Shown here: piece by piece, positions 1-64,000 of the stretch | Position numbering within the stretch: position 1 is the stretch's first letter | Layout: every line of letters begins with the position of its first letter | Source: an uncultured Candidatus Saccharibacteria bacterium | GTDB taxonomy: Bacteria > Patescibacteriota > Minisyncoccia > Phycocordibacterales > UBA9973 | Reading direction: 5' to 3' | Assembly: GCA_964622505.1 (NCBI GenBank) | Contig: CAZUQJ010000002.1 | Location: forward strand, 71,905 to 135,904 | Length of the DNA: 64,000 nt | Position numbers and translations under genes: made by a program | The notes under the pieces: generated by a model | Told to the model about the DNA's origin: nothing | The model's input: only the letters and a program-made list of their open reading frames with translations | Databases searched by the model: none

Positions 1-528
1 GTAATCTTCCACCAAAGGCTTTTCTATCTTTACCACAGGTGCCATTTCTTGCGTCGGATCATTTTCTACACTACTTTCTTCTTCTGTTGGGATTTCGGAA
101 GTACTGGTTTCGTGAGTGTAATCTCCGATATTTAGTTTCTTTTGAATCCCGTTCCATGCTACTTGTACTGCGATCTCGGGTGGTAGGCGCATGGTGTTGG
201 CTACGTCTTCATCTACGTATTCTTTTATAAGTTGGTTTGTTTTATCATTGTATCTCCCTGCCCCTATGGTTGCAGCTAGACTGCCTGCCATGATTATACT
301 TGCCCATATTGCACTCCTAACAATCTTCTTTGTTCTCGATACTCGTTTCTTCTCTGGTGAATTTCCAGCATCATTTTCTTTTGCGAGTTCTTCGAGCAAG
401 AGGTCGTGACCTTTCTTCCATTCCTCATATTTCTCTAATAGATTTGCTTGTTCTTGTTGCAGAAGTTTGATCTCTTTTGAAAGATCAGTGTTGTTATTTT
501 CTAAATTTTTTTCTGTATCTGGAGACAT
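1..528 (-). CDS. Partial (N-terminal part only; gene continues past window start) coiled-coil + single-TM protein; paralog of the next gene
   Basis: Minus-strand reading from ATG (rc of cat 526-528) gives MSPDTEKNLENNNTDL...YEEWKKGHDLL... plus a hydrophobic helix IWASIIMAGSLAATIGAG. The N-terminus resembles that of 530..2269 (YEEWEKSHKEL). Hand translation, no stop in window. Confidence 0.45.
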   Translation of the reverse strand, partial: MSPDTEKNLENNNTDLSKEIKLLQQEQANLLEKYEEWKKGHDLLLEELAKENDAGNSPEKKRVSRTKKIVRSAIWASIIMAGSLAATIGAGRYNDKTNQLIKEYVDEDVANTMRLPPEIAVQVAWNGIQKKLNIGDYTHETSTSEIPTEEESSVENDPTQEMAPVVKIEKPLVEDY

Positions 529-529
529 T

Positions 530-2269
530 TTATTTATTGGCTGCATATATCTTAACAGAGTTTGAGTATTTCAACACATTTGCCACGTACCTGTTCTGGA
601 TCTTTTTTGTATTATTTTTTATAACATTTCGGAATTCTTTTGGATTGTTGTAATGCAGCACTGCAAGTTCGCGGTACTTGTCTTTTTGGTTGGTTGGAAT
701 GTTGCCTGAATAAATGTCCAATAAATGCGAAATTGTTGCGATACTCGATTTGGATACATCAAACAGGTCAGATGTCTTGCTGATATCAAATATTTCTCTT
801 ACCTTTGGATTGATGGAATTGATGCGTATTTGAGTGGTTCCTGCGCTTACATTTTTCTCGAGCATTGCTCCGAGTTTATCCATTACTCTGCCTGTCTGCC
901 CGGTAAATCCACCGTAGGTTCCAAAGCTTGATTCTTGGCCGAAAATTCCGTAAGCAACTTTTACAAATTCATTGTACACACTATTGGGTACCTCGGGGTA
1001 CAGCTTCATTATTTCCTGTTTTTTCTCTGCTAGTGTTTGTAGGAATTCTTTACCATCTTCATTTATTGTATCTGCTTTTGCCATAATAGGCTGGGGATTG
1101 TAGGGCCTGACAGTTTTGTTCACTTCTTTTTCATTTGATACGAACCGTAGCTCACCGTTGGTAAATATAAATTTGTTGTGAGGGTCGTCTGGTAGAACAT
1201 AGACATTTGTCCCAGGGCCAAATCCCTCTTGGTTTGCTAAGTTTTTTATTGAATTGGCTTGGAAATTCATACAACCATTGGTCATCCTGTCATCTTCAGT
1301 ATTTCCGTTATTAAAAAATTTTCTTCGTTCTGGTAATGTTTTGTGTAACACAGTAGGGACTTCGATTCCGCGCTCGTTGACCAGAGTAAATGAAGGTAAA
1401 TGGTCATAAGTACTTTCTTTGTTTATCGTATATATACCTGCACCAGTTTGCCTGTTGCCCTGCTCCCAATAGACTTTGCCATCATGGATCACTGTTTCTG
1501 TTTGCTCGTCGCCCTTATTCATACCAGTCCCTACTTCGTAAGTAGAGATTAGGTCGCCATGCTCATATAGATGTGCGAGCGCCATCTCCTTATCGATAAT
1601 CAAATATTTCCCTGGTATATCTTTGCGGAATTCATTGATAATAGAAATGTTGTCGAGTTTATTGATCTCTTCTTCGTAGAGCTTGATACTGTTCCAGTCT
1701 TTTAAATTTTCTACTTTCAAGTTGTCGTAAGCGAGAGCTTCGTCGGAGTATTTGAAGCTGAAGCTGGTGCTAGCTGCAAAATTGCAAACCACTGCCAAGG
1801 CGAGCAATGTTTGGCGAACCTTTCTCTTTACTTTCTTCAAGATAGATTCCTTGCCGTCTGCTTCTTGCTTTGGTGTAGGTTCTATTTCTTTGTCATTCAT
1901 GTCGGCAATGACAGCTTCTTCTACCACTGATCTGATCTCCTCTTCTGTTTTCCCGTGTAACTCCTCTTGGATTTCTTCCGCACCAGACTCAGCTATGGCT
2001 TCGTCGATGATCTCGTCGACACTTATTTGCAAAGGTTCTTTTGTCTCTTGTTTTTCTACTTTTTCTACGTCCCCTCCCGTGTTTTCTTTTTTCTCTACTA
2101 AAATTTTCTTTCTTTTAGCTGGTTCTTTTTTTTCTTTCAAGCTTGCGTTGTATGCATTCACAAGCTCCTTGTGGGATTTTTCCCATTCTTCATACTGAGC
2201 CTGAAGTTCTTTCAAGTTTTTTCTCAGTTCTGTAAGCTCTGTATTATTTTTTTCAAAACTTTTTTCCAT
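530..2269 (-). CDS. Membrane-anchored coiled-coil protein with L,D-transpeptidase (YkuD)-like domain and unknown C-terminal domain
   Basis: N-terminal charged coiled coil, TM helix LLALAVVCNFAASTSF, then YLIIDKEMALAHLYEHGDLISTYEVGTG...HKTLPERRKFF...TNGCMNF...GTNVYVL matching the YkuD His/Cys catalytic layout. Confidence 0.5.
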   Translation of the reverse strand: MEKSFEKNNTELTELRKNLKELQAQYEEWEKSHKELVNAYNASLKEKKEPAKRKKILVEKKENTGGDVEKVEKQETKEPLQISVDEIIDEAIAESGAEEIQEELHGKTEEEIRSVVEEAVIADMNDKEIEPTPKQEADGKESILKKVKRKVRQTLLALAVVCNFAASTSFSFKYSDEALAYDNLKVENLKDWNSIKLYEEEINKLDNISIINEFRKDIPGKYLIIDKEMALAHLYEHGDLISTYEVGTGMNKGDEQTETVIHDGKVYWEQGNRQTGAGIYTINKESTYDHLPSFTLVNERGIEVPTVLHKTLPERRKFFNNGNTEDDRMTNGCMNFQANSIKNLANQEGFGPGTNVYVLPDDPHNKFIFTNGELRFVSNEKEVNKTVRPYNPQPIMAKADTINEDGKEFLQTLAEKKQEIMKLYPEVPNSVYNEFVKVAYGIFGQESSFGTYGGFTGQTGRVMDKLGAMLEKNVSAGTTQIRINSINPKVREIFDISKTSDLFDVSKSSIATISHLLDIYSGNIPTNQKDKYRELAVLHYNNPKEFRNVIKNNTKKIQNRYVANVLKYSNSVKIYAANK

Positions 2270-3550
2270 TTATTTTGATTGTTTATTCTTTTCTTCCCTT
2301 AATTCCTCGAAGTATTTAGATTCTTCTTTGGCGTATTCTAGTAAGTCGGGTTCCGCCATACCTTTTCTGTAGGTATAAGGTGAAGTGTGAAGATATTCTT
2401 GAAGGCTTATTTTTCCATCCAGATAATCAAAGGACAGCTGAGCCATTTGTTTTACTTCTTCGGTTACGTTTTGTTTTGCTTCTCCTCGAGCTCGATTAAT
2501 ACCAAATTCTGTTAAATTGCGTTTTGCTTTGACGTAATCTTCCTCGGTTAGGTTGTTTATGATTTCCTTATCAATTTTTTCTTGTGTGCTTTCGTTGTTC
2601 TTTGGTTTCTCGATAGTTTCATTTTTTTCTCCTTTTTTTAGACTCTTTAATTCTTCGTTGTATTTCGCATCAATTTCTTTGAATTTTGCATCTCTTTTGT
2701 GAGCTCCCATAGGCAAATAGTCAGCTGATTCTCGAAATGCTTTGATTTCTTCTTCTTTCCTTTTTTCTATTTCGGCTCTCTTTATATCTTCTAATTCTTT
2801 GTCGTATTTTTTGGTAATCAAACTAATAGCCATGTACCCTTTGTTTTTGTCTTTTGAATCTTCGTAAACAAAGTTAATATAATCTAATTCTTTTTGCTTT
2901 CTTTTTTCTATATCTTCTATTTTTAAATCTTCTAACTCTTTATCGTATTTATTATTTACTATTTTTAAAAATTGTTCAAGTATTTCTTCTGAGAATGAAT
3001 TCTTCTTCCAATTTTTAGTTGTTTCATTTAATTCCTCTTGTCTTCTTTTTTCTATGTCAGCTATTTTTTCTTCCAAGGATTCATTTTTTGTTTCTTCTTC
3101 TGGGTTTTCTTGTTTTTGGTCGTTTTCTTCTGCTTCTTCTCCTACAATTGGGATTTCCTCCTCTTCTAATTCATCACCCCCTGTTTCAACATCGTCTTCT
3201 TCTGCGATAGGGATAACTTCCTCTATCAAAGTAGCTTCCTTGTTCTTTTTTGCTTCGATTTTTTTCTTCAATTCCTCATATTTTGCAAGCTTTATTTCAT
3301 AAGCTTTTTCAAGCTTGAAATGGTTTGCTACCAGCTCTGCAAATTCTTTGTCAAAGTTTTCTTTCTTTATCCTTTCCTCCTCTGCCTTTTTCTCTTCCTC
3401 ATTATTATTTACTTCAGTTTCTGTTTTAACCTCTACCTTTTTTTTCTTTTCATCAAGGATATCAAAAGCCGCCTTTTTTTCATCTAGGATTTTTTGCTTC
3501 GCAATGATTGCGTCGTCGTATTCTTTTGCTGTTGTGTAGTGTTCACTCAT
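2270..3550 (-). CDS. Hypothetical acidic Lys/Glu-rich coiled-coil protein
   Basis: 426 aa ORF, start abuts stop of upstream ORF (3555/3550), repeated KYDKELEDLKIEDIEKRKQKEL motifs, no TM. Confidence 0.55.
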   Translation of the reverse strand: MSEHYTTAKEYDDAIIAKQKILDEKKAAFDILDEKKKKVEVKTETEVNNNEEEKKAEEERIKKENFDKEFAELVANHFKLEKAYEIKLAKYEELKKKIEAKKNKEATLIEEVIPIAEEDDVETGGDELEEEEIPIVGEEAEENDQKQENPEEETKNESLEEKIADIEKRRQEELNETTKNWKKNSFSEEILEQFLKIVNNKYDKELEDLKIEDIEKRKQKELDYINFVYEDSKDKNKGYMAISLITKKYDKELEDIKRAEIEKRKEEEIKAFRESADYLPMGAHKRDAKFKEIDAKYNEELKSLKKGEKNETIEKPKNNESTQEKIDKEIINNLTEEDYVKAKRNLTEFGINRARGEAKQNVTEEVKQMAQLSFDYLDGKISLQEYLHTSPYTYRKGMAEPDLLEYAKEESKYFEELREEKNKQSK

Positions 3551-3554
3551 ATGA

Positions 3555-5045
3555 TTATTTTAGTTCAGATAGTTGCTCGTAATATTTATCCTTAATTATT
3601 TGCAATTCCCTTTTGAATGCTTCCTGGTTTTTTATTATTGGAAGACCACCAGAACTTTTCTCTGTTAGCAATTTAATTAAATTTTTTTCAGCTAATTCTT
3701 TGTTTGCTTGTATTCCAGTAATTTGTCTAACTATATTTTTATGTTTACCCAATAGGTCTTCTTGTTCAGCAGTGAGGACACTATCTTTATTGTTTAGAGA
3801 AAATTCAACTAATTCAAAAACTTTTCTTATATTTTCGTCTTTAATAATATCTTCTATGTTATTAATTTCACTTGTTTGTAATATAATTTTTTCACTTTCT
3901 TTTAGTAAAAATTCTTCTTTCCCTTGCTTCAACTCCGTGATTTCTTTTTCAAGCTGTTTGATTTCATGTTGTAATTGCTCGTGCAGAATTTCCTCTTCTG
4001 GTGTTAAGCCTGTTTCTTCAACAACCTCTTCTGTTGCCTCAACTTCAGCTAGGGCTTCATCCTCTGCTTTTTCTTCGGGCTCACCTGCAAATTCAAAACT
4101 AATTCCTGGTGCACTTAAAAAATTTTTTGCATTATTAAGACTAATTTTTTGCTCACCTGCACCATCAATAGAAAAAACTATATTTTTACCATCATTTTCC
4201 AAAATAGTATATTTAAAAGTTTTGCCGTTTTCATTTACATTCAAAATCTCTCCTGCTTGTGGTCCACCCATTTCAAAAAGCATGTCCGCATTTATTTTTG
4301 ATCCCCCTACTAACTCTTTTTTATTTTTATTAGAAATTCTATTGATCCTTGCTTCGCTTTTAGCTATTCCTCGATCAAGAACCATTTTAAATTCTGGGTC
4401 TTTGGTTGTGTACCCCCTTTTTTGCAAATCATATATAGTTGCTGTTTTTAACTCCTTTTTTGAGAAAGGTTTAAATTCTTTTACTGGCTCTATAGGCTTT
4501 GGAATAATTTTCTCCATGACTGGTACTATTGTATCATTATTTTCTACAACTTCACTTTCTTTAGCCTCTGGATTTTCTACTACAGGTTCCTCTTGAATCG
4601 GCTCTTCTGTTTTTACTTCATTTACAATGTTTGGGGCCTCTGTTCTCGATACGATATCTACCTTCCTGTCTGACACTTCCTCTTTTACTGTAGGTACAAC
4701 TTCCCCCTTTCTGAGCTCAGCTGTCACCCTTTTTATTATCTCATCTTTAATTTGAGAGTTTTTCTGGAATAGATCTATAGAGTCCTGAGAGTTTGTATCG
4801 AAGGGTACCGAGGCTGGGTCTTGGTATTTAGGGTATTCCATAGCAAATTTATTGAAAAGTTCGTCGTATTTTTTACCGAAGTTATCAGCTTCTGGCCTAT
4901 TTTTGCTACCTTTTATGTTTTTGTTGTCACTTTTTTTAGTTGAAAAATCCTTGTCTAGGCTTTTTTGGAATTTTTTGTTTGCATTGCCAAAATGCTCTAA
5001 TTTACGCATGTACCAATTATGCCATAAGTTCTGGAAATATGTCAA
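3555..5045 (-). CDS. Hypothetical Glu-rich coiled-coil protein
   Basis: 496 aa ORF, first gene of a 3-gene minus-strand run ending at 530; the +strand ORF 3613..4596 is its antisense shadow. Confidence 0.55.
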   Translation of the reverse strand: MTYFQNLWHNWYMRKLEHFGNANKKFQKSLDKDFSTKKSDNKNIKGSKNRPEADNFGKKYDELFNKFAMEYPKYQDPASVPFDTNSQDSIDLFQKNSQIKDEIIKRVTAELRKGEVVPTVKEEVSDRKVDIVSRTEAPNIVNEVKTEEPIQEEPVVENPEAKESEVVENNDTIVPVMEKIIPKPIEPVKEFKPFSKKELKTATIYDLQKRGYTTKDPEFKMVLDRGIAKSEARINRISNKNKKELVGGSKINADMLFEMGGPQAGEILNVNENGKTFKYTILENDGKNIVFSIDGAGEQKISLNNAKNFLSAPGISFEFAGEPEEKAEDEALAEVEATEEVVEETGLTPEEEILHEQLQHEIKQLEKEITELKQGKEEFLLKESEKIILQTSEINNIEDIIKDENIRKVFELVEFSLNNKDSVLTAEQEDLLGKHKNIVRQITGIQANKELAEKNLIKLLTEKSSGGLPIIKNQEAFKRELQIIKDKYYEQLSELK

Positions 5046-5226
5046 TTGGTTACCATTTTAAAGGCTTTTTGGGCGATTCTGTCTGTTTTTGCACCCTTTT
5101 TCCACTTTTTGGTTTGACTTGACCCCCTATTTCGGCTACCCTCTATATATAGGTGTACAGGCCTATAAATCTCGAGACGGAAGCACTTTACTTTACAGAC
5201 AGACGATCAGAATTACCCATTTTACC

Positions 5227-6480
5227 ATGAGTATTCAACACTATAAAAAGAAGCCTACGAGCGAAAATTCTTTGCAAAAAGAAACAGCCGTACCTTCTAA
5301 AATATCTATATTTTACAAGCCTTTTATACTAAAAGGTTTTTCCGTTTTACTCCTACTTGCCCTCATCCTCTTACCTGTTAGCAAGGCAAATGCCGGCTTT
5401 TTCTCCTCTATTGGCCAGTTTTTTGGTATGGGTGCGGAAGCTTCCGAGAATGAGAGTCTCGGTACTAATACCAATTCCCAGACCATGCGCCTAATGGAGC
5501 CAACCCTTACCCCAGAGCTCAAACTTGGTTCTACGGCTCTCGATATGACTATTGTCGACGACCAAGCCTTGGAATCCAACAACATGGGCCCATTGGGAGT
5601 AAGCGATATTGAGCAAAAATACGTTACTACAAAGAAAATTCAAACACATACTGTAGTATCAGGCGATACTCTAGAGAAAATCTCTAAAAAGTTCGGAATT
5701 TCCAAAAATACCCTTATAAATTCAAACGACTCCTTGTCTGCTAAGGGTAGCCTCAAGGTGGGCCAAGTTCTCGCTATCTTGCCTGTGGAGGGTATAGCCT
5801 ATGATGTAAAGAAGGGCGATACGATAGAGAGTTTGGCTCGCAAGTACAATTCATCTGCAAAAGAGATCCTCAAGTATAACAGCTTGGACGATGCATCCGA
5901 CTTGCAAATTGGCGATACTATTGTTCTACCAGGTGGCAAAAAGCTTGTAGCCAAAGTCACAGAGAAGAAAGTCGAGGTCCCAAAGCCTACAAGGCCTACA
6001 CAAATAGAGGAAGATACTCCGCAACAAACGCAACCCACACCATCTGACCCAACACCTACAGAGAAGTCGGATTCAACCCCATCTTCAAACGGATACATCT
6101 GGCCATTCCCTCTAGGTGCAGGAAGTGTATCCCAACGTCTACATGATGACAATGCTATAGACTTGCGAGCACCAAAAGGTACTCCAATATATGCGATCAA
6201 AGACGGAACTGTGCTAATCGCCGACTCCGCGGGCTACAATGGAGGGTACGGACAGTATGTCGTTATTGACTTCGATGCAGGGGGCCAAGCATTGTACGGA
6301 CACATGAGCAAAGTTGCATCTGTCGCTGGTCAGAAAGTTGCCCAAGGTGACTTGATCGGATACGTCGGCTCGACAGGGCTCTCTACTGGCAACCACTTGC
6401 ATATCAGTCTGCGTGACGGGCTCAAGAATCCGTACGCATTCTTGAAGAAAGGAGGCACGAGCGCAGATTTCAATAAATAA
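5227..6480 (+). CDS. LysM (x2) + M23 family metallopeptidase (peptidoglycan endopeptidase)
   Basis: Two LysM repeats (HTVVSGDTLEKISKKFGIS..., YDVKKGDTIESLARKYNSS...) and M23 motifs HDDNAIDL...GYGQYVVIDF...STGLSTGNHLHISL. ORF opens at 5089 but the start is probably ATG 5227 (MSIQHYKK), just before the TM/signal segment. Confidence 0.85.
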   Translation: MSIQHYKKKPTSENSLQKETAVPSKISIFYKPFILKGFSVLLLLALILLPVSKANAGFFSSIGQFFGMGAEASENESLGTNTNSQTMRLMEPTLTPELKLGSTALDMTIVDDQALESNNMGPLGVSDIEQKYVTTKKIQTHTVVSGDTLEKISKKFGISKNTLINSNDSLSAKGSLKVGQVLAILPVEGIAYDVKKGDTIESLARKYNSSAKEILKYNSLDDASDLQIGDTIVLPGGKKLVAKVTEKKVEVPKPTRPTQIEEDTPQQTQPTPSDPTPTEKSDSTPSSNGYIWPFPLGAGSVSQRLHDDNAIDLRAPKGTPIYAIKDGTVLIADSAGYNGGYGQYVVIDFDAGGQALYGHMSKVASVAGQKVAQGDLIGYVGSTGLSTGNHLHISLRDGLKNPYAFLKKGGTSADFNK

Positions 6481-6487
6481 AACGAGT

Positions 6488-6778
6488 ATGAAGTTTTCTA
6501 AAACAATTTTAATTATTACGAGTTTCTTTATAAGCTTTACGCTATTCTTTGGAAGTTTCAGTCCAGTGTTCGCTGCAACCACTACTGTCAAGAAAACAAC
6601 AACAGTAAAAAAGTCTGCGACCAAGAAAGCACCGGCAAAAAAGAAAGTATCAAAAAAGAAAAGTTCTGTAAACCTCAATCCCCCGCGCATAACGCTTGCA
6701 ACCGCTCCGCACTCAGAAAAGAAGTCCAAAGCAAAAAAGAAGACAACAAAAAAGCCGGTAGTAAAAAAGAAAGCATAA
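6488..6778 (+). CDS. Small secreted lysine-rich protein
   Basis: Signal peptide (ILIITSFFISFTLFFGSFSPVFA) then KKTTTVKK/AKKK repeats; followed by a strong hairpin terminator. Confidence 0.4.
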   Translation: MKFSKTILIITSFFISFTLFFGSFSPVFAATTTVKKTTTVKKSATKKAPAKKKVSKKKSSVNLNPPRITLATAPHSEKKSKAKKKTTKKPVVKKKA

Positions 6779-6782
6779 AAAA

Positions 6783-6815
6783 TTCCCCCAGAGCTTGTCG
6801 AAGGGGAATTTTTTA
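6783..6815. terminator. Bidirectional hairpin terminator (ttccccc-agagcttgtcga-aggggaa + T run)
   Basis: Perfect 7-bp stem and T tract between convergent genes; its loop is shared with the hairpin at 62611..62647. Confidence 0.6.
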
Positions 6816-6816
6816 T

Positions 6817-8502
6817 TTAGGCAACTTCTTGTTGGTAGCAACTTTCGCAATAAATAATTTCTTTTCTGTCTGGAGCGTAGCTAGTCTGGAATGTTTCAGC
6901 GCATGTTGTACCTCCGTGATTGATATGCTTTTCAATAGTACACACACATTTACCCGGATACAATTTACGCGGGTTTCTTTTTGCCATTCTGGCTTGATGC
7001 CTACATTCGAAGTCCTTGTGTGGAATTGGTAAATTCATTCGTTTATAGAAATCAAATTCAGCTTTTGTTATTTTGTAATTCTTGCCACACTCATTACAAG
7101 CCAATATTTCTGAAGTAATTGCATCAGTCACAGTTGTAATACTCGAAGGTATTGTATTCTCGGGCATTGTTTCTTTACCAAAGGTGCCCGTGTTCTTTTC
7201 TTGCCAGCGATACCCCCTTTTTAAAGCCTCATTTCTTTCTAAAGGGAAAAAGTCTTGAGCCAGTGTTTCATTGTACCCAAAAGGTGCAATGTCTGTAGGG
7301 AAAAATTGACCATACTCTTTTTCTTTTTTCATTTGGTTTTCGATTTTTTCTTTTATTTTGAAATATTCTTCTTTTGAGTATGGCTTATTAAGGATCATAT
7401 AGTTACCTTTACGCACAGCAATACATCCAAACGCATTAGATAGATGATGACAGCTTTCACAATACTCAACTTCATTGCAATAAAAAACAAATGCTGAATT
7501 TTTTAATTTACTTCCTTCTAGCGCTCCCATTATATTGTATCCAAACTCTGGCTTATAGTAATAGTTGTTGCAGTCCATACTGTCTATAGGATTCTCTGAG
7601 TCTGTCATGTATGAGCAATTTTTAGAATCATATGTATCAAAAAGCATAACTCCCTCGTGACAGTTGTGCAGATAGTCTCCAGTGACATTATGGCATTTTG
7701 TTTGTGAAGTATATTTTCTAATGGCTTGAAGTTTTATCTCCTCAAAATCTTTTTTTGCCTTCTCTATTGTTTTGAAGCTCTCAAGGATTTCTTTTTTCTT
7801 TTTTTCAAATTCTTCTTTTGTGTATTTTACATTTAAAATAGAGTTTGACATGTGTCGGCCGTTTGTACAAAATATGCAATTTGATGAGTCTCGCATATTG
7901 AAACAAAACAGTAGGTCGGTAGAAGATTGGCATTGCTCAGAGTACATGCACTTAAAGCATGAGCGACAGTCCGTACATTCGTAGCAAAGTTCTGACTCAT
8001 GTAGAAATGCACAGTCTACACAAAATTTATCACGTTGCAAGAGTCTCCCGTACATACAGTCTTCGTTATAGTCAGCAGCGAATATTAAATAACAATCTTT
8101 ATTTTCTGCTGAACCGTTTGTGTACTCACTACGTACATTGTTAAAAGCCATTAAGCTTAATCTAGGCACCTCTTGTTGCAAGGCTTTGTACTGTTCAAAA
8201 AAAGATTTAGAAAAATCATAATCCACCCCGTAATCTTTTGGATCCCAGCCATCACCCCACCAGCAGTCATGACAATAGACTTTAAATGGTGATTCAGGTG
8301 TATACACAGTAATCATATCTTTGTTGCACATATCGCAAGGCCTTTTATAGAATGTTCTCTCGTTGCGGAAATTCAGTCGTTTGGCCATTCTGCAATCAGG
8401 GCAGAAAAGCGGGTGTGGGCTCTTCATCTGCTCATAAAAAACTATATCTTCGTCGCGAATTACAAATTCCTTTTCGCATGTCTTGCATAGTTGGTTAATC
8501 AT
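6817..8502 (-). CDS. Cysteine-rich protein with zinc-ribbon modules at both termini (paralog 1 of 3)
   Basis: N-term CKTCEKEF...FYEQMKSPHPLFCPDCRMAKRLNFRNERTFYKRPCDMCNK...YCHDCWW, central CxxC-dense repeats, C-term CNECGKNYKITKAEFDFYKRMNLPIPHKDFECRHQARMAKR...YCESCYQQEVA. Same layout in 29955..31652 and 31713..33494. Confidence 0.7.
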   Translation of the reverse strand: MINQLCKTCEKEFVIRDEDIVFYEQMKSPHPLFCPDCRMAKRLNFRNERTFYKRPCDMCNKDMITVYTPESPFKVYCHDCWWGDGWDPKDYGVDYDFSKSFFEQYKALQQEVPRLSLMAFNNVRSEYTNGSAENKDCYLIFAADYNEDCMYGRLLQRDKFCVDCAFLHESELCYECTDCRSCFKCMYSEQCQSSTDLLFCFNMRDSSNCIFCTNGRHMSNSILNVKYTKEEFEKKKKEILESFKTIEKAKKDFEEIKLQAIRKYTSQTKCHNVTGDYLHNCHEGVMLFDTYDSKNCSYMTDSENPIDSMDCNNYYYKPEFGYNIMGALEGSKLKNSAFVFYCNEVEYCESCHHLSNAFGCIAVRKGNYMILNKPYSKEEYFKIKEKIENQMKKEKEYGQFFPTDIAPFGYNETLAQDFFPLERNEALKRGYRWQEKNTGTFGKETMPENTIPSSITTVTDAITSEILACNECGKNYKITKAEFDFYKRMNLPIPHKDFECRHQARMAKRNPRKLYPGKCVCTIEKHINHGGTTCAETFQTSYAPDRKEIIYCESCYQQEVA

Positions 8503-8524
8503 AGATATTTTTAATATAGCATAA

Positions 8525-10117
8525 TTATTGATTAGTGCGAGGGCGGTATTGGAGGGCTTCTAGGATGTGGGGAATTTGGATGTGCTCGCTACTCTCTAGA
8601 TCGGCGATGGTGCGGGCGAGTTTGATGGTGCGGTGGTATGCGCGAGCAGAGAGTTGGAGATGCTCGGCACTCTGATTCAATATTTTCTTGACCTCGTCTG
8701 CGAGTGGTGCAAAAGTATTTAAATCTTTTGAATTCATATCGCTATTTGTTTTGATTTTTCTTGTAGCTTTTTTGAATCTTTTTTCTTGTATACTTCGTGC
8801 ATTTTTCACTCGACTCTTTATTATATTTGTCGGAGTGCTATTGAGATCTTTGCCCGAGAGTTCGTCGTAGCCGACGTTGCTGACGGTGACCCACATATCA
8901 ATACGGTCCATGATTGGCCCCGAAAGCTTGCGATTGTAGCGGTCCAGATCGGTTGGCTTACAAATGCACGCTTTCTGTTTGTTGCCTTTGTGTCCGCAAG
9001 GGCATGGGTTCATTGCAGCAATCAAAATAAAGTTGGAGGGGAATGTCGCTGAGCCTTTTGCACGCGAAATGGAGACGATGTTGTCTTCGAGTGGCTGGCG
9101 CAAAGATTCCAAAACACGTTTTTCAAATTCTGGAAATTCGTCCAGAAATAGGACGCCTTTGTGTGCGAGCGTCACTTCGCCAGGGCGTATATTTGCCCCA
9201 CCACCAATCATAGCGACATAGCTTGCAGTATGGTGTGGTGCACGAAATGGCGCATCGGTAATCAACTTGCCTTCAAGCATGCCAACGATAGAATGTATGC
9301 CAGTGATTTCTAAAATATCTTCGTTGTCGAGATCTGGAAGTATGTACGAAAATGCACGTGCAAGCATTGTCTTGCCAGTTCCTGGAGGACCCGATAGTGC
9401 AATGTTGTGTCCACCAGCGGCAGCGATTTCCAATCCCCTTTTGGCATTCTCTTGACCCTTCACATCTTGGAAATCGGTCCTATTTTCAACTACCGATTTT
9501 TCTATTATAGTTTTTGGGAATTTGGTAAGCTTTGGTTTCTCTTTCTCAAGCGGATTGCCTTTTTTGTCGTATCTAATTTTGTAAATATGATTGATCACTT
9601 CAATCAGAGTCTTTGCGCCATAAATGTCTATTCCATCTACAAGCCCCGCTTCTTCGGCATTGTCATAAGGCAAGAAAATTTCTTTGTAGCCCAAGCGTTT
9701 AGCCTCTTGTGTTAGTGGCAGAGCACCTTTTATAGGGCGGAGTTCCCCATTGAGTGACAACTCCCCGAGGAATACTCTACTTTCTGGGTCGAAATATGTT
9801 TGATTTGCAGAGAGCAAGTATGAGAGTGCTATACCTAGGTCGAAATACGACCCTTCTTTTTTCAAGTCAGCTGGCGAGAGTGATATGACCACCTTTTGAT
9901 TTTGGCTTTTTGGAGATTCGTAGCCAGAATTTTTGAGCGCAGAGCTCATGCGGTCTTTTGCTTCATCGACAGCTTTGTCGGGTAGCCCTACCATAGTAAA
10001 AGCGTGGAGAGTATTTGGAGTAATATCAACTTCTATCGTAACAATCTTGCCTTTTAGCATGTATGGTTGCGCCGCGTAGACTCTTGAGAATGACATAATA
10101 AATAGTATAGCAAACAA
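8525..10117 (-). CDS. comM: YifB/ComM family Mg-chelatase-like AAA+ ATPase
   Basis: Lon-like N-domain, Walker A LSGPPGTGKTMLARA, MNPCPCG zinc motif, C-terminal Mg-chelatase domain. Start may be the internal Met MSFSRVYAAQPYML. Confidence 0.9.
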   Translation of the reverse strand: MFAILFIMSFSRVYAAQPYMLKGKIVTIEVDITPNTLHAFTMVGLPDKAVDEAKDRMSSALKNSGYESPKSQNQKVVISLSPADLKKEGSYFDLGIALSYLLSANQTYFDPESRVFLGELSLNGELRPIKGALPLTQEAKRLGYKEIFLPYDNAEEAGLVDGIDIYGAKTLIEVINHIYKIRYDKKGNPLEKEKPKLTKFPKTIIEKSVVENRTDFQDVKGQENAKRGLEIAAAGGHNIALSGPPGTGKTMLARAFSYILPDLDNEDILEITGIHSIVGMLEGKLITDAPFRAPHHTASYVAMIGGGANIRPGEVTLAHKGVLFLDEFPEFEKRVLESLRQPLEDNIVSISRAKGSATFPSNFILIAAMNPCPCGHKGNKQKACICKPTDLDRYNRKLSGPIMDRIDMWVTVSNVGYDELSGKDLNSTPTNIIKSRVKNARSIQEKRFKKATRKIKTNSDMNSKDLNTFAPLADEVKKILNQSAEHLQLSARAYHRTIKLARTIADLESSEHIQIPHILEALQYRPRTNQ

Positions 10118-10123
10118 AATAGA

Positions 10124-10281
10124 AAAAATCCCCGAGAATAGTCCTTGAGAAATGACTTGCGCAGAAGCTTAGAAAATAAAGTATGTACTCAGGCTATTAT
10201 TTTCTTGAGCGACGAGCAGAGCAATTTTTCACCAGAAAAATATGTCGTGCATTTTGAGAGGAGCTATTCTCGGGGATTTTT
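10124..10281. repeat. 18-bp perfect inverted repeat (aaaaatccccgagaatag / ctattctcggggattttt) bracketing 122 bp
   Basis: Left arm 10124-10141, right arm 10264-10281, exact reverse complements; lies between the comM start and the dksA-like stop. Confidence 0.7.
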
Positions 10282-10287
10282 TAGTGG

Positions 10288-10638
10288 TTATACTAGATTC
10301 ATGCAGATCATGCACTTGCGGGCGCTTGGATTTACATCCAATCTTTCTTCTTCGATAGCGTCACCACATGTTTCGCACTTTCCAAATTTATTTTCTTCAA
10401 TTCTTTTGATCGCGTCCTCTATGTCTCGCATTCTTCGGCCAAGCGTGTCTGTTATGGCGCTACGTTCTTCGAAATCCTCGGTACGGCTTGCCATGTCGTT
10501 TTCATCTGCTTCGGGAGCAGTTTGACTCTCTGGGACTGCATGCCAGACACCAGTTACATCGTCGCGTTTTGCAATCGAAGATAATTCAATTTCTAAATTT
10601 TTCTTTTCTTCCGCTAATTTATTTTTGTGTTTGATCAT
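10288..10638 (-). CDS. DksA/TraR family C4 zinc-finger transcription factor
   Basis: C-terminal GKCETCGDAIEEERLDVNPSARKCMICMN (CxxC-N17-CxxC) after an acidic coiled-coil region. Confidence 0.75.
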   Translation of the reverse strand: MIKHKNKLAEEKKNLEIELSSIAKRDDVTGVWHAVPESQTAPEADENDMASRTEDFEERSAITDTLGRRMRDIEDAIKRIEENKFGKCETCGDAIEEERLDVNPSARKCMICMNLV

Positions 10639-10674
10639 ATGTGAATAATATATAATTTTTAATTAAAGTGCAAT

Positions 10675-11559
10675 CTACAAAGGCTTGGCGTTTTGAGTGC
10701 GTAGTCTCTTGATCGCCTCCACGATTACCTCTTTGTTGTCGGAGATCATGTATAGGTTTTGATTTATAAATACAGAGTAGATCAAAGGCTCGTTGTCGGT
10801 GCCAGTCAGCACCCGTGCGTCGGTATTGTTGATAACAGTATCTTCAAATGATTTTTGCAGAAGGACTTTTTTGTTCCCACTGATATTGATACCAAAGATT
10901 GTAGAGAATTCATCGAGGATTGTTTTCTCCCAAGCATATGACCCTGCCACAGCTTGGTCGTATGATGGTGATTTGAAGATAAAGAAAGTGCCTGTCTTGG
11001 CTTCTGCGTTTTGGCGGTACAAGCCGATCATAAAATTTGAATCCAATGACCTTTTAAATGAGCTCGGTATACTACTACCAACTGTCTCTAGGAAGTCTGT
11101 AGCACTGAGAGTTTTTTGTCCACCGATAGTAAAGACCACAGATTCGACAAGACCATTTTTATTTTTTGCGCGCTCCTCTCCCAGCACTCTTACTAAGTCC
11201 TCTCGGCCGGCAATAGTATCAGCCGGCAGAAGTGTCTGTGTGTCGCTTGGGATCAGCGTGGGAATTCCGGTTACTATTTCTGGATGAGTTGCTTCTATCT
11301 TGCCTTTCTTGTTGAGGTACTTGAATACAAATATTGCGCCTACAATAAGTATGATCGAGCAGATACCAAATACCAAAGCATAATTCTTTTGTTTTGTTGC
11401 TGTCTGCTTTTGAACTTCCCCTTCGCGACGACGTTGCTCGGCCATAGCGATCTTGATCACCGAGGCTTCGTTGTCGCGCACCATACTTGCCATATCGCCT
11501 GCATAGGTGTGTATGGTTTGTGACTTTTTATTTAGATTGATGTTATTTTGTTCGTCCAT
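10675..11559 (-). CDS. Hypothetical single-pass membrane protein
   Basis: TM helix YALVFGICSIILIVGAIFVF after a ~60 aa N-terminal segment; overlaps the pnp stop by 17 nt, implying co-transcription. Confidence 0.55.
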   Translation of the reverse strand: MDEQNNINLNKKSQTIHTYAGDMASMVRDNEASVIKIAMAEQRRREGEVQKQTATKQKNYALVFGICSIILIVGAIFVFKYLNKKGKIEATHPEIVTGIPTLIPSDTQTLLPADTIAGREDLVRVLGEERAKNKNGLVESVVFTIGGQKTLSATDFLETVGSSIPSSFKRSLDSNFMIGLYRQNAEAKTGTFFIFKSPSYDQAVAGSYAWEKTILDEFSTIFGINISGNKKVLLQKSFEDTVINNTDARVLTGTDNEPLIYSVFINQNLYMISDNKEVIVEAIKRLRTQNAKPL

Positions 11560-13672
11560 TAAAGAAATCCTTGTCAGCTTCTTTTATAGAAAGACTGATT
11601 TTACCTTTCTCGTCTACCTTTAGAACTTTGATCGGGACTATCTCCCCTTCCTTAAGAATATCAGAAATCTTCTCTACACGGAATGGGGCCATTTCGGAAA
11701 CGTGCACGAGACCCTCTGTATTACTATTGTTGATCTTTACAAAAGCGCCGAAGTCGACGATCTTGATCACTTCACCTTTAAACATATCACCTGCCTTGTA
11801 TTCGTATGTCATCTCGGCAATCATTTTGTGTGCCTTTTCTGCACCACCGTCTCGGCCTGTGATAAACACTGTGCCGTCTTCTTCGATTGTGATCTCGGTA
11901 CCAGTTGCTTCACGGATTGCATTGATGTTCTTGCCGCCTGGGCCTATAACCATACCGATCTGATCTTTCTTTATAAGGATGGTCATGATCTTTGGTGCGC
12001 GTGCCGAGATATCGGCACGTGGTTGCGCGATCACCCCGATGATTGCTTCGAGGATTTGCAAGCGCGCGTTCTTTGCTTTCACTAGCGCATCTTTGAGTAC
12101 CGGTAGTGGTACACCATCTACTTTAATATCGAGCTGGATTGCAGTGATACCATTTTTTGTCCCGGCAACTTTGAAGTCCATGTCACCATAGTGATCTTCT
12201 GGTCCTTGGATGTCAGTAATGAGTTTGTATTTTGTACTATCATTCTCGTCGATCATTGCACCGATCGAGATTCCGGCAACAGGACTTGTGATCGGCACAC
12301 CGCCATCCATAAGTGCTATTGTCATCGCACAGATACTTGCTTGCGAAGTGGAACCATTGGAAGCGGTGGATTCAGATACAACACGGATTGTGTAAGGGAA
12401 ATTTGTCTTGCTTGGCAGTACTGGAATCATTGCTTTTTCTGCGAGGAATCCATGACCCATTTCGCGACGGTTGATTCCGCCGACGCGACCAGTTTCACCA
12501 GCAGAGTATGGAGGGAAATTGTAATGATGCATAAATCTTTTCTTGAAACTATTCTCGATACCATCGATAGTGTGCATGCTTTCAGGGCCTCCAAGGGTTA
12601 GTACACTCATGACGTGCGTCTCGCCACGGTAAAATATTCCTGAGCCGTGTAACACATCCGAGATACCACCAGCTACTCCTGATAGGGCTCGAACTTCGTC
12701 GAGTCCACGCATGTCTGGGCGCATGTCGTTTTGTAATGCTTTGTCGTGGAGGGCTTTGTCGATATATGTTTCCAAGTAATCTTCGGCGATAAATTTCATC
12801 GCTTGGTCGTCTTCATATTTTTCTTCAACAAACTTTTTCCATTCGTGCTCGGCTTCGTGGATTGTCTTCTTACTTTCAGTTTTGCTAAACAATCCTTTGT
12901 CGAGGATTGGTACGATCAAACCGTTGAACAATTTAACAATTTCTTCTGTAGTCTCGGCTGTTGGGAATACCAATTTTTCTTTACCAAGTTCTGTGCGGAG
13001 CATCTTTTGGAAATTTTCCCACTTTGTGATCTCGGCTATAGCTAGGTCAAAGGCAGTGCCCATAGTTGGCTCATCGAGCTCAAAGGCCATCGCCTCGATC
13101 ATGTTGATAGTGTTGTCCTTTCCGCACACCATCAAGTCGAGTGCGTATACTGGCTCATCAGTTTGAGGGATATAGTTGTTTGCAACGATTGTTGGATTTT
13201 CTTTTGTACTACTTATATGTACGGCACCGATTGGACCTGCCCATGGGATGTCCGACATATGGAGTGCCACTGATGCCGCATTGATGCCGAGGGTCTTTGG
13301 ATCTGCTTCGCCTACTGCGATAACAGTTATGATTACTTGGACCGCATTCTTTATTCGGTGATCGAATAGCGGGCGGATAGTACGGTCGATCACACGTGCC
13401 GCAAGAATTGCTTGGTCGCTAGGTCGTCCTTCACGGCGCATAAATTGGCTTCCTAGGATCTTGCCAGCTGCATAAAACTTTTCTAAATATTCTACAGTAA
13501 GGTTGAAAAATCCAGGATTGGATTTGCCATCACGACTGATACAGGCTGTAGCCATAACTACAGTCCCCCCACTCTTTAGTATGACCGAGCCATTTGCTTG
13601 GTCTGCTAGGTCTGTAAACATAGCGACAATCTTCTTGCCACCAATCTCTACCTCAAATTCTTTTGTATTCAT
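11543..13672 (-). CDS. pnp: Polyribonucleotide nucleotidyltransferase (PNPase)
   Basis: Two RNase PH domains, KH domain (IIGPGGKNINAI) and C-terminal S1 domain; 709 aa. Confidence 0.95.
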   Translation of the reverse strand: MNTKEFEVEIGGKKIVAMFTDLADQANGSVILKSGGTVVMATACISRDGKSNPGFFNLTVEYLEKFYAAGKILGSQFMRREGRPSDQAILAARVIDRTIRPLFDHRIKNAVQVIITVIAVGEADPKTLGINAASVALHMSDIPWAGPIGAVHISSTKENPTIVANNYIPQTDEPVYALDLMVCGKDNTINMIEAMAFELDEPTMGTAFDLAIAEITKWENFQKMLRTELGKEKLVFPTAETTEEIVKLFNGLIVPILDKGLFSKTESKKTIHEAEHEWKKFVEEKYEDDQAMKFIAEDYLETYIDKALHDKALQNDMRPDMRGLDEVRALSGVAGGISDVLHGSGIFYRGETHVMSVLTLGGPESMHTIDGIENSFKKRFMHHYNFPPYSAGETGRVGGINRREMGHGFLAEKAMIPVLPSKTNFPYTIRVVSESTASNGSTSQASICAMTIALMDGGVPITSPVAGISIGAMIDENDSTKYKLITDIQGPEDHYGDMDFKVAGTKNGITAIQLDIKVDGVPLPVLKDALVKAKNARLQILEAIIGVIAQPRADISARAPKIMTILIKKDQIGMVIGPGGKNINAIREATGTEITIEEDGTVFITGRDGGAEKAHKMIAEMTYEYKAGDMFKGEVIKIVDFGAFVKINNSNTEGLVHVSEMAPFRVEKISDILKEGEIVPIKVLKVDEKGKISLSIKEADKDFFNGRTK

Positions 13673-13861
13673 ATTATGTGGGCTAATCTACAGACTCTAG
13701 TTTTGAAGCGGCAAGTAGGCCACTCAACTCTATTTGTCTGGAGATTAACGGTTACCTTTTAATAGACTCTTTATAGCACAAAAGCAGGTTTTTATAAATA
13801 GACAAAAGAAAAGCCCCAACCTAAGTCAGAGCGATTCAAAAATTTAGTACGGTGCTTAACT

Positions 13862-14149
13862 CTATGAAAAGAAGTCATCAGCGCGGCCAAAAGCTTTATA
13901 AAAACTAAAGGCTCCAAAGATTGGACAAAGAAACATCATCAAAATCAGATGAAAAATTCTTTCCCACTCTGGCAACGAACTGGCTGACACTTGTACCTTT
14001 TGTGAAAGATACGTAATACATAGATAGAACAATAAACCGCCGATAGCTATGAACACTAAACGCATCACGCCTATCATCAGAAAGCTGAATACAAGTGATA
14101 CATTAAAGAAGAAATCGGAAAGGTGTTGGCGACAAGTTTTTGTTTTCAT
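13862..14149 (-). CDS. Small hypothetical membrane protein
   Basis: 95 aa, two predicted TM helices; consensus promoter immediately upstream. Confidence 0.4.
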   Translation of the reverse strand: MKTKTCRQHLSDFFFNVSLVFSFLMIGVMRLVFIAIGGLLFYLCITYLSQKVQVSASSLPEWERIFHLILMMFLCPIFGAFSFYKAFGRADDFFS

Positions 14150-14178
14150 TTTTTTGCTATTAAGTTATATTTGTGTAT

Positions 14179-14208
14179 ATTATAGCACAAATACACCCTA
14201 TTTGTCAA
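14179..14208 (-). promoter_or_regulatory. Consensus sigma70 promoter (TTGACA-N18-TATAAT) reading leftwards
   Basis: Minus-strand TTGACA at 14208-14203 and TATAAT at 14184-14179; this is copy 1 of the duplicated cassette. Confidence 0.6.
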
Positions 14209-14210
14209 GT

Positions 14211-14240
14211 AAAAACCCCTTGTAAAATAAGGGTTTTTAA
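14211..14240. terminator. Hairpin terminator aaaacccctt-gtaaaat-aagggttttt
   Basis: GC stem with T/A runs on both sides, downstream of 14307..14861 (-); same element repeated at 14924..14952. Confidence 0.5.
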
Positions 14241-14306
14241 CGCGATCGGCAAAAGAAAAACCCACCGTGCTAAGATGGGTGTTCCATTAGTGGTGGGTTT
14301 TAAGAT

Positions 14307-14861
14307 TTAAGCTTGTTGTTCCTTGATTGAATTTGACCAATCTTTACGATAAATCAAACGAACTAAAGTGCCTACAACAGTTGAAATACTCGCGGTTCCT
14401 AAAATTACAAAGTAAGCTGCTTGAGGTGCAAAAAATAAAATAGTTGCTCCGGCTACTGTAAGATTGGCTGCAATACTGTATCTCGGATGTACAATTGCAA
14501 AGATCAAGCTTAGTGCAAAAAATGAATAAGCAGTGACATCAGCATTAACCATTCCGGAAAATTTGCAAAATAGCGCACTGGCAAGAAGTCCAATTAAGAT
14601 TCCGATAGGATATAACCCTCTGGCTACGTCGTCTCGGTCTGTTAATTTGAACCATTTCAATTCGCGAAGCATTACGATTCCAAAGAAGCTGATGGTTACC
14701 ACCAGTAGAAACTTGGGCAGGATCTCAGTAATTTCTTTCCAGGATACCATGTTTACCATTCGTCCAATTAGGACAGAAATTAAACAGGTTAAAAATAGGG
14801 TTAGAACATAGATCTTTGTGTACAGCTGTACAGTTGCGATGTTGTTTTTAGAGATTTTCAT
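14307..14861 (-). CDS. Hypothetical polytopic membrane protein
   Basis: ORF opens at 14969 but the likely start is ATG 14861 (MKISKNN...), downstream of the promoter at 14892-14921; 4-5 TM helices. Confidence 0.5.
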   Translation of the reverse strand: MKISKNNIATVQLYTKIYVLTLFLTCLISVLIGRMVNMVSWKEITEILPKFLLVVTISFFGIVMLRELKWFKLTDRDDVARGLYPIGILIGLLASALFCKFSGMVNADVTAYSFFALSLIFAIVHPRYSIAANLTVAGATILFFAPQAAYFVILGTASISTVVGTLVRLIYRKDWSNSIKEQQA

Positions 14862-14891
14862 GTTGTTTTTATTAAGTTTTCGATTTTGTAT

Positions 14892-14921
14892 ATTATAGCA
14901 CAAATACACTCTATTTGTCAA
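14892..14921 (-). promoter_or_regulatory. Consensus sigma70 promoter (TTGACA-N18-TATAAT), copy 2 of duplicated cassette
   Basis: Minus-strand TTGACA 14921-14916 and TATAAT 14897-14892; ~55 bp near-identical to 14176-14240. Confidence 0.6.
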
Positions 14922-14969
14922 GTAAAAACCCCTTGTAAAATAAGGAGTTTTTTGGAGGAGGGCTCTCAT

Positions 14970-16016
14970 TTATTTAGATAACTGCTCTTTGAAGTAGTTG
15001 ACCCACTTGATGTCGCTTGGGTCTTTTTCGTGGATGATACCTAGGGTATAGGCTAGATACATTGCCCTTTGCATGCCTATTAGGATCTGAGATAGTTTGC
15101 TCTCGCCTTGCATATCCACAGTTGTGTACTTTATCCCCTGTTTACTCAAGACATCTTTTGTCACTGCAATTCTTTTGTTTATTTTTTCAGAATATAAATT
15201 AGACTCGAAAAACATAAAATAAACTTTCTCTTTATTTGTATCTGGGAATTCCAAACCCTCCATCAAGTGGTGATTGAGCTCTGGGATCTCGTGCGTGAGC
15301 GCCAATGTCTTGGCAGTCTCGTGGATTTGGTTGCGAGTAAACCGGCCAAGGTTGGTGAGGTGTTCGCTGTACACTAGTACTGGCATTTTGTCTGCGATAT
15401 TTTGCGCATCCGTATACACTTCATCGATTTTGTTTTCGGTTTTAAAAGTTTCTTGCCAAGATGCCAACTCTACTAAAGCTTTTTCTACTTCTTCATTCGT
15501 AAGATTGCACACTTTGTAATCTGTACATATCTTTATCATCTCCATCATCATAAATCCTACGCCGAATCGTGGCTGGTTGCATGGGTTATATCCAGTATTT
15601 ATCTTTCTGATTTCTAAATTATTTTTAACTGCGATATTTTCTAGTTCGCCACCCACAGTGATGCAGGCTACTTGCGCGCCCTTTTCAATTGCGTGTGTTG
15701 TTGCAGAGAGTGTCTCTTCTGTACCACCCGAGTAACTGATTGCAAGCACTAGTGTGTCTTCACCAACCCATGCTGGTATATTGTAATCGTGGCTCATAGT
15801 GATAGGCACAGTGAAAATATTTAAAGATTGTAGTATGTATGCACCGAGCGCCGATCCACCCATACCAGCTACCAAAATATTTGTAACTTCTTTTCGTTCT
15901 CTGTCCTCACTTCCGCTCTCCCATGTTGCCTTGCATTGTTTAGGAAACAATTCTACAGACCCAAAAACATTTTTTGTATCGAATTTTTCTATCCCATTTT
16001 GAAATTTTGTATTCAT
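14970..16016 (-). CDS. SIS-domain bifunctional phosphoglucose/phosphomannose isomerase family protein
   Basis: SIS nucleotide-sugar motif ILVAGMGGSALGAYIL and second SIS-like half; 348 aa fits the PGI/PMI family. Confidence 0.6.
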   Translation of the reverse strand: MNTKFQNGIEKFDTKNVFGSVELFPKQCKATWESGSEDRERKEVTNILVAGMGGSALGAYILQSLNIFTVPITMSHDYNIPAWVGEDTLVLAISYSGGTEETLSATTHAIEKGAQVACITVGGELENIAVKNNLEIRKINTGYNPCNQPRFGVGFMMMEMIKICTDYKVCNLTNEEVEKALVELASWQETFKTENKIDEVYTDAQNIADKMPVLVYSEHLTNLGRFTRNQIHETAKTLALTHEIPELNHHLMEGLEFPDTNKEKVYFMFFESNLYSEKINKRIAVTKDVLSKQGIKYTTVDMQGESKLSQILIGMQRAMYLAYTLGIIHEKDPSDIKWVNYFKEQLSK

Positions 16017-16077
16017 TCTTGTATGTTAGCATTTTTTAAGATTTTTGAAAAAAGGTAAAAAAATGTATAATCTATAT

Positions 16078-17913
16078 ATGTGTGGAATAATCGGATATAT
16101 AGGGAAGCGTGAAGCCTTCCCCGTTCTTATAAAAGGCTTACAACGGCTCGAATACCGAGGCTACGACTCTGCTGGGGTCGCTATTGTAGCCGACGGGATG
16201 AAAGTCTTTAAAAAGAAAGGCAAAGTTGCCGAACTTTTGAAGCTGGCCGAGGGAGCTGATACAAAAGGTACTATTGGTATAGGTCATACAAGATGGGCGA
16301 CTCATGGTGAGCCGTCGGATAGAAATTCGCATCCGCATCTTTCGGAATCAGGATCGTTCGCTATAATTCACAACGGCATTATCGAGAATTATGTAGTACT
16401 CAAACAAGCGCTCGAAAAAGAGGGCCACACTTTCAAAAGTGATACCGACACCGAAGTCCTCGTACATCTAATAGAAACAATAAAAGAAAAAGATAAACTC
16501 TCATTACTCGAATCGGTGCGGAGTGCACTAACACAAGTTGTGGGTGCCTACGCCATAATTGTTATGGATGAGCATGACGCCGACACATTGATAGTGGCGC
16601 GTCGTGGTAGTCCGCTTGTGCTCGGTATAGGCGAAGAGGAATTTTTCATCGCATCCGATGCGTCGCCAATAGTAGAATATACAAAAAATGTTGTTTACTT
16701 GGAGGATAATCAAATCGCAATAGTTAAAAGAAATGGCGAATACAAAATATCTAGTATCGCCGGTGTGCCATACACTCCCTTTGTAGAGAAGCTGACGATG
16801 GAAGCCGAGATGCTCGAGAAGAATGGCTACGAGCACTACATGCAAAAAGAAATTTTTGAACAGTCACACACTATTGCCGATGCACTTCGTGGGCACATAC
16901 TACCGGATCGAACAGTGCACTTGCGGGGACTGGAAGAAATTTCCGGATCTATGGACATAGCACGCCGAATCATTATTGTGGCTTGTGGCACATCTTGGAT
17001 ATCTGGACTTGTGGGTGAGTACCTCATAGAATCTCTGGCACGAATGCCAGTAGAAGTAGAGTATGCATCAGAATTCCGCTACCGCAAACCAATTTTAAAT
17101 AAACACGACATCGTGATCGCCATTTCCCAATCGGGTGAAACAGCCGATACACTCGCCGCACTAAACTTGGCGAAAGAGTGTGGAGCAGTTACTTATGGTA
17201 TCTGCAATGTAGTCGGCTCATCGATTGCACGGATGACAGATGCCGGTTCGTACATACATGTGGGTCCCGAGATAGGGGTTGCTTCGACCAAAGCTTTTAC
17301 CGGACAGGTAGTCATACTATCACTACTTGCACTATTGCTTGCCAAAAGACGCGAAGCTCTTAGTGAGAGTGAATACAATACACTCGTTGATACACTATCC
17401 ACTATCGGTGACTCTGTAGACAAAGTTCTCAAGGAAGAAGATAAAATAAAAAAGATCGCAGAAATTTTGAAAGACAAAGAAAATGCTCTTTTCCTTGGCC
17501 GAGGGATACTCTTCCCTGTCGCGCTCGAAGGCGCACTCAAATTAAAAGAGATTTCCTACATCCATGCCGAGGGTTACCCAGCTGCGGAGATGAAACACGG
17601 CCCGATCGCATTGGTGGAAAAAGATTTCCCAGTAATTGTGGTAGCAACCAATGAGGCACTGATCGAAAAAGTAATTTCCAACGTGCAAGAAGTCAAAGCC
17701 CGTGGCGCGTTGACGATAGGAATTGTGCGTGAAGGTAGCAACGACACGAAAGATATTTTTGATCATACAATAGAGATCCCAAATGTCCCCGACGAATGGA
17801 TGCCGATCCTCTCTGTGCTTCCCCTCCAACTCCTCGCCTACCACACTGCAATACTGCGTGGTGCAGACGTAGACAAACCCCGCAACCTCGCAAAGTCAGT
17901 AACTGTAGAATAA
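16078..17913 (+). CDS. glmS: Glutamine--fructose-6-phosphate aminotransferase
   Basis: ORF opens at 16045 but the start is set at ATG 16078 so that Cys2 follows (MCGIIGYIG); two SIS domains; conserved C-terminus ...KSVTVE. Confidence 0.95.
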   Translation: MCGIIGYIGKREAFPVLIKGLQRLEYRGYDSAGVAIVADGMKVFKKKGKVAELLKLAEGADTKGTIGIGHTRWATHGEPSDRNSHPHLSESGSFAIIHNGIIENYVVLKQALEKEGHTFKSDTDTEVLVHLIETIKEKDKLSLLESVRSALTQVVGAYAIIVMDEHDADTLIVARRGSPLVLGIGEEEFFIASDASPIVEYTKNVVYLEDNQIAIVKRNGEYKISSIAGVPYTPFVEKLTMEAEMLEKNGYEHYMQKEIFEQSHTIADALRGHILPDRTVHLRGLEEISGSMDIARRIIIVACGTSWISGLVGEYLIESLARMPVEVEYASEFRYRKPILNKHDIVIAISQSGETADTLAALNLAKECGAVTYGICNVVGSSIARMTDAGSYIHVGPEIGVASTKAFTGQVVILSLLALLLAKRREALSESEYNTLVDTLSTIGDSVDKVLKEEDKIKKIAEILKDKENALFLGRGILFPVALEGALKLKEISYIHAEGYPAAEMKHGPIALVEKDFPVIVVATNEALIEKVISNVQEVKARGALTIGIVREGSNDTKDIFDHTIEIPNVPDEWMPILSVLPLQLLAYHTAILRGADVDKPRNLAKSVTVE

Positions 17914-17924
17914 ATCATGCATTA

Positions 17925-17960
17925 AAAAATCCCAAACTGAAAAGTTCGGGATTTTTTTAA
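17925..17960. terminator. Bidirectional hairpin terminator aatcccaaa-ctgaaaag-ttcgggatt
   Basis: Stem with one mismatch flanked by A run and T run, between convergent glmS and 17976..19373; loop is the reverse complement of the loop at 51441..51470. Confidence 0.55.
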
Positions 17961-17975
17961 GTTAAGATGTTCGGA

Positions 17976-19373
17976 TTAGAAACTGATTGTCCACCAACCT
18001 GCAAGCCAGGTTATGAATACAATAAAATCAATTAGAAAATGAATGTAAAGAGCTTTAGCTACTATTGTTCTGCTTTTCCACCAAATTTTAAATAAACTCC
18101 AGCATTCTTCAAGCCATACAATGAATCTGATAGTGTAAATAACTACAAAAATTATTACAGCAGCTAAGCCAAAAATAATCCACTCAATTAAATCAAGGAA
18201 AAGTTCCAAAAATGCTTTGAGCATGCTGAGGAATTCTTTCCAGTTTTTAATGACCACAACCAGTAATAATACCAACATGGCAATCACGATAAGCGCAGCA
18301 ATTATTATTGTTGCCCACATTACGTAACTGACATTCAAGTATTTTTCCAGCAGTATTTGACTGAAGAGAATTACTAAGAATATCGTAGCCACAATAAACA
18401 CTACCTTGAGTACCGACCACAAATCTTTTAAGCGGAACAACGGCAGACCCATTTTAAAATTTCTTAAAGATAATAACAAAAGAAATAAAAATGGGAGCTC
18501 GATTGCTAATCCAATCGGAGTTGTAATCGGAGTGATTTCTACTCTTTGGGTTGTGATACATACGTTTGCTTGCACATAGCGCATTGTATCCAACAGGCTT
18601 CGGTCTCTCAGGACTTTTGCTACGGCTTCTTTTGAGTGAAGCTGCAATTCACAAGAAGTAAGAAAAATATTTTCTATAGGAATTTTGAGGTCCTTAAGTT
18701 TTTTCTCAATCAGCGAACTTGTTCTTTGTAGCCTGGCTGAGGCCAGATTACTGTTCTCATCTTCATACACTTCTGGCTGTAGACTTTTTTCAAAGCCGTA
18801 CTTTAAAGCTTCAGGTGAAGCCGTCCCCAAAAGATCTAATAAGATTTTCGGCTGGGCAAGAGTCGGGAGTGTCGGATTTACTGCATTACGTACCGCGATT
18901 GCTTGTCCGTCGTAATCCAAAGAAAGATCCATTTTGATTTTATTCACGCTGTCGGAAATCACTTGCGCAATTTCTTCGGCCACAAAATCTTCAGTGGAAT
19001 CATTAGATACTGGTGGCACAAGGTTAAAGTGTGGCCCGATCGGGTACACTACTTTGCGCGTAAAATTTATAGTATCGCGGATAATTTTCCGCGATTCACT
19101 TTGAAATGGAGATAATAAACTCCAAAAATTAAAGTGTGGACCCTTCCCCTCATCTGAATAGAATCGGGTATAGGTAGTTACGTCATTCCCCCTGTAAGCT
19201 TGCAAAGCATTGAAGCTGAAGAGCGAGAGAGTCGAGATGGTTAGGAGGGTAATAAATACCCAGAGGATTACTTTTTTCATAATTTTCTTTTTTAAGAGTT
19301 TTTTTAAATGGTTGATTTCCGCAATTTCTGGCATAGAGAAACTCTGGAAATCAACCACATCTCTTAAAAACAA
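17976..19373 (-). CDS. Hypothetical polytopic membrane protein
   Basis: 465 aa with an N-terminal TM helix and several C-terminal TM helices; promoter at 19413-19441. Confidence 0.5.
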   Translation of the reverse strand: MFLRDVVDFQSFSMPEIAEINHLKKLLKKKIMKKVILWVFITLLTISTLSLFSFNALQAYRGNDVTTYTRFYSDEGKGPHFNFWSLLSPFQSESRKIIRDTINFTRKVVYPIGPHFNLVPPVSNDSTEDFVAEEIAQVISDSVNKIKMDLSLDYDGQAIAVRNAVNPTLPTLAQPKILLDLLGTASPEALKYGFEKSLQPEVYEDENSNLASARLQRTSSLIEKKLKDLKIPIENIFLTSCELQLHSKEAVAKVLRDRSLLDTMRYVQANVCITTQRVEITPITTPIGLAIELPFLFLLLLSLRNFKMGLPLFRLKDLWSVLKVVFIVATIFLVILFSQILLEKYLNVSYVMWATIIIAALIVIAMLVLLLVVVIKNWKEFLSMLKAFLELFLDLIEWIIFGLAAVIIFVVIYTIRFIVWLEECWSLFKIWWKSRTIVAKALYIHFLIDFIVFITWLAGWWTISF

Positions 19374-19412
19374 AAAATTCTAATCCGATGTCGAAGAACA
19401 GCTATCAGCGGT

Positions 19413-19441
19413 ATGATAGCATGTTTTACCCTATTTGTCAA
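19413..19441 (-). promoter_or_regulatory. Sigma70-type promoter TTGACA-N17-TATCAT sharing the cTTGACAAATAGGGT motif
   Basis: Minus-strand TTGACAAATAGGGT... matches the -35 region of the 14179 and 14892 promoters. Confidence 0.5.
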
Positions 19442-19480
19442 GTTAAATTATATATTTAACCCTTATTTTATAAGCTTATT

Positions 19481-20689
19481 TTACCAAACTTTCTTTATTA
19501 TCTCTATTGCTTTGTCGATATCTTGGGTGGTGTGTAGGGCCGAGAGTTGGAATCGGATCCTTGCCTCCCCTTCTGGGACTACTGGGAATGAGAGTGATGT
19601 TGCGTAAATGCCGTTTTCAAAAAGCTTTTTACTCAAGTCGCTCGCTTTTGTGGCGTCGCCGATCATCAATGGTACTATGGCATGACTGCCAGCCAATGTT
19701 GGCCAATTATTTTCTTCCAATTTGCTTCGGAAGTACAAGGCATTTTCTTTTACTTTTTTAGTGAGTGCGTTGTCGGCTTCGAGCATATCGAGTCCAGCAA
19801 TACCTGCGTTTACAATCGATGCTGGCACAGCGTTGGAGAATAGGTAGGTGCGGGACTTTTGGCGGAGTAGATCAACGAGAGATTTCTTGCCACCAATGTA
19901 TCCGCCGATGGCGCCACCGAGAGCTTTGCCAAGTGTTCCGGATATAATATCAATCTTTCCAAATACATTTTGTGCCTCAGGTGTGCCACGACCAGTCTCG
20001 CCCGCAACGCCGATGCCGTGTGCGTCGTCTACAAATAGTAGCGCCTCGTATTTCTCTGCGAGTTCGATTAATTTTGGTAGATTCGCCATTGTGCCCTCCA
20101 TGCTAAATATGCCGTCGGTCACAATTATTTTATTTCTATACCCCTTCTCTTTATCCTCTTCTAAAAATTGTTCAAGCATGTCCACATTTCCGCCTTTGTA
20201 AATTCTTTTATCCAAATTTTCTTTTTTACAGAGCTTGAATGCGTCGATGATAGATGCATGATTGTTGGCATCGCTGTAGATAACATCTTTCCAGGGCTCT
20301 GTACTCCCAAATGGTTCATTTACAAGGGTCGCAAATAATCCGAGGTTGGACATGAAGTTTGTAGAATATAATATTACATCCTCTGTTCCGATGAACTTCG
20401 CAATCCTTTGCTCCAAGTCTCGGTGGATTGTCTGTGTGCCAGAGAGGAATCGAACCGATGCCGTGCCGAAGCCAAATTTGTCCATGCCTTCTTTGGCTGC
20501 TTCGATAAGCTTTGGGTGATTGGCAAGACCAAGATAGTTGTTGGATGCGAACATGATCATCTCTTTGCCATCTACAACCACATGTGTTCCCTGCGCACCC
20601 TCAATGAGTCGCTCAGTTTTATACTTGCCATTATCCGCAATAGCTTTTAAATCCCCCTCTATTTGATCTGTAATTTTTTTTGTATACAT
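19481..20689 (-). CDS. kbl: Glycine C-acetyltransferase / 2-amino-3-ketobutyrate CoA ligase
   Basis: Collinear with E. coli Kbl: NNYLGLANHP, SVRFLSGTQ, PLP-lysine motif GTLGKALGGAIGGY, FSNA. Confidence 0.9.
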   Translation of the reverse strand: MYTKKITDQIEGDLKAIADNGKYKTERLIEGAQGTHVVVDGKEMIMFASNNYLGLANHPKLIEAAKEGMDKFGFGTASVRFLSGTQTIHRDLEQRIAKFIGTEDVILYSTNFMSNLGLFATLVNEPFGSTEPWKDVIYSDANNHASIIDAFKLCKKENLDKRIYKGGNVDMLEQFLEEDKEKGYRNKIIVTDGIFSMEGTMANLPKLIELAEKYEALLFVDDAHGIGVAGETGRGTPEAQNVFGKIDIISGTLGKALGGAIGGYIGGKKSLVDLLRQKSRTYLFSNAVPASIVNAGIAGLDMLEADNALTKKVKENALYFRSKLEENNWPTLAGSHAIVPLMIGDATKASDLSKKLFENGIYATSLSFPVVPEGEARIRFQLSALHTTQDIDKAIEIIKKVW

Positions 20690-20820
20690 ATATATAAGTA
20701 GTTAAAAAATTTTACTTCGCATATCTTTTTCGAGGGTACTCAAATTTTTTGCTAAAAATTTGCTCAGTTCTCCGACCGTCGTCGTCCGAAGCCCCTCAAA
20801 AAGATACGCGTGCGACAATT

Positions 20821-21765
20821 TTATAAACCTAATTTAACTTTTAAATTTATAAGCATTACTTCGGTCATCTTTGGCAGATCGAATTCATGTTTCCAGCCCC
20901 AGTCTGTTCGGGCAACACTGTCATCGATACTTGCAGGCCAGCTATCAGCGATCTTTTGGCGGTGATCGGGAGCGTATGATACTTCAAGTTCGGGAATTGA
21001 TTTCTTGATTTCGAGTGCAATTTCTTTCGGTGAAAAACTTATTGCAGATAAATTGTATGACATTCTGTTTTTAACATTCTCGGTTGGAGCTTGCATGAGC
21101 TCGATTGTTGCACGGATGGCATCATCCATGTACATCATTGGCAGATAAGTATTCTCGGAAAGGAAACATGTATACTTTTTATTCTTTATCGCTTCGTAGA
21201 AAATTTCTACTGCGTAGTCTGTTGTACCTCCACCTGGCTCACTCTTCCAACTTATCAGTCCTGGGTAGCGAACAGAACGCACATCAAGGCCGAATTTAGC
21301 ATTGTAATATTGGCACAGCATTTCGCCTGCGTATTTGGTAACGCCATACATTGTACTTGGCTCGATCACTGTAGCTTGCGGAGTATTATCGCGCGGAGTT
21401 GTCGGGCCAAAGACTGCGATAGAGCTTGGCCAGAAGATTTTCAACTTTTTCTCTACACCAAGATCAAGGATTTGTCGTAGGCTCCCCATATTGAGATCCC
21501 AGCATAGCTTTGGATTTTTCTCACCCGTTGCAGAAAGTAATGCTGCTAGTAAATATATATCTGTAATACCCTCCTTTTCTACAACCGCTCGGGTTGCCAC
21601 AGCATCGGTCGCATCGAGTTGCACGTACGGACCGTCAGCCAGCATTGGGTGATTTTCCCTCAAATCACTTGCAAAAACATTCTCGTTCCCATGAATTTTC
21701 CTTAAAGCCAAAGTTAGCTCTACCCCGATCTGTCCACAAGCACCCATGATTAAAATTTTACTCAT
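20821..21765 (-). CDS. tdh: SDR/epimerase-type NAD-dependent L-threonine 3-dehydrogenase
   Basis: GACGQIG Rossmann motif, YGVTK catalytic Tyr/Lys, size and layout of UDP-galactose-epimerase-like TDH; adjacent to kbl. Confidence 0.75.
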   Translation of the reverse strand: MSKILIMGACGQIGVELTLALRKIHGNENVFASDLRENHPMLADGPYVQLDATDAVATRAVVEKEGITDIYLLAALLSATGEKNPKLCWDLNMGSLRQILDLGVEKKLKIFWPSSIAVFGPTTPRDNTPQATVIEPSTMYGVTKYAGEMLCQYYNAKFGLDVRSVRYPGLISWKSEPGGGTTDYAVEIFYEAIKNKKYTCFLSENTYLPMMYMDDAIRATIELMQAPTENVKNRMSYNLSAISFSPKEIALEIKKSIPELEVSYAPDHRQKIADSWPASIDDSVARTDWGWKHEFDLPKMTEVMLINLKVKLGL

Positions 21766-22645
21766 TTTTATATAAATTAATTAATAACTCTTTATCATCA
21801 TTACTAAATTTCACACCCCTTCTCTCCATCATCCTAATTGCAATTTTTTCTGTTATGTCTATAGGAATTTCTGTCATATTATCTTTCGCATAATAATTCA
21901 CAAAATTTGGCACGTCTGTAGTCACAGTACCATATATATGTGCACCTACCCCAATTATTTTTCCTGTATATACAGATATATTGATTGCGGTCTTCACATA
22001 ATCTGCAACGATTGGACCCATGTGCAATTCGCCTGTTTCAACACCAGCAAGTTTTACTGTGCCGTAAGTATTTTTTACATTTGAAAATGATGTCCCTCCA
22101 CCGATGTTTACCCAAGATCCTACATAAGCATCGCCGAGGAATCCGTGATGAGATTTGTTGCTGTAACTTTCAAATACGGTATTCTTGATTTCACCACCCA
22201 CACCGGAAACTTTGCCAATATATGAATTGCCAAGATTCGCGTGTGAATGCACTCGCGCACCCGCATCTATACGTACTGGCCCAACAAGATATGTAAATGG
22301 TTCTACTTTGACATCTTTTTCAATCACAATGATTCCAGCTTCAGTATTAAAAGCTACAGTGCTATCTACTGTGGCTGTTGTATGTACGTATACATTTGGC
22401 GCAACGAGCTTGTAGCCTGAATTATTTTCCAGAATTTTTGCTTTGTATTTATTGAGGTTGTTTGCGAAATTTTTCTTGTGCAAAGTGACAAGATGAAACA
22501 ATTCATTTGGCATTTCAAATAATTCCCCTTTTGCAAATCCAAGCGCACTTTCTTCGTCTATAGAAAATCCGCCACAATGTATATCGGTAATTTTGCGAGT
22601 CAGAGTGATGGGATATAAATTCTCTCCACTTGTTTGTGTATCCAT
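21758..22645 (-). CDS. Left-handed beta-helix (hexapeptide-repeat) protein, possible acyl/nucleotidyl transferase
   Basis: Repeating [LIV]G-x4 hexapeptides (NIGGGTSF, YIGKVSGVGGEI); overlaps the tdh start by 8 nt, so probably one operon. Confidence 0.45.
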   Translation of the reverse strand: MDTQTSGENLYPITLTRKITDIHCGGFSIDEESALGFAKGELFEMPNELFHLVTLHKKNFANNLNKYKAKILENNSGYKLVAPNVYVHTTATVDSTVAFNTEAGIIVIEKDVKVEPFTYLVGPVRIDAGARVHSHANLGNSYIGKVSGVGGEIKNTVFESYSNKSHHGFLGDAYVGSWVNIGGGTSFSNVKNTYGTVKLAGVETGELHMGPIVADYVKTAINISVYTGKIIGVGAHIYGTVTTDVPNFVNYYAKDNMTEIPIDITEKIAIRMMERRGVKFSNDDKELLINLYKNE

Positions 22646-22708
22646 ACTGCCAATATATCACAATTTTACTTGCCTGTCTTTGCTTTATAAATATGCTATA
22701 TTCTTTAT

Positions 22709-23248
22709 ATGGTAACCATTATTTTTGATTTTGACGATACTCTTTTTGACACCAAACGCTTCAATGGCGATGTGGTAGAGCGTTTTGCATTGCACGGCGT
22801 GGACAAAGAACTCGCAAGGCTCGCCTACAATAATACAAAAATTAATATGGGGAATTATACCCTCAACGGGCACATCACCACCCTCCGCGATGCCCATGGC
22901 AAAGAAATTCCAAAAGAGTTTTATGATTGGTTTGAAGGTTTGGATTTAACTGAGTATGTACTGCCCCAGATGGATATCTTACTCACAGAGCTTGCACAAA
23001 ATCATAAATTGATACTGCTTACAAAAGGGGAAGATGATTTTCAGAATATTAAAATTACTCGTTCAGACCTCGCAAAACATTTTCATGAGATACACATAAC
23101 CCCCAATAGTAAAGAATTATTTTTTGCTGATAAAAGTTTTGATGATAAAGTTGTTTTTATAAATGACAAAGAGGATGAGAATCAAAAAATAAAAGAGTTC
23201 TATCCAGATTTTAAAGTGAGTCAAAAATATGAAAAGGGAGACATGTAG
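22709..23248 (+). CDS. HAD-superfamily hydrolase
   Basis: N-terminal DxDxT motif (IIFDFDDTLFDT) and a C-terminal motif-III-like stretch. Confidence 0.7.
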   Translation: MVTIIFDFDDTLFDTKRFNGDVVERFALHGVDKELARLAYNNTKINMGNYTLNGHITTLRDAHGKEIPKEFYDWFEGLDLTEYVLPQMDILLTELAQNHKLILLTKGEDDFQNIKITRSDLAKHFHEIHITPNSKELFFADKSFDDKVVFINDKEDENQKIKEFYPDFKVSQKYEKGDM

Positions 23249-23264
23249 TCTCCCTTATCGTTGT

Positions 23265-24224
23265 TTAGTTTAATTCTTCGTAAAACACCAGGTCTTGCCT
23301 TGTGGGGCATGTTGCGTCTGGTGTGGTGATTTTTTTACCCGAAACGTGGGTTGCAAAATGGATTGCTTTGCGGATATCATCGATAGTCGCTGTTGCAATG
23401 GATTTGTTCAGGTCTCCTAACTTGGCGATAAATGCTCCTTCGAAGCAGTCTCCGGCTGCGTTTTCAAAAATAGGTGCACCTTCTTCAAGATACTGCGTGC
23501 ACGCCTCAAAGCGTTCGACGGGGTGTCCCTTTAGCGAAAACATTCCTCCGTGTTTGGATTCTGTGACAATAATTAAGGTTGGTCCTCTCTTGTAAAGCAG
23601 TTTGTGTAATTCTGCTGGGGAAGTTTCCTTAAAAGCTTTGTACTCATCAGAATTGACGATCAAAAAGTCAGTACACTTCAATAATTCTTTAAAGGGAGTA
23701 CTATTTTGGATAATTTCGGGTCGAGGATTTAAAACTCGGTTCCCGAAATGTCTGTTGAAAAAAGCTTTGATAAGCGGTATGTGCTGGTATCGAACCCCGG
23801 TACCTATGCGCCAAGTGCCGCCTTCCATCCGGTGTATTTCCTCTATCGTTTTATCAACTTTTTTCTGAATAACTTCGTTTTTTAGACATCTCGATTTTGT
23901 GCTGATGTATAAATCATCAGTAGGGATAATCGTAAAGTCACTTGAGGTCAGAATAGGAAATTCCACATAAGGAATCTTGGATTTTTTCAGCAGAAAATTT
24001 AGCAAGTGTTTTTCTGGATTCTTCTCGCGCCCCGTGAGGGCGAACAATTTGCTTTCGTGACCAAGCGTATGAATTGCTCTAGCCACATTAGCAGAAGTTC
24101 CGGCGAGGCCGAATTTAACTTCCTCCAAAGTACCTTTTTCACTGGTAGCTGGACCAAATTTTTGTTGCATTTCTGTGTTTACAGAGAAACCAACGTCAGC
24201 GGTAATAATGTTTCTAGGTTGCAT
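23265..24224 (-). CDS. PfkB/ribokinase-family carbohydrate kinase
   Basis: N-terminal GGTSANVA and C-terminal anion-hole motif NAAGDCFEGAF (DTxGAGD-like). Confidence 0.7.
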   Translation of the reverse strand: MQPRNIITADVGFSVNTEMQQKFGPATSEKGTLEEVKFGLAGTSANVARAIHTLGHESKLFALTGREKNPEKHLLNFLLKKSKIPYVEFPILTSSDFTIIPTDDLYISTKSRCLKNEVIQKKVDKTIEEIHRMEGGTWRIGTGVRYQHIPLIKAFFNRHFGNRVLNPRPEIIQNSTPFKELLKCTDFLIVNSDEYKAFKETSPAELHKLLYKRGPTLIIVTESKHGGMFSLKGHPVERFEACTQYLEEGAPIFENAAGDCFEGAFIAKLGDLNKSIATATIDDIRKAIHFATHVSGKKITTPDATCPTRQDLVFYEELN

Positions 24225-24291
24225 ATCGTTTCGTTTTTTTTAAGGTTAAACCATTTTTCTTCATTATATCCTTATTTTTGCCGAAATCAAG

Positions 24292-24329
24292 CACTAAAAA
24301 TCCCCCACGTTGTGGGGGATTTTTAGTGC
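24292..24329. terminator. Long perfect hairpin agcactaaaaatccccca-cgttg-tgggggatttttagtgct
   Basis: 18-bp perfect stem directly downstream of the NYN-domain gene stop. Confidence 0.6.
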
Positions 24330-24332
24330 TTT

Positions 24333-24833
24333 TTATCTCATCAAATACTTTTTTGGATTTTTTGAAAGGTCAAAGAAGTCGTCGGCAACGTCCTTGAGTT
24401 TCATAGAGGTTGATTTATCAAAGGAAACGACTTCTACTTGTATAAGACGTGCCTGGAGGTACTCGACGAGCGGAATGAAGTCTCCATCCCCGGTTACGAG
24501 TACGACTGCGTCGAGACGAGAGGACATTTTGATTACATCAACAGTAATTCCTACATCCCAATCCCCTTTTTTCGCACCACCACCAAAAATCTGCAATTCT
24601 TTTGTTTTTGTTTCGATGCCGAGCTTGATAAGTGCATCAAAAAAGTTTTTCTCATCTCCACCTTCGCTTGATATCACATAGGCTGTGGCACGGACAAGCT
24701 TCCTGTCTGCTAAAGAGTCTTTTAGTACTTGGCCGAAGTTTACTTTTCTTTTATATAAATTTTTTGCGCTGTGATATAGATTTGATGTATCTATAAATAC
24801 TCCCACGCGTTGATCTTTGTGTTTGATTACCAT
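24333..24833 (-). CDS. NYN/LabA-like (PIN-fold) domain protein
   Basis: VFIDTSNLY...DVGITVDVI...VLVTGDGDFIPL match the NYN/DUF88 acidic motifs. Confidence 0.7.
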   Translation of the reverse strand: MVIKHKDQRVGVFIDTSNLYHSAKNLYKRKVNFGQVLKDSLADRKLVRATAYVISSEGGDEKNFFDALIKLGIETKTKELQIFGGGAKKGDWDVGITVDVIKMSSRLDAVVLVTGDGDFIPLVEYLQARLIQVEVVSFDKSTSMKLKDVADDFFDLSKNPKKYLMR

Positions 24834-24845
24834 ATATTTTTATTA

Positions 24846-24886
24846 TACCAAAATCAAAACATCTCGACTAATCGAGATGTTTTGAT
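24846..24886. terminator. Long perfect hairpin aaaatcaaaacatctcga-ctaa-tcgagatgttttgatttt
   Basis: 18-bp stem immediately after the rpsO stop. Confidence 0.6.
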
Positions 24887-24887
24887 T

Positions 24888-25154
24888 TTATGCTGTTGCT
24901 TTTAGTTTCTTTGAGACTAATGTGTGGCGAGCTTTGTCGGACTTCTCTAGATGTTTGAGGTGAGTACGGCGGTCAGCTACCATCTTGATCAAACCACGGC
25001 GTGAGTGGTTGTCTTTCTTGTGTTTCTTCAAGTGTAATGCCAATTCGTCGATACGAACACTGATCATAGCGATCTGCACTTCTGGAGATCCTGTATCTTT
25101 GTCGTGAATCTGATTTTTCTTTATTATTGTCGCCTTTTTCTTTGCTTTTAACAT
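24888..25154 (-). CDS. rpsO: 30S ribosomal protein S15
   Basis: MLKAKKKATIIKKNQIHDKDTGSPEVQIAMISVRIDELALHLKKHKKDNHSRRGLIKMVADRR... is collinear with S15; ORF opens at 25274 but start taken at ATG 25154. Confidence 0.9.
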   Translation of the reverse strand: MLKAKKKATIIKKNQIHDKDTGSPEVQIAMISVRIDELALHLKKHKKDNHSRRGLIKMVADRRTHLKHLEKSDKARHTLVSKKLKATA

Positions 25155-25204
25155 ATTGCATATATTAGCACAGAATGGATTTTTTTGCAAGACCTTGTTG
25201 AGTT

Positions 25205-25250
25205 TTGTAAGGTCGGTCCTTAAGGGAGCCCAAGGACCGACCTTGGGTAA
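25205..25250. repeat. Palindromic element copy A: ggtcggtcctt-aagggagccc-aaggaccgacc
   Basis: 11-bp perfect inverted arms around core aagggagccc, between the rpsO and trpR-like genes; related copies at 28558-28593 and 33815-33848. Confidence 0.65.
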
Positions 25251-25321
25251 AAATGAGCAATAAAAGTTATCCACATACTTTACTTGACTAAAGTACTTTA
25301 GTTTGATAAAGTGGGTAGGTA

Positions 25322-25678
25322 ATGGAATTTAATTGGAAAACACAACCAAATAAAGAATTAGTGGATGCATTCCTCTCTCTTTCCTCGCGTGAGGAGGCCG
25401 AGCGCTTTCTCCGCGACTTGATGACCGAAGGCGAGATCACTGAATTCGCCAAGCGCTTGCAAACAGCTGAACTCCTTTCTGCTAAAGTCCCCTACTCTAC
25501 TATCGAACGTGAAACTGGTTTCTCGTCGACGACCGTGGCACGAGTATCGAAGTGGTTATCCAAAGGTACCGGAGGCTATAAAGAAATAATTACAAAACTT
25601 GGTTCGACCAAGCTCACCACAAGTCATCATCACAATCCATCCAAAATTGGGAAAGGATTGTCTTTGACGCGTACATAA
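25322..25678 (+). CDS. TrpR-like YerC/YecD family DNA-binding protein
   Basis: REEAERFLRDLMTEGEITEFAKRLQTAELL...STIERETGFSSTTVARVSKWL...GGYKEII is collinear with the YerC/TrpR helix-turn-helix core. Confidence 0.7.
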   Translation: MEFNWKTQPNKELVDAFLSLSSREEAERFLRDLMTEGEITEFAKRLQTAELLSAKVPYSTIERETGFSSTTVARVSKWLSKGTGGYKEIITKLGSTKLTTSHHHNPSKIGKGLSLTRT

Positions 25679-25770
25679 TTGTATCTACCTCGAAACCAAC
25701 CCCTTCTCAATTTTGAGGAGGGGTTTTGTTTTGTCCCTAACAAAATAACAGTTCTTTAAAATTGTATTTG

Positions 25771-25811
25771 GTTGGTTACATAAGTTTTTCCTGAGAATTT
25801 ATGTAACCAAC
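25771..25811. promoter_or_regulatory. 13-bp perfect inverted repeat gttggttacataa-N15-ttatgtaaccaac upstream of methyltransferase gene
   Basis: Exact reverse-complement arms 25771-25783 and 25799-25811, 16 nt before the ATG at 25827. Confidence 0.5.
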
Positions 25812-25826
25812 TAAATATTAAATAAA

Positions 25827-26717
25827 ATGGAAAATTCAAAAGAGTACTTAAAAGGTATCGTTGCCCTGCTACAACAAAATGTACGCGTTGAAGTTAGTGA
25901 CGCAACTAATTACACAGATGAAGCAAAATACAGCCAGCTTCAAAAAGTTGAAAACGAAAGAAAGGATATAACCAAAATCCTGAAAACACACATTATTCAA
26001 GATCCGGAATCCAGGTACAATCTTGAATATTCAACAGCAAAAGAACTATCCATCCTAACTGGACAAGAAAGCTCTTTTGAAGGAACACACTACTGGTTTT
26101 ATTCCCCGATTCTTGAACCAAATATTTTGTATGTAATCCTAGAAATGAGTGAAACAAAAATTGCACCTTGTAGAATTCTTACAGAAAAAGAAAACAGGAT
26201 TTTAAAATCAAGAATCATAGATATTGGTTGCGGGAACGGACTACTTCTTGAAAAACTTTCCTTGCTAGGAGTACAGAGACATCGACTTGTTGGTATAGAC
26301 ATCTCTGAACAAGCAGTTAAGAGGGTGTGTAAAATGTTTCCAAGTATTTGTGGCAGGATTGAAAATCAAAAAGATTGGTTTGAAAATTTTGATTTTGTTT
26401 TTCTAAGCTATTTTGTAGACCGTGATGAAAACCAAAAAGAGACTTTCAAAAAAAGTGTCCAAACATTAAATTGGAAAGGTTTTTTGGTGCTTGAAGGACT
26501 TTTCCCGTGTGTATTATCCGACTCTAATGGAGTTTCTTATGGAGAAGCAAATGTGACAAAAGGTTTAGACCCCGTGGAAGACATTTTGTGCGTAGTGGAA
26601 GAATGTAAACGATTGAAGGTAGTTTTGAAAAAGATTATCGTCGGTCAACGACTTGTCTACAGCTTAGACGGTTCGGAAGTTCTCCCTACCTATATTCTTG
26701 TTTTTCAAAAAGAGTAA
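25827..26717 (+). CDS. Class I SAM-dependent methyltransferase
   Basis: Motif I IIDIGCGNGLLLEKL and downstream acidic motif II. Confidence 0.6.
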   Translation: MENSKEYLKGIVALLQQNVRVEVSDATNYTDEAKYSQLQKVENERKDITKILKTHIIQDPESRYNLEYSTAKELSILTGQESSFEGTHYWFYSPILEPNILYVILEMSETKIAPCRILTEKENRILKSRIIDIGCGNGLLLEKLSLLGVQRHRLVGIDISEQAVKRVCKMFPSICGRIENQKDWFENFDFVFLSYFVDRDENQKETFKKSVQTLNWKGFLVLEGLFPCVLSDSNGVSYGEANVTKGLDPVEDILCVVEECKRLKVVLKKIIVGQRLVYSLDGSEVLPTYILVFQKE

Positions 26718-26796
26718 GAAGTTCAAAATTAATTATTACCTGCGGCGGCACATGTCGTTGCAGGTTTTATTTTTATTAGTTAATAATTTTAAAAGT

Positions 26797-27534
26797 ATGT
26801 ATAAAAAAGAAAGAAAATTTAATAAAAAAATAGACGATAAAAACTGGCAAGTGTTATTTAACACGCATTTTCAGAGTATGCAGTCACTCGGCGCAGTGAG
26901 TACTATGTGGATCAACGGATTCTCGAAACTTGGTTTTGATAATTCACAAATGCCAACAGCAGAAGCGATAAATGAGGTTTCAAAAAAATATACCGGATAC
27001 ACTTTTATCCAAACAGACGAGCGGATTATTATTCCGCAACCAGAATGGTACACAATGGTGGCAAATTATCAGCTTCCCCTCTCCAACTTCTTGCGCACAC
27101 CAGAAGAGCTTGATTATTGCGATGAGCCGGATATTTGGCACGAGATCATGGGGCACGTTGCGTTCCTGATGAATAAAGATTATTCCGACATGTATCTGTC
27201 TCTCGCAAAATTGTATATCAAGGCGTACACCAAAGATCCAAAAAATGAAACAGGAATTCTAGATAAGGTTGATTTCCTGAGCGGATACCTGATCGAGCTT
27301 GGGTTGATCCAAGAGCCAACAGGATTAAAAGCATTTGGCTCGACATTGTATTCATCTGGAGAACTGCGAGAAGCCTTTAAACCAGAAAATCAAAAAAAGT
27401 TTTCTCTTGAAATTCTTGACCAAATCAAAGGTGTTCAAAATTACGACCGATCAGCATTTCAAGGTACTTATTACATTCTTGAGAGTTTGGATCAAATGAA
27501 TGAAGCTATAGAATATCTTTCAAAAAATATATAG
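26797..27534 (+). CDS. Biopterin-dependent aromatic amino acid hydroxylase (phenylalanine-4-hydroxylase-like)
   Basis: Iron-binding signature EPDIWHEIMGHVAFL and ...YLIELGLIQEPTGLKAFGSTLYSSGEL are collinear with PhhA; ORF opens at 26698 but start set at ATG 26797, which avoids overlap. Confidence 0.65.
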   Translation: MYKKERKFNKKIDDKNWQVLFNTHFQSMQSLGAVSTMWINGFSKLGFDNSQMPTAEAINEVSKKYTGYTFIQTDERIIIPQPEWYTMVANYQLPLSNFLRTPEELDYCDEPDIWHEIMGHVAFLMNKDYSDMYLSLAKLYIKAYTKDPKNETGILDKVDFLSGYLIELGLIQEPTGLKAFGSTLYSSGELREAFKPENQKKFSLEILDQIKGVQNYDRSAFQGTYYILESLDQMNEAIEYLSKNI

Positions 27535-27585
27535 ATTTATTGACAAACAGGTGTGAAATGGTAGGATTTAGAAAAAAGAAATATC

Positions 27586-28035
27586 ATGGAATCAAAAAAA
27601 ATTTTCACAATTTGTGCGGTAGCAGTGTTACTGTTTTCTGCTTATGCTCTCTATGTCATTGATACAATGACAGTACGAGGAGCCATTGTAATGATCGGCT
27701 TCTCTGTCACATTCTTTCTTTTAGGTGTTGCCTGGGGAAAATCTACTCTTTATTCTATTTCACCCAATAAAGAATATACTTATTGGGGTAGGGCTGGGGA
27801 ATTGATTTTCCTCCAAGATGATTATGAAGATATTCATAGTGCGTACTCTTTAAGTGATCAGCTTAGTAGTAGCCCTTTCGAGCCTAATTATTCTGAAGCA
27901 AATGATATCGTTGTTCAGAAAATTCAAAGGTTCAGAGTCTACAAAGCAACAGTATTGAACGGTGCCAGGTTACGTTTGGGTCAAAAGTGTATTGGCCTTG
28001 CAAATAACCAAATCAAAGGTAAAAAAAATAAATAA
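27586..28035 (+). CDS. Hypothetical membrane protein
   Basis: Two N-terminal TM helices; hairpin terminator aagcccacgta-gta-tacgtgggctt downstream. Confidence 0.4.
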   Translation: MESKKIFTICAVAVLLFSAYALYVIDTMTVRGAIVMIGFSVTFFLLGVAWGKSTLYSISPNKEYTYWGRAGELIFLQDDYEDIHSAYSLSDQLSSSPFEPNYSEANDIVVQKIQRFRVYKATVLNGARLRLGQKCIGLANNQIKGKKNK

Positions 28036-28141
28036 TATATTTTTAAAAAATTCTATAATATAAGCCCACGTAGTATACGTGGGCTTACTTTATGTTACAA
28101 TTATTGTACGACGCTTCGGCAGGCTCAGCGTAAAACACTAA

Positions 28142-29116
28142 ATGTTAAACAAATTAGAACAATTAAAAAGAGAATTTCTGGAGCATGTGGAGATCGAGCG
28201 TGGTAATAGTCTGCGCACGGTCCAGAATTACGATTACTATGTTTCGCGCTTTTTGGAGTTTGCCAAGATTTCTGAGCCGAAACAGATCACCGATGACAAA
28301 ATCCGTGAATTTCGTTTGCATCTAAATCGCCAAAACGGAGCCAAGATTCGTGGGCAAGTAGCGAGTAATATGAAAAAGAATACACAGAATTACCACCTCA
28401 TAGCTCTACGCATGTTTCTAAAATATCTTATGAAACGAGAAATCCCCTCCTTGCCTCCAGATCGAATAGAGCTCGCAAAGACTAAACAGCGGTCACTCGA
28501 CTTGATCTCGGTAGACGAGCTCACTCGCCTTTTGAATGCACCAATGCAAAATCCTGAGAGGTCCGACCTCAAGGGAGCCCGAGGTCCGACCTCTGGGGAT
28601 TCTGGGAGCAAAACTCTGCGTGACAAAGCAATCTTGGAATTATTTTTCTCTACTGGGCTTCGTTTGGCGGAGTTGTGTTCACTTGATCGTGACTTGGATT
28701 TATCACGAGACGATTTTTCTGTCCGTGGTAAAGGGGAAAAGGTGCGCGTGGTATTCCTAAGTGATTCTGCCAAAGATGCAATAAAAGCGTATTTAAAAAA
28801 CAGAAAGGATATGGATGCGCCGTTGTTTGTACAGAATTCTAAAAACAAAACAGGCACAGGTCGCCTGACTCCCCGCTCGATCGAGAGGATAGTGAAACAG
28901 TACGCGATCAAGGCCGGCATTTCTAAGAAAGTGACGCCACACGTGATCCGCCATAGCTTCGCCACGGACTTACTTTCCAATGGCGCTGACATTCGCTCGG
29001 TCCAAATGATGCTCGGCCATGCGAGCATTGTGACAACACAAATCTATACACACGTGACTGACTCACAGCTCCGCGATGTTCACAAGAAATTCCACAGCAA
29101 ATCAAAAGGTAAATAA
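28142..29116 (+). CDS. Tyrosine site-specific recombinase XerC/XerD family
   Basis: Catalytic-domain motifs LRDKAILELFFSTGLRLAEL, HVIRHSFATDLL, GHASIVTTQIYTHV; carries an extra ~17 aa between the LLNAP and LRDKA blocks. Confidence 0.9.
   Translation: MLNKLEQLKREFLEHVEIERGNSLRTVQNYDYYVSRFLEFAKISEPKQITDDKIREFRLHLNRQNGAKIRGQVASNMKKNTQNYHLIALRMFLKYLMKREIPSLPPDRIELAKTKQRSLDLISVDELTRLLNAPMQNPERSDLKGARGPTSGDSGSKTLRDKAILELFFSTGLRLAELCSLDRDLDLSRDDFSVRGKGEKVRVVFLSDSAKDAIKAYLKNRKDMDAPLFVQNSKNKTGTGRLTPRSIERIVKQYAIKAGISKKVTPHVIRHSFATDLLSNGADIRSVQMMLGHASIVTTQIYTHVTDSQLRDVHKKFHSKSKGK
28558..28593. repeat. Palindromic-family element copy B (gaggtccgacctc-aagggagccc-gaggtccgacctc) inside recombinase ORF, in frame
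   Basis: Same core aagggagccc and arm agg(t/a)ccgacc as copy A but with arms in direct orientation; encodes ...ERSDLKGARGPTS... in a loop that is ~7 aa in E. coli XerD. Confidence 0.6.
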
Positions 29117-29137
29117 AAATTTGCTATACTATATTAT

Positions 29138-29932
29138 ATGAAAATAATTTCTTGGAATACAAATGGGTTGCGGGCGACTGTTAAGCAAGGTAATTTTGAT
29201 CCGCTTTTTACTAAGCACAAAATGGATATTCTTTGCTTGCAAGAGACAAAATGCGAGGCTGTACAGCTCGATGAAGCCACTCGCAACAAGAAAGGCTACA
29301 CATCCTACTTCTCACACTCACTCGGGCGCAAGGGGTATAGTGGTGTGGCAATTTATACAAAAATAATTCCAGAGAAAGTGGAATACGGGATCGGCATCCC
29401 AGGGCTCGATGATGAAGGGCGCACAGTGGTAGCGTATTTTAAAAAGGGTGACTTCGGTATGAAGAATAAATTTATTTTAATCAATTGCTATTTCCCAAAC
29501 GGTGGCCAAGGCCCACACAGATTAAAATACAAGTTGGAATTCTACGAAGCCTTTTTGAAATTGATAGATAGGAAGAAGAAATTGGGCTACTCAATTATTT
29601 TCACCGGAGATGTAAACACTGCACACGAATCAGTGGATCTTGCTCGCCCGAAAGCAAATGAGGAGAACACAGGCTTCCTACCGATCGAACGCGCGTGGAT
29701 TACAAAAGTGATCGCACATGACTATATAGATACTTTCCGCCACCTCTATCCGAATGCAAAAGATATGTATAGTTACTGGGACCAAAAGACTGCATCTCGC
29801 GACAGGAATGTGGGCTGGAGGATAGATTACTTTTTCGTTTCCAAAGATTTAATCAAGAGTGTGGAGGAGTCCAAAATGCTCACAGATTACATGGGCTCGG
29901 ACCACTGCCCTATTGTGTTGGAGTTAAAATAA
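29138..29932 (+). CDS. xth: Exodeoxyribonuclease III / AP endonuclease
   Basis: MKIISWNTNGLRA, LCLQETK, DVNTAHESVDL, SDHCPIV: full EEP-family Xth signature. Confidence 0.95.
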   Translation: MKIISWNTNGLRATVKQGNFDPLFTKHKMDILCLQETKCEAVQLDEATRNKKGYTSYFSHSLGRKGYSGVAIYTKIIPEKVEYGIGIPGLDDEGRTVVAYFKKGDFGMKNKFILINCYFPNGGQGPHRLKYKLEFYEAFLKLIDRKKKLGYSIIFTGDVNTAHESVDLARPKANEENTGFLPIERAWITKVIAHDYIDTFRHLYPNAKDMYSYWDQKTASRDRNVGWRIDYFFVSKDLIKSVEESKMLTDYMGSDHCPIVLELK

Positions 29933-29954
29933 TAAATATGAGACAATAGAATAT

Positions 29955-31652
29955 ATGGAAACAAAGAACTGCCAGAATTGTAAAAAGGATTTCGTCATCG
30001 ACGAACGAGATGCGCTTTATTACAAGAAGATAAATGTCCCCCACCCTACTTGGTGCCCTGGGTGCCGGTTTGTCCGTAGGGAAGCAAAGATAAATGGCTT
30101 TACTGTTTTTTATCGTAATTGCGATCTGTGTGGCAAGCGTACCCTCTCAGCTTATCCACCATCACAGAAAATTACCGTATATTGCCAGCCGTGTTGGTGG
30201 GGTGACACTTGGGACGGCACAGAGTTTGCAATGGATTATGACTCAAGTCGTAATTTTCTCGAACAAGTAAAAGAACTCAGTGACAAAACTCCTTTTTGCG
30301 CACTCGAGACAACATATCTAACTCTCAAAGATTGTGAGTATTGCAATGCAATTGCTTATAGCAAAAATTGTATTCTGGCTAGCTGGTCCGATTATTGTGA
30401 AAATGTTTGCTACTCGGGATTTAATAATGGCGTCAAAGATACCTCCGACTGCTTGCGCATGCAGGATTCTGAGCTGTGTTATGAATCTATCGGGCAAAAT
30501 AAATCCTATCGCACTTTATATTCCGAAGAATGTGATTCCTGTACTGATGTAATGTTCTCTCGCAATTGCTATAGCTCGACAAATTGTATTGGTTGTGTAA
30601 ATTTACGCGGGGCGACATATATGATTTTCAATGTGAAATATTCAAAGGAAGAATATGCCGAGAAAGTAAAAGAGATGAAGCTTGATACTCGATCGGGGAT
30701 CAAAAAAGCAAAAGAAGAATCCGAGAAATTCTGGAAAACATTCCCCTACCGCGCATATAGTGGCAATACTTTCAACCTCAATACTACAGGCGAATATGTG
30801 TATGGTTCCAAAAATTCTAAAGAAATGTATATTTCAAACGGCGCCGAGGATTGCCGGAACTGCCAATTTGTCACAGTAGCGCCGGCGCGCGATTGTATGG
30901 ATTATTCAGGCTGGGGCAACAATGCGCAACTAATTTATGAATCGGCAAATATTGGTGACAATGTGAGTAATGTAAAATTTTCTTGTTACTGCTTTCCTGA
31001 TGTATTAAACACTGAATATAGTATGTGGGTGATTGCGGGTAAAAATAATTTCGGCTGCGTGAATCTCAAGCGCAAGCAATACGCGATACTTAACAAAGTT
31101 TACGATCAAAGTACTTACGAGAAATTGAAGGAGCAAATAATAGAGAGTATGAAAAACGATCCTTATATAGATAAACTGGGCAGAGTGTATACTTATGGTG
31201 AATTTTTTCCACCAGAATTTGGTAAGTTCCCGTACAACGCATCGAATGTAAGCAAATTTATCCCAAAGACAAAAGAGCAAGCCGAGAGTGAGGGATATTT
31301 CTGGCACGAAGAGCCCGAGACTGTTGTCGAATCTACAATTGATGGCAACAATTTACCCGAGACATTGGCTGAAAGTGGGGATGCAATTTTAAACGAAGTT
31401 ATAGCTTGTACAACTTGCCCAAAGAAATACAAAATAATTCAACTCGAATATAGCATCTTGCAAAGATTAAACATTCCAATCCCAGACCAATGCTCAAAAT
31501 GCCGAGAAAAAAATCGCTTTGCAAAAATTAACCCACCTATATTCTACGAGCGTAATTGCGCGAAATGCAATGAAATTGTCACCACCGCCTATACTCCCGA
31601 AAGACCCGAAGTAATCTATTGCGAAAAATGCTACCAAGGAGAATTTGTTTAA
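29955..31652 (+). CDS. Cysteine-rich protein with terminal zinc-ribbon modules (paralog 2 of 3)
   Basis: N-term CQNCKKDF...YYKKINVPHPTWCPGCRFVRR...CDLCGK...YCQPCWW, C-term CTTCPKKYKIIQLEYSILQRLNIPIPDQCSKCREKNR...CAKCNE...YCEKCYQGEFV; collinear with 6817..8502. Confidence 0.7.
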   Translation: METKNCQNCKKDFVIDERDALYYKKINVPHPTWCPGCRFVRREAKINGFTVFYRNCDLCGKRTLSAYPPSQKITVYCQPCWWGDTWDGTEFAMDYDSSRNFLEQVKELSDKTPFCALETTYLTLKDCEYCNAIAYSKNCILASWSDYCENVCYSGFNNGVKDTSDCLRMQDSELCYESIGQNKSYRTLYSEECDSCTDVMFSRNCYSSTNCIGCVNLRGATYMIFNVKYSKEEYAEKVKEMKLDTRSGIKKAKEESEKFWKTFPYRAYSGNTFNLNTTGEYVYGSKNSKEMYISNGAEDCRNCQFVTVAPARDCMDYSGWGNNAQLIYESANIGDNVSNVKFSCYCFPDVLNTEYSMWVIAGKNNFGCVNLKRKQYAILNKVYDQSTYEKLKEQIIESMKNDPYIDKLGRVYTYGEFFPPEFGKFPYNASNVSKFIPKTKEQAESEGYFWHEEPETVVESTIDGNNLPETLAESGDAILNEVIACTTCPKKYKIIQLEYSILQRLNIPIPDQCSKCREKNRFAKINPPIFYERNCAKCNEIVTTAYTPERPEVIYCEKCYQGEFV

Positions 31653-31655
31653 CAA

Positions 31656-31685
31656 AAGCCCAAAGCAATGCTTTGGGCTTTTGTT
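31656..31685 (+). terminator. Hairpin aagcccaaagc-aat-gctttgggctttt between tandem Cys-rich genes
   Basis: 9-bp stem + T run; nearly identical hairpin at 36058-36081. Confidence 0.5.
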
Positions 31686-31712
31686 ATGTATTTGCTATGT
31701 TATACTTTTTGT

Positions 31713-33494
31713 ATGGAAAATAAAACATGTCAGAATTGTAAACAAAACTTTAATATAGAGGTTGATGATGTGTCTTTTTATACACGGATGAATGTGCCCT
31801 ATCCTACCTTTTGCCCTATGTGTCGTGCGCAGCGACGTTTGGCTTTCCGCAATGAGCGTGGACTATATAAGCGCAAGAGTGATTATAGTGGTAAAGAAAT
31901 TTTCTCTATGTATTCCAATGAATCACCAGTCAAAGTTTACGAGCGTGATGTGTGGCTATCGGATGTGTGGGACCCGACAGAGTACGGGCGCGACATTGAC
32001 TGGTCCAGACCGTTTCTCTCCCAACTTTATGAGCTTATGCTTGAGGTGCCATTCAAGGCCAACAATCTTGTCCATGGAGTTGATAGTGAATACTCCAACA
32101 ATGCCACAGACCCAAAGAATTGCTATCTCGTATTCAATGCCACCAATCCCGAAGACTGCATGTACTCCAATGGCGTCAATTTCTCTCGCGATTGTGTAGA
32201 TTGCTCACATATTTCAAAAACAGAATCAAGCTACGGTAGCTTTTGGCTAGGTTCCTGTTACCGCACTCATTACTCATCTCAATGTGTAGATTCGAGTGAT
32301 TTGTATTTTTGTCGAGATTGCCAAGGATGCCTCAATTGTTTCGGCTCAGTAAATTTGCGTAACAAGAGCTACTGCTTCTTCAACGAGCAGATGACAAAAG
32401 AGGAATATAATAAAAGAGTTGAGGAGTATAAATTACACACTCACGAGGGTGTCGAGAGGGCGACAAAAGATAGCAAAGAATTTTGGAATAAATTCCCAAA
32501 CAAAAATCACCAAGGGATAAAAAATTATTTTTGTGATGGATCGTATGTTAGCAATTCCAAAAATGTCCATGGATCATTCCTAGTTCGTGAATCCGAAAAT
32601 ATAAAATATAGTCAGTATTTACAAGAGACTCCAGGATGTAAAGATTGCTACGACTATAGTATTTGGGGTGATGGCGCCGAGCTTGTGTACGAGGCTGTGT
32701 CTTGTGGAAGCGGTATACAAAATGTAAAGTTCGCATTACTTACACAGGAGAATGTACACGATACAGAATATACTATCAATTGTACAAACGGATCACAAAA
32801 TTTATTTGGCTGTGTGGGCTTGCGCAAATATGAATACTGCATACTCAATAAACAATATACAAAAGAGGAATATGAAATTTTGGTAGATAAAATAAAAAAG
32901 CACATGGAAGAAATGCCATATGTAGATAAAGAGGGCCGCGTATATAAATACGGCGAATATTATCCTATCGAGATGAGTCCGTGGGCTTACAACGAAACTC
33001 TAGCTCACGAATACTTCCCTCTAAAGAAGGATCAGGCTCTAGAACAAGGATACCGTTGGCGTGATCAAGATGCAAAAGCGTACGTACCAACAATGTTAGT
33101 GGAGAATATTCCGGCAGATATTCATGAAGTACCAGAAACGATAACTTCCGAGATTATAGAATGTGCACACAAGAGCGCTTGCAATCATAATTGCACAAAA
33201 GCATTCAGGGTTACCATAGACGAGCTTTCGTTTTATCGAAAAGTTGGGATACCACTGCCCACTCTGTGCCCTGCCTGCCGTACCATGGAGCGACTCAATT
33301 TCCGACTGCCGATCAAATTGTATGACCGTACTTGTATGTGTGCTGGCGCTAGTGATATCACTGGCCAATACCAAAATGTAGGAACTCATGCTCATGCCGG
33401 ATCACTTTGTGAGGAAACATTCAAAACAGGCTTTTCCCCAGATGGAGATGCGATAGTCTATTGCGAGAAATGCTACCAGCAAGAAGTGATTTAA
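31713..33494 (+). CDS. Cysteine-rich protein with terminal zinc-ribbon modules (paralog 3 of 3; second N-terminal Zn site degenerate)
   Basis: ORF opens at 31668 but start set at ATG 31713 (MENKTCQNCKQNF...) by analogy with the paralogs; N-terminus keeps CxxC...FCPMCR but has replaced the next four Cys (KRKSDYSGK...YERDVW); C-terminus ends YCEKCYQQEVI. Confidence 0.7.
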   Translation: MENKTCQNCKQNFNIEVDDVSFYTRMNVPYPTFCPMCRAQRRLAFRNERGLYKRKSDYSGKEIFSMYSNESPVKVYERDVWLSDVWDPTEYGRDIDWSRPFLSQLYELMLEVPFKANNLVHGVDSEYSNNATDPKNCYLVFNATNPEDCMYSNGVNFSRDCVDCSHISKTESSYGSFWLGSCYRTHYSSQCVDSSDLYFCRDCQGCLNCFGSVNLRNKSYCFFNEQMTKEEYNKRVEEYKLHTHEGVERATKDSKEFWNKFPNKNHQGIKNYFCDGSYVSNSKNVHGSFLVRESENIKYSQYLQETPGCKDCYDYSIWGDGAELVYEAVSCGSGIQNVKFALLTQENVHDTEYTINCTNGSQNLFGCVGLRKYEYCILNKQYTKEEYEILVDKIKKHMEEMPYVDKEGRVYKYGEYYPIEMSPWAYNETLAHEYFPLKKDQALEQGYRWRDQDAKAYVPTMLVENIPADIHEVPETITSEIIECAHKSACNHNCTKAFRVTIDELSFYRKVGIPLPTLCPACRTMERLNFRLPIKLYDRTCMCAGASDITGQYQNVGTHAHAGSLCEETFKTGFSPDGDAIVYCEKCYQQEVI

Positions 33495-33561
33495 AATAAC
33501 TTGCAAAAGTGGTTTTGTATGTTATAATGTAGAAAAATTTCACACCCTAATAATTATACAT

Positions 33562-33780
33562 ATGTTAAAACAGTTATTTGTTTTCTTTACTATCATGGGA
33601 ATAATATTCCTTTGGGCATGGGCTAATGCTCCTCTAAAAAATGCTTTGTTTCTAACTCTCGTTCTTATTGTGGTTTTTGCGTTGTATTTAATTTCTAACA
33701 ATGCAAAAATTGGTCCTAAGGGGTTTTATGTGCCCGACGAAAATGAAAATGAAAATGAAAAGGAGATTCCTTTTAATTAA
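33562..33780 (+). CDS. Small hypothetical membrane protein
   Basis: 72 aa, two TM helices; TTGCAA-N16/17-TATAAT promoter at ~33505-33535. Confidence 0.4.
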   Translation: MLKQLFVFFTIMGIIFLWAWANAPLKNALFLTLVLIVVFALYLISNNAKIGPKGFYVPDENENENEKEIPFN

Positions 33781-33814
33781 ATTTTTGCCAAAAAGACATT
33801 ATGTGCTATGAAAA

Positions 33815-33848
33815 TGTAAGGTCGGTTCAGAAATGGACCGGCTTTTTT
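33815..33848. repeat. Palindromic-family element copy C (gtaaggtcggttc-agaaat-ggaccggc + T run)
   Basis: Shares the tgtaaggtcggt...ggaccg arms with copy A but has a different loop; also acts as a terminator-like hairpin. Confidence 0.45.
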
Positions 33849-33908
33849 ATTCCCCTACCAAATCTGATATAATAAATATATTAGTAAATAAACTTTTTTA
33901 AAAAACAT

Positions 33909-34499
33909 ATGAAAACAATTTTAATAATTCTGGCGGTTTTGGTTATTGGTTGCGGGGTGTGGTATGCGATACAAACAAAGCCTGACGCAAATATTCCTCA
34001 AGCACAAGTGAGTGATACAGTTGCAGATCAAAATGAAGAAAAAGAAGAAAACACAGCGCCGGTTTCAAAAACCCAAGTAGACAATGCAAATGTAAAAGTT
34101 GCCTTCAAAGGCTTTGGTCCAGGCAAGGTTCACGATGGATCATTTGGTAAAGTGACTTCTGATATGTACTTTGTGGGTGATGCGTTGGCAGGAAGTATCT
34201 CTATCGATGTGGCATCGCTTTCAACAGACACAGAGAAGCTAACTACCCACTTGAATTCAAAAGACTTTTTTGATACAGCAAAATTCAAAACAGCTAGCTT
34301 TAAAATCACTGGGTGGAACGCAGGCACAGTAACAGGCACAATGACTATCCGTGGTATTGCAAAGACTGTTAGCTTCCCTGTTGCAATGTCAGGAGACGTG
34401 TACACTGCCGACTTTACTCTCAACATGAAGGATTTTGGCATCAATCAAAAATTTGCCAATGAGGAAATTGAGCTTATAGTAACAGTCCCTGTAAAATAA
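33909..34499 (+). CDS. YceI-like (polyisoprenoid-binding) domain protein, membrane anchored
   Basis: N-terminal TM helix then VAFKGFGPGKVHDGSFGKVTSDM...IDVASLSTDTEKLTTHLNSKDFFDTAKF...GTMTIRGIAKTVSFPV, typical YceI pattern. Confidence 0.55.
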   Translation: MKTILIILAVLVIGCGVWYAIQTKPDANIPQAQVSDTVADQNEEKEENTAPVSKTQVDNANVKVAFKGFGPGKVHDGSFGKVTSDMYFVGDALAGSISIDVASLSTDTEKLTTHLNSKDFFDTAKFKTASFKITGWNAGTVTGTMTIRGIAKTVSFPVAMSGDVYTADFTLNMKDFGINQKFANEEIELIVTVPVK

Positions 34500-34614
34500 G
34501 CTCAATAAGACTTCTATAAAATAGCCCGGAATTAGGGCTATTTTATTTTGTATTATAATATTTGACAAATTAGAAAAATAGTGTAGTATGAAGCAAACTT
34601 TAAAAACCTAAACA

Positions 34615-35997
34615 ATGCTAGCTTCCATCTCTGCTTCAGCCCTAGCTGAATTCAAAAAACCAAAAAGATTGATGTGTAGATTGTTCGATCATCTGTATCA
34701 TGATTTTCTACACTACTCTATTTACAAGGTCGTGTCTCCTGACAAAAGATCGCTCTACATTATTTTGGAAGTTATTCCTTATGATGATTTCCTCATTGAA
34801 GTGCTTTTTTACATAAGGCACATCACATCTAAAGAAGTTGCTTGTCGGATCACGCATGATAATGCGATAGAAATCTCGATCGGCAAAGACACAGATGAAA
34901 AGGAAATTGTTATTAAGAACGAATACTTTCAAGATTTTATGAAGCATTTTTCTGAAAAAGAGAAAAACGACTTTAAATCTCAAAACCCGGTAAAAACAGA
35001 GACCGCAACACCGGACAGTATAGTTGCATACTCATCAAATTCAAATTCTAAAAAATTTACAGTAATGACGAAACAAACAGTACACCCAACAACCTTGCCC
35101 GAACTTTTAAGTCGGCTAAACAATGATTTAAATTCAGAATTAAAACTTTATCTTGGAGAAGATTTTACAGCCCTTGATATTGATAAAAGTCCAGGGAATC
35201 GTATTTTTTTAAAAGCAAAAACGGTTGAAATACGAAAACAGGTAGAGTGCTATGATTGGACTTATTGTACAACCTCAAAACAGGAGAATGACCCGAATAC
35301 GAGAACCCTTTGGTTTTACCTGAAACCCGAGGAGCAAAAAACAAAAGGCTCTAAAGTGGAGATTTCACCAGAGAAAAAACACAGACTGGAAGCTCTGCAC
35401 GTAGTTGTTCTTAAGTTTGTTTTCGGTAAAAATTTCGTTTATCCATCCGATGTAAAAATTAATTTCACAGAAGGATATATTTCCTGCAATTGCAAAACCA
35501 AGGAAAAAGCCGATGAACTTAAAAAGTACTGCGATGAAGGTGATTTAGAGCATGTATTTATAACGAAAGATTCGTCCAAAGAACACCTTGTTTACATCAC
35601 CCATGTAGATAAAAGACCGGATGAAGTAATTGAAGTTACAAAAATTAAGCAGTATGCTCAATCCTTTTTATCTTTTGCGGATTCCTACACAGCTCAAAAG
35701 CTCGAACTTTTGAATGTTAAAAACCTTCTTCTGCTTCAAAAAAAGGAGATTGATGATTTGAAGCAAAAAAATGAAGGGCTTGAAAACTTGCTCAAAGCAG
35801 AAACGGAAGACAAAAATGCAAGATTGAGTAAGGAAGACATGTTACAAAAATTAGGGGAATCATTTAAAGCCCTTCAAGGTAAATATCCTTCGGTTCAAAT
35901 ATTCCGTCGGTACAAGAAGGATGATGGCACTGAGATTGGAGAAGAAATTAAAGAAAAAAGTTTCCTCGCCACACTCCATCTTTTGTTTGGAATTTGA
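34615..35997 (+). CDS. Hypothetical cytoplasmic protein with C-terminal coiled coil
   Basis: 460 aa, no signal peptide or TM, no recognisable motif; hairpin terminator agccgatcc-acaatta-ggatcggct + T run at 36022-36052. Confidence 0.45.
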   Translation: MLASISASALAEFKKPKRLMCRLFDHLYHDFLHYSIYKVVSPDKRSLYIILEVIPYDDFLIEVLFYIRHITSKEVACRITHDNAIEISIGKDTDEKEIVIKNEYFQDFMKHFSEKEKNDFKSQNPVKTETATPDSIVAYSSNSNSKKFTVMTKQTVHPTTLPELLSRLNNDLNSELKLYLGEDFTALDIDKSPGNRIFLKAKTVEIRKQVECYDWTYCTTSKQENDPNTRTLWFYLKPEEQKTKGSKVEISPEKKHRLEALHVVVLKFVFGKNFVYPSDVKINFTEGYISCNCKTKEKADELKKYCDEGDLEHVFITKDSSKEHLVYITHVDKRPDEVIEVTKIKQYAQSFLSFADSYTAQKLELLNVKNLLLLQKKEIDDLKQKNEGLENLLKAETEDKNARLSKEDMLQKLGESFKALQGKYPSVQIFRRYKKDDGTEIGEEIKEKSFLATLHLLFGI

Positions 35998-36079
35998 TCT
36001 ATGGAATTTTCTATTATAAATGAGCCGATCCACAATTAGGATCGGCTTTTTTAATTCAAGCCCAAAGCAAGGCTTCGGG

Positions 36080-37588
36080 CTAAACTCCGTGTTTTTTATG
36101 TAATTTAGTAACTTCTTCCTCCTCTAACTCTTCTTTTTTCTCTTTGGCTTTGTCACCCAGAGCTTTCAAGTCAATGTCCGATAATTCTTCCAACTCCCCT
36201 ACTCTTTCTTTTAAGACCTCGATTTCATTTTTCTTTGGATCTTCCAAGACTTCTTCGAGCAAGGCATTTAGTATCCAGCCCATACGGGGGCCGGCTTTTA
36301 CTTTCATTTCATTCATCAAATAATTGCCATCAATTTTTAACTGCCCGACAGAGATCGGGTCACGTAAGCATTCCTCGATCATGGCATGGTACTTGCGCAA
36401 GCGGTATGGCGCTTCCTTTTTATTCATGCCTACCCTATCGCATTCACGAATCTGCATTAGTTCCCAGATATGCTCGGGGCCAACCTTTTGGATTATCCTA
36501 CGTACTGCTGAGAGTGTAATCATTTCTGTGTCGGAAAAGAACATGTGGTTGCGTACCATGGATACTACAAAATCGATTGATTTCTTTGGGAATTTGAGGC
36601 GCTCCATAATAGCTTTTGCCATACGCGCACCTATGACTTCGTGGCCATAGAAGGTGTAGGCTTTCTTTGTCCCTGGTCGGCGACTTCGTGGCTTGCCAAT
36701 GTCGTGGAAGAGTGCGGCCAATCGGATATCTGTCGAGTAGCCTTTGTCGGTGGCATTGCCGAGTGCGCCGAGTAAATGCTCGAACACATCGTAGATATGC
36801 GCCCCACCTTGCTCGCATCCAATTCCCTCTTCGAGCTCAGGAATAATATATTTGAGCAATCCAAGTTTTTGTAGCAATCCAATTCCCTGCGTGCCGTTCG
36901 GACTTTCAATAATTTTTGTAAATTCATCACGAATTCTTTCAGCGGAAATATTTTTTATTAATTCAGAGTTCTTTTCCACAGCTTGCATTGTCTCGTAATT
37001 TATTGCGAAACCAAGTTGTGTGGAAAACCGGATCGCTCGCAACATACGCAAAGCATCTTCTTGGAATCTTTCATTTGCATCCCCCACTGCCCGAACAACT
37101 TTGTCCTTTATGTCTTGTTGTCCTTTATAAAGGTCTAAAAGTTGTCCTTTAGAGCTAAAAGCCATGGCGTTTATAGTGAAATCTCGTCTTTGAAGGTCAT
37201 CTTCTATGTGTTTACTAAATAAAACCTCGTCTGGGTGCCTATTATCGCTATATTGAGCCTCTGTACGGTACGGTGTAACCTCTGTAATCCAATACTCAGT
37301 TTCATGTGTAACGTCTTCGGATGTTTCCCGTGTAACCTTTGGTATGCAAACGCCTACTGTTCCAAAAGTGTTTTCATATATAGTCTTCTCAAACAAAGGA
37401 ATGATCTCTTCTGGAGTGGCATTTGTAGCGATATCCCAATCTTTCGGTCCGCCAGCCGGCGGATTTTCTAATAACATATCGCGAACACAGCCACCTACAA
37501 GAAAAGCCTCAAAACCAGCGTTTTCGAGAGTTGATGTTACATGTGTAACATATGAGGGTATTTTATTTTGATCTATGATTTGTTTCAT
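36080..37588 (-). CDS. cca: CCA-adding tRNA nucleotidyltransferase with HD domain
   Basis: Pol-beta-like NTase head GGCVRD...D.D, HD motif LAALFHDIGKP. ORF opens at 37693 and overlaps tRNA-Arg, so start set at ATG 37588 (MKQIIDQNK). Confidence 0.85.
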   Translation of the reverse strand: MKQIIDQNKIPSYVTHVTSTLENAGFEAFLVGGCVRDMLLENPPAGGPKDWDIATNATPEEIIPLFEKTIYENTFGTVGVCIPKVTRETSEDVTHETEYWITEVTPYRTEAQYSDNRHPDEVLFSKHIEDDLQRRDFTINAMAFSSKGQLLDLYKGQQDIKDKVVRAVGDANERFQEDALRMLRAIRFSTQLGFAINYETMQAVEKNSELIKNISAERIRDEFTKIIESPNGTQGIGLLQKLGLLKYIIPELEEGIGCEQGGAHIYDVFEHLLGALGNATDKGYSTDIRLAALFHDIGKPRSRRPGTKKAYTFYGHEVIGARMAKAIMERLKFPKKSIDFVVSMVRNHMFFSDTEMITLSAVRRIIQKVGPEHIWELMQIRECDRVGMNKKEAPYRLRKYHAMIEECLRDPISVGQLKIDGNYLMNEMKVKAGPRMGWILNALLEEVLEDPKKNEIEVLKERVGELEELSDIDLKALGDKAKEKKEELEEEEVTKLHKKHGV

Positions 37589-37688
37589 CTGAAACGTTTT
37601 GTGGTCAGGAATAGTTTTTTGGTAAAAACTTTCCCGACCCGGGCTCGTGCCGCCGCACTCCGCCTTGCACCAATTACCCCGTAATTTG

Positions 37689-37760
37689 TGCACCCGTCAG
37701 GACTCGAACCTGAAACGACTGTTCCGAAGACAGTAATGATATCCATTTCACCACGGGTGC
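37689..37760 (-). tRNA. tRNA-Arg (anticodon TCG)
   Basis: Cloverleaf checked by hand: 7-bp acceptor gcacccg/cgggtgc, D arm, anticodon stem actgt/acagt with loop cttcgga, T loop ttcgagt, discriminator A. Confidence 0.8.
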
Positions 37761-37897
37761 AAAATAATGGTTATTTGCGACCAATTCATTGTATACTAAA
37801 ACCTTAATTTAGTAAATAACATTATAAAATAAGGTTAATTTATCAAATTGCAATTTTTGTTTAAAATAGTTATAATCTATGAGTTATTTTGGCATTT

Positions 37898-37968
37898 GCG
37901 GGATTGGTTTAGTGGTAGAACACGTCCTTGCCAAGGATGAGACAGGAGTTCGATTCTCCTATCCCGCA
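37898..37968 (+). tRNA. tRNA-Gly (anticodon GCC)
   Basis: gcgggat acceptor, anticodon stem cgtcc/ggatg with loop ttgccaa, T arm ggagttcgattctcc; near-identical to E. coli tRNA-Gly(GCC). Confidence 0.85.
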
Positions 37969-38238
37969 CAAAATAAAAAATCCTCTGTCTTTAATCTGTC
38001 CGTTTATTTAAATAGAAAACTCTTTAAAATCAAGGAATATGTGGATAAGTATGTGTATTTAGGGTATAAGAGACACAACTTTCTTAAAGGCAATATGTCG
38101 GGCACACAAAGAAATTTACGTTTTAGGCTATGTAAAATAAGGTTATTTTATGAAAGACACATTAAAACAGACTTTTTATGTCTAATAAATAGCAAAACGT
38201 TTCACGTGACACATATTTAAGTGTTACACATGTAACAA

Positions 38239-38655
38239 ATGAAGAATTTTACTTCAAAAAGTCAAAAAATAGGGGAATTGGGTGAGGATGTTGCTTGCAA
38301 ATACCTTGAAAAACATGGTTTTGCTGTGTTGGAGCGTAATTATACAAAGAAATGGGGTGAAATAGATATTATTGCCAACAAAGAAGGGAAGTTGTATTTC
38401 ATAGAGGTTAAGTCTGTTTCTCGAGACCTAGATCATTTGAATTCAGCAGTAGAGAATGTTACACGTGGAACATTCCGGCCCGAAGAAAACATGCATCCTT
38501 GGAAAATGAAGCGCTTGGCTCGAACTGTAAGTACTTACTTGATACACAAAAGGATAGGGAACACACCGTGGCAATTCGACTTACTGGTTGTTTGTATCGA
38601 TATGAGTAAGAGGCTTGCCCGAGTAAAGGTTGTAGAGAATGTTATTTTAGGTTAA
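38239..38655 (+). CDS. yraN: YraN/UPF0102 family endonuclease
   Basis: GELGEDVACKYLEKHGFAVLERNYTKKWGEIDIIANKEGKLYFIEVKS matches the YraN core. Confidence 0.8.
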   Translation: MKNFTSKSQKIGELGEDVACKYLEKHGFAVLERNYTKKWGEIDIIANKEGKLYFIEVKSVSRDLDHLNSAVENVTRGTFRPEENMHPWKMKRLARTVSTYLIHKRIGNTPWQFDLLVVCIDMSKRLARVKVVENVILG

Positions 38656-38676
38656 AAAATTTGGTATAATAAAAAT

Positions 38677-39198
38677 ATGAATACTAATAATCAAAAAGGT
38701 ATAATAAAAAGTCTAGTTATTATTTTAGTGTTTGCTGTTGTTGTGTTTGTGTATGTACTCTATTTACAAGGTCAAGTAAAAAATGTGCGAGACGAAAGGA
38801 TTGTATTGGATAAAGATTTCACAAAGCAACTGCTATCTAACTGTGGTTTGACTATACAGCATCCAGTGAAAGATCAAAAAATAAGTACAACTACTGGTAT
38901 TGATATCTGGGCAGTGTTGGACAATACCAAGCGCGAAGCTCTTGGTTGCTCGTGGGTAGCCTTTGAGGCGCAAACTGGGGTAGTGTATGTAAAAGATGCT
39001 GACGGTAAAGATATTGCAACGCCTGCACCACTTACCACTATCGAAGAGTGGATGACAGAAAAAGCAGTAAATTATTCTACTCATGTTTCAATTTTGAACA
39101 ATTATACGGGTCCTGCGACGATAACAATCGAAGAAGAGAATCCGTCAGGGGAGAGACCTTCAAAAGTAATTTCTATCCCTATAATTATTGTTGAATAA
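38677..39198 (+). CDS. Hypothetical secreted/membrane-anchored protein
   Basis: N-terminal TM/signal (VIILVFAVVVFVYVLYL), no motifs. Confidence 0.45.
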   Translation: MNTNNQKGIIKSLVIILVFAVVVFVYVLYLQGQVKNVRDERIVLDKDFTKQLLSNCGLTIQHPVKDQKISTTTGIDIWAVLDNTKREALGCSWVAFEAQTGVVYVKDADGKDIATPAPLTTIEEWMTEKAVNYSTHVSILNNYTGPATITIEEENPSGERPSKVISIPIIIVE

Positions 39199-39290
39199 AA
39201 TAAAAACCCTTTTTTTATCTCCTAGCTCGAGAGTTGGGTGGCGATTGTTTTTTGCGTAAAATATGCTAATATAAAAGGATTGTTACGTTT

Positions 39291-39361
39291 CGGGGTGTAG
39301 TACACCGGTAGTATACGCGGTTTGGGACCGTGAGAACAGGGTTCAATTCCCTGCACCCCGA
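39291..39361 (+). tRNA. tRNA-Pro (anticodon TGG)
   Basis: All four stems pair (acceptor cggggtg/caccccg, anticodon stem cgcgg/ccgtg, loop tttggga, T loop ttcaatt). The overlapping 75-aa ORF 39222..39449 is spurious. Confidence 0.85.
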
Positions 39362-39520
39362 CAAGAAAATCCACGCAGTGGATTTTCGTTGGGGTGAGGA
39401 CATGAACTGCTTCATGTCCTTCAGGGAATTGAAAGATTTTTCCATACAAGCACAGCTTGGCGGAAAAATACCTGGCTATGTAGTAGCCAATTCCTTACCT
39501 TAAGAAAAATTTAATAATTT

Positions 39521-39591
39521 GCGGGATTAGTTTAGTGGTAGAACTACAGTTTTCCAAACTGTTGGCAAGAGTTCGATTCTCTTATCCCGCA
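39521..39591 (+). tRNA. tRNA-Gly (anticodon TCC)
   Basis: gcgggat acceptor, anticodon stem acagt/actgt with loop tttccaa, T arm agagttcgattctct. Confidence 0.85.
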
Positions 39592-39600
39592 CAATAAAAT

Positions 39601-41379
39601 ATGAAATTTCATTCAAGAGAAGATTTAAAGAAAGTAAAGTATTCTTTGTTTGAATTATTGAAAGACACTTTTAAACTGATCAAACCCTATAAAATGAGGT
39701 TTTTCTTTGCGACTTTTATTAGAATTATAGGCGATCTGGCATATCTATATCCTGTTTATGCATTTGCTTCTATTATTACTTTCTTAAGTCATTATCAAAA
39801 AGGTGAATCTCTGCATTCTATTTGGATAATGGTAATTCTATATTTTGTTTCAATAGTTGTCAGAAACCTATGCCAATACTTTTGCAAGTATATGGGATTT
39901 ACAATTGCGGCTCAAGTTGCAGTCGATTCGAATTTAAAAGCAATTAAACATATGTTTGCTCTAGATATAGCCTGGCACGAAAAGGAAAATTCTGGGAATA
40001 AAATTAAAAGAATTCAGAACGCGGGTGACGGCTTTACTAAAATTATCCGAATTTATTTTGACGACATCGTCCAAATAGTTGTAAATTTTATTGCGATAGG
40101 CTTCATTATGTACAACTTTGACCACAAAGTACTTTTTGCACTAGTTATATTTTTATTTACTTATTTTACAATTTCTTTTTTTCTTACACGCCGAGCGGGG
40201 CAAGCTTATTATGAGGTAAACAAACAAGAAGAAAAAGTAGCGGGGTTACTATTCGAAGCCACTGGTAATATTCGGACGGTCAAGATTATGTCCATGGCTG
40301 ACAATATTTATAAAATTACGAGTGATTCAATGCGTACGCTAATGTGTAAAATTAAAAGTCGCATCAGATGGTTTCAGTTTAAAGGCACACTTCTTTCTTT
40401 TTATGCTGGTAGTTTCAAGATAATAATTATTTTAATCATTATTTATGGAATTATTAATGGTCAGTACGAGATTGGTTTTTTAATTCTATTTAATGGATAT
40501 TTTACTGATTTGCGTTCTTCGATCGAGGAATTATCCAATGCCACACAAGAATTCGTAAATTCTAAATTTAGTATTGCTCGGATGAAGGAAATTTTAGATG
40601 AACCGATTAAAATCGATGATGACAATGGCAAGGGGGCATTGCCACCAGACTGGCAGAAAATTAATTTCAACAAAGTATCGTTTTCTTATGAAAACAATGA
40701 GGTTCTAAACAATGTTTCCTTTGAGGTGAACCGTGGCGAGAAAATCGGTATAATTGGTCTGTCTGGCGCTGGTAAATCTACATTGTTTAAATTATTGCTC
40801 AAGGAGCGCGAAGAATTTACCGGAGATATTTTATTCGACAATATTTCTATAAAGAAAATTCGCAAGAATGATTATTTCGAGCAAGTTTCTGTTGTGCTAC
40901 AGGATACTGAAGTTTTCAATTTCTCTCTTCGTGAAAATATTGTTATAACAAATTCTAAGCAAGAGAAAAATAAAGAATTATTAAACAAAGCCTTGAGTGT
41001 TTCTCATATTTCAGAATTTGTAGACAAACTTCCCCAAGGATTAGATACCCTCATTGGTGAAAAGGGTATTAAATTGTCCGGTGGCGAGAGACAGAGGCTG
41101 GGCATTGCCCGCGCAATATTCAAAGAGCCTCAAATTTTATTGCTCGATGAAGCCACTTCTCATCTAGATGTAGAATCTGAAGAGACAATCAGGGACTCGC
41201 TCCATAAATTTTTTGAGAATGTTACTGCGATTGTTATCGCCCACAGGTTAACCACGATAAAAGAAATGGACAAAATATTGGTAATCGAAGATGGTAAAAT
41301 TATTGAATCAGGTAATTTCGACGAACTATATAAATCCCAAGGTAGATTTTTTGAACTTTGGAACAAGCAAAAGCTGTAA
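39601..41379 (+). CDS. ABC transporter, fused permease/ATP-binding exporter
   Basis: Six TM helices then NBD with Walker A GLSGAGKST, signature LSGGERQRLGIARA, Walker B LLLDEATS. Confidence 0.9.
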   Translation: MKFHSREDLKKVKYSLFELLKDTFKLIKPYKMRFFFATFIRIIGDLAYLYPVYAFASIITFLSHYQKGESLHSIWIMVILYFVSIVVRNLCQYFCKYMGFTIAAQVAVDSNLKAIKHMFALDIAWHEKENSGNKIKRIQNAGDGFTKIIRIYFDDIVQIVVNFIAIGFIMYNFDHKVLFALVIFLFTYFTISFFLTRRAGQAYYEVNKQEEKVAGLLFEATGNIRTVKIMSMADNIYKITSDSMRTLMCKIKSRIRWFQFKGTLLSFYAGSFKIIIILIIIYGIINGQYEIGFLILFNGYFTDLRSSIEELSNATQEFVNSKFSIARMKEILDEPIKIDDDNGKGALPPDWQKINFNKVSFSYENNEVLNNVSFEVNRGEKIGIIGLSGAGKSTLFKLLLKEREEFTGDILFDNISIKKIRKNDYFEQVSVVLQDTEVFNFSLRENIVITNSKQEKNKELLNKALSVSHISEFVDKLPQGLDTLIGEKGIKLSGGERQRLGIARAIFKEPQILLLDEATSHLDVESEETIRDSLHKFFENVTAIVIAHRLTTIKEMDKILVIEDGKIIESGNFDELYKSQGRFFELWNKQKL

Positions 41380-41428
41380 TTAAAAGTAAAAAAGGTCCCG
41401 GAGGACCTTTGATAGCTGTTTAATATTT

Positions 41429-42553
41429 TTATGAATTCAGAACCGTTTGCTTTGGTTTAAAACTCATCTCAATAACATGGATGGAATGATCTACGAAGCC
41501 TTCAGCGATAGTGTCGTATCTATTGTAAGGAAGTTTAAATTCTTTGCAGAAATTAATCATGATTTCACTGACAATAGGGTAGTGCTCTGGATTGATATCC
41601 GGGAAAGCATGATGTTCGATCTGGTTAGAAAGACCACCCGTAAGTAATCTTACCCAGTAACTATCTTGCCCAAAATTGGCAGTAGATAGTATTTGAACAA
41701 TAATCCAATCATTTTTTATATTGCCTGTAGCCTGATCTGGCTTCAAGAAGATAGATTTGCGCTGTACATGAGCAAGTTGGAAAATGATAGTGATGATCAA
41801 ACCTGTAGTACAAATCATACAAACGTATGCTCTGAGCATCTCTTCAAACCCAAAAACTACATAAGGGAGAACCATAAAAAGCAAAACGTGGATAATTTTA
41901 CCACCTAAAATTATAAAAATGTCGGCGAATCCTATCTTTTTAATTTCTGTCTGTCCAACTTTCATCTGGTATAACTTCTGGAAGTCTTTTATGAAAATCC
42001 ATTGAAAATGCAGAAAAGCATAAAATGGCAACATGTATACGATTTGAACCAAGTGCCAAGGATACCATTTTTGCAAGGGGCTGAAGCGAAATACTCCTCC
42101 TGTTTCGATGTCATCATCGAATTCATATATGTTGGTATATGTGTGGTGTACAACCTCGTGTTTGATTTTCCAAAAAAAGGAGCTTACACCTGAAAATAAA
42201 TCAAAGCTATATGATAAGAGCTCATTGACTTCCTTGTTTTTAGAAAAGCTTCCATGGCTGGCTGTGTGACCTACCATAAAACCAATAAATCCTATGATTG
42301 CTCCTAAGATTCCTGCATAGACATAGTGACTTCTTGGAGAGGCGTCTCTGATGTATGGTAGCAACAGTAGTACAAAGAATAAAAATATCATTAGTCCCGC
42401 TGGTAGATATGATCTCCATGTGCCAGTGAGGGGTATATTTTTTTCTTTGAAGTGGTCGTATACTCTAGATTTTAGAATACGCAATAAATTAACATCGGGG
42501 TTCCTTTTTACAAACTTTATAATTTTCATATGTACAAATTTTCTTTTAATCAT
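41429..42553 (-). CDS. Membrane fatty acid (acyl-lipid/sphingolipid-type) desaturase family protein
   Basis: Three His boxes (HTASH, HEVVHHTYTN, NQIEHHAFP) with 4+ TM helices; start may be the internal MKIIKF. Confidence 0.65.
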   Translation of the reverse strand: MIKRKFVHMKIIKFVKRNPDVNLLRILKSRVYDHFKEKNIPLTGTWRSYLPAGLMIFLFFVLLLLPYIRDASPRSHYVYAGILGAIIGFIGFMVGHTASHGSFSKNKEVNELLSYSFDLFSGVSSFFWKIKHEVVHHTYTNIYEFDDDIETGGVFRFSPLQKWYPWHLVQIVYMLPFYAFLHFQWIFIKDFQKLYQMKVGQTEIKKIGFADIFIILGGKIIHVLLFMVLPYVVFGFEEMLRAYVCMICTTGLIITIIFQLAHVQRKSIFLKPDQATGNIKNDWIIVQILSTANFGQDSYWVRLLTGGLSNQIEHHAFPDINPEHYPIVSEIMINFCKEFKLPYNRYDTIAEGFVDHSIHVIEMSFKPKQTVLNS

Positions 42554-42656
42554 ACCATGAGAGGGGATTATTAGGCATTAAAAAATCACCCAAGATAGAG
42601 ATAGGTGATTTTTTAATCTGTATTAGTGTTTCTCGAATTCCCGAGACAACAAATAA

Positions 42657-42929
42657 TTATTTAACAGCGTCTTTTAGTGCTTTTGCTGCGCGGAATTTTG
42701 GAACTTTTGTAGCTGCAACTTTTACAGCTTCACCAGTTTTAGGATTGCGAGCCATACGAGCTGCGCGTGCCTTTACTGAAAAGATTCCAAGACCTGCGAT
42801 TGATACATCTTCGCCTTTACTCAACGTAGAAACGATAGCATCAAACATTCCGTTCACGATTTCTTCAGCTTGTACTTTTGTACCGCCTAGCTTGCCATGA
42901 ACCCACTCTACTAATGCTTGTTTATTCAT
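42657..42929 (-). CDS. hup: HU family DNA-binding protein
   Basis: MNKQALVEWVHGKLGGTKVQAEEIVNGMFDAIVSTLSKGEDVSIAGLGIFSVKARAAR.ARNPKTGEAVKV is a canonical HU. Confidence 0.9.
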   Translation of the reverse strand: MNKQALVEWVHGKLGGTKVQAEEIVNGMFDAIVSTLSKGEDVSIAGLGIFSVKARAARMARNPKTGEAVKVAATKVPKFRAAKALKDAVK

Positions 42930-43156
42930 ATTTTACTTTCTGATAATTTTTTACATTACCAACTTAGCTAAATAATTTCGACCGTTTGCAAACGATCCCT
43001 GATAAACAGGAGTAATACCATTATATACCAATGGTATTTTTATGAATATATTGACAAAAAAGTTTTCTACTTTCTAATTTTTTCTAAATTTTTACCCTAA
43101 TTTCGTAAAAAAGCCATAAAATTTGCTAAAAATACCGATATATTGTATAGTTTGTG

Positions 43157-43490
43157 GGTTCCGCGTCGAATGATCGCTATCTATATTATTTATAATAATG
43201 GGTAGAGGAAAGTCCGAACATTTATTTCTAGAGTAATCTAGAGGAAGAGTAGCAGGTAATGCCTGTCTGGGGTAACCCAAGAGGTGCGAGCAGTGACGCC
43301 GATGCCGAAAGGCTAGGGCTCCTTCAGGAGTAATCGTATGGAAACATGCGGGTGAAACGGCTAAATCCTTACTTGAATGCAAGATCGTGCCTTTGCGTAA
43401 GCAGGGGAGAATCGCTTGAGCTATGTGGCGACACATGGCCCAGATAAATGATCATTTCAAACAGAATTCGGCTTATGAACGCGAAACACA
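43157..43490 (+). ncRNA. rnpB: RNase P RNA (reduced bacterial type)
   Basis: CR-I gaggaaagtccgaac, gggtgaaacggc block, CR-V acagaattcggcttat; P1 candidate guuccgcgu/acgcgaaac; ends are approximate. Confidence 0.7.
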
Positions 43491-43546
43491 TACGAAGACA
43501 CACGGCACCAAAGGCTGTGTGTTTTCATTTCTACTTATTAAGAAAA

Positions 43547-43577
43547 ACAAAAAAATCCCCGAGAGGGGATTTTTTTG
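43547..43577. terminator. Bidirectional hairpin aaaaaatcccc-gaga-ggggatttttttg
   Basis: Perfect stem with A run and T run, between the rnpB 3' end and the rny stop. Confidence 0.65.
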
Positions 43578-43583
43578 TTGTAA

Positions 43584-45110
43584 CTATCTCGCGTACTCTA
43601 TTATTCGGTTCTCTCTTATCATCGTTACTTTTATTTCGCCTGGGTAGGTGAGTTCTTCTTCTATTTTCTTTGCTATATCGCGTGCCATTTCTTTTGCCCC
43701 GAGGTCACTGACTTTTTCTGGAGTGACAAAGATTCGGATTTCACGGCCGGCTGCGAGTGCGTACGACTTCTCTACGCCATCAAAAGTTTTGGTCAGAGCT
43801 TCGAGGTCTTGCAATCGTTTAATATAATTCTCGACAGAGTCACGACGTGCGCCAGGGCGGCCTCCGGAAATGTGGTCGGCAGTTTGCACGATCACAGCTT
43901 CGATACTTTCGTGAGGGCAGTCGTCGTGGTGAGACTTCATCGATGTAATGATGCGCGGATCCGCACCAAACTTTTGCAATATTCGGATACCAATATCGAT
44001 GTGTGTACCTTGGACTTCGTGGTCGAGCGCTTTTCCGATATCGTGTACCAATGCTCCAGCTTTGGAAACTGCTACGTCTGCGCCGAGCTCTTGTGCGAGC
44101 ATGCCTGCGATGTGTGCCATTTCTATGGAGTGTTGAAGAACATTTTGGCCATAACTAGTACGGAAGTATAGTCGGCCGACAATAGCTACGATACGTGGGT
44201 CGAGGTTGAATATTCCACATTCATAGACTGCTTGCTCACCTTTCTCCTTTATAATCTTGTTGATATCAGCTTGAGCTTTGTTTATCATTTCTTCGATTTT
44301 TGCTGGTTGGATACGGCCATCGAGGATCAGATTTTCTAAAGCCAATCGGGCAACTTGTCGTCGTACTGGATCAAATGAAGATATCACTATCGCACCTGGA
44401 GTCTCGTCGACAATCAATTCTACTCCACTTGCACGCTCAAAAGCACGAATGTTTCGGCCTTCTTTCCCGATAATTTTACCTTTGACATCGTCGGATGGGA
44501 TATTGACCGATGAAGTCATCATCTCGCTTGCAGTAGAGGCAGCGAGGCGGTTGATAGAAGTCGAAAGGATGTCTTTTGCACGACGGTCCAACTTTTCTGC
44601 ATTAGTAGTCTCCATCTTTTGCATACGTACTAGCAAGTCTTCTTCGTATCGAGATTCGATATTCTTGAAAAGGATTTCTTTGGCATCATCGACGGACAGG
44701 TGCGCAACCTTCTCTAGCTCCTTTTCTTTTTCAGCTTGCATACCATCGACGCGCTCTTTGATCCGGCGGATTTCGTCGGCCTTGCCTTTCAGGCTCTCTA
44801 CTTCGCGGTCGATATCTCCTTGTCGAGCATCGAGAGTTTCCTCCTTTTTTATCAAACGATGCTCGGTACGCTTCCATTCGTGCTCTTTTTCTTTTTCTTC
44901 TCCATGGAGCTCTTTGAGTCGATCCTCAGCCTTGGCTTTTGCTCCGTCTAATATCTTTTGAGCTTCCTCTTTTGCGCCGATCGTCATCTGCTTGATCTCG
45001 AGCTCCATTGAGCCCTTCTTACCAAGCGAAATAACAAGGCGCAAATAATATCCAACACCGACACCAATAGCGAGTGCCAATCCGGATATGATTATTGTTG
45101 TTAAATTCAT
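43584..45110 (-). CDS. rny: Ribonuclease Y
   Basis: N-terminal TM helix, long coiled coil, KH domain, HD domain (ALVHDIGKA...HH); 508 aa. Confidence 0.9.
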   Translation of the reverse strand: MNLTTIIISGLALAIGVGVGYYLRLVISLGKKGSMELEIKQMTIGAKEEAQKILDGAKAKAEDRLKELHGEEKEKEHEWKRTEHRLIKKEETLDARQGDIDREVESLKGKADEIRRIKERVDGMQAEKEKELEKVAHLSVDDAKEILFKNIESRYEEDLLVRMQKMETTNAEKLDRRAKDILSTSINRLAASTASEMMTSSVNIPSDDVKGKIIGKEGRNIRAFERASGVELIVDETPGAIVISSFDPVRRQVARLALENLILDGRIQPAKIEEMINKAQADINKIIKEKGEQAVYECGIFNLDPRIVAIVGRLYFRTSYGQNVLQHSIEMAHIAGMLAQELGADVAVSKAGALVHDIGKALDHEVQGTHIDIGIRILQKFGADPRIITSMKSHHDDCPHESIEAVIVQTADHISGGRPGARRDSVENYIKRLQDLEALTKTFDGVEKSYALAAGREIRIFVTPEKVSDLGAKEMARDIAKKIEEELTYPGEIKVTMIRENRIIEYAR

Positions 45111-45400
45111 ATAATGGGTTGCCCCATCTCAAAATACCAATCTATTATGATTGTTTTGTCTGTCGAAACTTTAGAATATCTTTCAGAATATAGGTTTGTA
45201 AGGCAATTTTTATCATTGTTTAAAGTGTTATTGTAAGACGGAACTTTCTAAACTTTTAAAATTCGATATTCTCATCATACCCGATATATCCAATTTTGTC
45301 TAGATATAGTACAAGTTATCCCCATATTCTATATTCAGAGCTCGGAAAGACGTTTTTAAGTGTTATAATGAATCTATATTATTAAGTCAATTTTTATTCT

Positions 45401-47134
45401 ATGAGAAAATTATTTACGTTTGTAATGTTTCTGTTTTTTATGTTAGTTTCGTTTGCTGGAACAGCTTCCGCTGCTGCCCTCAAAGTAACTCTTACTAGCA
45501 CAACGCCAACAGGGGGAGAAGTAAAAGCTGGCGACAAAAATGTTGAATTTGCTCATTTTTCAGTAGCCAACACAAGTAAAAGTGATGTAAAAATTGGCGA
45601 CTTTATTGTTGCTCAACAAGAAGGTCAAAAAGGTATGATTGAGAATCTGGCGCTGTACGACTCGAGTGGTAATAAAATAAGTGAAAAAATGAACACAAAA
45701 GATGGTAATTTTTATTTCGGTAGCACCTCAGGACTTTTTACTGTCACTAAAGGCGCAACTTTTAAGGTAATTGTTAAGGGGGATATTTCTGCTTCAGCTT
45801 CAGCTCAAAATAATTCAAAAGTTGGGATATCGTTTAGTAAATCTTTTGGGAAAGACCTGTCGACTAATGGTCTTGTTACTTTTGATCAGAGCATAAAAGC
45901 AAATTTGAAGATGTTCGCGACACCAGAATGTGCCTTGGCGACGCAACCTTGGATCAAAGTCATTTCTCCAAATGGAGGGGAGGGTCAGTCGTATAAACCT
46001 GCCGATAAATATACTATTACTTGGGATAGTTGCAATGTGAAAGGCAAAGTTGACGTTGCTCTAGTATATCCTAGCTCTTTTAACCTTAATTTTGGAATTA
46101 CTGCCCTGACAGTTGATAATACTGGATCAACAACGACTACCATACCAGCCTCGAAACTTTTTTATAGTCCAAAGGGTCTTCAAGATGGTACATACTATAA
46201 AATTTCTGTAACTGACCACGATACAGGAAAAATTGTAGATATGAGCGATGAAAATTTTAGTATTCGTTCATCATCCACACCTTCTTGTAATGCGAGTACT
46301 TCACCTTGGGTCAAGGTGATATCCCCAAACGGAGGAGAGACATATACGCTGGGTAAACACATTCCCGTACAATGGGAAAAGTGCAATATATCTGGTAATT
46401 CTGTGAGTGTGAAGCTTGGGCGTACTGCTGCTGGTTTTACGTTTGATTTATATGATCAATATAGGAATAGTGTAAATTTCCCTCTATCGGTATGGCCAAG
46501 TTTGCCTCCTGTCACTCAAGCGATAGGTACAGGCCAGTATAAGATAATAGTTGAAGGAGTTAAAGGAGGTGCTCAAGCAAAACTGATTTCTGATCAGAGC
46601 GATCAAACATTTACAGTAAAAAGCCCAGTGAGTATTGCTGTAAGCTCAAAGACGACTAAGGCTAAAAGTATTTATCCTGGTGGTAAAGATATTGAATTTG
46701 GAAGATTTATTATTTCTAATAAGATGACAGATGAGCAGTTCAAGGCAATCCTTGTGGGATTCAAGCAAGTGGGGACACACACCTCCAAGATAGAAAATCT
46801 ACGATTATATGACACAAAAGGAAATAAATTAAATCAAAGTGATTGGGTACAATATAAAAACACTGAATTTACAATAGGAAATACTTCTAACACTTTGCTT
46901 ACTGTTGAAAAAAATAGAACATTTGAAGTCGTCGTCGTCGGTGACTTGTCTTCCTCTGCGAAAGCTGGCGAAACTGTGGGATTTAAAGCAGGAATAGGTT
47001 ATGGTGTTTATTTTATAAGTCCATATCATACATTTATACCGAAAGGTACTATTGAAGTTGGTTCCCCTGACACAACAAACTTAATGAAAGTTGATACAGG
47101 AGTAACAAGTCAAAATAATACAAAAAAGCAATAG
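45401..47134 (+). CDS. Secreted hypothetical protein with two copies of a VISPNGGE...W..CN beta-sandwich-like repeat
   Basis: Signal peptide; WIKVISPNGGEGQSYKPADKYTITWDSCNVKGKV and WVKVISPNGGETYTLGKHIPVQWEKCNISGNSV; extended -10 promoter aagtgttataatg at 45358-45370. Confidence 0.5.
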   Translation: MRKLFTFVMFLFFMLVSFAGTASAAALKVTLTSTTPTGGEVKAGDKNVEFAHFSVANTSKSDVKIGDFIVAQQEGQKGMIENLALYDSSGNKISEKMNTKDGNFYFGSTSGLFTVTKGATFKVIVKGDISASASAQNNSKVGISFSKSFGKDLSTNGLVTFDQSIKANLKMFATPECALATQPWIKVISPNGGEGQSYKPADKYTITWDSCNVKGKVDVALVYPSSFNLNFGITALTVDNTGSTTTTIPASKLFYSPKGLQDGTYYKISVTDHDTGKIVDMSDENFSIRSSSTPSCNASTSPWVKVISPNGGETYTLGKHIPVQWEKCNISGNSVSVKLGRTAAGFTFDLYDQYRNSVNFPLSVWPSLPPVTQAIGTGQYKIIVEGVKGGAQAKLISDQSDQTFTVKSPVSIAVSSKTTKAKSIYPGGKDIEFGRFIISNKMTDEQFKAILVGFKQVGTHTSKIENLRLYDTKGNKLNQSDWVQYKNTEFTIGNTSNTLLTVEKNRTFEVVVVGDLSSSAKAGETVGFKAGIGYGVYFISPYHTFIPKGTIEVGSPDTTNLMKVDTGVTSQNNTKKQ

Positions 47135-47288
47135 TTACTATAACCAAATTGTATTTAAAAATATTTTCAACTAGGAGTTATCCACTGTATTCTTTCTATC
47201 ATTTTTTATAACATGATAGAATAAAGTAGGTTTATCGGGCCCGTTCTAAGTGTTATTAATTTATTATCTTTAAGTAAAAAATAAAATT

Positions 47289-47906
47289 ATGAAAAAAGTA
47301 TCAATGTTTCTAATGGTTATCGCAGTCGCTGTTTTTGGTGCTAATTATGCAAATGCTGCTGCAACACAACAAACAAATAGTAATGTAAATTGTAGTTACA
47401 TAGATCAAAATGGTAATAAGGGGTATAATTGTGATAGATTAGGTGGTGATTATACTGACGGTGGTGGAAGTGGTGGTAGTACAGCAAACAATACTGGGAC
47501 AAAAAGCTCTACTACAACTTCTAAAACAAACACAAGTGCGAATACAAAGACAAACACAACTACTGGTACCAATACTAAGACAAACACAACAACAAAAAAC
47601 ACTTCAACTAACAATACAACCACTAAGAAAGCAGACACTAAGACAGAAACTAAGACAGGCACTAAAACAGGGGCAGGTTCAAGCACCTCTACTAAAACTA
47701 CTTTCAAAGTTATAAAGTATGGTATGTCTAGTAAAGAGGTAACAGATGTTCAAAATGCTCTAACAACTAAAAAGCATTTCAAGGCAAAAGTTGATGGCAA
47801 GTTTGGTGTCGACACTTTGAATGCAGTGAAGGCATTCCAAAAAGCAAATAAATTGAAAGTCGATGGAATCGTGGGAGAGAGTACTTTTGACTTACTGATG
47901 AAATAA
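47289..47906 (+). CDS. Secreted Thr/Asn/Lys-rich low-complexity protein with C-terminal peptidoglycan-binding (PG_binding_1-like) domain
   Basis: Signal peptide, ~100 aa TKTNTTT repeats, C-terminal VTDVQNALTTKKHFKAKVDGKFGVDTLNAVKAFQKANKLKVDGIVGESTFDLL. Confidence 0.55.
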   Translation: MKKVSMFLMVIAVAVFGANYANAAATQQTNSNVNCSYIDQNGNKGYNCDRLGGDYTDGGGSGGSTANNTGTKSSTTTSKTNTSANTKTNTTTGTNTKTNTTTKNTSTNNTTTKKADTKTETKTGTKTGAGSSTSTKTTFKVIKYGMSSKEVTDVQNALTTKKHFKAKVDGKFGVDTLNAVKAFQKANKLKVDGIVGESTFDLLMK

Positions 47907-48021
47907 AAACCTAAGTTAATATAATGTTTAAACAAAAACCACCTATTAGGTGGTTTTTGTTATGTTGACAGCAACATTTTGTGTTATAATGAATCCATAT
48001 TATTAGGTCACTTTATATATT

Positions 48022-50106
48022 ATGAAAAAATTATTTTTTGCTTTTGTTTTTTTGATGGTCGTTGGTTTTGGAGTGCAACAAGCACATGCTTTGGTTACTC
48101 CAAATGAGCCGGTGCTTACAAACACTGGAGTTATTTTAAAACAAGGGAGTACTGGAACTACAGTCACAGAGTTGCAACAGACACTGATCGATAAGGGGTA
48201 TCTCCTGGGTAAAGCAGACGGTAAGTTTGGTCTGCTCACTACAAATGCAGTAAAGGCATTCCAAAAAGCAAATAAGTTGAAAGTTGATGGTGTTGTGGGG
48301 GCGGGAACACTCTTGGTCCTAAATGACCCATCTTCCGGCTCAACAACTGGTGGTACAAATACTGGTACTAGTAGTGCAGGAAATGGAACAAATAGCAACA
48401 CCAACAGTAATACAAATAGCAAGATAACAAAATCAGAAACGATAACTCTCTCAAGTACAAAGAATAAAAATATTTTGTTGAAAAATTATTCATGCAAAGA
48501 TACTGTTGCAAAAGCAAAGTTGGGTATATGGACAGGAGAGGCGCTAGATGAAGCAAAAGATGCCCTCACTAGTCTTTCTGATGTTTGGACTACTACAGAT
48601 GGTACACTTTGGACAAAAGAAGCAGACAAAATAAGTGTTGGTCAAGGATGGGAAAGAATGGTAGTTACTATAAAAGAAGGTGGCAAAGACACAGTTTACT
48701 CGTTTGGTGCTAAATACAAAGTAGGTGGCTCTGAGTCAGATAATGCAATTTACAAATCTACCGATTTCGTCAACTGGACTTATGTAGGAGATATGCCAGA
48801 TTTCTCAAGATACTACGATAAATCGATTGTTCATTTCAATGGAAAATTCTGGGCAATATCAAGCGAAGAACCTAATACAAGCTCAGACGTTGTTGGTGTG
48901 TGGAGTTCAAGTAATGGCTCAAGTTGGAAACAAGAACTTAACGATGTGCCTTGGGATGGAAATGGTAGGGATACTGTTACAAACGGAAAGGGTAGCTATA
49001 ATAGCAATAGTTTAGGAGCTTTTGTGATCGGCAAAGAAATGTTTTACCTAGTTTACAATGATAATGTGATGACTATTTACTCAACAACTGATGGTAAAAA
49101 ATGGACAAACCAAGGAGCTCTTGTGGATAGCAGTACTTCTGCTAGTTTCAAAATTGGAACAAATACTAACCCAGCTCCAGTGACCTACAATGGTGAAGTA
49201 TACATCTACTCTACTGTTCCTGGGACAATGAGTCCAATAACTATTAAGACAAAAAATGGCAAAAAATGGGTTCGTGTTACAAGCACTGAAGATAGATCAA
49301 ATTATACAAATGGATTAAAAGATACAGATTATGCTCCAGGGTATTATTCAAGTGATTTAGTGTTCAATAATAAACTATGGAAAATCGGCGGTATGAACAA
49401 TACAAAAGGTAATGATAACGCAATCTACACATCAAAAGATGGAGCTGATTGGAAAAAAATGGATGTCGAAGGTGTGTCAGAATTCCCAGGGCCTGCTGAT
49501 CGCCAACTTTCTGGAGCGGCTGTTATAACTGGATCAATGAAGATGAAGGCTACAAATTTGCAAATAGCAAGAAAATATAATTCAACAGGATGGTTTACAG
49601 GAAGTGATGAAACAGCTAGAAATTTAGGTGAATGGAATCTAATAGCAAATTCTGAAAAGAATACAAAGAACACTGGTCCAGTATCTGTTGCAAGTCTTAG
49701 TTTTGTAGGCAATAACTATAAATCTTCCCTAGGAGGTAAAGAAATTTCAAGTCTTGAAACTATGGAGAATCTGACCGTATATATAGACGATGTGAAAGTT
49801 GGTTCAATTACCAAATTCAAAGGTCCATTCTTTGAGACAACTGGTAGTAAGCTTGCATTACCTCAAACAATTAAACTTGATACACCATATACAATCAATC
49901 AGGGTCAAAGTGTTTGGGTGAAATTGGTTGCAGACTTCCCAAAGCCTGCGTTTGGCAACATTGAGTACAGGACATTCTTAAATGGAATTACATTCAAAGA
50001 TGGATACACTACACCATGTCTTGTATACAACAATGAAACAACCGACGGATACTTCTCTGTCCCGGGAGCGAATTTGTATTACAAAGATGCTAAGTTGCCT
50101 AACTAA
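48022..50106 (+). CDS. Secreted protein: N-terminal PG_binding_1-like domain + large BNR/Asp-box repeat (sialidase-like beta-propeller) region
   Basis: VTELQQTLIDKGYLLGKADGKFGLLTTNAVKAFQKANKLKVDGVVGAGTL, then repeated S-x-D-G-x-x-W motifs (TTDGTLWTK, SSNGSSWKQ, STTDGKKWT, TSKDGADWKK). Confidence 0.55.
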   Translation: MKKLFFAFVFLMVVGFGVQQAHALVTPNEPVLTNTGVILKQGSTGTTVTELQQTLIDKGYLLGKADGKFGLLTTNAVKAFQKANKLKVDGVVGAGTLLVLNDPSSGSTTGGTNTGTSSAGNGTNSNTNSNTNSKITKSETITLSSTKNKNILLKNYSCKDTVAKAKLGIWTGEALDEAKDALTSLSDVWTTTDGTLWTKEADKISVGQGWERMVVTIKEGGKDTVYSFGAKYKVGGSESDNAIYKSTDFVNWTYVGDMPDFSRYYDKSIVHFNGKFWAISSEEPNTSSDVVGVWSSSNGSSWKQELNDVPWDGNGRDTVTNGKGSYNSNSLGAFVIGKEMFYLVYNDNVMTIYSTTDGKKWTNQGALVDSSTSASFKIGTNTNPAPVTYNGEVYIYSTVPGTMSPITIKTKNGKKWVRVTSTEDRSNYTNGLKDTDYAPGYYSSDLVFNNKLWKIGGMNNTKGNDNAIYTSKDGADWKKMDVEGVSEFPGPADRQLSGAAVITGSMKMKATNLQIARKYNSTGWFTGSDETARNLGEWNLIANSEKNTKNTGPVSVASLSFVGNNYKSSLGGKEISSLETMENLTVYIDDVKVGSITKFKGPFFETTGSKLALPQTIKLDTPYTINQGQSVWVKLVADFPKPAFGNIEYRTFLNGITFKDGYTTPCLVYNNETTDGYFSVPGANLYYKDAKLPN

Positions 50107-50112
50107 CAAGAA

Positions 50113-50145
50113 TAAAAATACCCCACTTTAGTGGGGTATTTTTAT
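50113..50145 (+). terminator. Hairpin terminator aaataccccact-tt-agtggggtattttt
   Basis: Perfect stem + T run after the 48022..50106 stop. Confidence 0.55.
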
Positions 50146-50150
50146 TTAGA

Positions 50151-50735
50151 TTATTTTTTGGGTTTAGAGATTACTTCGTCTATTAGATTGTATTTTTTTG
50201 CTTCTTCGGCAGTCATCCAGTTGTCTCTATCAGCGTCCTTCTCTACCTGAGCGGGAGTCTTGCCTGTATTCTTGCTCAGAATTTTATTTAAATTTTCTTT
50301 GATGCGTAGAATATGTTTGGCTTGGATCTCTATATCGCTTGCTTGCCCTTCGGCGCCACCAAGCACTTGGTGGATCATAATCTCCGAGTTTGGTAGTGCA
50401 AAGCGCTTGCCCTTAGAACCAGCCGAGAGTAGTAGTGAGCCCATCGATGCAGCTACACCGACGCATATTGTGGAGACATCGGCTCGGACGAAGTTCATAG
50501 TGTCCAGTATTGCCATACCAGCCGAAACCGATCCGCCAGGAGAGTTGATGTACAAGTGGATATCCTTTTTGGAGTCCATATGGTCTAGATACAACAACTG
50601 CGCTACAACCAAGTTTGCAATATGATCATCGATCGCTCCTGCGAGGAATATGATGCGCTCGTTGAGGAGGCGAGAGTATATGTCATAAGCTCGCTCACCG
50701 TTCATTGTTTTTTCGATAACTGTTGGGATTAACAT
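50151..50735 (-). CDS. clpP: ATP-dependent Clp protease proteolytic subunit
   Basis: ORF opens at 51035 but true start is ATG 50735 ([10 protein letters not shown]...); catalytic Ser GVAASMGS, His MIHQ, Asp; 194 aa. Confidence 0.9.
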
Positions 50736-50770
50736 AAAATAGTTCAAAATTTTAAAGATAAATAAAAATT

Positions 50771-50850
50771 TTAAATAGCTCTCCCCAAAGGGTACAGGAT
50801 TTTTGAAGCTTAAAAATCCCTGAAGTTTGGTCGCCGTCGCTCCCAAAACC
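50771..50850. other. Structured element: long-range stem tccccaaaggg/ccccctttgga enclosing hairpin aggattttt-gaagct-taaaaatccct
   Basis: Nested perfect complementarity read directly; lies in the clpP 5' leader region (minus strand) and upstream of the + promoter at 50907. Confidence 0.4.
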
Positions 50851-50906
50851 CCCTTTGGAAAGACTATTTCAAATTTGTATTTATATACTAGCAAAATAAG
50901 GGTATT

Positions 50907-50943
50907 TTGACACTTGACAAAATGGTATAAATAGTGGTATAAT
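50907..50943 (+). promoter_or_regulatory. Consensus sigma70 promoter TTGACA(x2 overlapping)-N18-TATAAT
   Basis: ttttgacacttgacaaaatggtataaatagtggtataat, 19 nt upstream of ATG 50962. Confidence 0.55.
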
Positions 50944-50961
50944 AGAACAAATATTCGAAAA

Positions 50962-51417
50962 ATGAAAAAAATTCTAAATAAGTTCGCAATCTTGGTTGCC
51001 CTTGTGGCAACAGTCCTATTTTCTTCTTGTTCCAAAAATTCTGATCCTGTACCAGTTGGCGTAACCGTTGGAACAGGTCCTGATGGTGGTATCTACATTG
51101 ACATCTCTTTTGGGGGATATCATGGCGGTGGATACTCGTATCCAAACGGTTATCCAAGAAATTGGAATCAGTCGGATGAATTTAGCTTTATTTGCTACAT
51201 CTGGACCAACCCTGTGTCCAGAAACAATCGTCCAGTTTTTTTGGATGCGGCAGGAAAAATTCCAGCAAAAAGTCCAAACGGTGGAGTTGTTATTGTAAAT
51301 ATAAGTACGTCAATGATGTCATATTTACAGTATGACCCAACTCAATGTGTTTTAGTTCCGGTAGTTGTCACTATGAAAAGGGACAACAATTACAAATGGT
51401 ACTACGAGGTTGAATAA
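50962..51417 (+). CDS. Hypothetical lipoprotein
   Basis: Signal peptide with lipobox LFSSC, no other motifs. Confidence 0.5.
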
Positions 51418-51440
51418 ACCAGCGTATCAAAAAAATAAAA

Positions 51441-51470
51441 AATCCCAGCTTTTCAGTTGGGATTTTTTTT
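51441..51470. terminator. Bidirectional hairpin aatccca-gcttttcagt-tgggatttttttt
   Basis: Between convergent 50962..51417 and tig; loop cttttcag matches (as reverse complement) the loop at 17925-17960. Confidence 0.55.
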
Positions 51471-51492
51471 ATGCAAAAGGGGAGTAGACCCT

Positions 51493-52551
51493 TTACTGAG
51501 CGCTTAAGAATGCAAAAACTTTTTCGTTGGTTAGCATTTGTTCCACATATGCGCGAGCACGCACTGGATCCGCGTCTTTATACATTTTTGTGATAGTGTC
51601 GGCTTCTTTTTCCACTTCCTCATCTGCCGGCTTAAGACTTTCTTTTACCGATATGTTGTGGATGATGAGTTCAAGCAGTGCACGCTTTTCAGCGTCGGCA
51701 CGCCACTCTTTTGATATGTCTTCCATGCTCTTGCCGATCTGCTTGAAGTAATCTTCGAGCTTGAATCCCATATTGGTAATGTCGGCTTCAAGTTTGTACA
51801 TCATCTTTTGTATTTCACTATTTATAAGTATCTCGGGGATCTCGCATTTTGTATCGGCAACAATAGCTTCTATTATGCTCATGCGTACTTTGTCTTTGGC
51901 TTGTGTTTCTTTTTCGATCTTGATGTTCTCACGGATCTTGTTTGTAAATTCTTCTACTGTTTCAAACTTGCCAAAAGACTTTACAAACTCATCATCGACA
52001 ATTGGGAGTTGTTCCTCGGTCAGTTCTGGGTGATCATGGGGCTCGCCTTCTTTGTGCTCGTGCGCTGGCATACTTTGATGAGCGCGCATTTTGCGCAAGT
52101 CGTCGATTACTTTCTTTACATCTGTTTCTTCAACAACGATTTCTTTTTTATTTTCTTCCTTGCTATTCTCTGTCTTTGCAATCTTTTTGTAATCTGGAAG
52201 TGTCATTTCTGGAATCACGGCTGTCTTTATCTTGAATTCTAGATCAGCACCTTTTGCGATTTTTGTAATAGTGATCTCTGGTCGGCCGATGGCATCAATT
52301 TTATTCTCTTCAAGAATCTTTGGATACGCATCTGATATTGCTAATTCTGCCATTTCTTCGAGGAGCACAAGCCCGTTTACATTTTGCTTCAATATATCCG
52401 CTGGAGCTTTGCCTTTGCGGAAGCCTGGTATTTCCATCCGCTCGCCAGCGCGAGCTAGAGCCTTGGCCTCATAGCTCTCAAGAGTTTCTGCAGTTAGGGA
52501 ATATTTAATTTCTACCTCGCTTTTTGCGAGTTTGTTGATTGTGGTTGTCAT
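51493..52551 (-). CDS. tig: Trigger factor (short form)
   Basis: Ribosome-binding signature IPGFRKGKAP near the N-terminus, PPIase-like middle, chaperone C-domain; 352 aa. Confidence 0.8.
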   Translation of the reverse strand: MTTTINKLAKSEVEIKYSLTAETLESYEAKALARAGERMEIPGFRKGKAPADILKQNVNGLVLLEEMAELAISDAYPKILEENKIDAIGRPEITITKIAKGADLEFKIKTAVIPEMTLPDYKKIAKTENSKEENKKEIVVEETDVKKVIDDLRKMRAHQSMPAHEHKEGEPHDHPELTEEQLPIVDDEFVKSFGKFETVEEFTNKIRENIKIEKETQAKDKVRMSIIEAIVADTKCEIPEILINSEIQKMMYKLEADITNMGFKLEDYFKQIGKSMEDISKEWRADAEKRALLELIIHNISVKESLKPADEEVEKEADTITKMYKDADPVRARAYVEQMLTNEKVFAFLSAQ

Positions 52552-52566
52552 ATCTATATTATTTAT

Positions 52567-53151
52567 TTAATCTAATTTTGGAGCGTAATCTTTCTGGTAT
52601 CTTTCTTCGCACTCTTTAATAATTTTTATTGCCTCATCTGCATCAAAGAATCCCAATACTTTGCAAGTTCCAGCTTTTTTCAAATGTTTGTAGTATTCGA
52701 AGTAGTGCTCTGTTTCTTTTTGCCAGTGAGGACCGAGCTCTGTGTATGAAGTAATATGATCCATTCTTTTGTCGTCAGCAAGTACTGTGATGATCTTGTC
52801 GTCACGCTCGCCACCGTCTTCGAATTTCATAACACCTATAACACGTGCTTCTACAAGTGATCCTGGGATCAATGGCTCGGTCACATTTGCGATAACAAAA
52901 TCAAGCAAATCATTGTCCTGATCCCAAGTCATAGGAATCGCTCCATACGATACTGGGTATGCAAGTGATGAATAGCCTACACGGTCTAGCTTCAAGTGTC
53001 CTGTTTCTGTAATAAGTTCGTATTTATTGATACTTCCAGAATTAATTTCTACAATTCCATTGATTACTTTTTTATCTTCGTTTGCGAAAGGAGGGAGTAC
53101 GTGCTGAAGGTTCAGCATTGCTTTTGAAGGTTTGTGATTTATGTTTGCCAT
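52567..53151 (-). CDS. ppa: Inorganic pyrophosphatase (family I)
   Basis: INKYEL, DQDNDLLDFVI, GVMKFEDGGERDDKIITV active-site Asp cluster. Confidence 0.9.
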   Translation of the reverse strand: MANINHKPSKAMLNLQHVLPPFANEDKKVINGIVEINSGSINKYELITETGHLKLDRVGYSSLAYPVSYGAIPMTWDQDNDLLDFVIANVTEPLIPGSLVEARVIGVMKFEDGGERDDKIITVLADDKRMDHITSYTELGPHWQKETEHYFEYYKHLKKAGTCKVLGFFDADEAIKIIKECEERYQKDYAPKLD

Positions 53152-53173
53152 AATTTTAAATTTAAATTAATAA

Positions 53174-54352
53174 TTATTCTGTCCCGTCATCGACTAAGCC
53201 ATCTTCTATAATTATATCACTTTCATTATCATCTGTAACACTCCCTGCTGTTGGCATGCCTTTGATATCAATTCTCCAACCTGTGAGCTTGGCTGCGAGG
53301 CGTACATTTTGGCCACCTTTACCGATTGCAAGTGATAGCTGATCCTCGGCAACTTCTACTTGAGCTTTGTGGTCTTCTTCATTGATCTCTATGTCAGTAA
53401 CATTTGCTGGAGAGAGTGCGCTTGCGACGAATTCTCTTGGATTCTCGGACCATGGAATGATGTCTATCTTCTCACCACCAAGCTCACTCATGACTGTTGT
53501 TACACGGATACCTTTCTGGCCCACACAAGATCCGACAGGATCGATGTGATCATCGTTTGAATACACAGCAATTTTAGAACGTGAGCCTGGCTCGCGAGCG
53601 ATGGATTTGATTTCCACCACTCCGCTTGCTATCTCAGGAGCTTCGAGTTCAAAGAGTCCTTGGATCAATTTTGGATTTGTACGAGAAAGTTTGAGGTTTA
53701 TTCCACGAGGAGATTCCTCCACACTATACAAGTATGCACGGATGCGCTCGCCACGGCGGTAGAATTCACCAGGGATTTGCTCTTCTGGAGGCATGATACC
53801 TGTTGCACGGTCGAATTCGATATATACAACTCCACGCTCTACTTTCTGCACGAAGCCATTTATGATCTGGCCTTCTTTGCCACCGTATTCATCCATTACA
53901 GAATCGCGTTCTGCTTCACGGATTTTTTGGATTATAACTTGCTTGGCAGTTTGGGCTGCGATACGGCCGTAGTCTTCTTTGGATTCAAGAGGGAAGATTA
54001 TTTCTTCTTCAAGTTCGGCACCGCTCTTGATCTTCATAGCATCGTTTAGCATGATGTGGTGCTCTTCATTGTAGCGGACTCGTTCGTCGCCTTCTTCTAT
54101 CTCTTCTTCCTCTTCACCTTCGAGGACTATGCGGACCAAAGAATCGTCCACGACGATTTTGACTTGGTAGAATTCTGTCTCGCCTGTCTCCATATTGAAA
54201 TGGGCACGGATGATCTGGCCTTTTTTGCCGTAATCTTTCTTGTAAGCGGCAGCCATAGCTTGCTCGATGGCTTCGAGAATTTTGGCTTTTGGTATTTTGC
54301 GCTCTTGCTCGAGTTGCTCGAGAGCGGATTTCATTGTTTTGAGATCTAACAT
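53174..54352 (-). CDS. nusA: Transcription termination/antitermination factor NusA
   Basis: N-terminal domain, S1 domain, two KH domains (GSCVGQKGIRV..., IGKGGQNVRLA...). Confidence 0.9.
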   Translation of the reverse strand: MLDLKTMKSALEQLEQERKIPKAKILEAIEQAMAAAYKKDYGKKGQIIRAHFNMETGETEFYQVKIVVDDSLVRIVLEGEEEEEIEEGDERVRYNEEHHIMLNDAMKIKSGAELEEEIIFPLESKEDYGRIAAQTAKQVIIQKIREAERDSVMDEYGGKEGQIINGFVQKVERGVVYIEFDRATGIMPPEEQIPGEFYRRGERIRAYLYSVEESPRGINLKLSRTNPKLIQGLFELEAPEIASGVVEIKSIAREPGSRSKIAVYSNDDHIDPVGSCVGQKGIRVTTVMSELGGEKIDIIPWSENPREFVASALSPANVTDIEINEEDHKAQVEVAEDQLSLAIGKGGQNVRLAAKLTGWRIDIKGMPTAGSVTDDNESDIIIEDGLVDDGTE

Positions 54353-54526
54353 TTTAGCTTTTAGCTACTAGGAACTAGGTGCTAGCTAGAATCCAGAAGC
54401 TTTTTATTAAATTTTTGATTAAAAAAAGTCCAGCTTTCGGGGCGGACTAATACATATACAGTATACTATTTGACCACTTTTTGCAAGAGTTAGATTACGT
54501 ATCTTAAGTATTACAATACTTCTACC

Positions 54527-54565
54527 AATAAAAAGATCGATAGCGGAAAAGCTATCGATCTTTTT
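54527..54565. terminator. Hairpin aaaaagatcgatagc-ggaaaa-gctatcgatcttttt
   Basis: 10-bp perfect stem + T run after the stop of 54569..55780. Confidence 0.55.
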
Positions 54566-54568
54566 ATT

Positions 54569-55780
54569 TTAAGCTACACAAGGTAGCATAATGCAATCAA
54601 GCGAACCGTGTACGTCTGGAGTATGACGGCCTGTTATTTTAGCGTCAATCACATCCCCGTTCTCCCCAATGTAGGCAGTCAGACGTAGGTACCAGTCACT
54701 TTTTAGTAGTTGACCATTTGTTCCGTAATGTGGAATAAAGAACTTTTTTTGGTCAATAGATTCTTGGGCAATGTAGGATGAATGTCGCAACTTGGTTGCT
54801 TTGTTAAATTCATCATGATTTTGATTGGCAAACCATACTCCGTGCGACCCACTCTCTACATCTTTTTTTAAAATGAATTCTTTGTTCTGGAACCAAGAAT
54901 TATTTTTTGGAAAATGTTTGCCAAGCACTACGGTTGGAGGTACATACCGACGCAGTAGCTCTATGGAGTCAGAGAAAAATGCTTTGTTCAGCTCTTCAAA
55001 CTGAAAGTCCAACGTAGGGTTTGAAATGACCCCAAGTAAACCTTTGGAAGATAGCCATGGTGAAAGTGGATAAAGAAATTTTTCAGGTTGATTTAAATAC
55101 ATTTTAATCAACTTTTCTCGCATGGGTAACTCTTCTTTCCAGTTCATGCCCCAAGGAACCATGTCGATGATATCTTCATCAAGAATCATTACACTTTCGG
55201 TAAAAGCATCCTGTAAAACCATATGAACACCATGTTGGTTGAGAATACGTTGCATCTGCTTAAAGATTTGCTCGTAGAAGCGCTCTCGGTGAGCATACAT
55301 CCACACAAGTCTTTTTTCTCCAACGAAATCTTTTAATACACTTTTTACACCAATAAAAGATGGATCTTCTCCAAAAATGTCACGTAAAAAAAGTGCTACA
55401 GGAATAGGTCGCGAATTGTAAGAATCGATCTCTGCAATGTTTAGGTTCTCATCGTGGTCAATCATAACATCTACTTTTGCAATTGGAATATTTTTTTCAG
55501 GATACGTAATAGGCAATCCATCAGTGGCCTGTTTACATATGTTGTAAACAGTTTGGGTTGCTAAATTTTGGTTGCCATGATGGCCACAAAAATCTAGTAA
55601 ACCACTAACCCCTTTATGATAGCAGGAAGTTAGTTGTCCAATTTCTTTTAATTGCCGCATTATATTTGGTTTTAAAAGAAATGGTTCCGGTGATAGTTTA
55701 TACCCGTATCTAGGGTCGGGTTCTGTAGACCAATAACCATTATCTAAATGGTACGCTACTAAATCTTTGTACGTTTTCAT
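54569..55780 (-). CDS. Hypothetical protein; weak resemblance to glutathionylspermidine-synthase/ATP-grasp-like enzymes
   Basis: 403 aa, no TM; tentative by size and fold impression only. Confidence 0.35.
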   Translation of the reverse strand: MKTYKDLVAYHLDNGYWSTEPDPRYGYKLSPEPFLLKPNIMRQLKEIGQLTSCYHKGVSGLLDFCGHHGNQNLATQTVYNICKQATDGLPITYPEKNIPIAKVDVMIDHDENLNIAEIDSYNSRPIPVALFLRDIFGEDPSFIGVKSVLKDFVGEKRLVWMYAHRERFYEQIFKQMQRILNQHGVHMVLQDAFTESVMILDEDIIDMVPWGMNWKEELPMREKLIKMYLNQPEKFLYPLSPWLSSKGLLGVISNPTLDFQFEELNKAFFSDSIELLRRYVPPTVVLGKHFPKNNSWFQNKEFILKKDVESGSHGVWFANQNHDEFNKATKLRHSSYIAQESIDQKKFFIPHYGTNGQLLKSDWYLRLTAYIGENGDVIDAKITGRHTPDVHGSLDCIMLPCVA

Positions 55781-55869
55781 TGCATTATTTTTTTATAAAA
55801 GGACAATTCGCATCTTTGTGATACGACACTGGCAGTGTCTCTACATGACCAATGTCCTCGCACAAAAAT

Positions 55870-56316
55870 TTAAATAATATCTCTTACTTCTTCAAGGGTC
55901 AGCACAATGTGATCTGGGTCTCCGCTTTCTTCCGTTGGCCCTTCTTCAGCAAATTTTCCGTTTTTGAACCATACGGTCGTATAGCCAAGTTTATTGCCCG
56001 TGGCAATCTCAGACGATATACGGTCTCCAATAACATACACCTCAGTATAGTTATTTCCAATAATTTCCGTGAAGAGATCAGTTGTCTTTGTGTCTACGTA
56101 ATGGACGCTCTTAAAGAAATTCTCAATGCCAAGCTCAGCTACAAGTGTATTGCGACCTTCGCCATTTTTGGAGACAAGGAAACAGTCATATGATGTATAC
56201 GCATGTTCTAATAAATTTTTGGCGAAAGGGTTGAGAGTTCCAGTTTCTGGATTATAGATGGTCCTCATAAAATCGAATATGACGGCTTGATCTTTCATAG
56301 GTATAAAGTGTAGCAA
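55870..56316 (-). CDS. HAD-like hydrolase (short)
   Basis: Motif-III-like VYVIGDRISSEIATG; N-terminal motif I is atypical. Confidence 0.45.
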   Translation of the reverse strand: MLHFIPMKDQAVIFDFMRTIYNPETGTLNPFAKNLLEHAYTSYDCFLVSKNGEGRNTLVAELGIENFFKSVHYVDTKTTDLFTEIIGNNYTEVYVIGDRISSEIATGNKLGYTTVWFKNGKFAEEGPTEESGDPDHIVLTLEEVRDII

Positions 56317-56367
56317 CTACAAATACCATGTCAAGCACTTGGTAGCCATTTTTATTTATGGTAAAAT

Positions 56368-56730
56368 TTGCTTATGGATAATACTGTTTTACCACAGACT
56401 GAAAATAGCACTCCAAAGAAACCTTTTATTTACAAAAAGAGCATTATCGTGTCGCTTTCTATCATTGTCGTTTTTGCATTGGCAATTTACTTCTTCCTCA
56501 AATATAAGAAAACAACAGTTGAAGCCCCAAAGCCAATGACGAAAGAAGAGAAAATCGATATATTGAATCGTTTAAACAAAAATCCACCAAATGACGGCTC
56601 GGTGAGTATGACTACAGACGAGAAGTTGCAGATTTTAGATACTATATCTACCAAGAAGGGTGACCCAAATACAAAAAAGAAGCCATCGACCCCAGAGGAG
56701 CAACAGCAAATGTTTAACTCAATAGAGTAA
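56368..56730 (+). CDS. Small hypothetical membrane-anchored protein
   Basis: TM helix IIVSLSIIVVFALAIYFFL then a charged tail. Confidence 0.4.
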   Translation: MLMDNTVLPQTENSTPKKPFIYKKSIIVSLSIIVVFALAIYFFLKYKKTTVEAPKPMTKEEKIDILNRLNKNPPNDGSVSMTTDEKLQILDTISTKKGDPNTKKKPSTPEEQQQMFNSIE

Positions 56731-56749
56731 TTCAAGAATAATCAATAGC

Positions 56750-58126
56750 ATGCAAACAAATATTCATTTTAAAAATATAGTACAGAAGTTTGGAGTCATT
56801 GCTCTCGGTATTGTATTTGCTCTCGGTGCAAGCTATGTGTCGGCTATGAGTAGGCCTGCCGATATTTCTACCCCTGCCCCAGAAGTTTTGAATGTAGGAG
56901 AGGCCACACAGGTCAAGCCGGGCTTGATTAGTCTGCTCGGATTTACCGCTGGCGACTATGCCGACAAGGATAATTTTAATTACACAGCAATTGATAAATT
57001 GGGCATTATGTCTATTGGTAAAAAAGAGACTCCAGAGTTTTCAAAAGGCATTAGTCTGGATATTGCTGGCACAACTGGAATACTTGGTACTATTCGTTCA
57101 AAAGATTTGGAAAGCTCTGGGCTCAAAGAAGTCTGTGCTGATTCGACAGGCAAAATTATTTTCTGTACAAAAGCAAAAGAACTTGTTTCGGCCGATTCCG
57201 AAGAGCCGACTTACTATGGATTGATGGTCCCAGAAGGAGTGAAATCTATCACAGTAGAGATGTATGGTGGTGGCGGATCAGGGTATGGGAAAGCCAATAG
57301 TAATACTGGGGTAGATAACGGACAATCATCCTATATAATCGGAGACGGAGTTAGTATTGTTGCCGAGGGGGGACAGGGGGCAGATATATATAGCACTGGA
57401 GGCAAGGGCGGCAAGGTTGTAATCACAGGTAGTGGTGTAAGTGTGGACACAAAACAAGAGGATGCAAATGGATCTGCTCCGGGATCATTTACCGCCAATC
57501 CTTCACAGTATGGATCAAGCTCTACTTGTAGTGGTACCGTATATTCTACAATTAAAGGAGCGAATGGAAATGTCGGAGGTAAAGGGGGCAAGCCGTACAA
57601 TGGATCCAATGCAAGTGGAGGGTCTGCAGGTTCTGCTGGTCCGACATCTGGTACTTACAAGAGTAAAGCTTGGAACTTCAACATTATTTCAAGCGAGACA
57701 ACCCCCCCAGTAAATAGAACAAATTGTGATTATGCTACCCAGTCAAGCGATGAATATGTACCAAGTCAGTATATAAATAACCGCCCAGGAGGCAACGGTG
57801 CTAGTGGAGCGAGCTACGGAGCAGGGGGTGCAGGCTTTGGGGGCAAAGGCGGACTGTCAGCCGTGTATTCAGGAAGTATAAATAATTGCACAGAATGTTT
57901 TGGAGGGGACGGCAGTGCAGGAGGCGGTGCGGGAGCGTATGTAAAAGCTAAATTCAATACTCAAGCTGGAAGTACCTATTATGTAAAAGTTGGTAATGGA
58001 GGTAAACATGCAGGGTATAGTTGTAATGGTGGTGGTGGATCAAATAGCTGTTTAAATGATCTTGGTGGTGGTGCAACCCCTGGAGCGGGATATCCAGGCT
58101 ACGTAAAAGTAACATACAATAATTAA
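56750..58126 (+). CDS. Secreted glycine-rich protein (shared N-terminal module + Gly-rich C-terminal domain), paralog A
   Basis: Signal peptide; KLGIMSIGKK...LKEVCADSTGKIIFCTK; YGLMVPEGVKSITVEMYGGGGSGYG then GG/GxG-rich stretch. Confidence 0.5.
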   Translation: MQTNIHFKNIVQKFGVIALGIVFALGASYVSAMSRPADISTPAPEVLNVGEATQVKPGLISLLGFTAGDYADKDNFNYTAIDKLGIMSIGKKETPEFSKGISLDIAGTTGILGTIRSKDLESSGLKEVCADSTGKIIFCTKAKELVSADSEEPTYYGLMVPEGVKSITVEMYGGGGSGYGKANSNTGVDNGQSSYIIGDGVSIVAEGGQGADIYSTGGKGGKVVITGSGVSVDTKQEDANGSAPGSFTANPSQYGSSSTCSGTVYSTIKGANGNVGGKGGKPYNGSNASGGSAGSAGPTSGTYKSKAWNFNIISSETTPPVNRTNCDYATQSSDEYVPSQYINNRPGGNGASGASYGAGGAGFGGKGGLSAVYSGSINNCTECFGGDGSAGGGAGAYVKAKFNTQAGSTYYVKVGNGGKHAGYSCNGGGGSNSCLNDLGGGATPGAGYPGYVKVTYNN

Positions 58127-58129
58127 TAT

Positions 58130-58510
58130 ATGCAAAAAAATAATTTAAAATTTTTCATCCTCGCATTCCTAACAGTATTTACTTTGCAAGTAGTCGGGGC
58201 GTATACTTCTGCTCCATCATCGGGACCTACAAGCAACAACACAATTGCTCCAATGAATGATTCAGCAGACAACAATAGCAAATATTCTGGCTTGGGGGTC
58301 AAAGAATTGATCTCTGGCGACACAGGTGTGATCGCCGTAGACGTGTCTGGCAACATGGGCGTCAATACAAGTTCCGCACCAACCGATGTACGATTGGAGG
58401 TAGGAGGATCTATAAAGATAAAAGACTTGGCTGGTACAGGGACTCGCGCTATATGCGCAAGTACAACAGGCTCAGCCAACGAAGGTTACCCACTTGTAAT
58501 ATGTCCTTAA
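58130..58510 (+). CDS. Small secreted protein carrying only the shared N-terminal module
   Basis: Signal peptide; LGVKELISGDTGVIAVDVSG...AICASTTGSANEGYPLVICP parallels the N-modules of the 56750 and 58515 proteins. Confidence 0.45.
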   Translation: MQKNNLKFFILAFLTVFTLQVVGAYTSAPSSGPTSNNTIAPMNDSADNNSKYSGLGVKELISGDTGVIAVDVSGNMGVNTSSAPTDVRLEVGGSIKIKDLAGTGTRAICASTTGSANEGYPLVICP

Positions 58511-58514
58511 TTAT

Positions 58515-59870
58515 ATGAAAAATAGTATGAAAAACATTTTAATAATAGCTGTAGCATTCCTCTTTTTTGGGTACGTTGTATACGCCGACCCTACTAATGT
58601 ACCGGTAACAGAGAATATAGATGCCCCGATTACTCAGCTGGATTATCCTCAAGACAAAAATGGGGCTTTGATTGTAAACAAACTCTCTGTCGGTGACTGG
58701 AAAGATTCTGCTGGTAATTTTGTTGTCTTTACTTCGACAGGCAAACTCGGTATTAAACAGACCGCTTCGAGCCTAAGTGCAATAACAGAATACTTGGAAG
58801 TAGAATCAGGCAAAGTGCGACTTTCTGAGTTATCGGTTCCTGGGGTAGAAGTATGTGCTGACTCGAAAGGCAACTTGGTACAATGTCAGTCGACAATATT
58901 TAGTCATTCCGGCAATGACACAAAAGCATACGAGACATATAGCTTCAAAGTCCCAGCAGGAGCAAAAAAATTGATTGTAGAACTTTATGGTGCTGGTGGA
59001 GCTGGGTATTTTTTAAGCTCGAGTAGCTACGATAGGTCACCAGATGACTATTCCGGTTGTGGTAAAGGGAGTGGGGGTTCTTATTCTTGTGCAAGTGGTG
59101 GATCTGCATTTTTCTATGATACTGATGGTACAACTACACTACTTCAAGCAAAAGGTGGTAAAGTCGCAACAGGAAAGCATACAGGGGGCACTGGGGGTTC
59201 AACATATGTGAATACGAGTTCTTCAAAAGTTGAAACAAGCGGAAAAGTTGAGACAAGTGGAACAAACGGAGAAGCTGGAGAAAATGGAGTAGCCAAAGAT
59301 ACCAGTCAGACATTTAAATGCGGAACAACATACACCGCAACGATAGGTGGGATGGGTGGTGCAGGTGGTGCAGGTGGAAATGCAGGCAAGGGTGGCAAAA
59401 CTCCTGGTGGAAATGGTGGTAGGGGTGGAGCAACTATTTTAGAATTAACAGAATATGAGAGGTGTGTAGATATGTTCTATTCATTCAATAAGGGTAAAGG
59501 GTATCTATCTGAGGGTGGAGTTAATGGTCAATTTGGTGGTGGTGGTAGTGGGGCTGGAGGTATTGGTGGGTATTCCGATAGAGGCGGAGATTTTGCAAAT
59601 GAGAATGAATCACTTTGCTCAAAAGGTGCTACTTGCCCAGGATCTGATCAAGGTTATGCAGGTGGTGGTGGGGGTGGATACGCAAAAGCAACAGTCACGG
59701 TTAGTGGTGGGCAGACATATACGATCAAGCTTTCTCATGGAGGAGCGGTACAAGGTATTACAGAAGATAAGGGAGATGTATGGTGCTACGATCGTGTAAA
59801 AGATGTATGTCATAGTGGATCACGTAGCGGTCATGGCTCTGGTGCTTATGCAAAAATTACAGTGAATTAA
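58515..59870 (+). CDS. Secreted glycine-rich protein, paralog B
   Basis: Signal peptide; KLGIKQTASS...VEVCADSKGNLVQCQ; YSFKVPAGAKKLIVELYGAGGAGY then a Gly-rich region. Confidence 0.5.
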   Translation: MKNSMKNILIIAVAFLFFGYVVYADPTNVPVTENIDAPITQLDYPQDKNGALIVNKLSVGDWKDSAGNFVVFTSTGKLGIKQTASSLSAITEYLEVESGKVRLSELSVPGVEVCADSKGNLVQCQSTIFSHSGNDTKAYETYSFKVPAGAKKLIVELYGAGGAGYFLSSSSYDRSPDDYSGCGKGSGGSYSCASGGSAFFYDTDGTTTLLQAKGGKVATGKHTGGTGGSTYVNTSSSKVETSGKVETSGTNGEAGENGVAKDTSQTFKCGTTYTATIGGMGGAGGAGGNAGKGGKTPGGNGGRGGATILELTEYERCVDMFYSFNKGKGYLSEGGVNGQFGGGGSGAGGIGGYSDRGGDFANENESLCSKGATCPGSDQGYAGGGGGGYAKATVTVSGGQTYTIKLSHGGAVQGITEDKGDVWCYDRVKDVCHSGSRSGHGSGAYAKITVN

Positions 59871-59948
59871 ATATTTAAATTTATTACCATAAATAAAAAC
59901 AGCCACTTGGAAAGTGGTTGTTTTTATTTTGAGAGAATTTTATATAAT

Positions 59949-60716
59949 CTAATTTTTTATTAGTTTATATACTTTATTGTCGGTATGTAAGAAATACATT
60001 CCGGGTATAAAGTTAGAAGTTTCGATTGTTGCAGAATCTGTTGATCCTGTGTAAACAGTTTGCCCTAAAGTATTTGTGATTGTGATTGGTTGAATTTCAT
60101 TGAAATTCAATAGATCAATATGATCACTAAAGGGATTTGGATATATTGTTAGATTGGATTTTGGGTTGTTGATTCCTGTTGAACCAGGTTTTTGACCATA
60201 AACAAGAGTTTGTTTTAGTGGATCATAGTAACTTGGTTCAAAACCATCAAGACCCATTGCAAGTTTGATTTGGATGTCTAAGCTGTCTCCTAGTGCGATA
60301 CCTGACATATCTAAATCGGCAGTAATCCTTAATTTTACATAGCTACGACCCAATGGAAAATTGGGAGGTAAATTAAAACTGGATTTATACCAAGATATAT
60401 CTCCGTAGTACGACAAGGTATCGTAGGGTGGTCTCATTAAGGACACTTTAAGGTTACTTAGTAACCAAGGTTTCCCAGATGAAGTTACGTCACCGTAGAT
60501 AATTTGAAGCCACGCACGATCTTCAACTTGGTGGGTTTCATTACCCTTGATCTCAATTTCATATACTATGTAATCGGCATATATATTGCTATCAATGGGG
60601 TGTAGTACGGTTCTGTGCTCTAGGGGTTCTTTAAACCCTTGAGCCATACCCTGAGGTATGTAGATGGCGACCAAAAACATGGTCCAAAAGAGTGTTTGAA
60701 TTATTCTATTTTTCAT
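59949..60716 (-). CDS. Secreted protein with C-terminal T9SS-type (Por secretion tail-like) sorting domain
   Basis: Signal peptide; C-terminal ~70 aa LTIYPNPFSDHIDLL...LGQTVYTG...FIPGMYFLH...KVYKLIKN shows the YPNP, GxY and K-I/L-K-terminal motifs of the type-A CTD. Confidence 0.5.
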   Translation of the reverse strand: MKNRIIQTLFWTMFLVAIYIPQGMAQGFKEPLEHRTVLHPIDSNIYADYIVYEIEIKGNETHQVEDRAWLQIIYGDVTSSGKPWLLSNLKVSLMRPPYDTLSYYGDISWYKSSFNLPPNFPLGRSYVKLRITADLDMSGIALGDSLDIQIKLAMGLDGFEPSYYDPLKQTLVYGQKPGSTGINNPKSNLTIYPNPFSDHIDLLNFNEIQPITITNTLGQTVYTGSTDSATIETSNFIPGMYFLHTDNKVYKLIKN

Positions 60717-60946
60717 GATATTAGCGATTAGTTTAGAAAAGACCCTTGTAAAATCTACTCTAAACTAACCACTAATACATGTCGAAACTTCTATTATCAA
60801 TGTACAGACAGTACTTAAATATATTATAGTATAGATATCTAGACTATGTCAACAAATTCAAGGTAGTTATCCACAGGTCCGATTTTGGCCTTATTTTAGA
60901 GGATATTTCCTTGCTCGCAGACTTGTATATATAGTATAATAATAAA

Positions 60947-62587
60947 ATGAAATTTAAGTTCTCAACATTGGCAAAAATCTCTATAATCGCCTTTTCTTTT
61001 GCTATTTTTCTACTATCTCCGAGTTATGTAAAAGCTGGGGCTGACGACAACGTCTTTGGCTCTGCTTGGAGCAACAATGTGGGCTGGATTACCTTCAATA
61101 GCTGTACAAACCCGACCCCAAACTATATTGGGACTAGTTGTGGTTCTGTAGATTACGGTGTTCATTTCGACAAAACAACTTTGGAAGTCAAAGGTCACGC
61201 TTGGAGTGACAATGTAGGCTGGATTAGCTTCAATCCTAGTGATTGGGGAGGCACTTGCTCTCCTTCGGGAGCATCTTGCAGTGGTTTCAAAAATAAATGG
61301 CAATCTGGTGGCTGGGCACGTGTTGTCTCTGCTAAATCCGGGACAAATACTGGAGGATTTGACGGATGGATCTCGCTTGGAGGATCAAATTATGAAGCAC
61401 CTTTTGATACAAGTACAGAGATTTCAGCTTCAATGCCGGCAGACTATGTCGACAATGACATCTATACAATCAAGACATCTGCCAATGGTTTTTGGTGGGG
61501 TTCGGAAGTTGTAGGGTGGATCGATCTGAAGCGGACCAGTAGTTATGACCCAGCTGACGGAGGAATATTCTTGGTAGATCTCTCTACCGACACGCTTGAG
61601 CTGACATCAAGTGCTACCGACAACACTGTAGTGGCCGGAGATCTTGTAGATAATATACACTGGAAAGCCACAGGTTTTGTACCAACAGAATGTATAGGTA
61701 CAATGTTCGACAGCAAAGGCAAGCCGATCCTCAACGATGATTGGAATGACACATTTACTTACTCTACTGTAACAGAAGGAGATATAGGTCCGATCGAAGT
61801 GCCATACGATTTCCCAAACAATGCAAAGAAAATCGCAACAAAATTTACCTTACTTTGTAAAAATACGGTAAAGAGTGCGGCGCAAACTATTACTATCTAT
61901 GCTGAGCCACTAAATGTTTTCTTGAAGGCTACCAACATGTGTGCCTCGGGTGGTACAGCCAAGCTAGAATGGTATGCAGATGGCAATACAAATCAATTTT
62001 GTGAGATAGAGGCCACTCCAGCCTCAGGTGGGTCAGGTCCTTATACAGTAGCAGTAACAGGCACATCTCCAGGAACAGCAGACGACACGGACTTTGGCAC
62101 CAACCAAGGTAGTGGGCCGACAAGCTATGTACTATCTTGCGTGAATGGAACAGGGACATATCAGGATCCTATCCCTGCCAAGACAACAAGTACCGTAAAG
62201 GTAAAAGAATGTACTTCAGATTACACAGTGGGATACAGCCCCAATTGTCAGCCATTTACTCTCGTGGGCACCTCGTACGAAGCAACCGTAGAGCTCAGTG
62301 TAACTCCACAGTCTGGCTTTACTGATGATGTGACAGTATCCGACGGAGGAGGCCTCGGGTCATGGACATTTAGCACGTCGGATAAATTTACTTACACCTC
62401 CCCAAATTTCTCAAAAGTAGATGCAACACTAACACTCTCTAAACTCGAGTATAGTTCTATCAACTGGAGCTTGGCATTTACCAGAGATGCACTTTTTGAT
62501 GCAGTGGGCTTGTCCACAAAAACTGAATCGATTAAATTCTGTGAGTCAGGCACAAAGCTTGTTAAACCAAAATACGTTCCATTCTAA
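60947..62587 (+). CDS. Secreted repeat protein (four W-S-x-N-V-G-W-I-x-F-N-like repeats) with Thr/Ser-rich C-terminal region
   Basis: Signal peptide; AWSNNVGWITFNSC, AWSDNVGWISFNPS, GFDGWISLGG, GFWWGSEVVGWIDL. Confidence 0.5.
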   Translation: MKFKFSTLAKISIIAFSFAIFLLSPSYVKAGADDNVFGSAWSNNVGWITFNSCTNPTPNYIGTSCGSVDYGVHFDKTTLEVKGHAWSDNVGWISFNPSDWGGTCSPSGASCSGFKNKWQSGGWARVVSAKSGTNTGGFDGWISLGGSNYEAPFDTSTEISASMPADYVDNDIYTIKTSANGFWWGSEVVGWIDLKRTSSYDPADGGIFLVDLSTDTLELTSSATDNTVVAGDLVDNIHWKATGFVPTECIGTMFDSKGKPILNDDWNDTFTYSTVTEGDIGPIEVPYDFPNNAKKIATKFTLLCKNTVKSAAQTITIYAEPLNVFLKATNMCASGGTAKLEWYADGNTNQFCEIEATPASGGSGPYTVAVTGTSPGTADDTDFGTNQGSGPTSYVLSCVNGTGTYQDPIPAKTTSTVKVKECTSDYTVGYSPNCQPFTLVGTSYEATVELSVTPQSGFTDDVTVSDGGGLGSWTFSTSDKFTYTSPNFSKVDATLTLSKLEYSSINWSLAFTRDALFDAVGLSTKTESIKFCESGTKLVKPKYVPF

Positions 62588-62610
62588 TTTTGAAATAATG
62601 TGTCACACAA

Positions 62611-62647
62611 AAAATCCTCCTGAGCTTGTCGAAGGAGGATTTTTTGT
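62611..62647 (+). terminator. Hairpin aaaaaatcctcct-gagcttgtcga-aggaggattttttg
   Basis: 7-bp stem + T run; loop is identical to the hairpin at 6783-6815 while the stems differ by compensatory changes. Confidence 0.6.
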
Positions 62648-62684
62648 GTGAATATTTGTTCGTCGTATGATATAATTTAATCAT

Positions 62685-64000
62685 ATGCAAGTTGATGATA
62701 CAAAAATGCTCGATCTCATACGCGATTCCAATCTTGTAAGCAAGGCGGACTTAGATGATGCTCTCAAAAAATCAAAAGAATCAGGGACTCAAGTCGGACA
62801 GATCCTAGTAAGTGCAGGCAAGCTGACTGAAAAAGATTTCCGCAACATGGAAGCACTGGTTCTGGGTATCCCTTTTATAAGTTTGAAAGATGAAAAGATC
62901 GAGTTCACTGTCTTGTCACTGATCCCAGAACCGATTGCCCGCAAGAACAATATCATTGCTTACAAAAAAACTCCGACAACACTCGAGGTCGCCATGCTCG
63001 ATGTTGAGGATTTGTCAGTTATTGATTTTATAAAGAAAAAAGTCGGTTTGAAAATTCTACCACGCCTTACCACTAGCGACTCTATCAAAGGAGCATTGGC
63101 TCAGTACAAAAAGACACTCGAGGCCGACTTCGAAGATATAATTAAAAAGGAATCCGGATCACTTAAGACGCTGACTGACCAGACGACAGATGAAGGTAAG
63201 AGTGAAAAAGAATTGAAAGAATTGGCCGAAGACCTGCCGATCATCAAGATTGTGGAGACACTAATTTCGCACGCGATCTTGCAAAATGCATCTGATGTGC
63301 ACATTGAGCCCTGCGAGGATAAAGTAGTAGTAAGATATCGCATCGATGGAATCTTGCACGACGCCATGACACTGCCGAAAGAAACTGCTCCGGGTATAAC
63401 AGCTCGTATCAAAGTTCTTTCAAATTTGAAACTCGATGAAAAGCGTTTACCACAAGACGGGCGTTTCAAAATGGAAAACGACCAAGGCAGAGTTTCCTTC
63501 CGTGTTTCTACGCTACCAACATACTATGGAGAAAAGACCGTCATGCGTATCCTCCACGAGGATGCAAAAGGATTTTCTCTCGAGGGTCTTGGGTTCCACG
63601 GCGAAGCACTGGAGCGAATACACGATTCGATGAAGCAACGCATAGGTATGATACTCGCTACTGGACCTACGGGGTCTGGTAAGACAACCACACTATATAC
63701 TATGCTCGATATCCTCAATACCCCAGATGTAAATATTTCTACCATTGAAGACCCGATTGAATATCAAATGCCACGTATCAATCAAACTCAAACTAAATCT
63801 GAAATCGGCCTGACCTTTGCCAACGGGCTCCGTACACTACTGCGTCAGGACCCAGATATTATCATGGTGGGAGAGGTCCGTGATGGAGAAACAGCATCAC
63901 TCTCGATCAATGCTGCTCTTACAGGACACTTGGTGTTGTCTACTATCCACACCAACTCAGCATCAGGCGCTATCCCACGTATGATCGACATGGGAGTAGA
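62685..64000 (+). CDS. pilB: Type IV pilus assembly ATPase PilB/GspE family (C-terminally truncated by window end)
   Basis: Hand translation from ATG 62685: N-terminal GSPII_E domain, Walker A GPTGSGKTTT, Asp box DPIEY, Walker B/His box LRQDPDIIMVGEVRD...TGHLVLSTIHTN; no stop before 64000. Confidence 0.9.
   Translation, partial: MQVDDTKMLDLIRDSNLVSKADLDDALKKSKESGTQVGQILVSAGKLTEKDFRNMEALVLGIPFISLKDEKIEFTVLSLIPEPIARKNNIIAYKKTPTTLEVAMLDVEDLSVIDFIKKKVGLKILPRLTTSDSIKGALAQYKKTLEADFEDIIKKESGSLKTLTDQTTDEGKSEKELKELAEDLPIIKIVETLISHAILQNASDVHIEPCEDKVVVRYRIDGILHDAMTLPKETAPGITARIKVLSNLKLDEKRLPQDGRFKMENDQGRVSFRVSTLPTYYGEKTVMRILHEDAKGFSLEGLGFHGEALERIHDSMKQRIGMILATGPTGSGKTTTLYTMLDILNTPDVNISTIEDPIEYQMPRINQTQTKSEIGLTFANGLRTLLRQDPDIIMVGEVRDGETASLSINAALTGHLVLSTIHTNSASGAIPRMIDMGV

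Follow-up and report, generated by a model that had tools for sequence, protein, structure and literature searches.

Organization of the locus

The window analyzed here, a 64,000-nucleotide stretch of DNA from an uncultured member of the Patescibacteriota, carries toward its end three consecutive genes for exported proteins, designated A, B and C, flanked by the following genes (positions are those of the window).

56374-56730, + strand: small single-pass membrane protein, ~118-120 aa, ending 19 nt upstream of A
56750-58126, + strand: ORF A, 458 aa; Sec signal (aa 1-32), N-module (aa ~33-143), TNF-like/glycine-rich head (aa ~150-458)
58130-58510, + strand: ORF B, 126 aa; Sec signal and N-module alone, with the Cys hairpin CASTTGSANEGYPLVICP as its C-terminal end
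58515-59870, + strand: ORF C, 451 aa; Sec signal (aa 1-24), N-module (aa 25-125), TNF-like/glycine-rich head (aa 126-451)
58890-59867, + strand: glycine-rich head of C; hallmark blocks at aa 137-166 and 383-414, insert at aa ~169-382
59949-60716, - strand: secreted protein of 255 aa that ends in a Por_Secre_tail domain (PF18962, 3.8e-9; TIGR04183, 6.6e-9), convergent with C
60947-62587, + strand: protein D, 546 aa; signal peptide, WSxNxGWIxF repeats, Ig-like region and C-terminal KPKYVPF
62685-64000, + strand: pilB (type IV pilus assembly ATPase), N-terminal 438 aa, running off the window

The co-directional genes A, B and C are separated by gaps of 3 nt (A/B) and 4 nt (B/C) and form a separate unit within the window. 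Each protein begins with a positively charged n-region, followed by 15-20 hydrophobic residues and a signal peptidase I site of the form V-x-A, and the predicted cleavage sites (VSA↓M, VGA↓Y and VYA↓D in A, B and C, respectively), read by eye, confirm the three plus-strand genes with signal peptides that an earlier note on this DNA had recognized from the sequence. Its description of the middle gene as the shared module alone also holds, B stopping right after the Cys hairpin. The same note had the cluster followed by a secreted repeat protein and pilB; both are present, but the opposite-strand Por_Secre_tail gene lies between C and D. Direct searches of A, B and C against Pfam, NCBIfam and PHROGs returned zero family matches, A and C giving nothing in Pfam at E ≤ 1; the small membrane protein matched no family in Pfam or NCBIfam, and D had no match in Pfam or among PDB sequences.

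Conservation of the gene set

Inspection of related loci (numbered L001 onward) revealed that the triad, with its fixed order and tight spacing, is conserved across lineages. The order A-B-C is found in all loci covering the three genes (the window and its identical contig L004, L001, L003, L008, L011, L012, L013, L017, L018 and L019), shorter contigs preserving B-C (L015, L016) or C alone (L006), and orthologs of each ORF are kept in more than 10 loci. Five close orthologs of B and 17 homologs of C were found, and a scan for related loci with the N-terminal 160 residues of the C-family alignment returned one metagenome locus (JGI) and two genome loci (GTDB). Neighboring genes travel with the triad as well. 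Orthologs of the small membrane protein immediately precede A or D in L001, L011, L013, L017, L018 and L019 (BLAST E 3e-9 to 5e-29), orthologs of D occur before A or after C in L001, L003, L008, L011, L013 and L015, and orthologs of the Por_Secre_tail gene adjoin C in L001, L003, L006, L012, L013 and L018.

A shared N-terminal module

Pairwise BLASTP detects weak similarity among the three proteins (B versus A, 1e-4; B versus C, 1e-3; A versus C not found). An HMM built from 17 C-family proteins, without any A or B sequence, matches A over its whole length at E = 8.5e-33 and B at E = 1.3e-10 over profile positions 6-121, and matches none of the other six-frame ORFs of the window. Because this profile of C orthologs matches A and B where pairwise comparison is weak, the N-modules of the three proteins are homologous on the evidence of profile statistics; a profile of the N-module itself scores A at 1.9e-32 and B at E = 3.9e-31. 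The earlier note had described a conserved module of ~60 aa; the common module stands, although its length is ~100 aa past the signal peptide.

The N-module consists of a leader, P..N...P(I/L)....Q.K.G.L.V, a unit of the form (K)LGI....L.V.G.IR..L, and a hairpin, C-A-D-x2-G-x-L-x2-C, in which both Cys are invariant. Certain Cys, Gly, Gln and Lys residues do not vary across 30 diverse sequences, the Gly content is 8%, and the modules group by type across genomes. The module has no family in Pfam. A word-indexed search with its alignment reached only 19 proteins. In relatives the N-module is followed, after repeated units, by Gly_rich_2 or by Peptidase_S74, the latter at 3.9e-13 and 1.8e-15; in two of them, P0148 and P0150, the Peptidase_S74 score exceeds the threshold (49.9 and 57.4 bits). 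C-terminal domains, among them Gly_rich_2 and Peptidase_S74, are swapped on the same N-module, a previously undescribed module that heads many patescibacterial exoproteins.

Searching PDB sequences with the N-module profile gave four matches only, all of them mosaic adhesive trimer (MAT) fibers of Bdellovibrio. The matches are marginal (Bd2133, E = 0.0063; three others, 0.24-1.3), align over the repeat sGnvGiG..aPt.kLeV.G.i, and concern the C-terminal parts of the MAT proteins, of which the PDB entries consist. The nine best PDB matches (Foldseek) of the AlphaFold2 (AF2) model of B, a model with pLDDT 75 and pTM 0.38, were likewise all Bdellovibrio fibers, at non-significant E values of 0.5-2; within the model of C the N-module has pLDDT < 50. 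Each triad protein holds one fiber-type repeat unit only, and the fiber shaft is therefore putative.

Glycine-rich heads in A and C

Downstream of the N-module, A and C continue, as had been noted earlier, with the motif Y..VP.G.K.I.VE.YG.GG.GY and long Gly tracts, forming heads of ~300 aa (24% Gly in residues 126-451 of C). In A, block 1 is YYGLMVPEGVKSITVEMYGGGGSGY (hallmark motif at aa 155-179) and block 2 is AGGGAGAYVKAKFNTQAGSTYYVKVGNGG. The hallmark blocks of the C family were aligned by hhalign to seven proteins, six of which are confirmed PF21722 (Gly_rich_2) members above the gathering score; block 1 (aa 137-166) matched at 96.7% (E 3.3e-10) and block 2 at 95.4% (E 1.8e-8), the latter sitting ~215 aa downstream of block 1 rather than adjacent to it. 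The head appears to be an insertion variant of the Gly_rich_2 domain, its hallmark blocks split by a ~215-aa insert. In C, this insert alternates invariant GGxGG motifs with variable segments (aa 239-250, 257-271, 309-325 and 360-366).

Exhaustive HMMER searching of 1.84 billion representative proteins with the C-family profile yielded 129 sequence clusters, a narrow family. Among 112 profile matches scanned (E ≤ 1e-3), 75 are PF21722 proteins (best 4.6e-23) and three are PF12810 (ALK_LTK_GRD), which belongs to the same clan. Scored directly against PF21722, whose gathering threshold is 24.3 bits, A-type relatives reach at best 23.6 bits (E 5.9e-5), just below it, and four of the 17 C-family members give weak matches (best E 0.021). 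By these profile comparisons the heads of A and C are assigned to a divergent PF21722/ALK-GRD-type, TNF-like plus glycine-rich domain.

Predicted structure is consistent with this assignment. The AF2 model of the C head (residues 125-451, pLDDT 80-95) shows about 12 strands and long, confident Gly segments that are neither helix nor strand. Compared with the viral models of BFVD, it matches 38 at E ≤ 1e-3 (best 7.9e-9), mostly phage proteins annotated as glycine-rich domain-containing and including minor tail proteins, a tail fiber and syn9 gp38. The top PDB fold matches (Foldseek) are the Bxb1 tail tip, the Pam3 fiber and the ALK GRD, at E values of only 0.007-0.2 and with low TM-scores. The C-family profile gave a single spurious Gly-linker match among PDB sequences, and a tblastn search of 50,697 phage records with the head gave none. 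In Pam3 gp24, the TNF-like/glycine-rich domain pair is the receptor-recognition part, in which the Gly motifs are conserved and the distal tip is variable (PMC9608196).

Relation to the type IV pilus

The earlier note had asked for a look downstream for pilus genes. A contig identical to window positions 54324-64000 (L004) encodes the full 584-aa PilB, with PF05157 (MshEN) and PF00437 (T2SSE), followed by pilC (405 aa) and then by three canonical minor pilins with the signals G↓NTIIE, G↓FALIE and G↓YSVVE and a PilX-like protein, with no other obvious adhesin in that downstream locus. The triad proteins are of another kind. As the earlier note had observed, A, B and C lack a canonical class III prepilin signal, no G↓(F/M)xxxE signal being found in a regex scan of all window ORFs, and no N_methyl family match was obtained for the three. 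No pilin was returned when the B model, of moderate quality as given above, was compared with the PDB. Because the signals, judged by eye, are of the Sec type, the fold matches include no pilin and genuine minor pilins are encoded downstream, we reject a pilin or pseudopilin identity; the proposal that the triad represents minor subunits of a novel class is not supported. The companion proposal of pilus-associated adhesins fares better in its first half: an adhesin role fits the receptor-binding glycine-rich/TNF-like head class, but the link to the pilus is one of synteny and is not universal (L011, L018). A phage tail-fiber affiliation of the glycine-rich domain, together with a lack of further pilus genes, had been set against any pilus role; the affiliation is found, but further pilus genes do follow downstream.

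Proposed function and alternatives

Since two of the triad proteins end in a receptor-binding head of the phage tail-fiber type, they are most likely cell-surface adhesins. The interpretation that we favor, with somewhat better than even confidence, is that A, B and C are Sec-exported, tail-fiber-like surface adhesins of a Nomurabacteria-like patescibacterial epibiont and not pilus subunits; functionally, the triad is probably allied with type IV pili. The N-module would form a short, β-rich stalk resembling one repeat unit of the trimeric shafts of MAT and S74-type phage fibers, would be closed by the disulfide hairpin, and may serve both for oligomerization and for docking at the cell surface. 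In the heads of A and C, conserved Gly motifs would scaffold variable loops that bind receptors on the host cell, as the presence of the same domain class at phage tail-fiber tips suggests. The head-less B may co-assemble with A and C or act as their adaptor, and protein D and the small membrane protein, which travel with the triad, are candidate anchoring partners. The type IV pilus could join the same attachment process, pili capturing the host and retracting while the fibers bind specifically at close range. In Saccharibacteria, type IV pili mediate host binding and additional close-range adhesins have been proposed (PMC11623550). An unlikely, more elaborate version of this proposal would have A, B and C form one hetero-oligomeric (e.g. 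1:1:1) mini-fiber with two different heads, mounted on a dedicated platform that D and the small membrane protein build, or else at the tip of the pilus; it would be a cell-borne, phage-like device for host choice by Nomurabacteria-type epibionts, and the N-module would be a handle of general use by which many patescibacterial exoproteins are displayed on the surface.

Alternatively, the triad could be carried by the pilus itself, as non-pilin accessory adhesins of the PilY1/PilC kind that are Sec-exported and captured by the minor-pilin tip complex, with the N-module docking them. Consistent with this, pilB lies ≤3 kb from C in the window/L004, L001, L003, L006, L008 and L013 despite rearrangements that move D and flip the Por_Secre_tail gene; in L008 it follows C directly, and in L013 all genes are co-directional. 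The three minor pilins and PilX-like protein encoded downstream, without another obvious adhesin, would suit such a role, and non-pilin tip adhesins with non-PilD signals have been discussed for Saccharibacteria (PMC11623550). However, L011 reads small membrane protein-D-A-B-C and then directly tpiA-pgk, without pilus genes, and in L018 (Ca. Nomurabacteria SJ250) unrelated genes follow the cluster; in the window, the convergent gene parts A-B-C from D-pilB. The proteins show no propeller, vWA or pilin-like fold. Moreover, the loci all belong to a single narrow clade, and the synteny with pilus genes may therefore reflect inheritance rather than selection. On balance we regard pilus-borne adhesins as rather unlikely.

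We judge it quite unlikely that the triad proteins have a structural or protective task in the envelope, for instance as an S-layer-like coat, as part of a matrix or as a polyglycine surface that binds ice or minerals, instead of being host-specific adhesins. The proteins are exported, glycine-rich, confidently folded by prediction and free of enzymatic motifs, the locus is conserved among housekeeping genes, and polyglycine-II lattices also occur in antifreeze proteins, all of which would accord with such a role. Against it, variable segments between invariant Gly motifs and the swapping of C-terminal domains on one N-module are both typical of recognition proteins, and a family of 129 clusters lacking the repeats typical of lattice-forming coats is small.

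A prophage or domesticated phage remnant, whose tail-fiber genes serve the virus and not the cell, is highly improbable. The head class is abundant in phage tail fibers and minor tail proteins, and relatives of the N-module carry the phage-type S74 chaperone; yet each of the three proteins starts with a Sec signal peptide, nusA on one side and the pilus or tpiA genes on the other enclose the cluster in all lineages inspected, to identities as low as ~36%, and the flanks are without capsid, terminase, tail-tube or integrase genes. Neither PHROGs nor the 50,697 phage records gave a match. We reject this origin because the proteins bear Sec signals, the cluster keeps its place in the chromosome and phage genes are absent. 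Finally, the chance that the likeness of the three ORFs is a low-complexity or random artifact, as the weak or negative composition-adjusted BLASTP results and the low-complexity Gly tracts might suggest, is practically negligible and is rejected on the profile statistics of the non-glycine-rich module (8% Gly; detected by an independent profile at 1e-10 to 1e-33), its residues invariant across 30 diverse sequences and the orthologs of each ORF in more than 10 loci.

Little is known of host recognition and attachment in uncultivated Patescibacteria outside a few Saccharibacteria, in which type IV pili and close-range adhesins are implicated. As surface adhesins, the triad proteins would be concrete candidates for host attachment in a Parcubacteria-type lineage; the organisms are uncultured, and the immediate impact is therefore limited.

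Comparison with known systems

To type IV minor pilins and pseudopilins, the triad is alike in genomic neighborhood only; A, B and C have signal peptidase I-type sites in place of a class III signal or N-terminal methylation motif. PilY1/PilC-type tip adhesins share with the triad Sec-type export, coding beside minor pilin genes and a presumed adhesive role, but A, B and C have no β-propeller or vWA domain and no detectable homology to them (Pfam, NCBIfam), and some loci have the triad cluster with no pilus operon beside it.

The PF21722/PF12810 class, which includes Pam3 gp24, phage S16 gp38 and the ALK/LTK ectodomain, is a closer parallel. Its hallmark VP.GV..I.VE.WGAGG is present in A and C, as are the hallmark GGGGGGY.KA...V..G..Y.I.VG.GG and the final strand; a β-sandwich plus Gly-rich region is predicted; and conserved Gly motifs with variable segments between them recur in C. 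In contrast to canonical members, in which the hallmark blocks are contiguous, the blocks here are ~215 aa apart, the window proteins score below the Pfam threshold, and the carrier of the domain is a cellular protein exported by Sec, not a virion fiber or receptor kinase.

The MAT fibers carry a signal peptide, are conserved in their N-terminal domain and vary in their adhesive tips, and the authors of the published account also consider that the fibers might act together with type IV pili (Caulton et al. 2024, PMC10769870). The MAT proteins differ from the triad in their size of ~600-1,150 aa and in long trimeric β-helix/β-prism shafts of many repeats with a repeated capping-loop motif, V-G-G/N-π-x-x-P-x-x-x-L, where the triad has a single unit and a disulfide hairpin; the sections of the account drawn on here mention no three-gene A-B-C set with a head-less member for MAT (PMC10769870). 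Among the PDB matches, no structure-solved MAT tip is of the glycine-rich type. Both are cellular, not viral, phage-fiber-like proteins of a bacterium that lives, or here is presumed to live, on other bacteria; in both, a Sec signal peptide precedes a conserved N-terminal β-rich domain (~130 aa in MAT; the ~100-aa module here, by architecture only); and the variable C-terminal tip or S74 chaperone of MAT has its counterpart in the Gly_rich_2-type tips of A and C and in the Peptidase_S74 domains of N-module relatives. The triad is thus built like phage receptor-binding proteins and Bdellovibrio prey-recognition fibers, and, if its proposed role is correct, phage, predator and epibiont would represent three independent bacteria-dependent lifestyles with the same structural solution.

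Three adjoining genes with a common N-terminal module

Downstream of tig, ppa and nusA, three co-directional ORFs (A, B and C), separated by 3 and 4 nt, lie among the following genes:

54569-55780, - strand: 403-aa ORF between nusA and a HAD-phosphatase gene
56374-56730, + strand: ~120-aa single-pass membrane protein whose C-terminal tail is charged
56750-58126, + strand: ORF A, 458 aa
58130-58510, + strand: ORF B, 126 aa
58515-59870, + strand: ORF C, 451 aa
59949-60716, - strand: secreted Por_Secre_tail protein, 255 aa (Pfam 3.8e-9; TIGR04183, T9SS type A sorting domain, 6.6e-9)
60947-62587, + strand: secreted protein D, 546 aa, with WSxNxGWIxF repeats

In each of A, B and C the N-terminus has an n-region containing Lys, then a hydrophobic core, then a V-x-A cleavage site (VSA/M, VGA/Y and VYA/D, the slash marking cleavage); judged by eye, these are signals of the Sec/signal-peptidase-I type and not of the class III prepilin type. 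A regular-expression scan found no prepilin motif in any window ORF, in agreement with the earlier note, which had seen no canonical class III signal in the triad.

Composition-adjusted pairwise BLASTP related B only weakly to A (1e-4) and to C (1e-3) and gave no match between A and C; the resemblance was therefore tested with an independent profile, an HMM of C and 16 database homologs (the C family) from which A and B sequences were absent, run on every ORF in the six frames of the window. The HMM matched ORF A over its entire length (E=8.5e-33) and ORF B at profile positions 6-121 (E=1.3e-10), with no further match among these ORFs beyond A and B. A and C are full-length paralogs, and B is the N-terminal module (N-module) only, stopping in the window one residue beyond the second Cys of the module's terminal hairpin; some relatives stop at this Cys itself. 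The triad with a common module, and its middle gene as the module alone, as first proposed, are thus borne out, with exact coordinates.

Among named organisms, 'Candidatus Nomurabacteria bacterium' and 'Patescibacteria group bacterium' have the closest homologs. All related loci that span the three genes carry them in the order A-B-C, joined tightly or overlapping (window/L004, L001, L003, L008, L011, L012, L013, L017, L018 and L019); shorter contigs hold B-C (L015, L016) or C alone (L006). N-modules of orthologs are more alike than those of different types (Table); the triplication is therefore old, with each copy individually retained.

Table. N-module identity (the three within-type ranges exclude the L011 copies, which are strongly diverged and not assigned to a type)
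A with A: 30-58%
B with B: 29-56%
C with C: 28-51%
Between types: 14-35%

The triad is accompanied by the ~120-aa membrane protein, which is without known family and is kept immediately ahead of the cluster in L001, L011, L013, L017, L018 and L019, and by D, placed before A or after C; the five-gene cluster is conserved. D consists of a signal peptide, an Ig-like region, two strict WSxNxGWIxF matches with degenerate copies, and a C-terminal KPKYVPF, and has no match in Pfam or the PDB. Because the motif recurs, as KPTYIPF, RPKYIPN or KPVYKPF, at the C-terminus of D orthologs and of two BACON-domain proteins of ~1,000 aa in L013 (1397-8181), it may be a sorting or anchoring signal. Orthologs of the Por_Secre_tail protein adjoin C in L001, L003, L006, L012, L013 (+ strand there) and L018; neither an outer membrane nor a T9SS is expected in a patescibacterium. 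The 403-aa ORF, without Pfam or NCBIfam match, is shared by the identical contig L004, and NUDIX/dNK genes take its place in L001 and L003.

The N-module and Bdellovibrio MAT fibres

In an alignment of 30 diverse copies, the N-module comprises a leader after the signal peptide, (A)[WY]T.P...P.GN...P(I/L)......Q.K.G.L.V, a variable stretch, the unit G.(L/V)G(I/V)......L.V.G.I.....L, and an invariant terminal hairpin, C-A-(D/N)-x2-G-x-L-x2-C. It has no Pfam family, and its profile found only four sequences in the entire PDB, all MAT fibres of Bdellovibrio bacteriovorus (Bd2133, E=0.0063; the other three, 0.24-1.3), the alignment covering the MAT repeat 'sGNvGIG..aPtakLeVaG.i'. The same fibres were the nine best PDB fold matches of a moderate AlphaFold2 model of B (pLDDT 75, pTM 0.38), all non-significant (E 0.5-2) and with no pilin among the nine. 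MAT fibres are trimeric adhesins that a predatory bacterium exports by the Sec route; they combine a conserved ~130-aa N-terminal domain with beta-helix shafts that bear capping-loop motifs, and their tips or S74 domains can be exchanged (PMC10769870). Because the similarity of the N-module is marginal, we regard MAT fibres as its closest analogue and not as its proven family.

Some N-module relatives terminate in Peptidase_S74 (49.9 and 57.4 bits; P0148, P0150), the intramolecular chaperone of tail fibres and tailspikes; others carry several units followed by Gly_rich_2 (P0091, 53.5 bits), and Bacteroidota-like proteins place an analogous unit, 'NVGIGT..P..KLDVNG...GQVL...G...W', immediately ahead of Gly_rich_2. 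The leader A[WY]TxPxxxPxGNxxxPIxxxxxxQxKxGxLxV and a C-x10-C hairpin also begin many other patescibacterial secreted proteins (P0060, P0084, P0126, P0148, P0150, P0091); the C-termini behind the common module are unrelated (a Cys-rich domain, Peptidase_S74, or nothing). The N-module may be a general export or display handle without a family model.

The glycine-rich head of A and C

Direct searches of Pfam, NCBIfam and PHROG found no family for A and C. The C family is narrow, its profile reaching only 129 clusters at E<=1e-3 (33 at <=1e-10) in an exhaustive HMMER search of 1.84 billion representatives. PF21722 Gly_rich_2 is bona fide in 75 of the 112 hits scanned (best 4.6e-23), three of which also match PF12810 ALK_LTK_GRD. 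Profile-profile comparison of the C family with seven proteins, six of them confirmed PF21722 members above gathering score, aligned two blocks significantly, 'Y.F.VP.GVT.I.VEL.GAGGAGY' (96.7%, E 3.3e-10) and 'AGGGGGGY.KA...V.GG.TY.IKLSHGG' (95.4%, E 1.8e-8), which are contiguous in canonical PF21722 proteins but ~215 residues apart in A and C. Some A-type and C-type relatives fall just short of the PF21722 threshold (23.6 against 24.3 bits; E 0.021). GGxGG motifs are invariant in the C family, and the entropy peaks of C (residues 239-250, 257-271, 309-325 and 360-366) all fall within the insert between the blocks.

In an AlphaFold2 model of C built on a 17-sequence alignment, residues 125-451 have pLDDT mostly of 80-95, and the head contains ~12 strands and, also modelled with confidence, long stretches with neither helical nor strand structure. 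In a viral model library, 38 entries matched the head at E<=1e-3, the strongest at 7.9e-9, and nearly all were proteins named 'glycine-rich domain-containing protein', minor tail protein, tail fibre, syn9 gp38 or viral ALK-like kinase; its best PDB matches, weak at E 0.007-0.2, were the mycobacteriophage Bxb1 tail tip, the cyanophage Pam3 fibre and ALK glycine-rich domains. The head of A and C is a divergent Gly_rich_2/ALK-GRD-type domain. The earlier note would have counted a match to phage tail-fibre families against its pilus reading; given the PF21722 profile matches and the viral and PDB fold matches, there is such a match at profile and fold level, and there is none at BLAST level, where tblastn found no head match in 50,697 phage records.

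The type IV pilus locus

Contig L004 is identical to window positions 54324-64000 (0 mismatches in 9,677 nt) and runs beyond the window end into the pilus locus:

L004 8362-12420 and L001 14166-19919: pilB, pilC, three minor pilins and a PilX-like protein, then tpiA/pgk

In L004, pilB is complete (584 aa, MshEN and T2SSE) and is joined by pilC (405 aa, T2SSF) and minor pilins with the class III signals MNRHTKG/NTIIE, NSYG/FALIE and SG/YSVVE, so that the further pilus genes sought downstream are indeed there. L001 and L003 continue with a third minor pilin and a 427-aa PilX-like protein (size range 427-577 aa, hydrophobic N-terminus, no family match), then tpiA and pgk; no major pilin, pilD, pilM/N/O or pilT was seen in the pilus locus.

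pilB lies <3 kb from C in six independent loci, rearranged ones included; it directly follows C in L008, and all genes are co-directional in L013. L011 (6890-12743) reads membrane protein-D-A-B-C and then directly tpiA-pgk, with no pilus genes between, and behind the cluster of L018 (Ca. Nomurabacteria SJ250; 905-8696) come genes for an unrelated 878-aa protein and a NUDIX hydrolase, an adjacent pilB-pilC-pilin operon being absent. Adjacency to the pilus operon is frequent, not obligate, and part of the synteny is common ancestry, since all loci compared come from one narrow clade. In the window, A-B-C and D-pilB are, by gene orientation, separate transcription units, because the convergent Por_Secre_tail gene stands between them; a consensus promoter/terminator scan adds little. 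Physical association of the triad with the pilus tip would suit the recurrent proximity of pilB but not the loci without adjacent pilus genes, and we consider it unlikely.

Proposed function and comparison with known systems

Saccharibacteria bind their hosts via pili, and further close-range adhesins have been postulated (PMC11623550). We lean slightly towards A, B and C being fibre-type adhesins, in which the N-module would form a short stalk that oligomerises and anchors, the heads of A and C would, by analogy with phage fibres, bind host-surface receptors, B may be a co-assembly partner or adaptor of A and C, and the pili may cooperate in attachment. That the three assemble as a hetero-oligomeric mini-fibre with two heads, mounted on a platform of its own, is a rather improbable elaboration. 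A non-adhesive envelope role carries smaller weight; so do a prophage origin, which the viral fold matches would allow and the empty tblastn search does not favour, and an artefactual resemblance, in keeping with the weak pairwise scores and at odds with the profile matches.

Already known are the PF21722 class, phage receptor-binding proteins and cell-borne tail-fibre-like adhesins (Bdellovibrio MAT fibres); new are a patescibacterial N-module without family model, an insertion variant of the Gly_rich_2 head, a triad of fixed order A-B-C in which one member lacks a head, and its recurrent pairing with protein D and the type IV pilus operon. In Pam3 gp24, a TNF-like plus glycine-rich pair similar to S16 gp38 and to the ALK ectodomain constitutes the receptor-recognising fibre end, its glycine-rich motifs conserved and its distal tip hypervariable (PMC9608196). 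Like Pam3 gp24, C combines invariant GGxGG motifs with variable segments, in its case confined to the insert.
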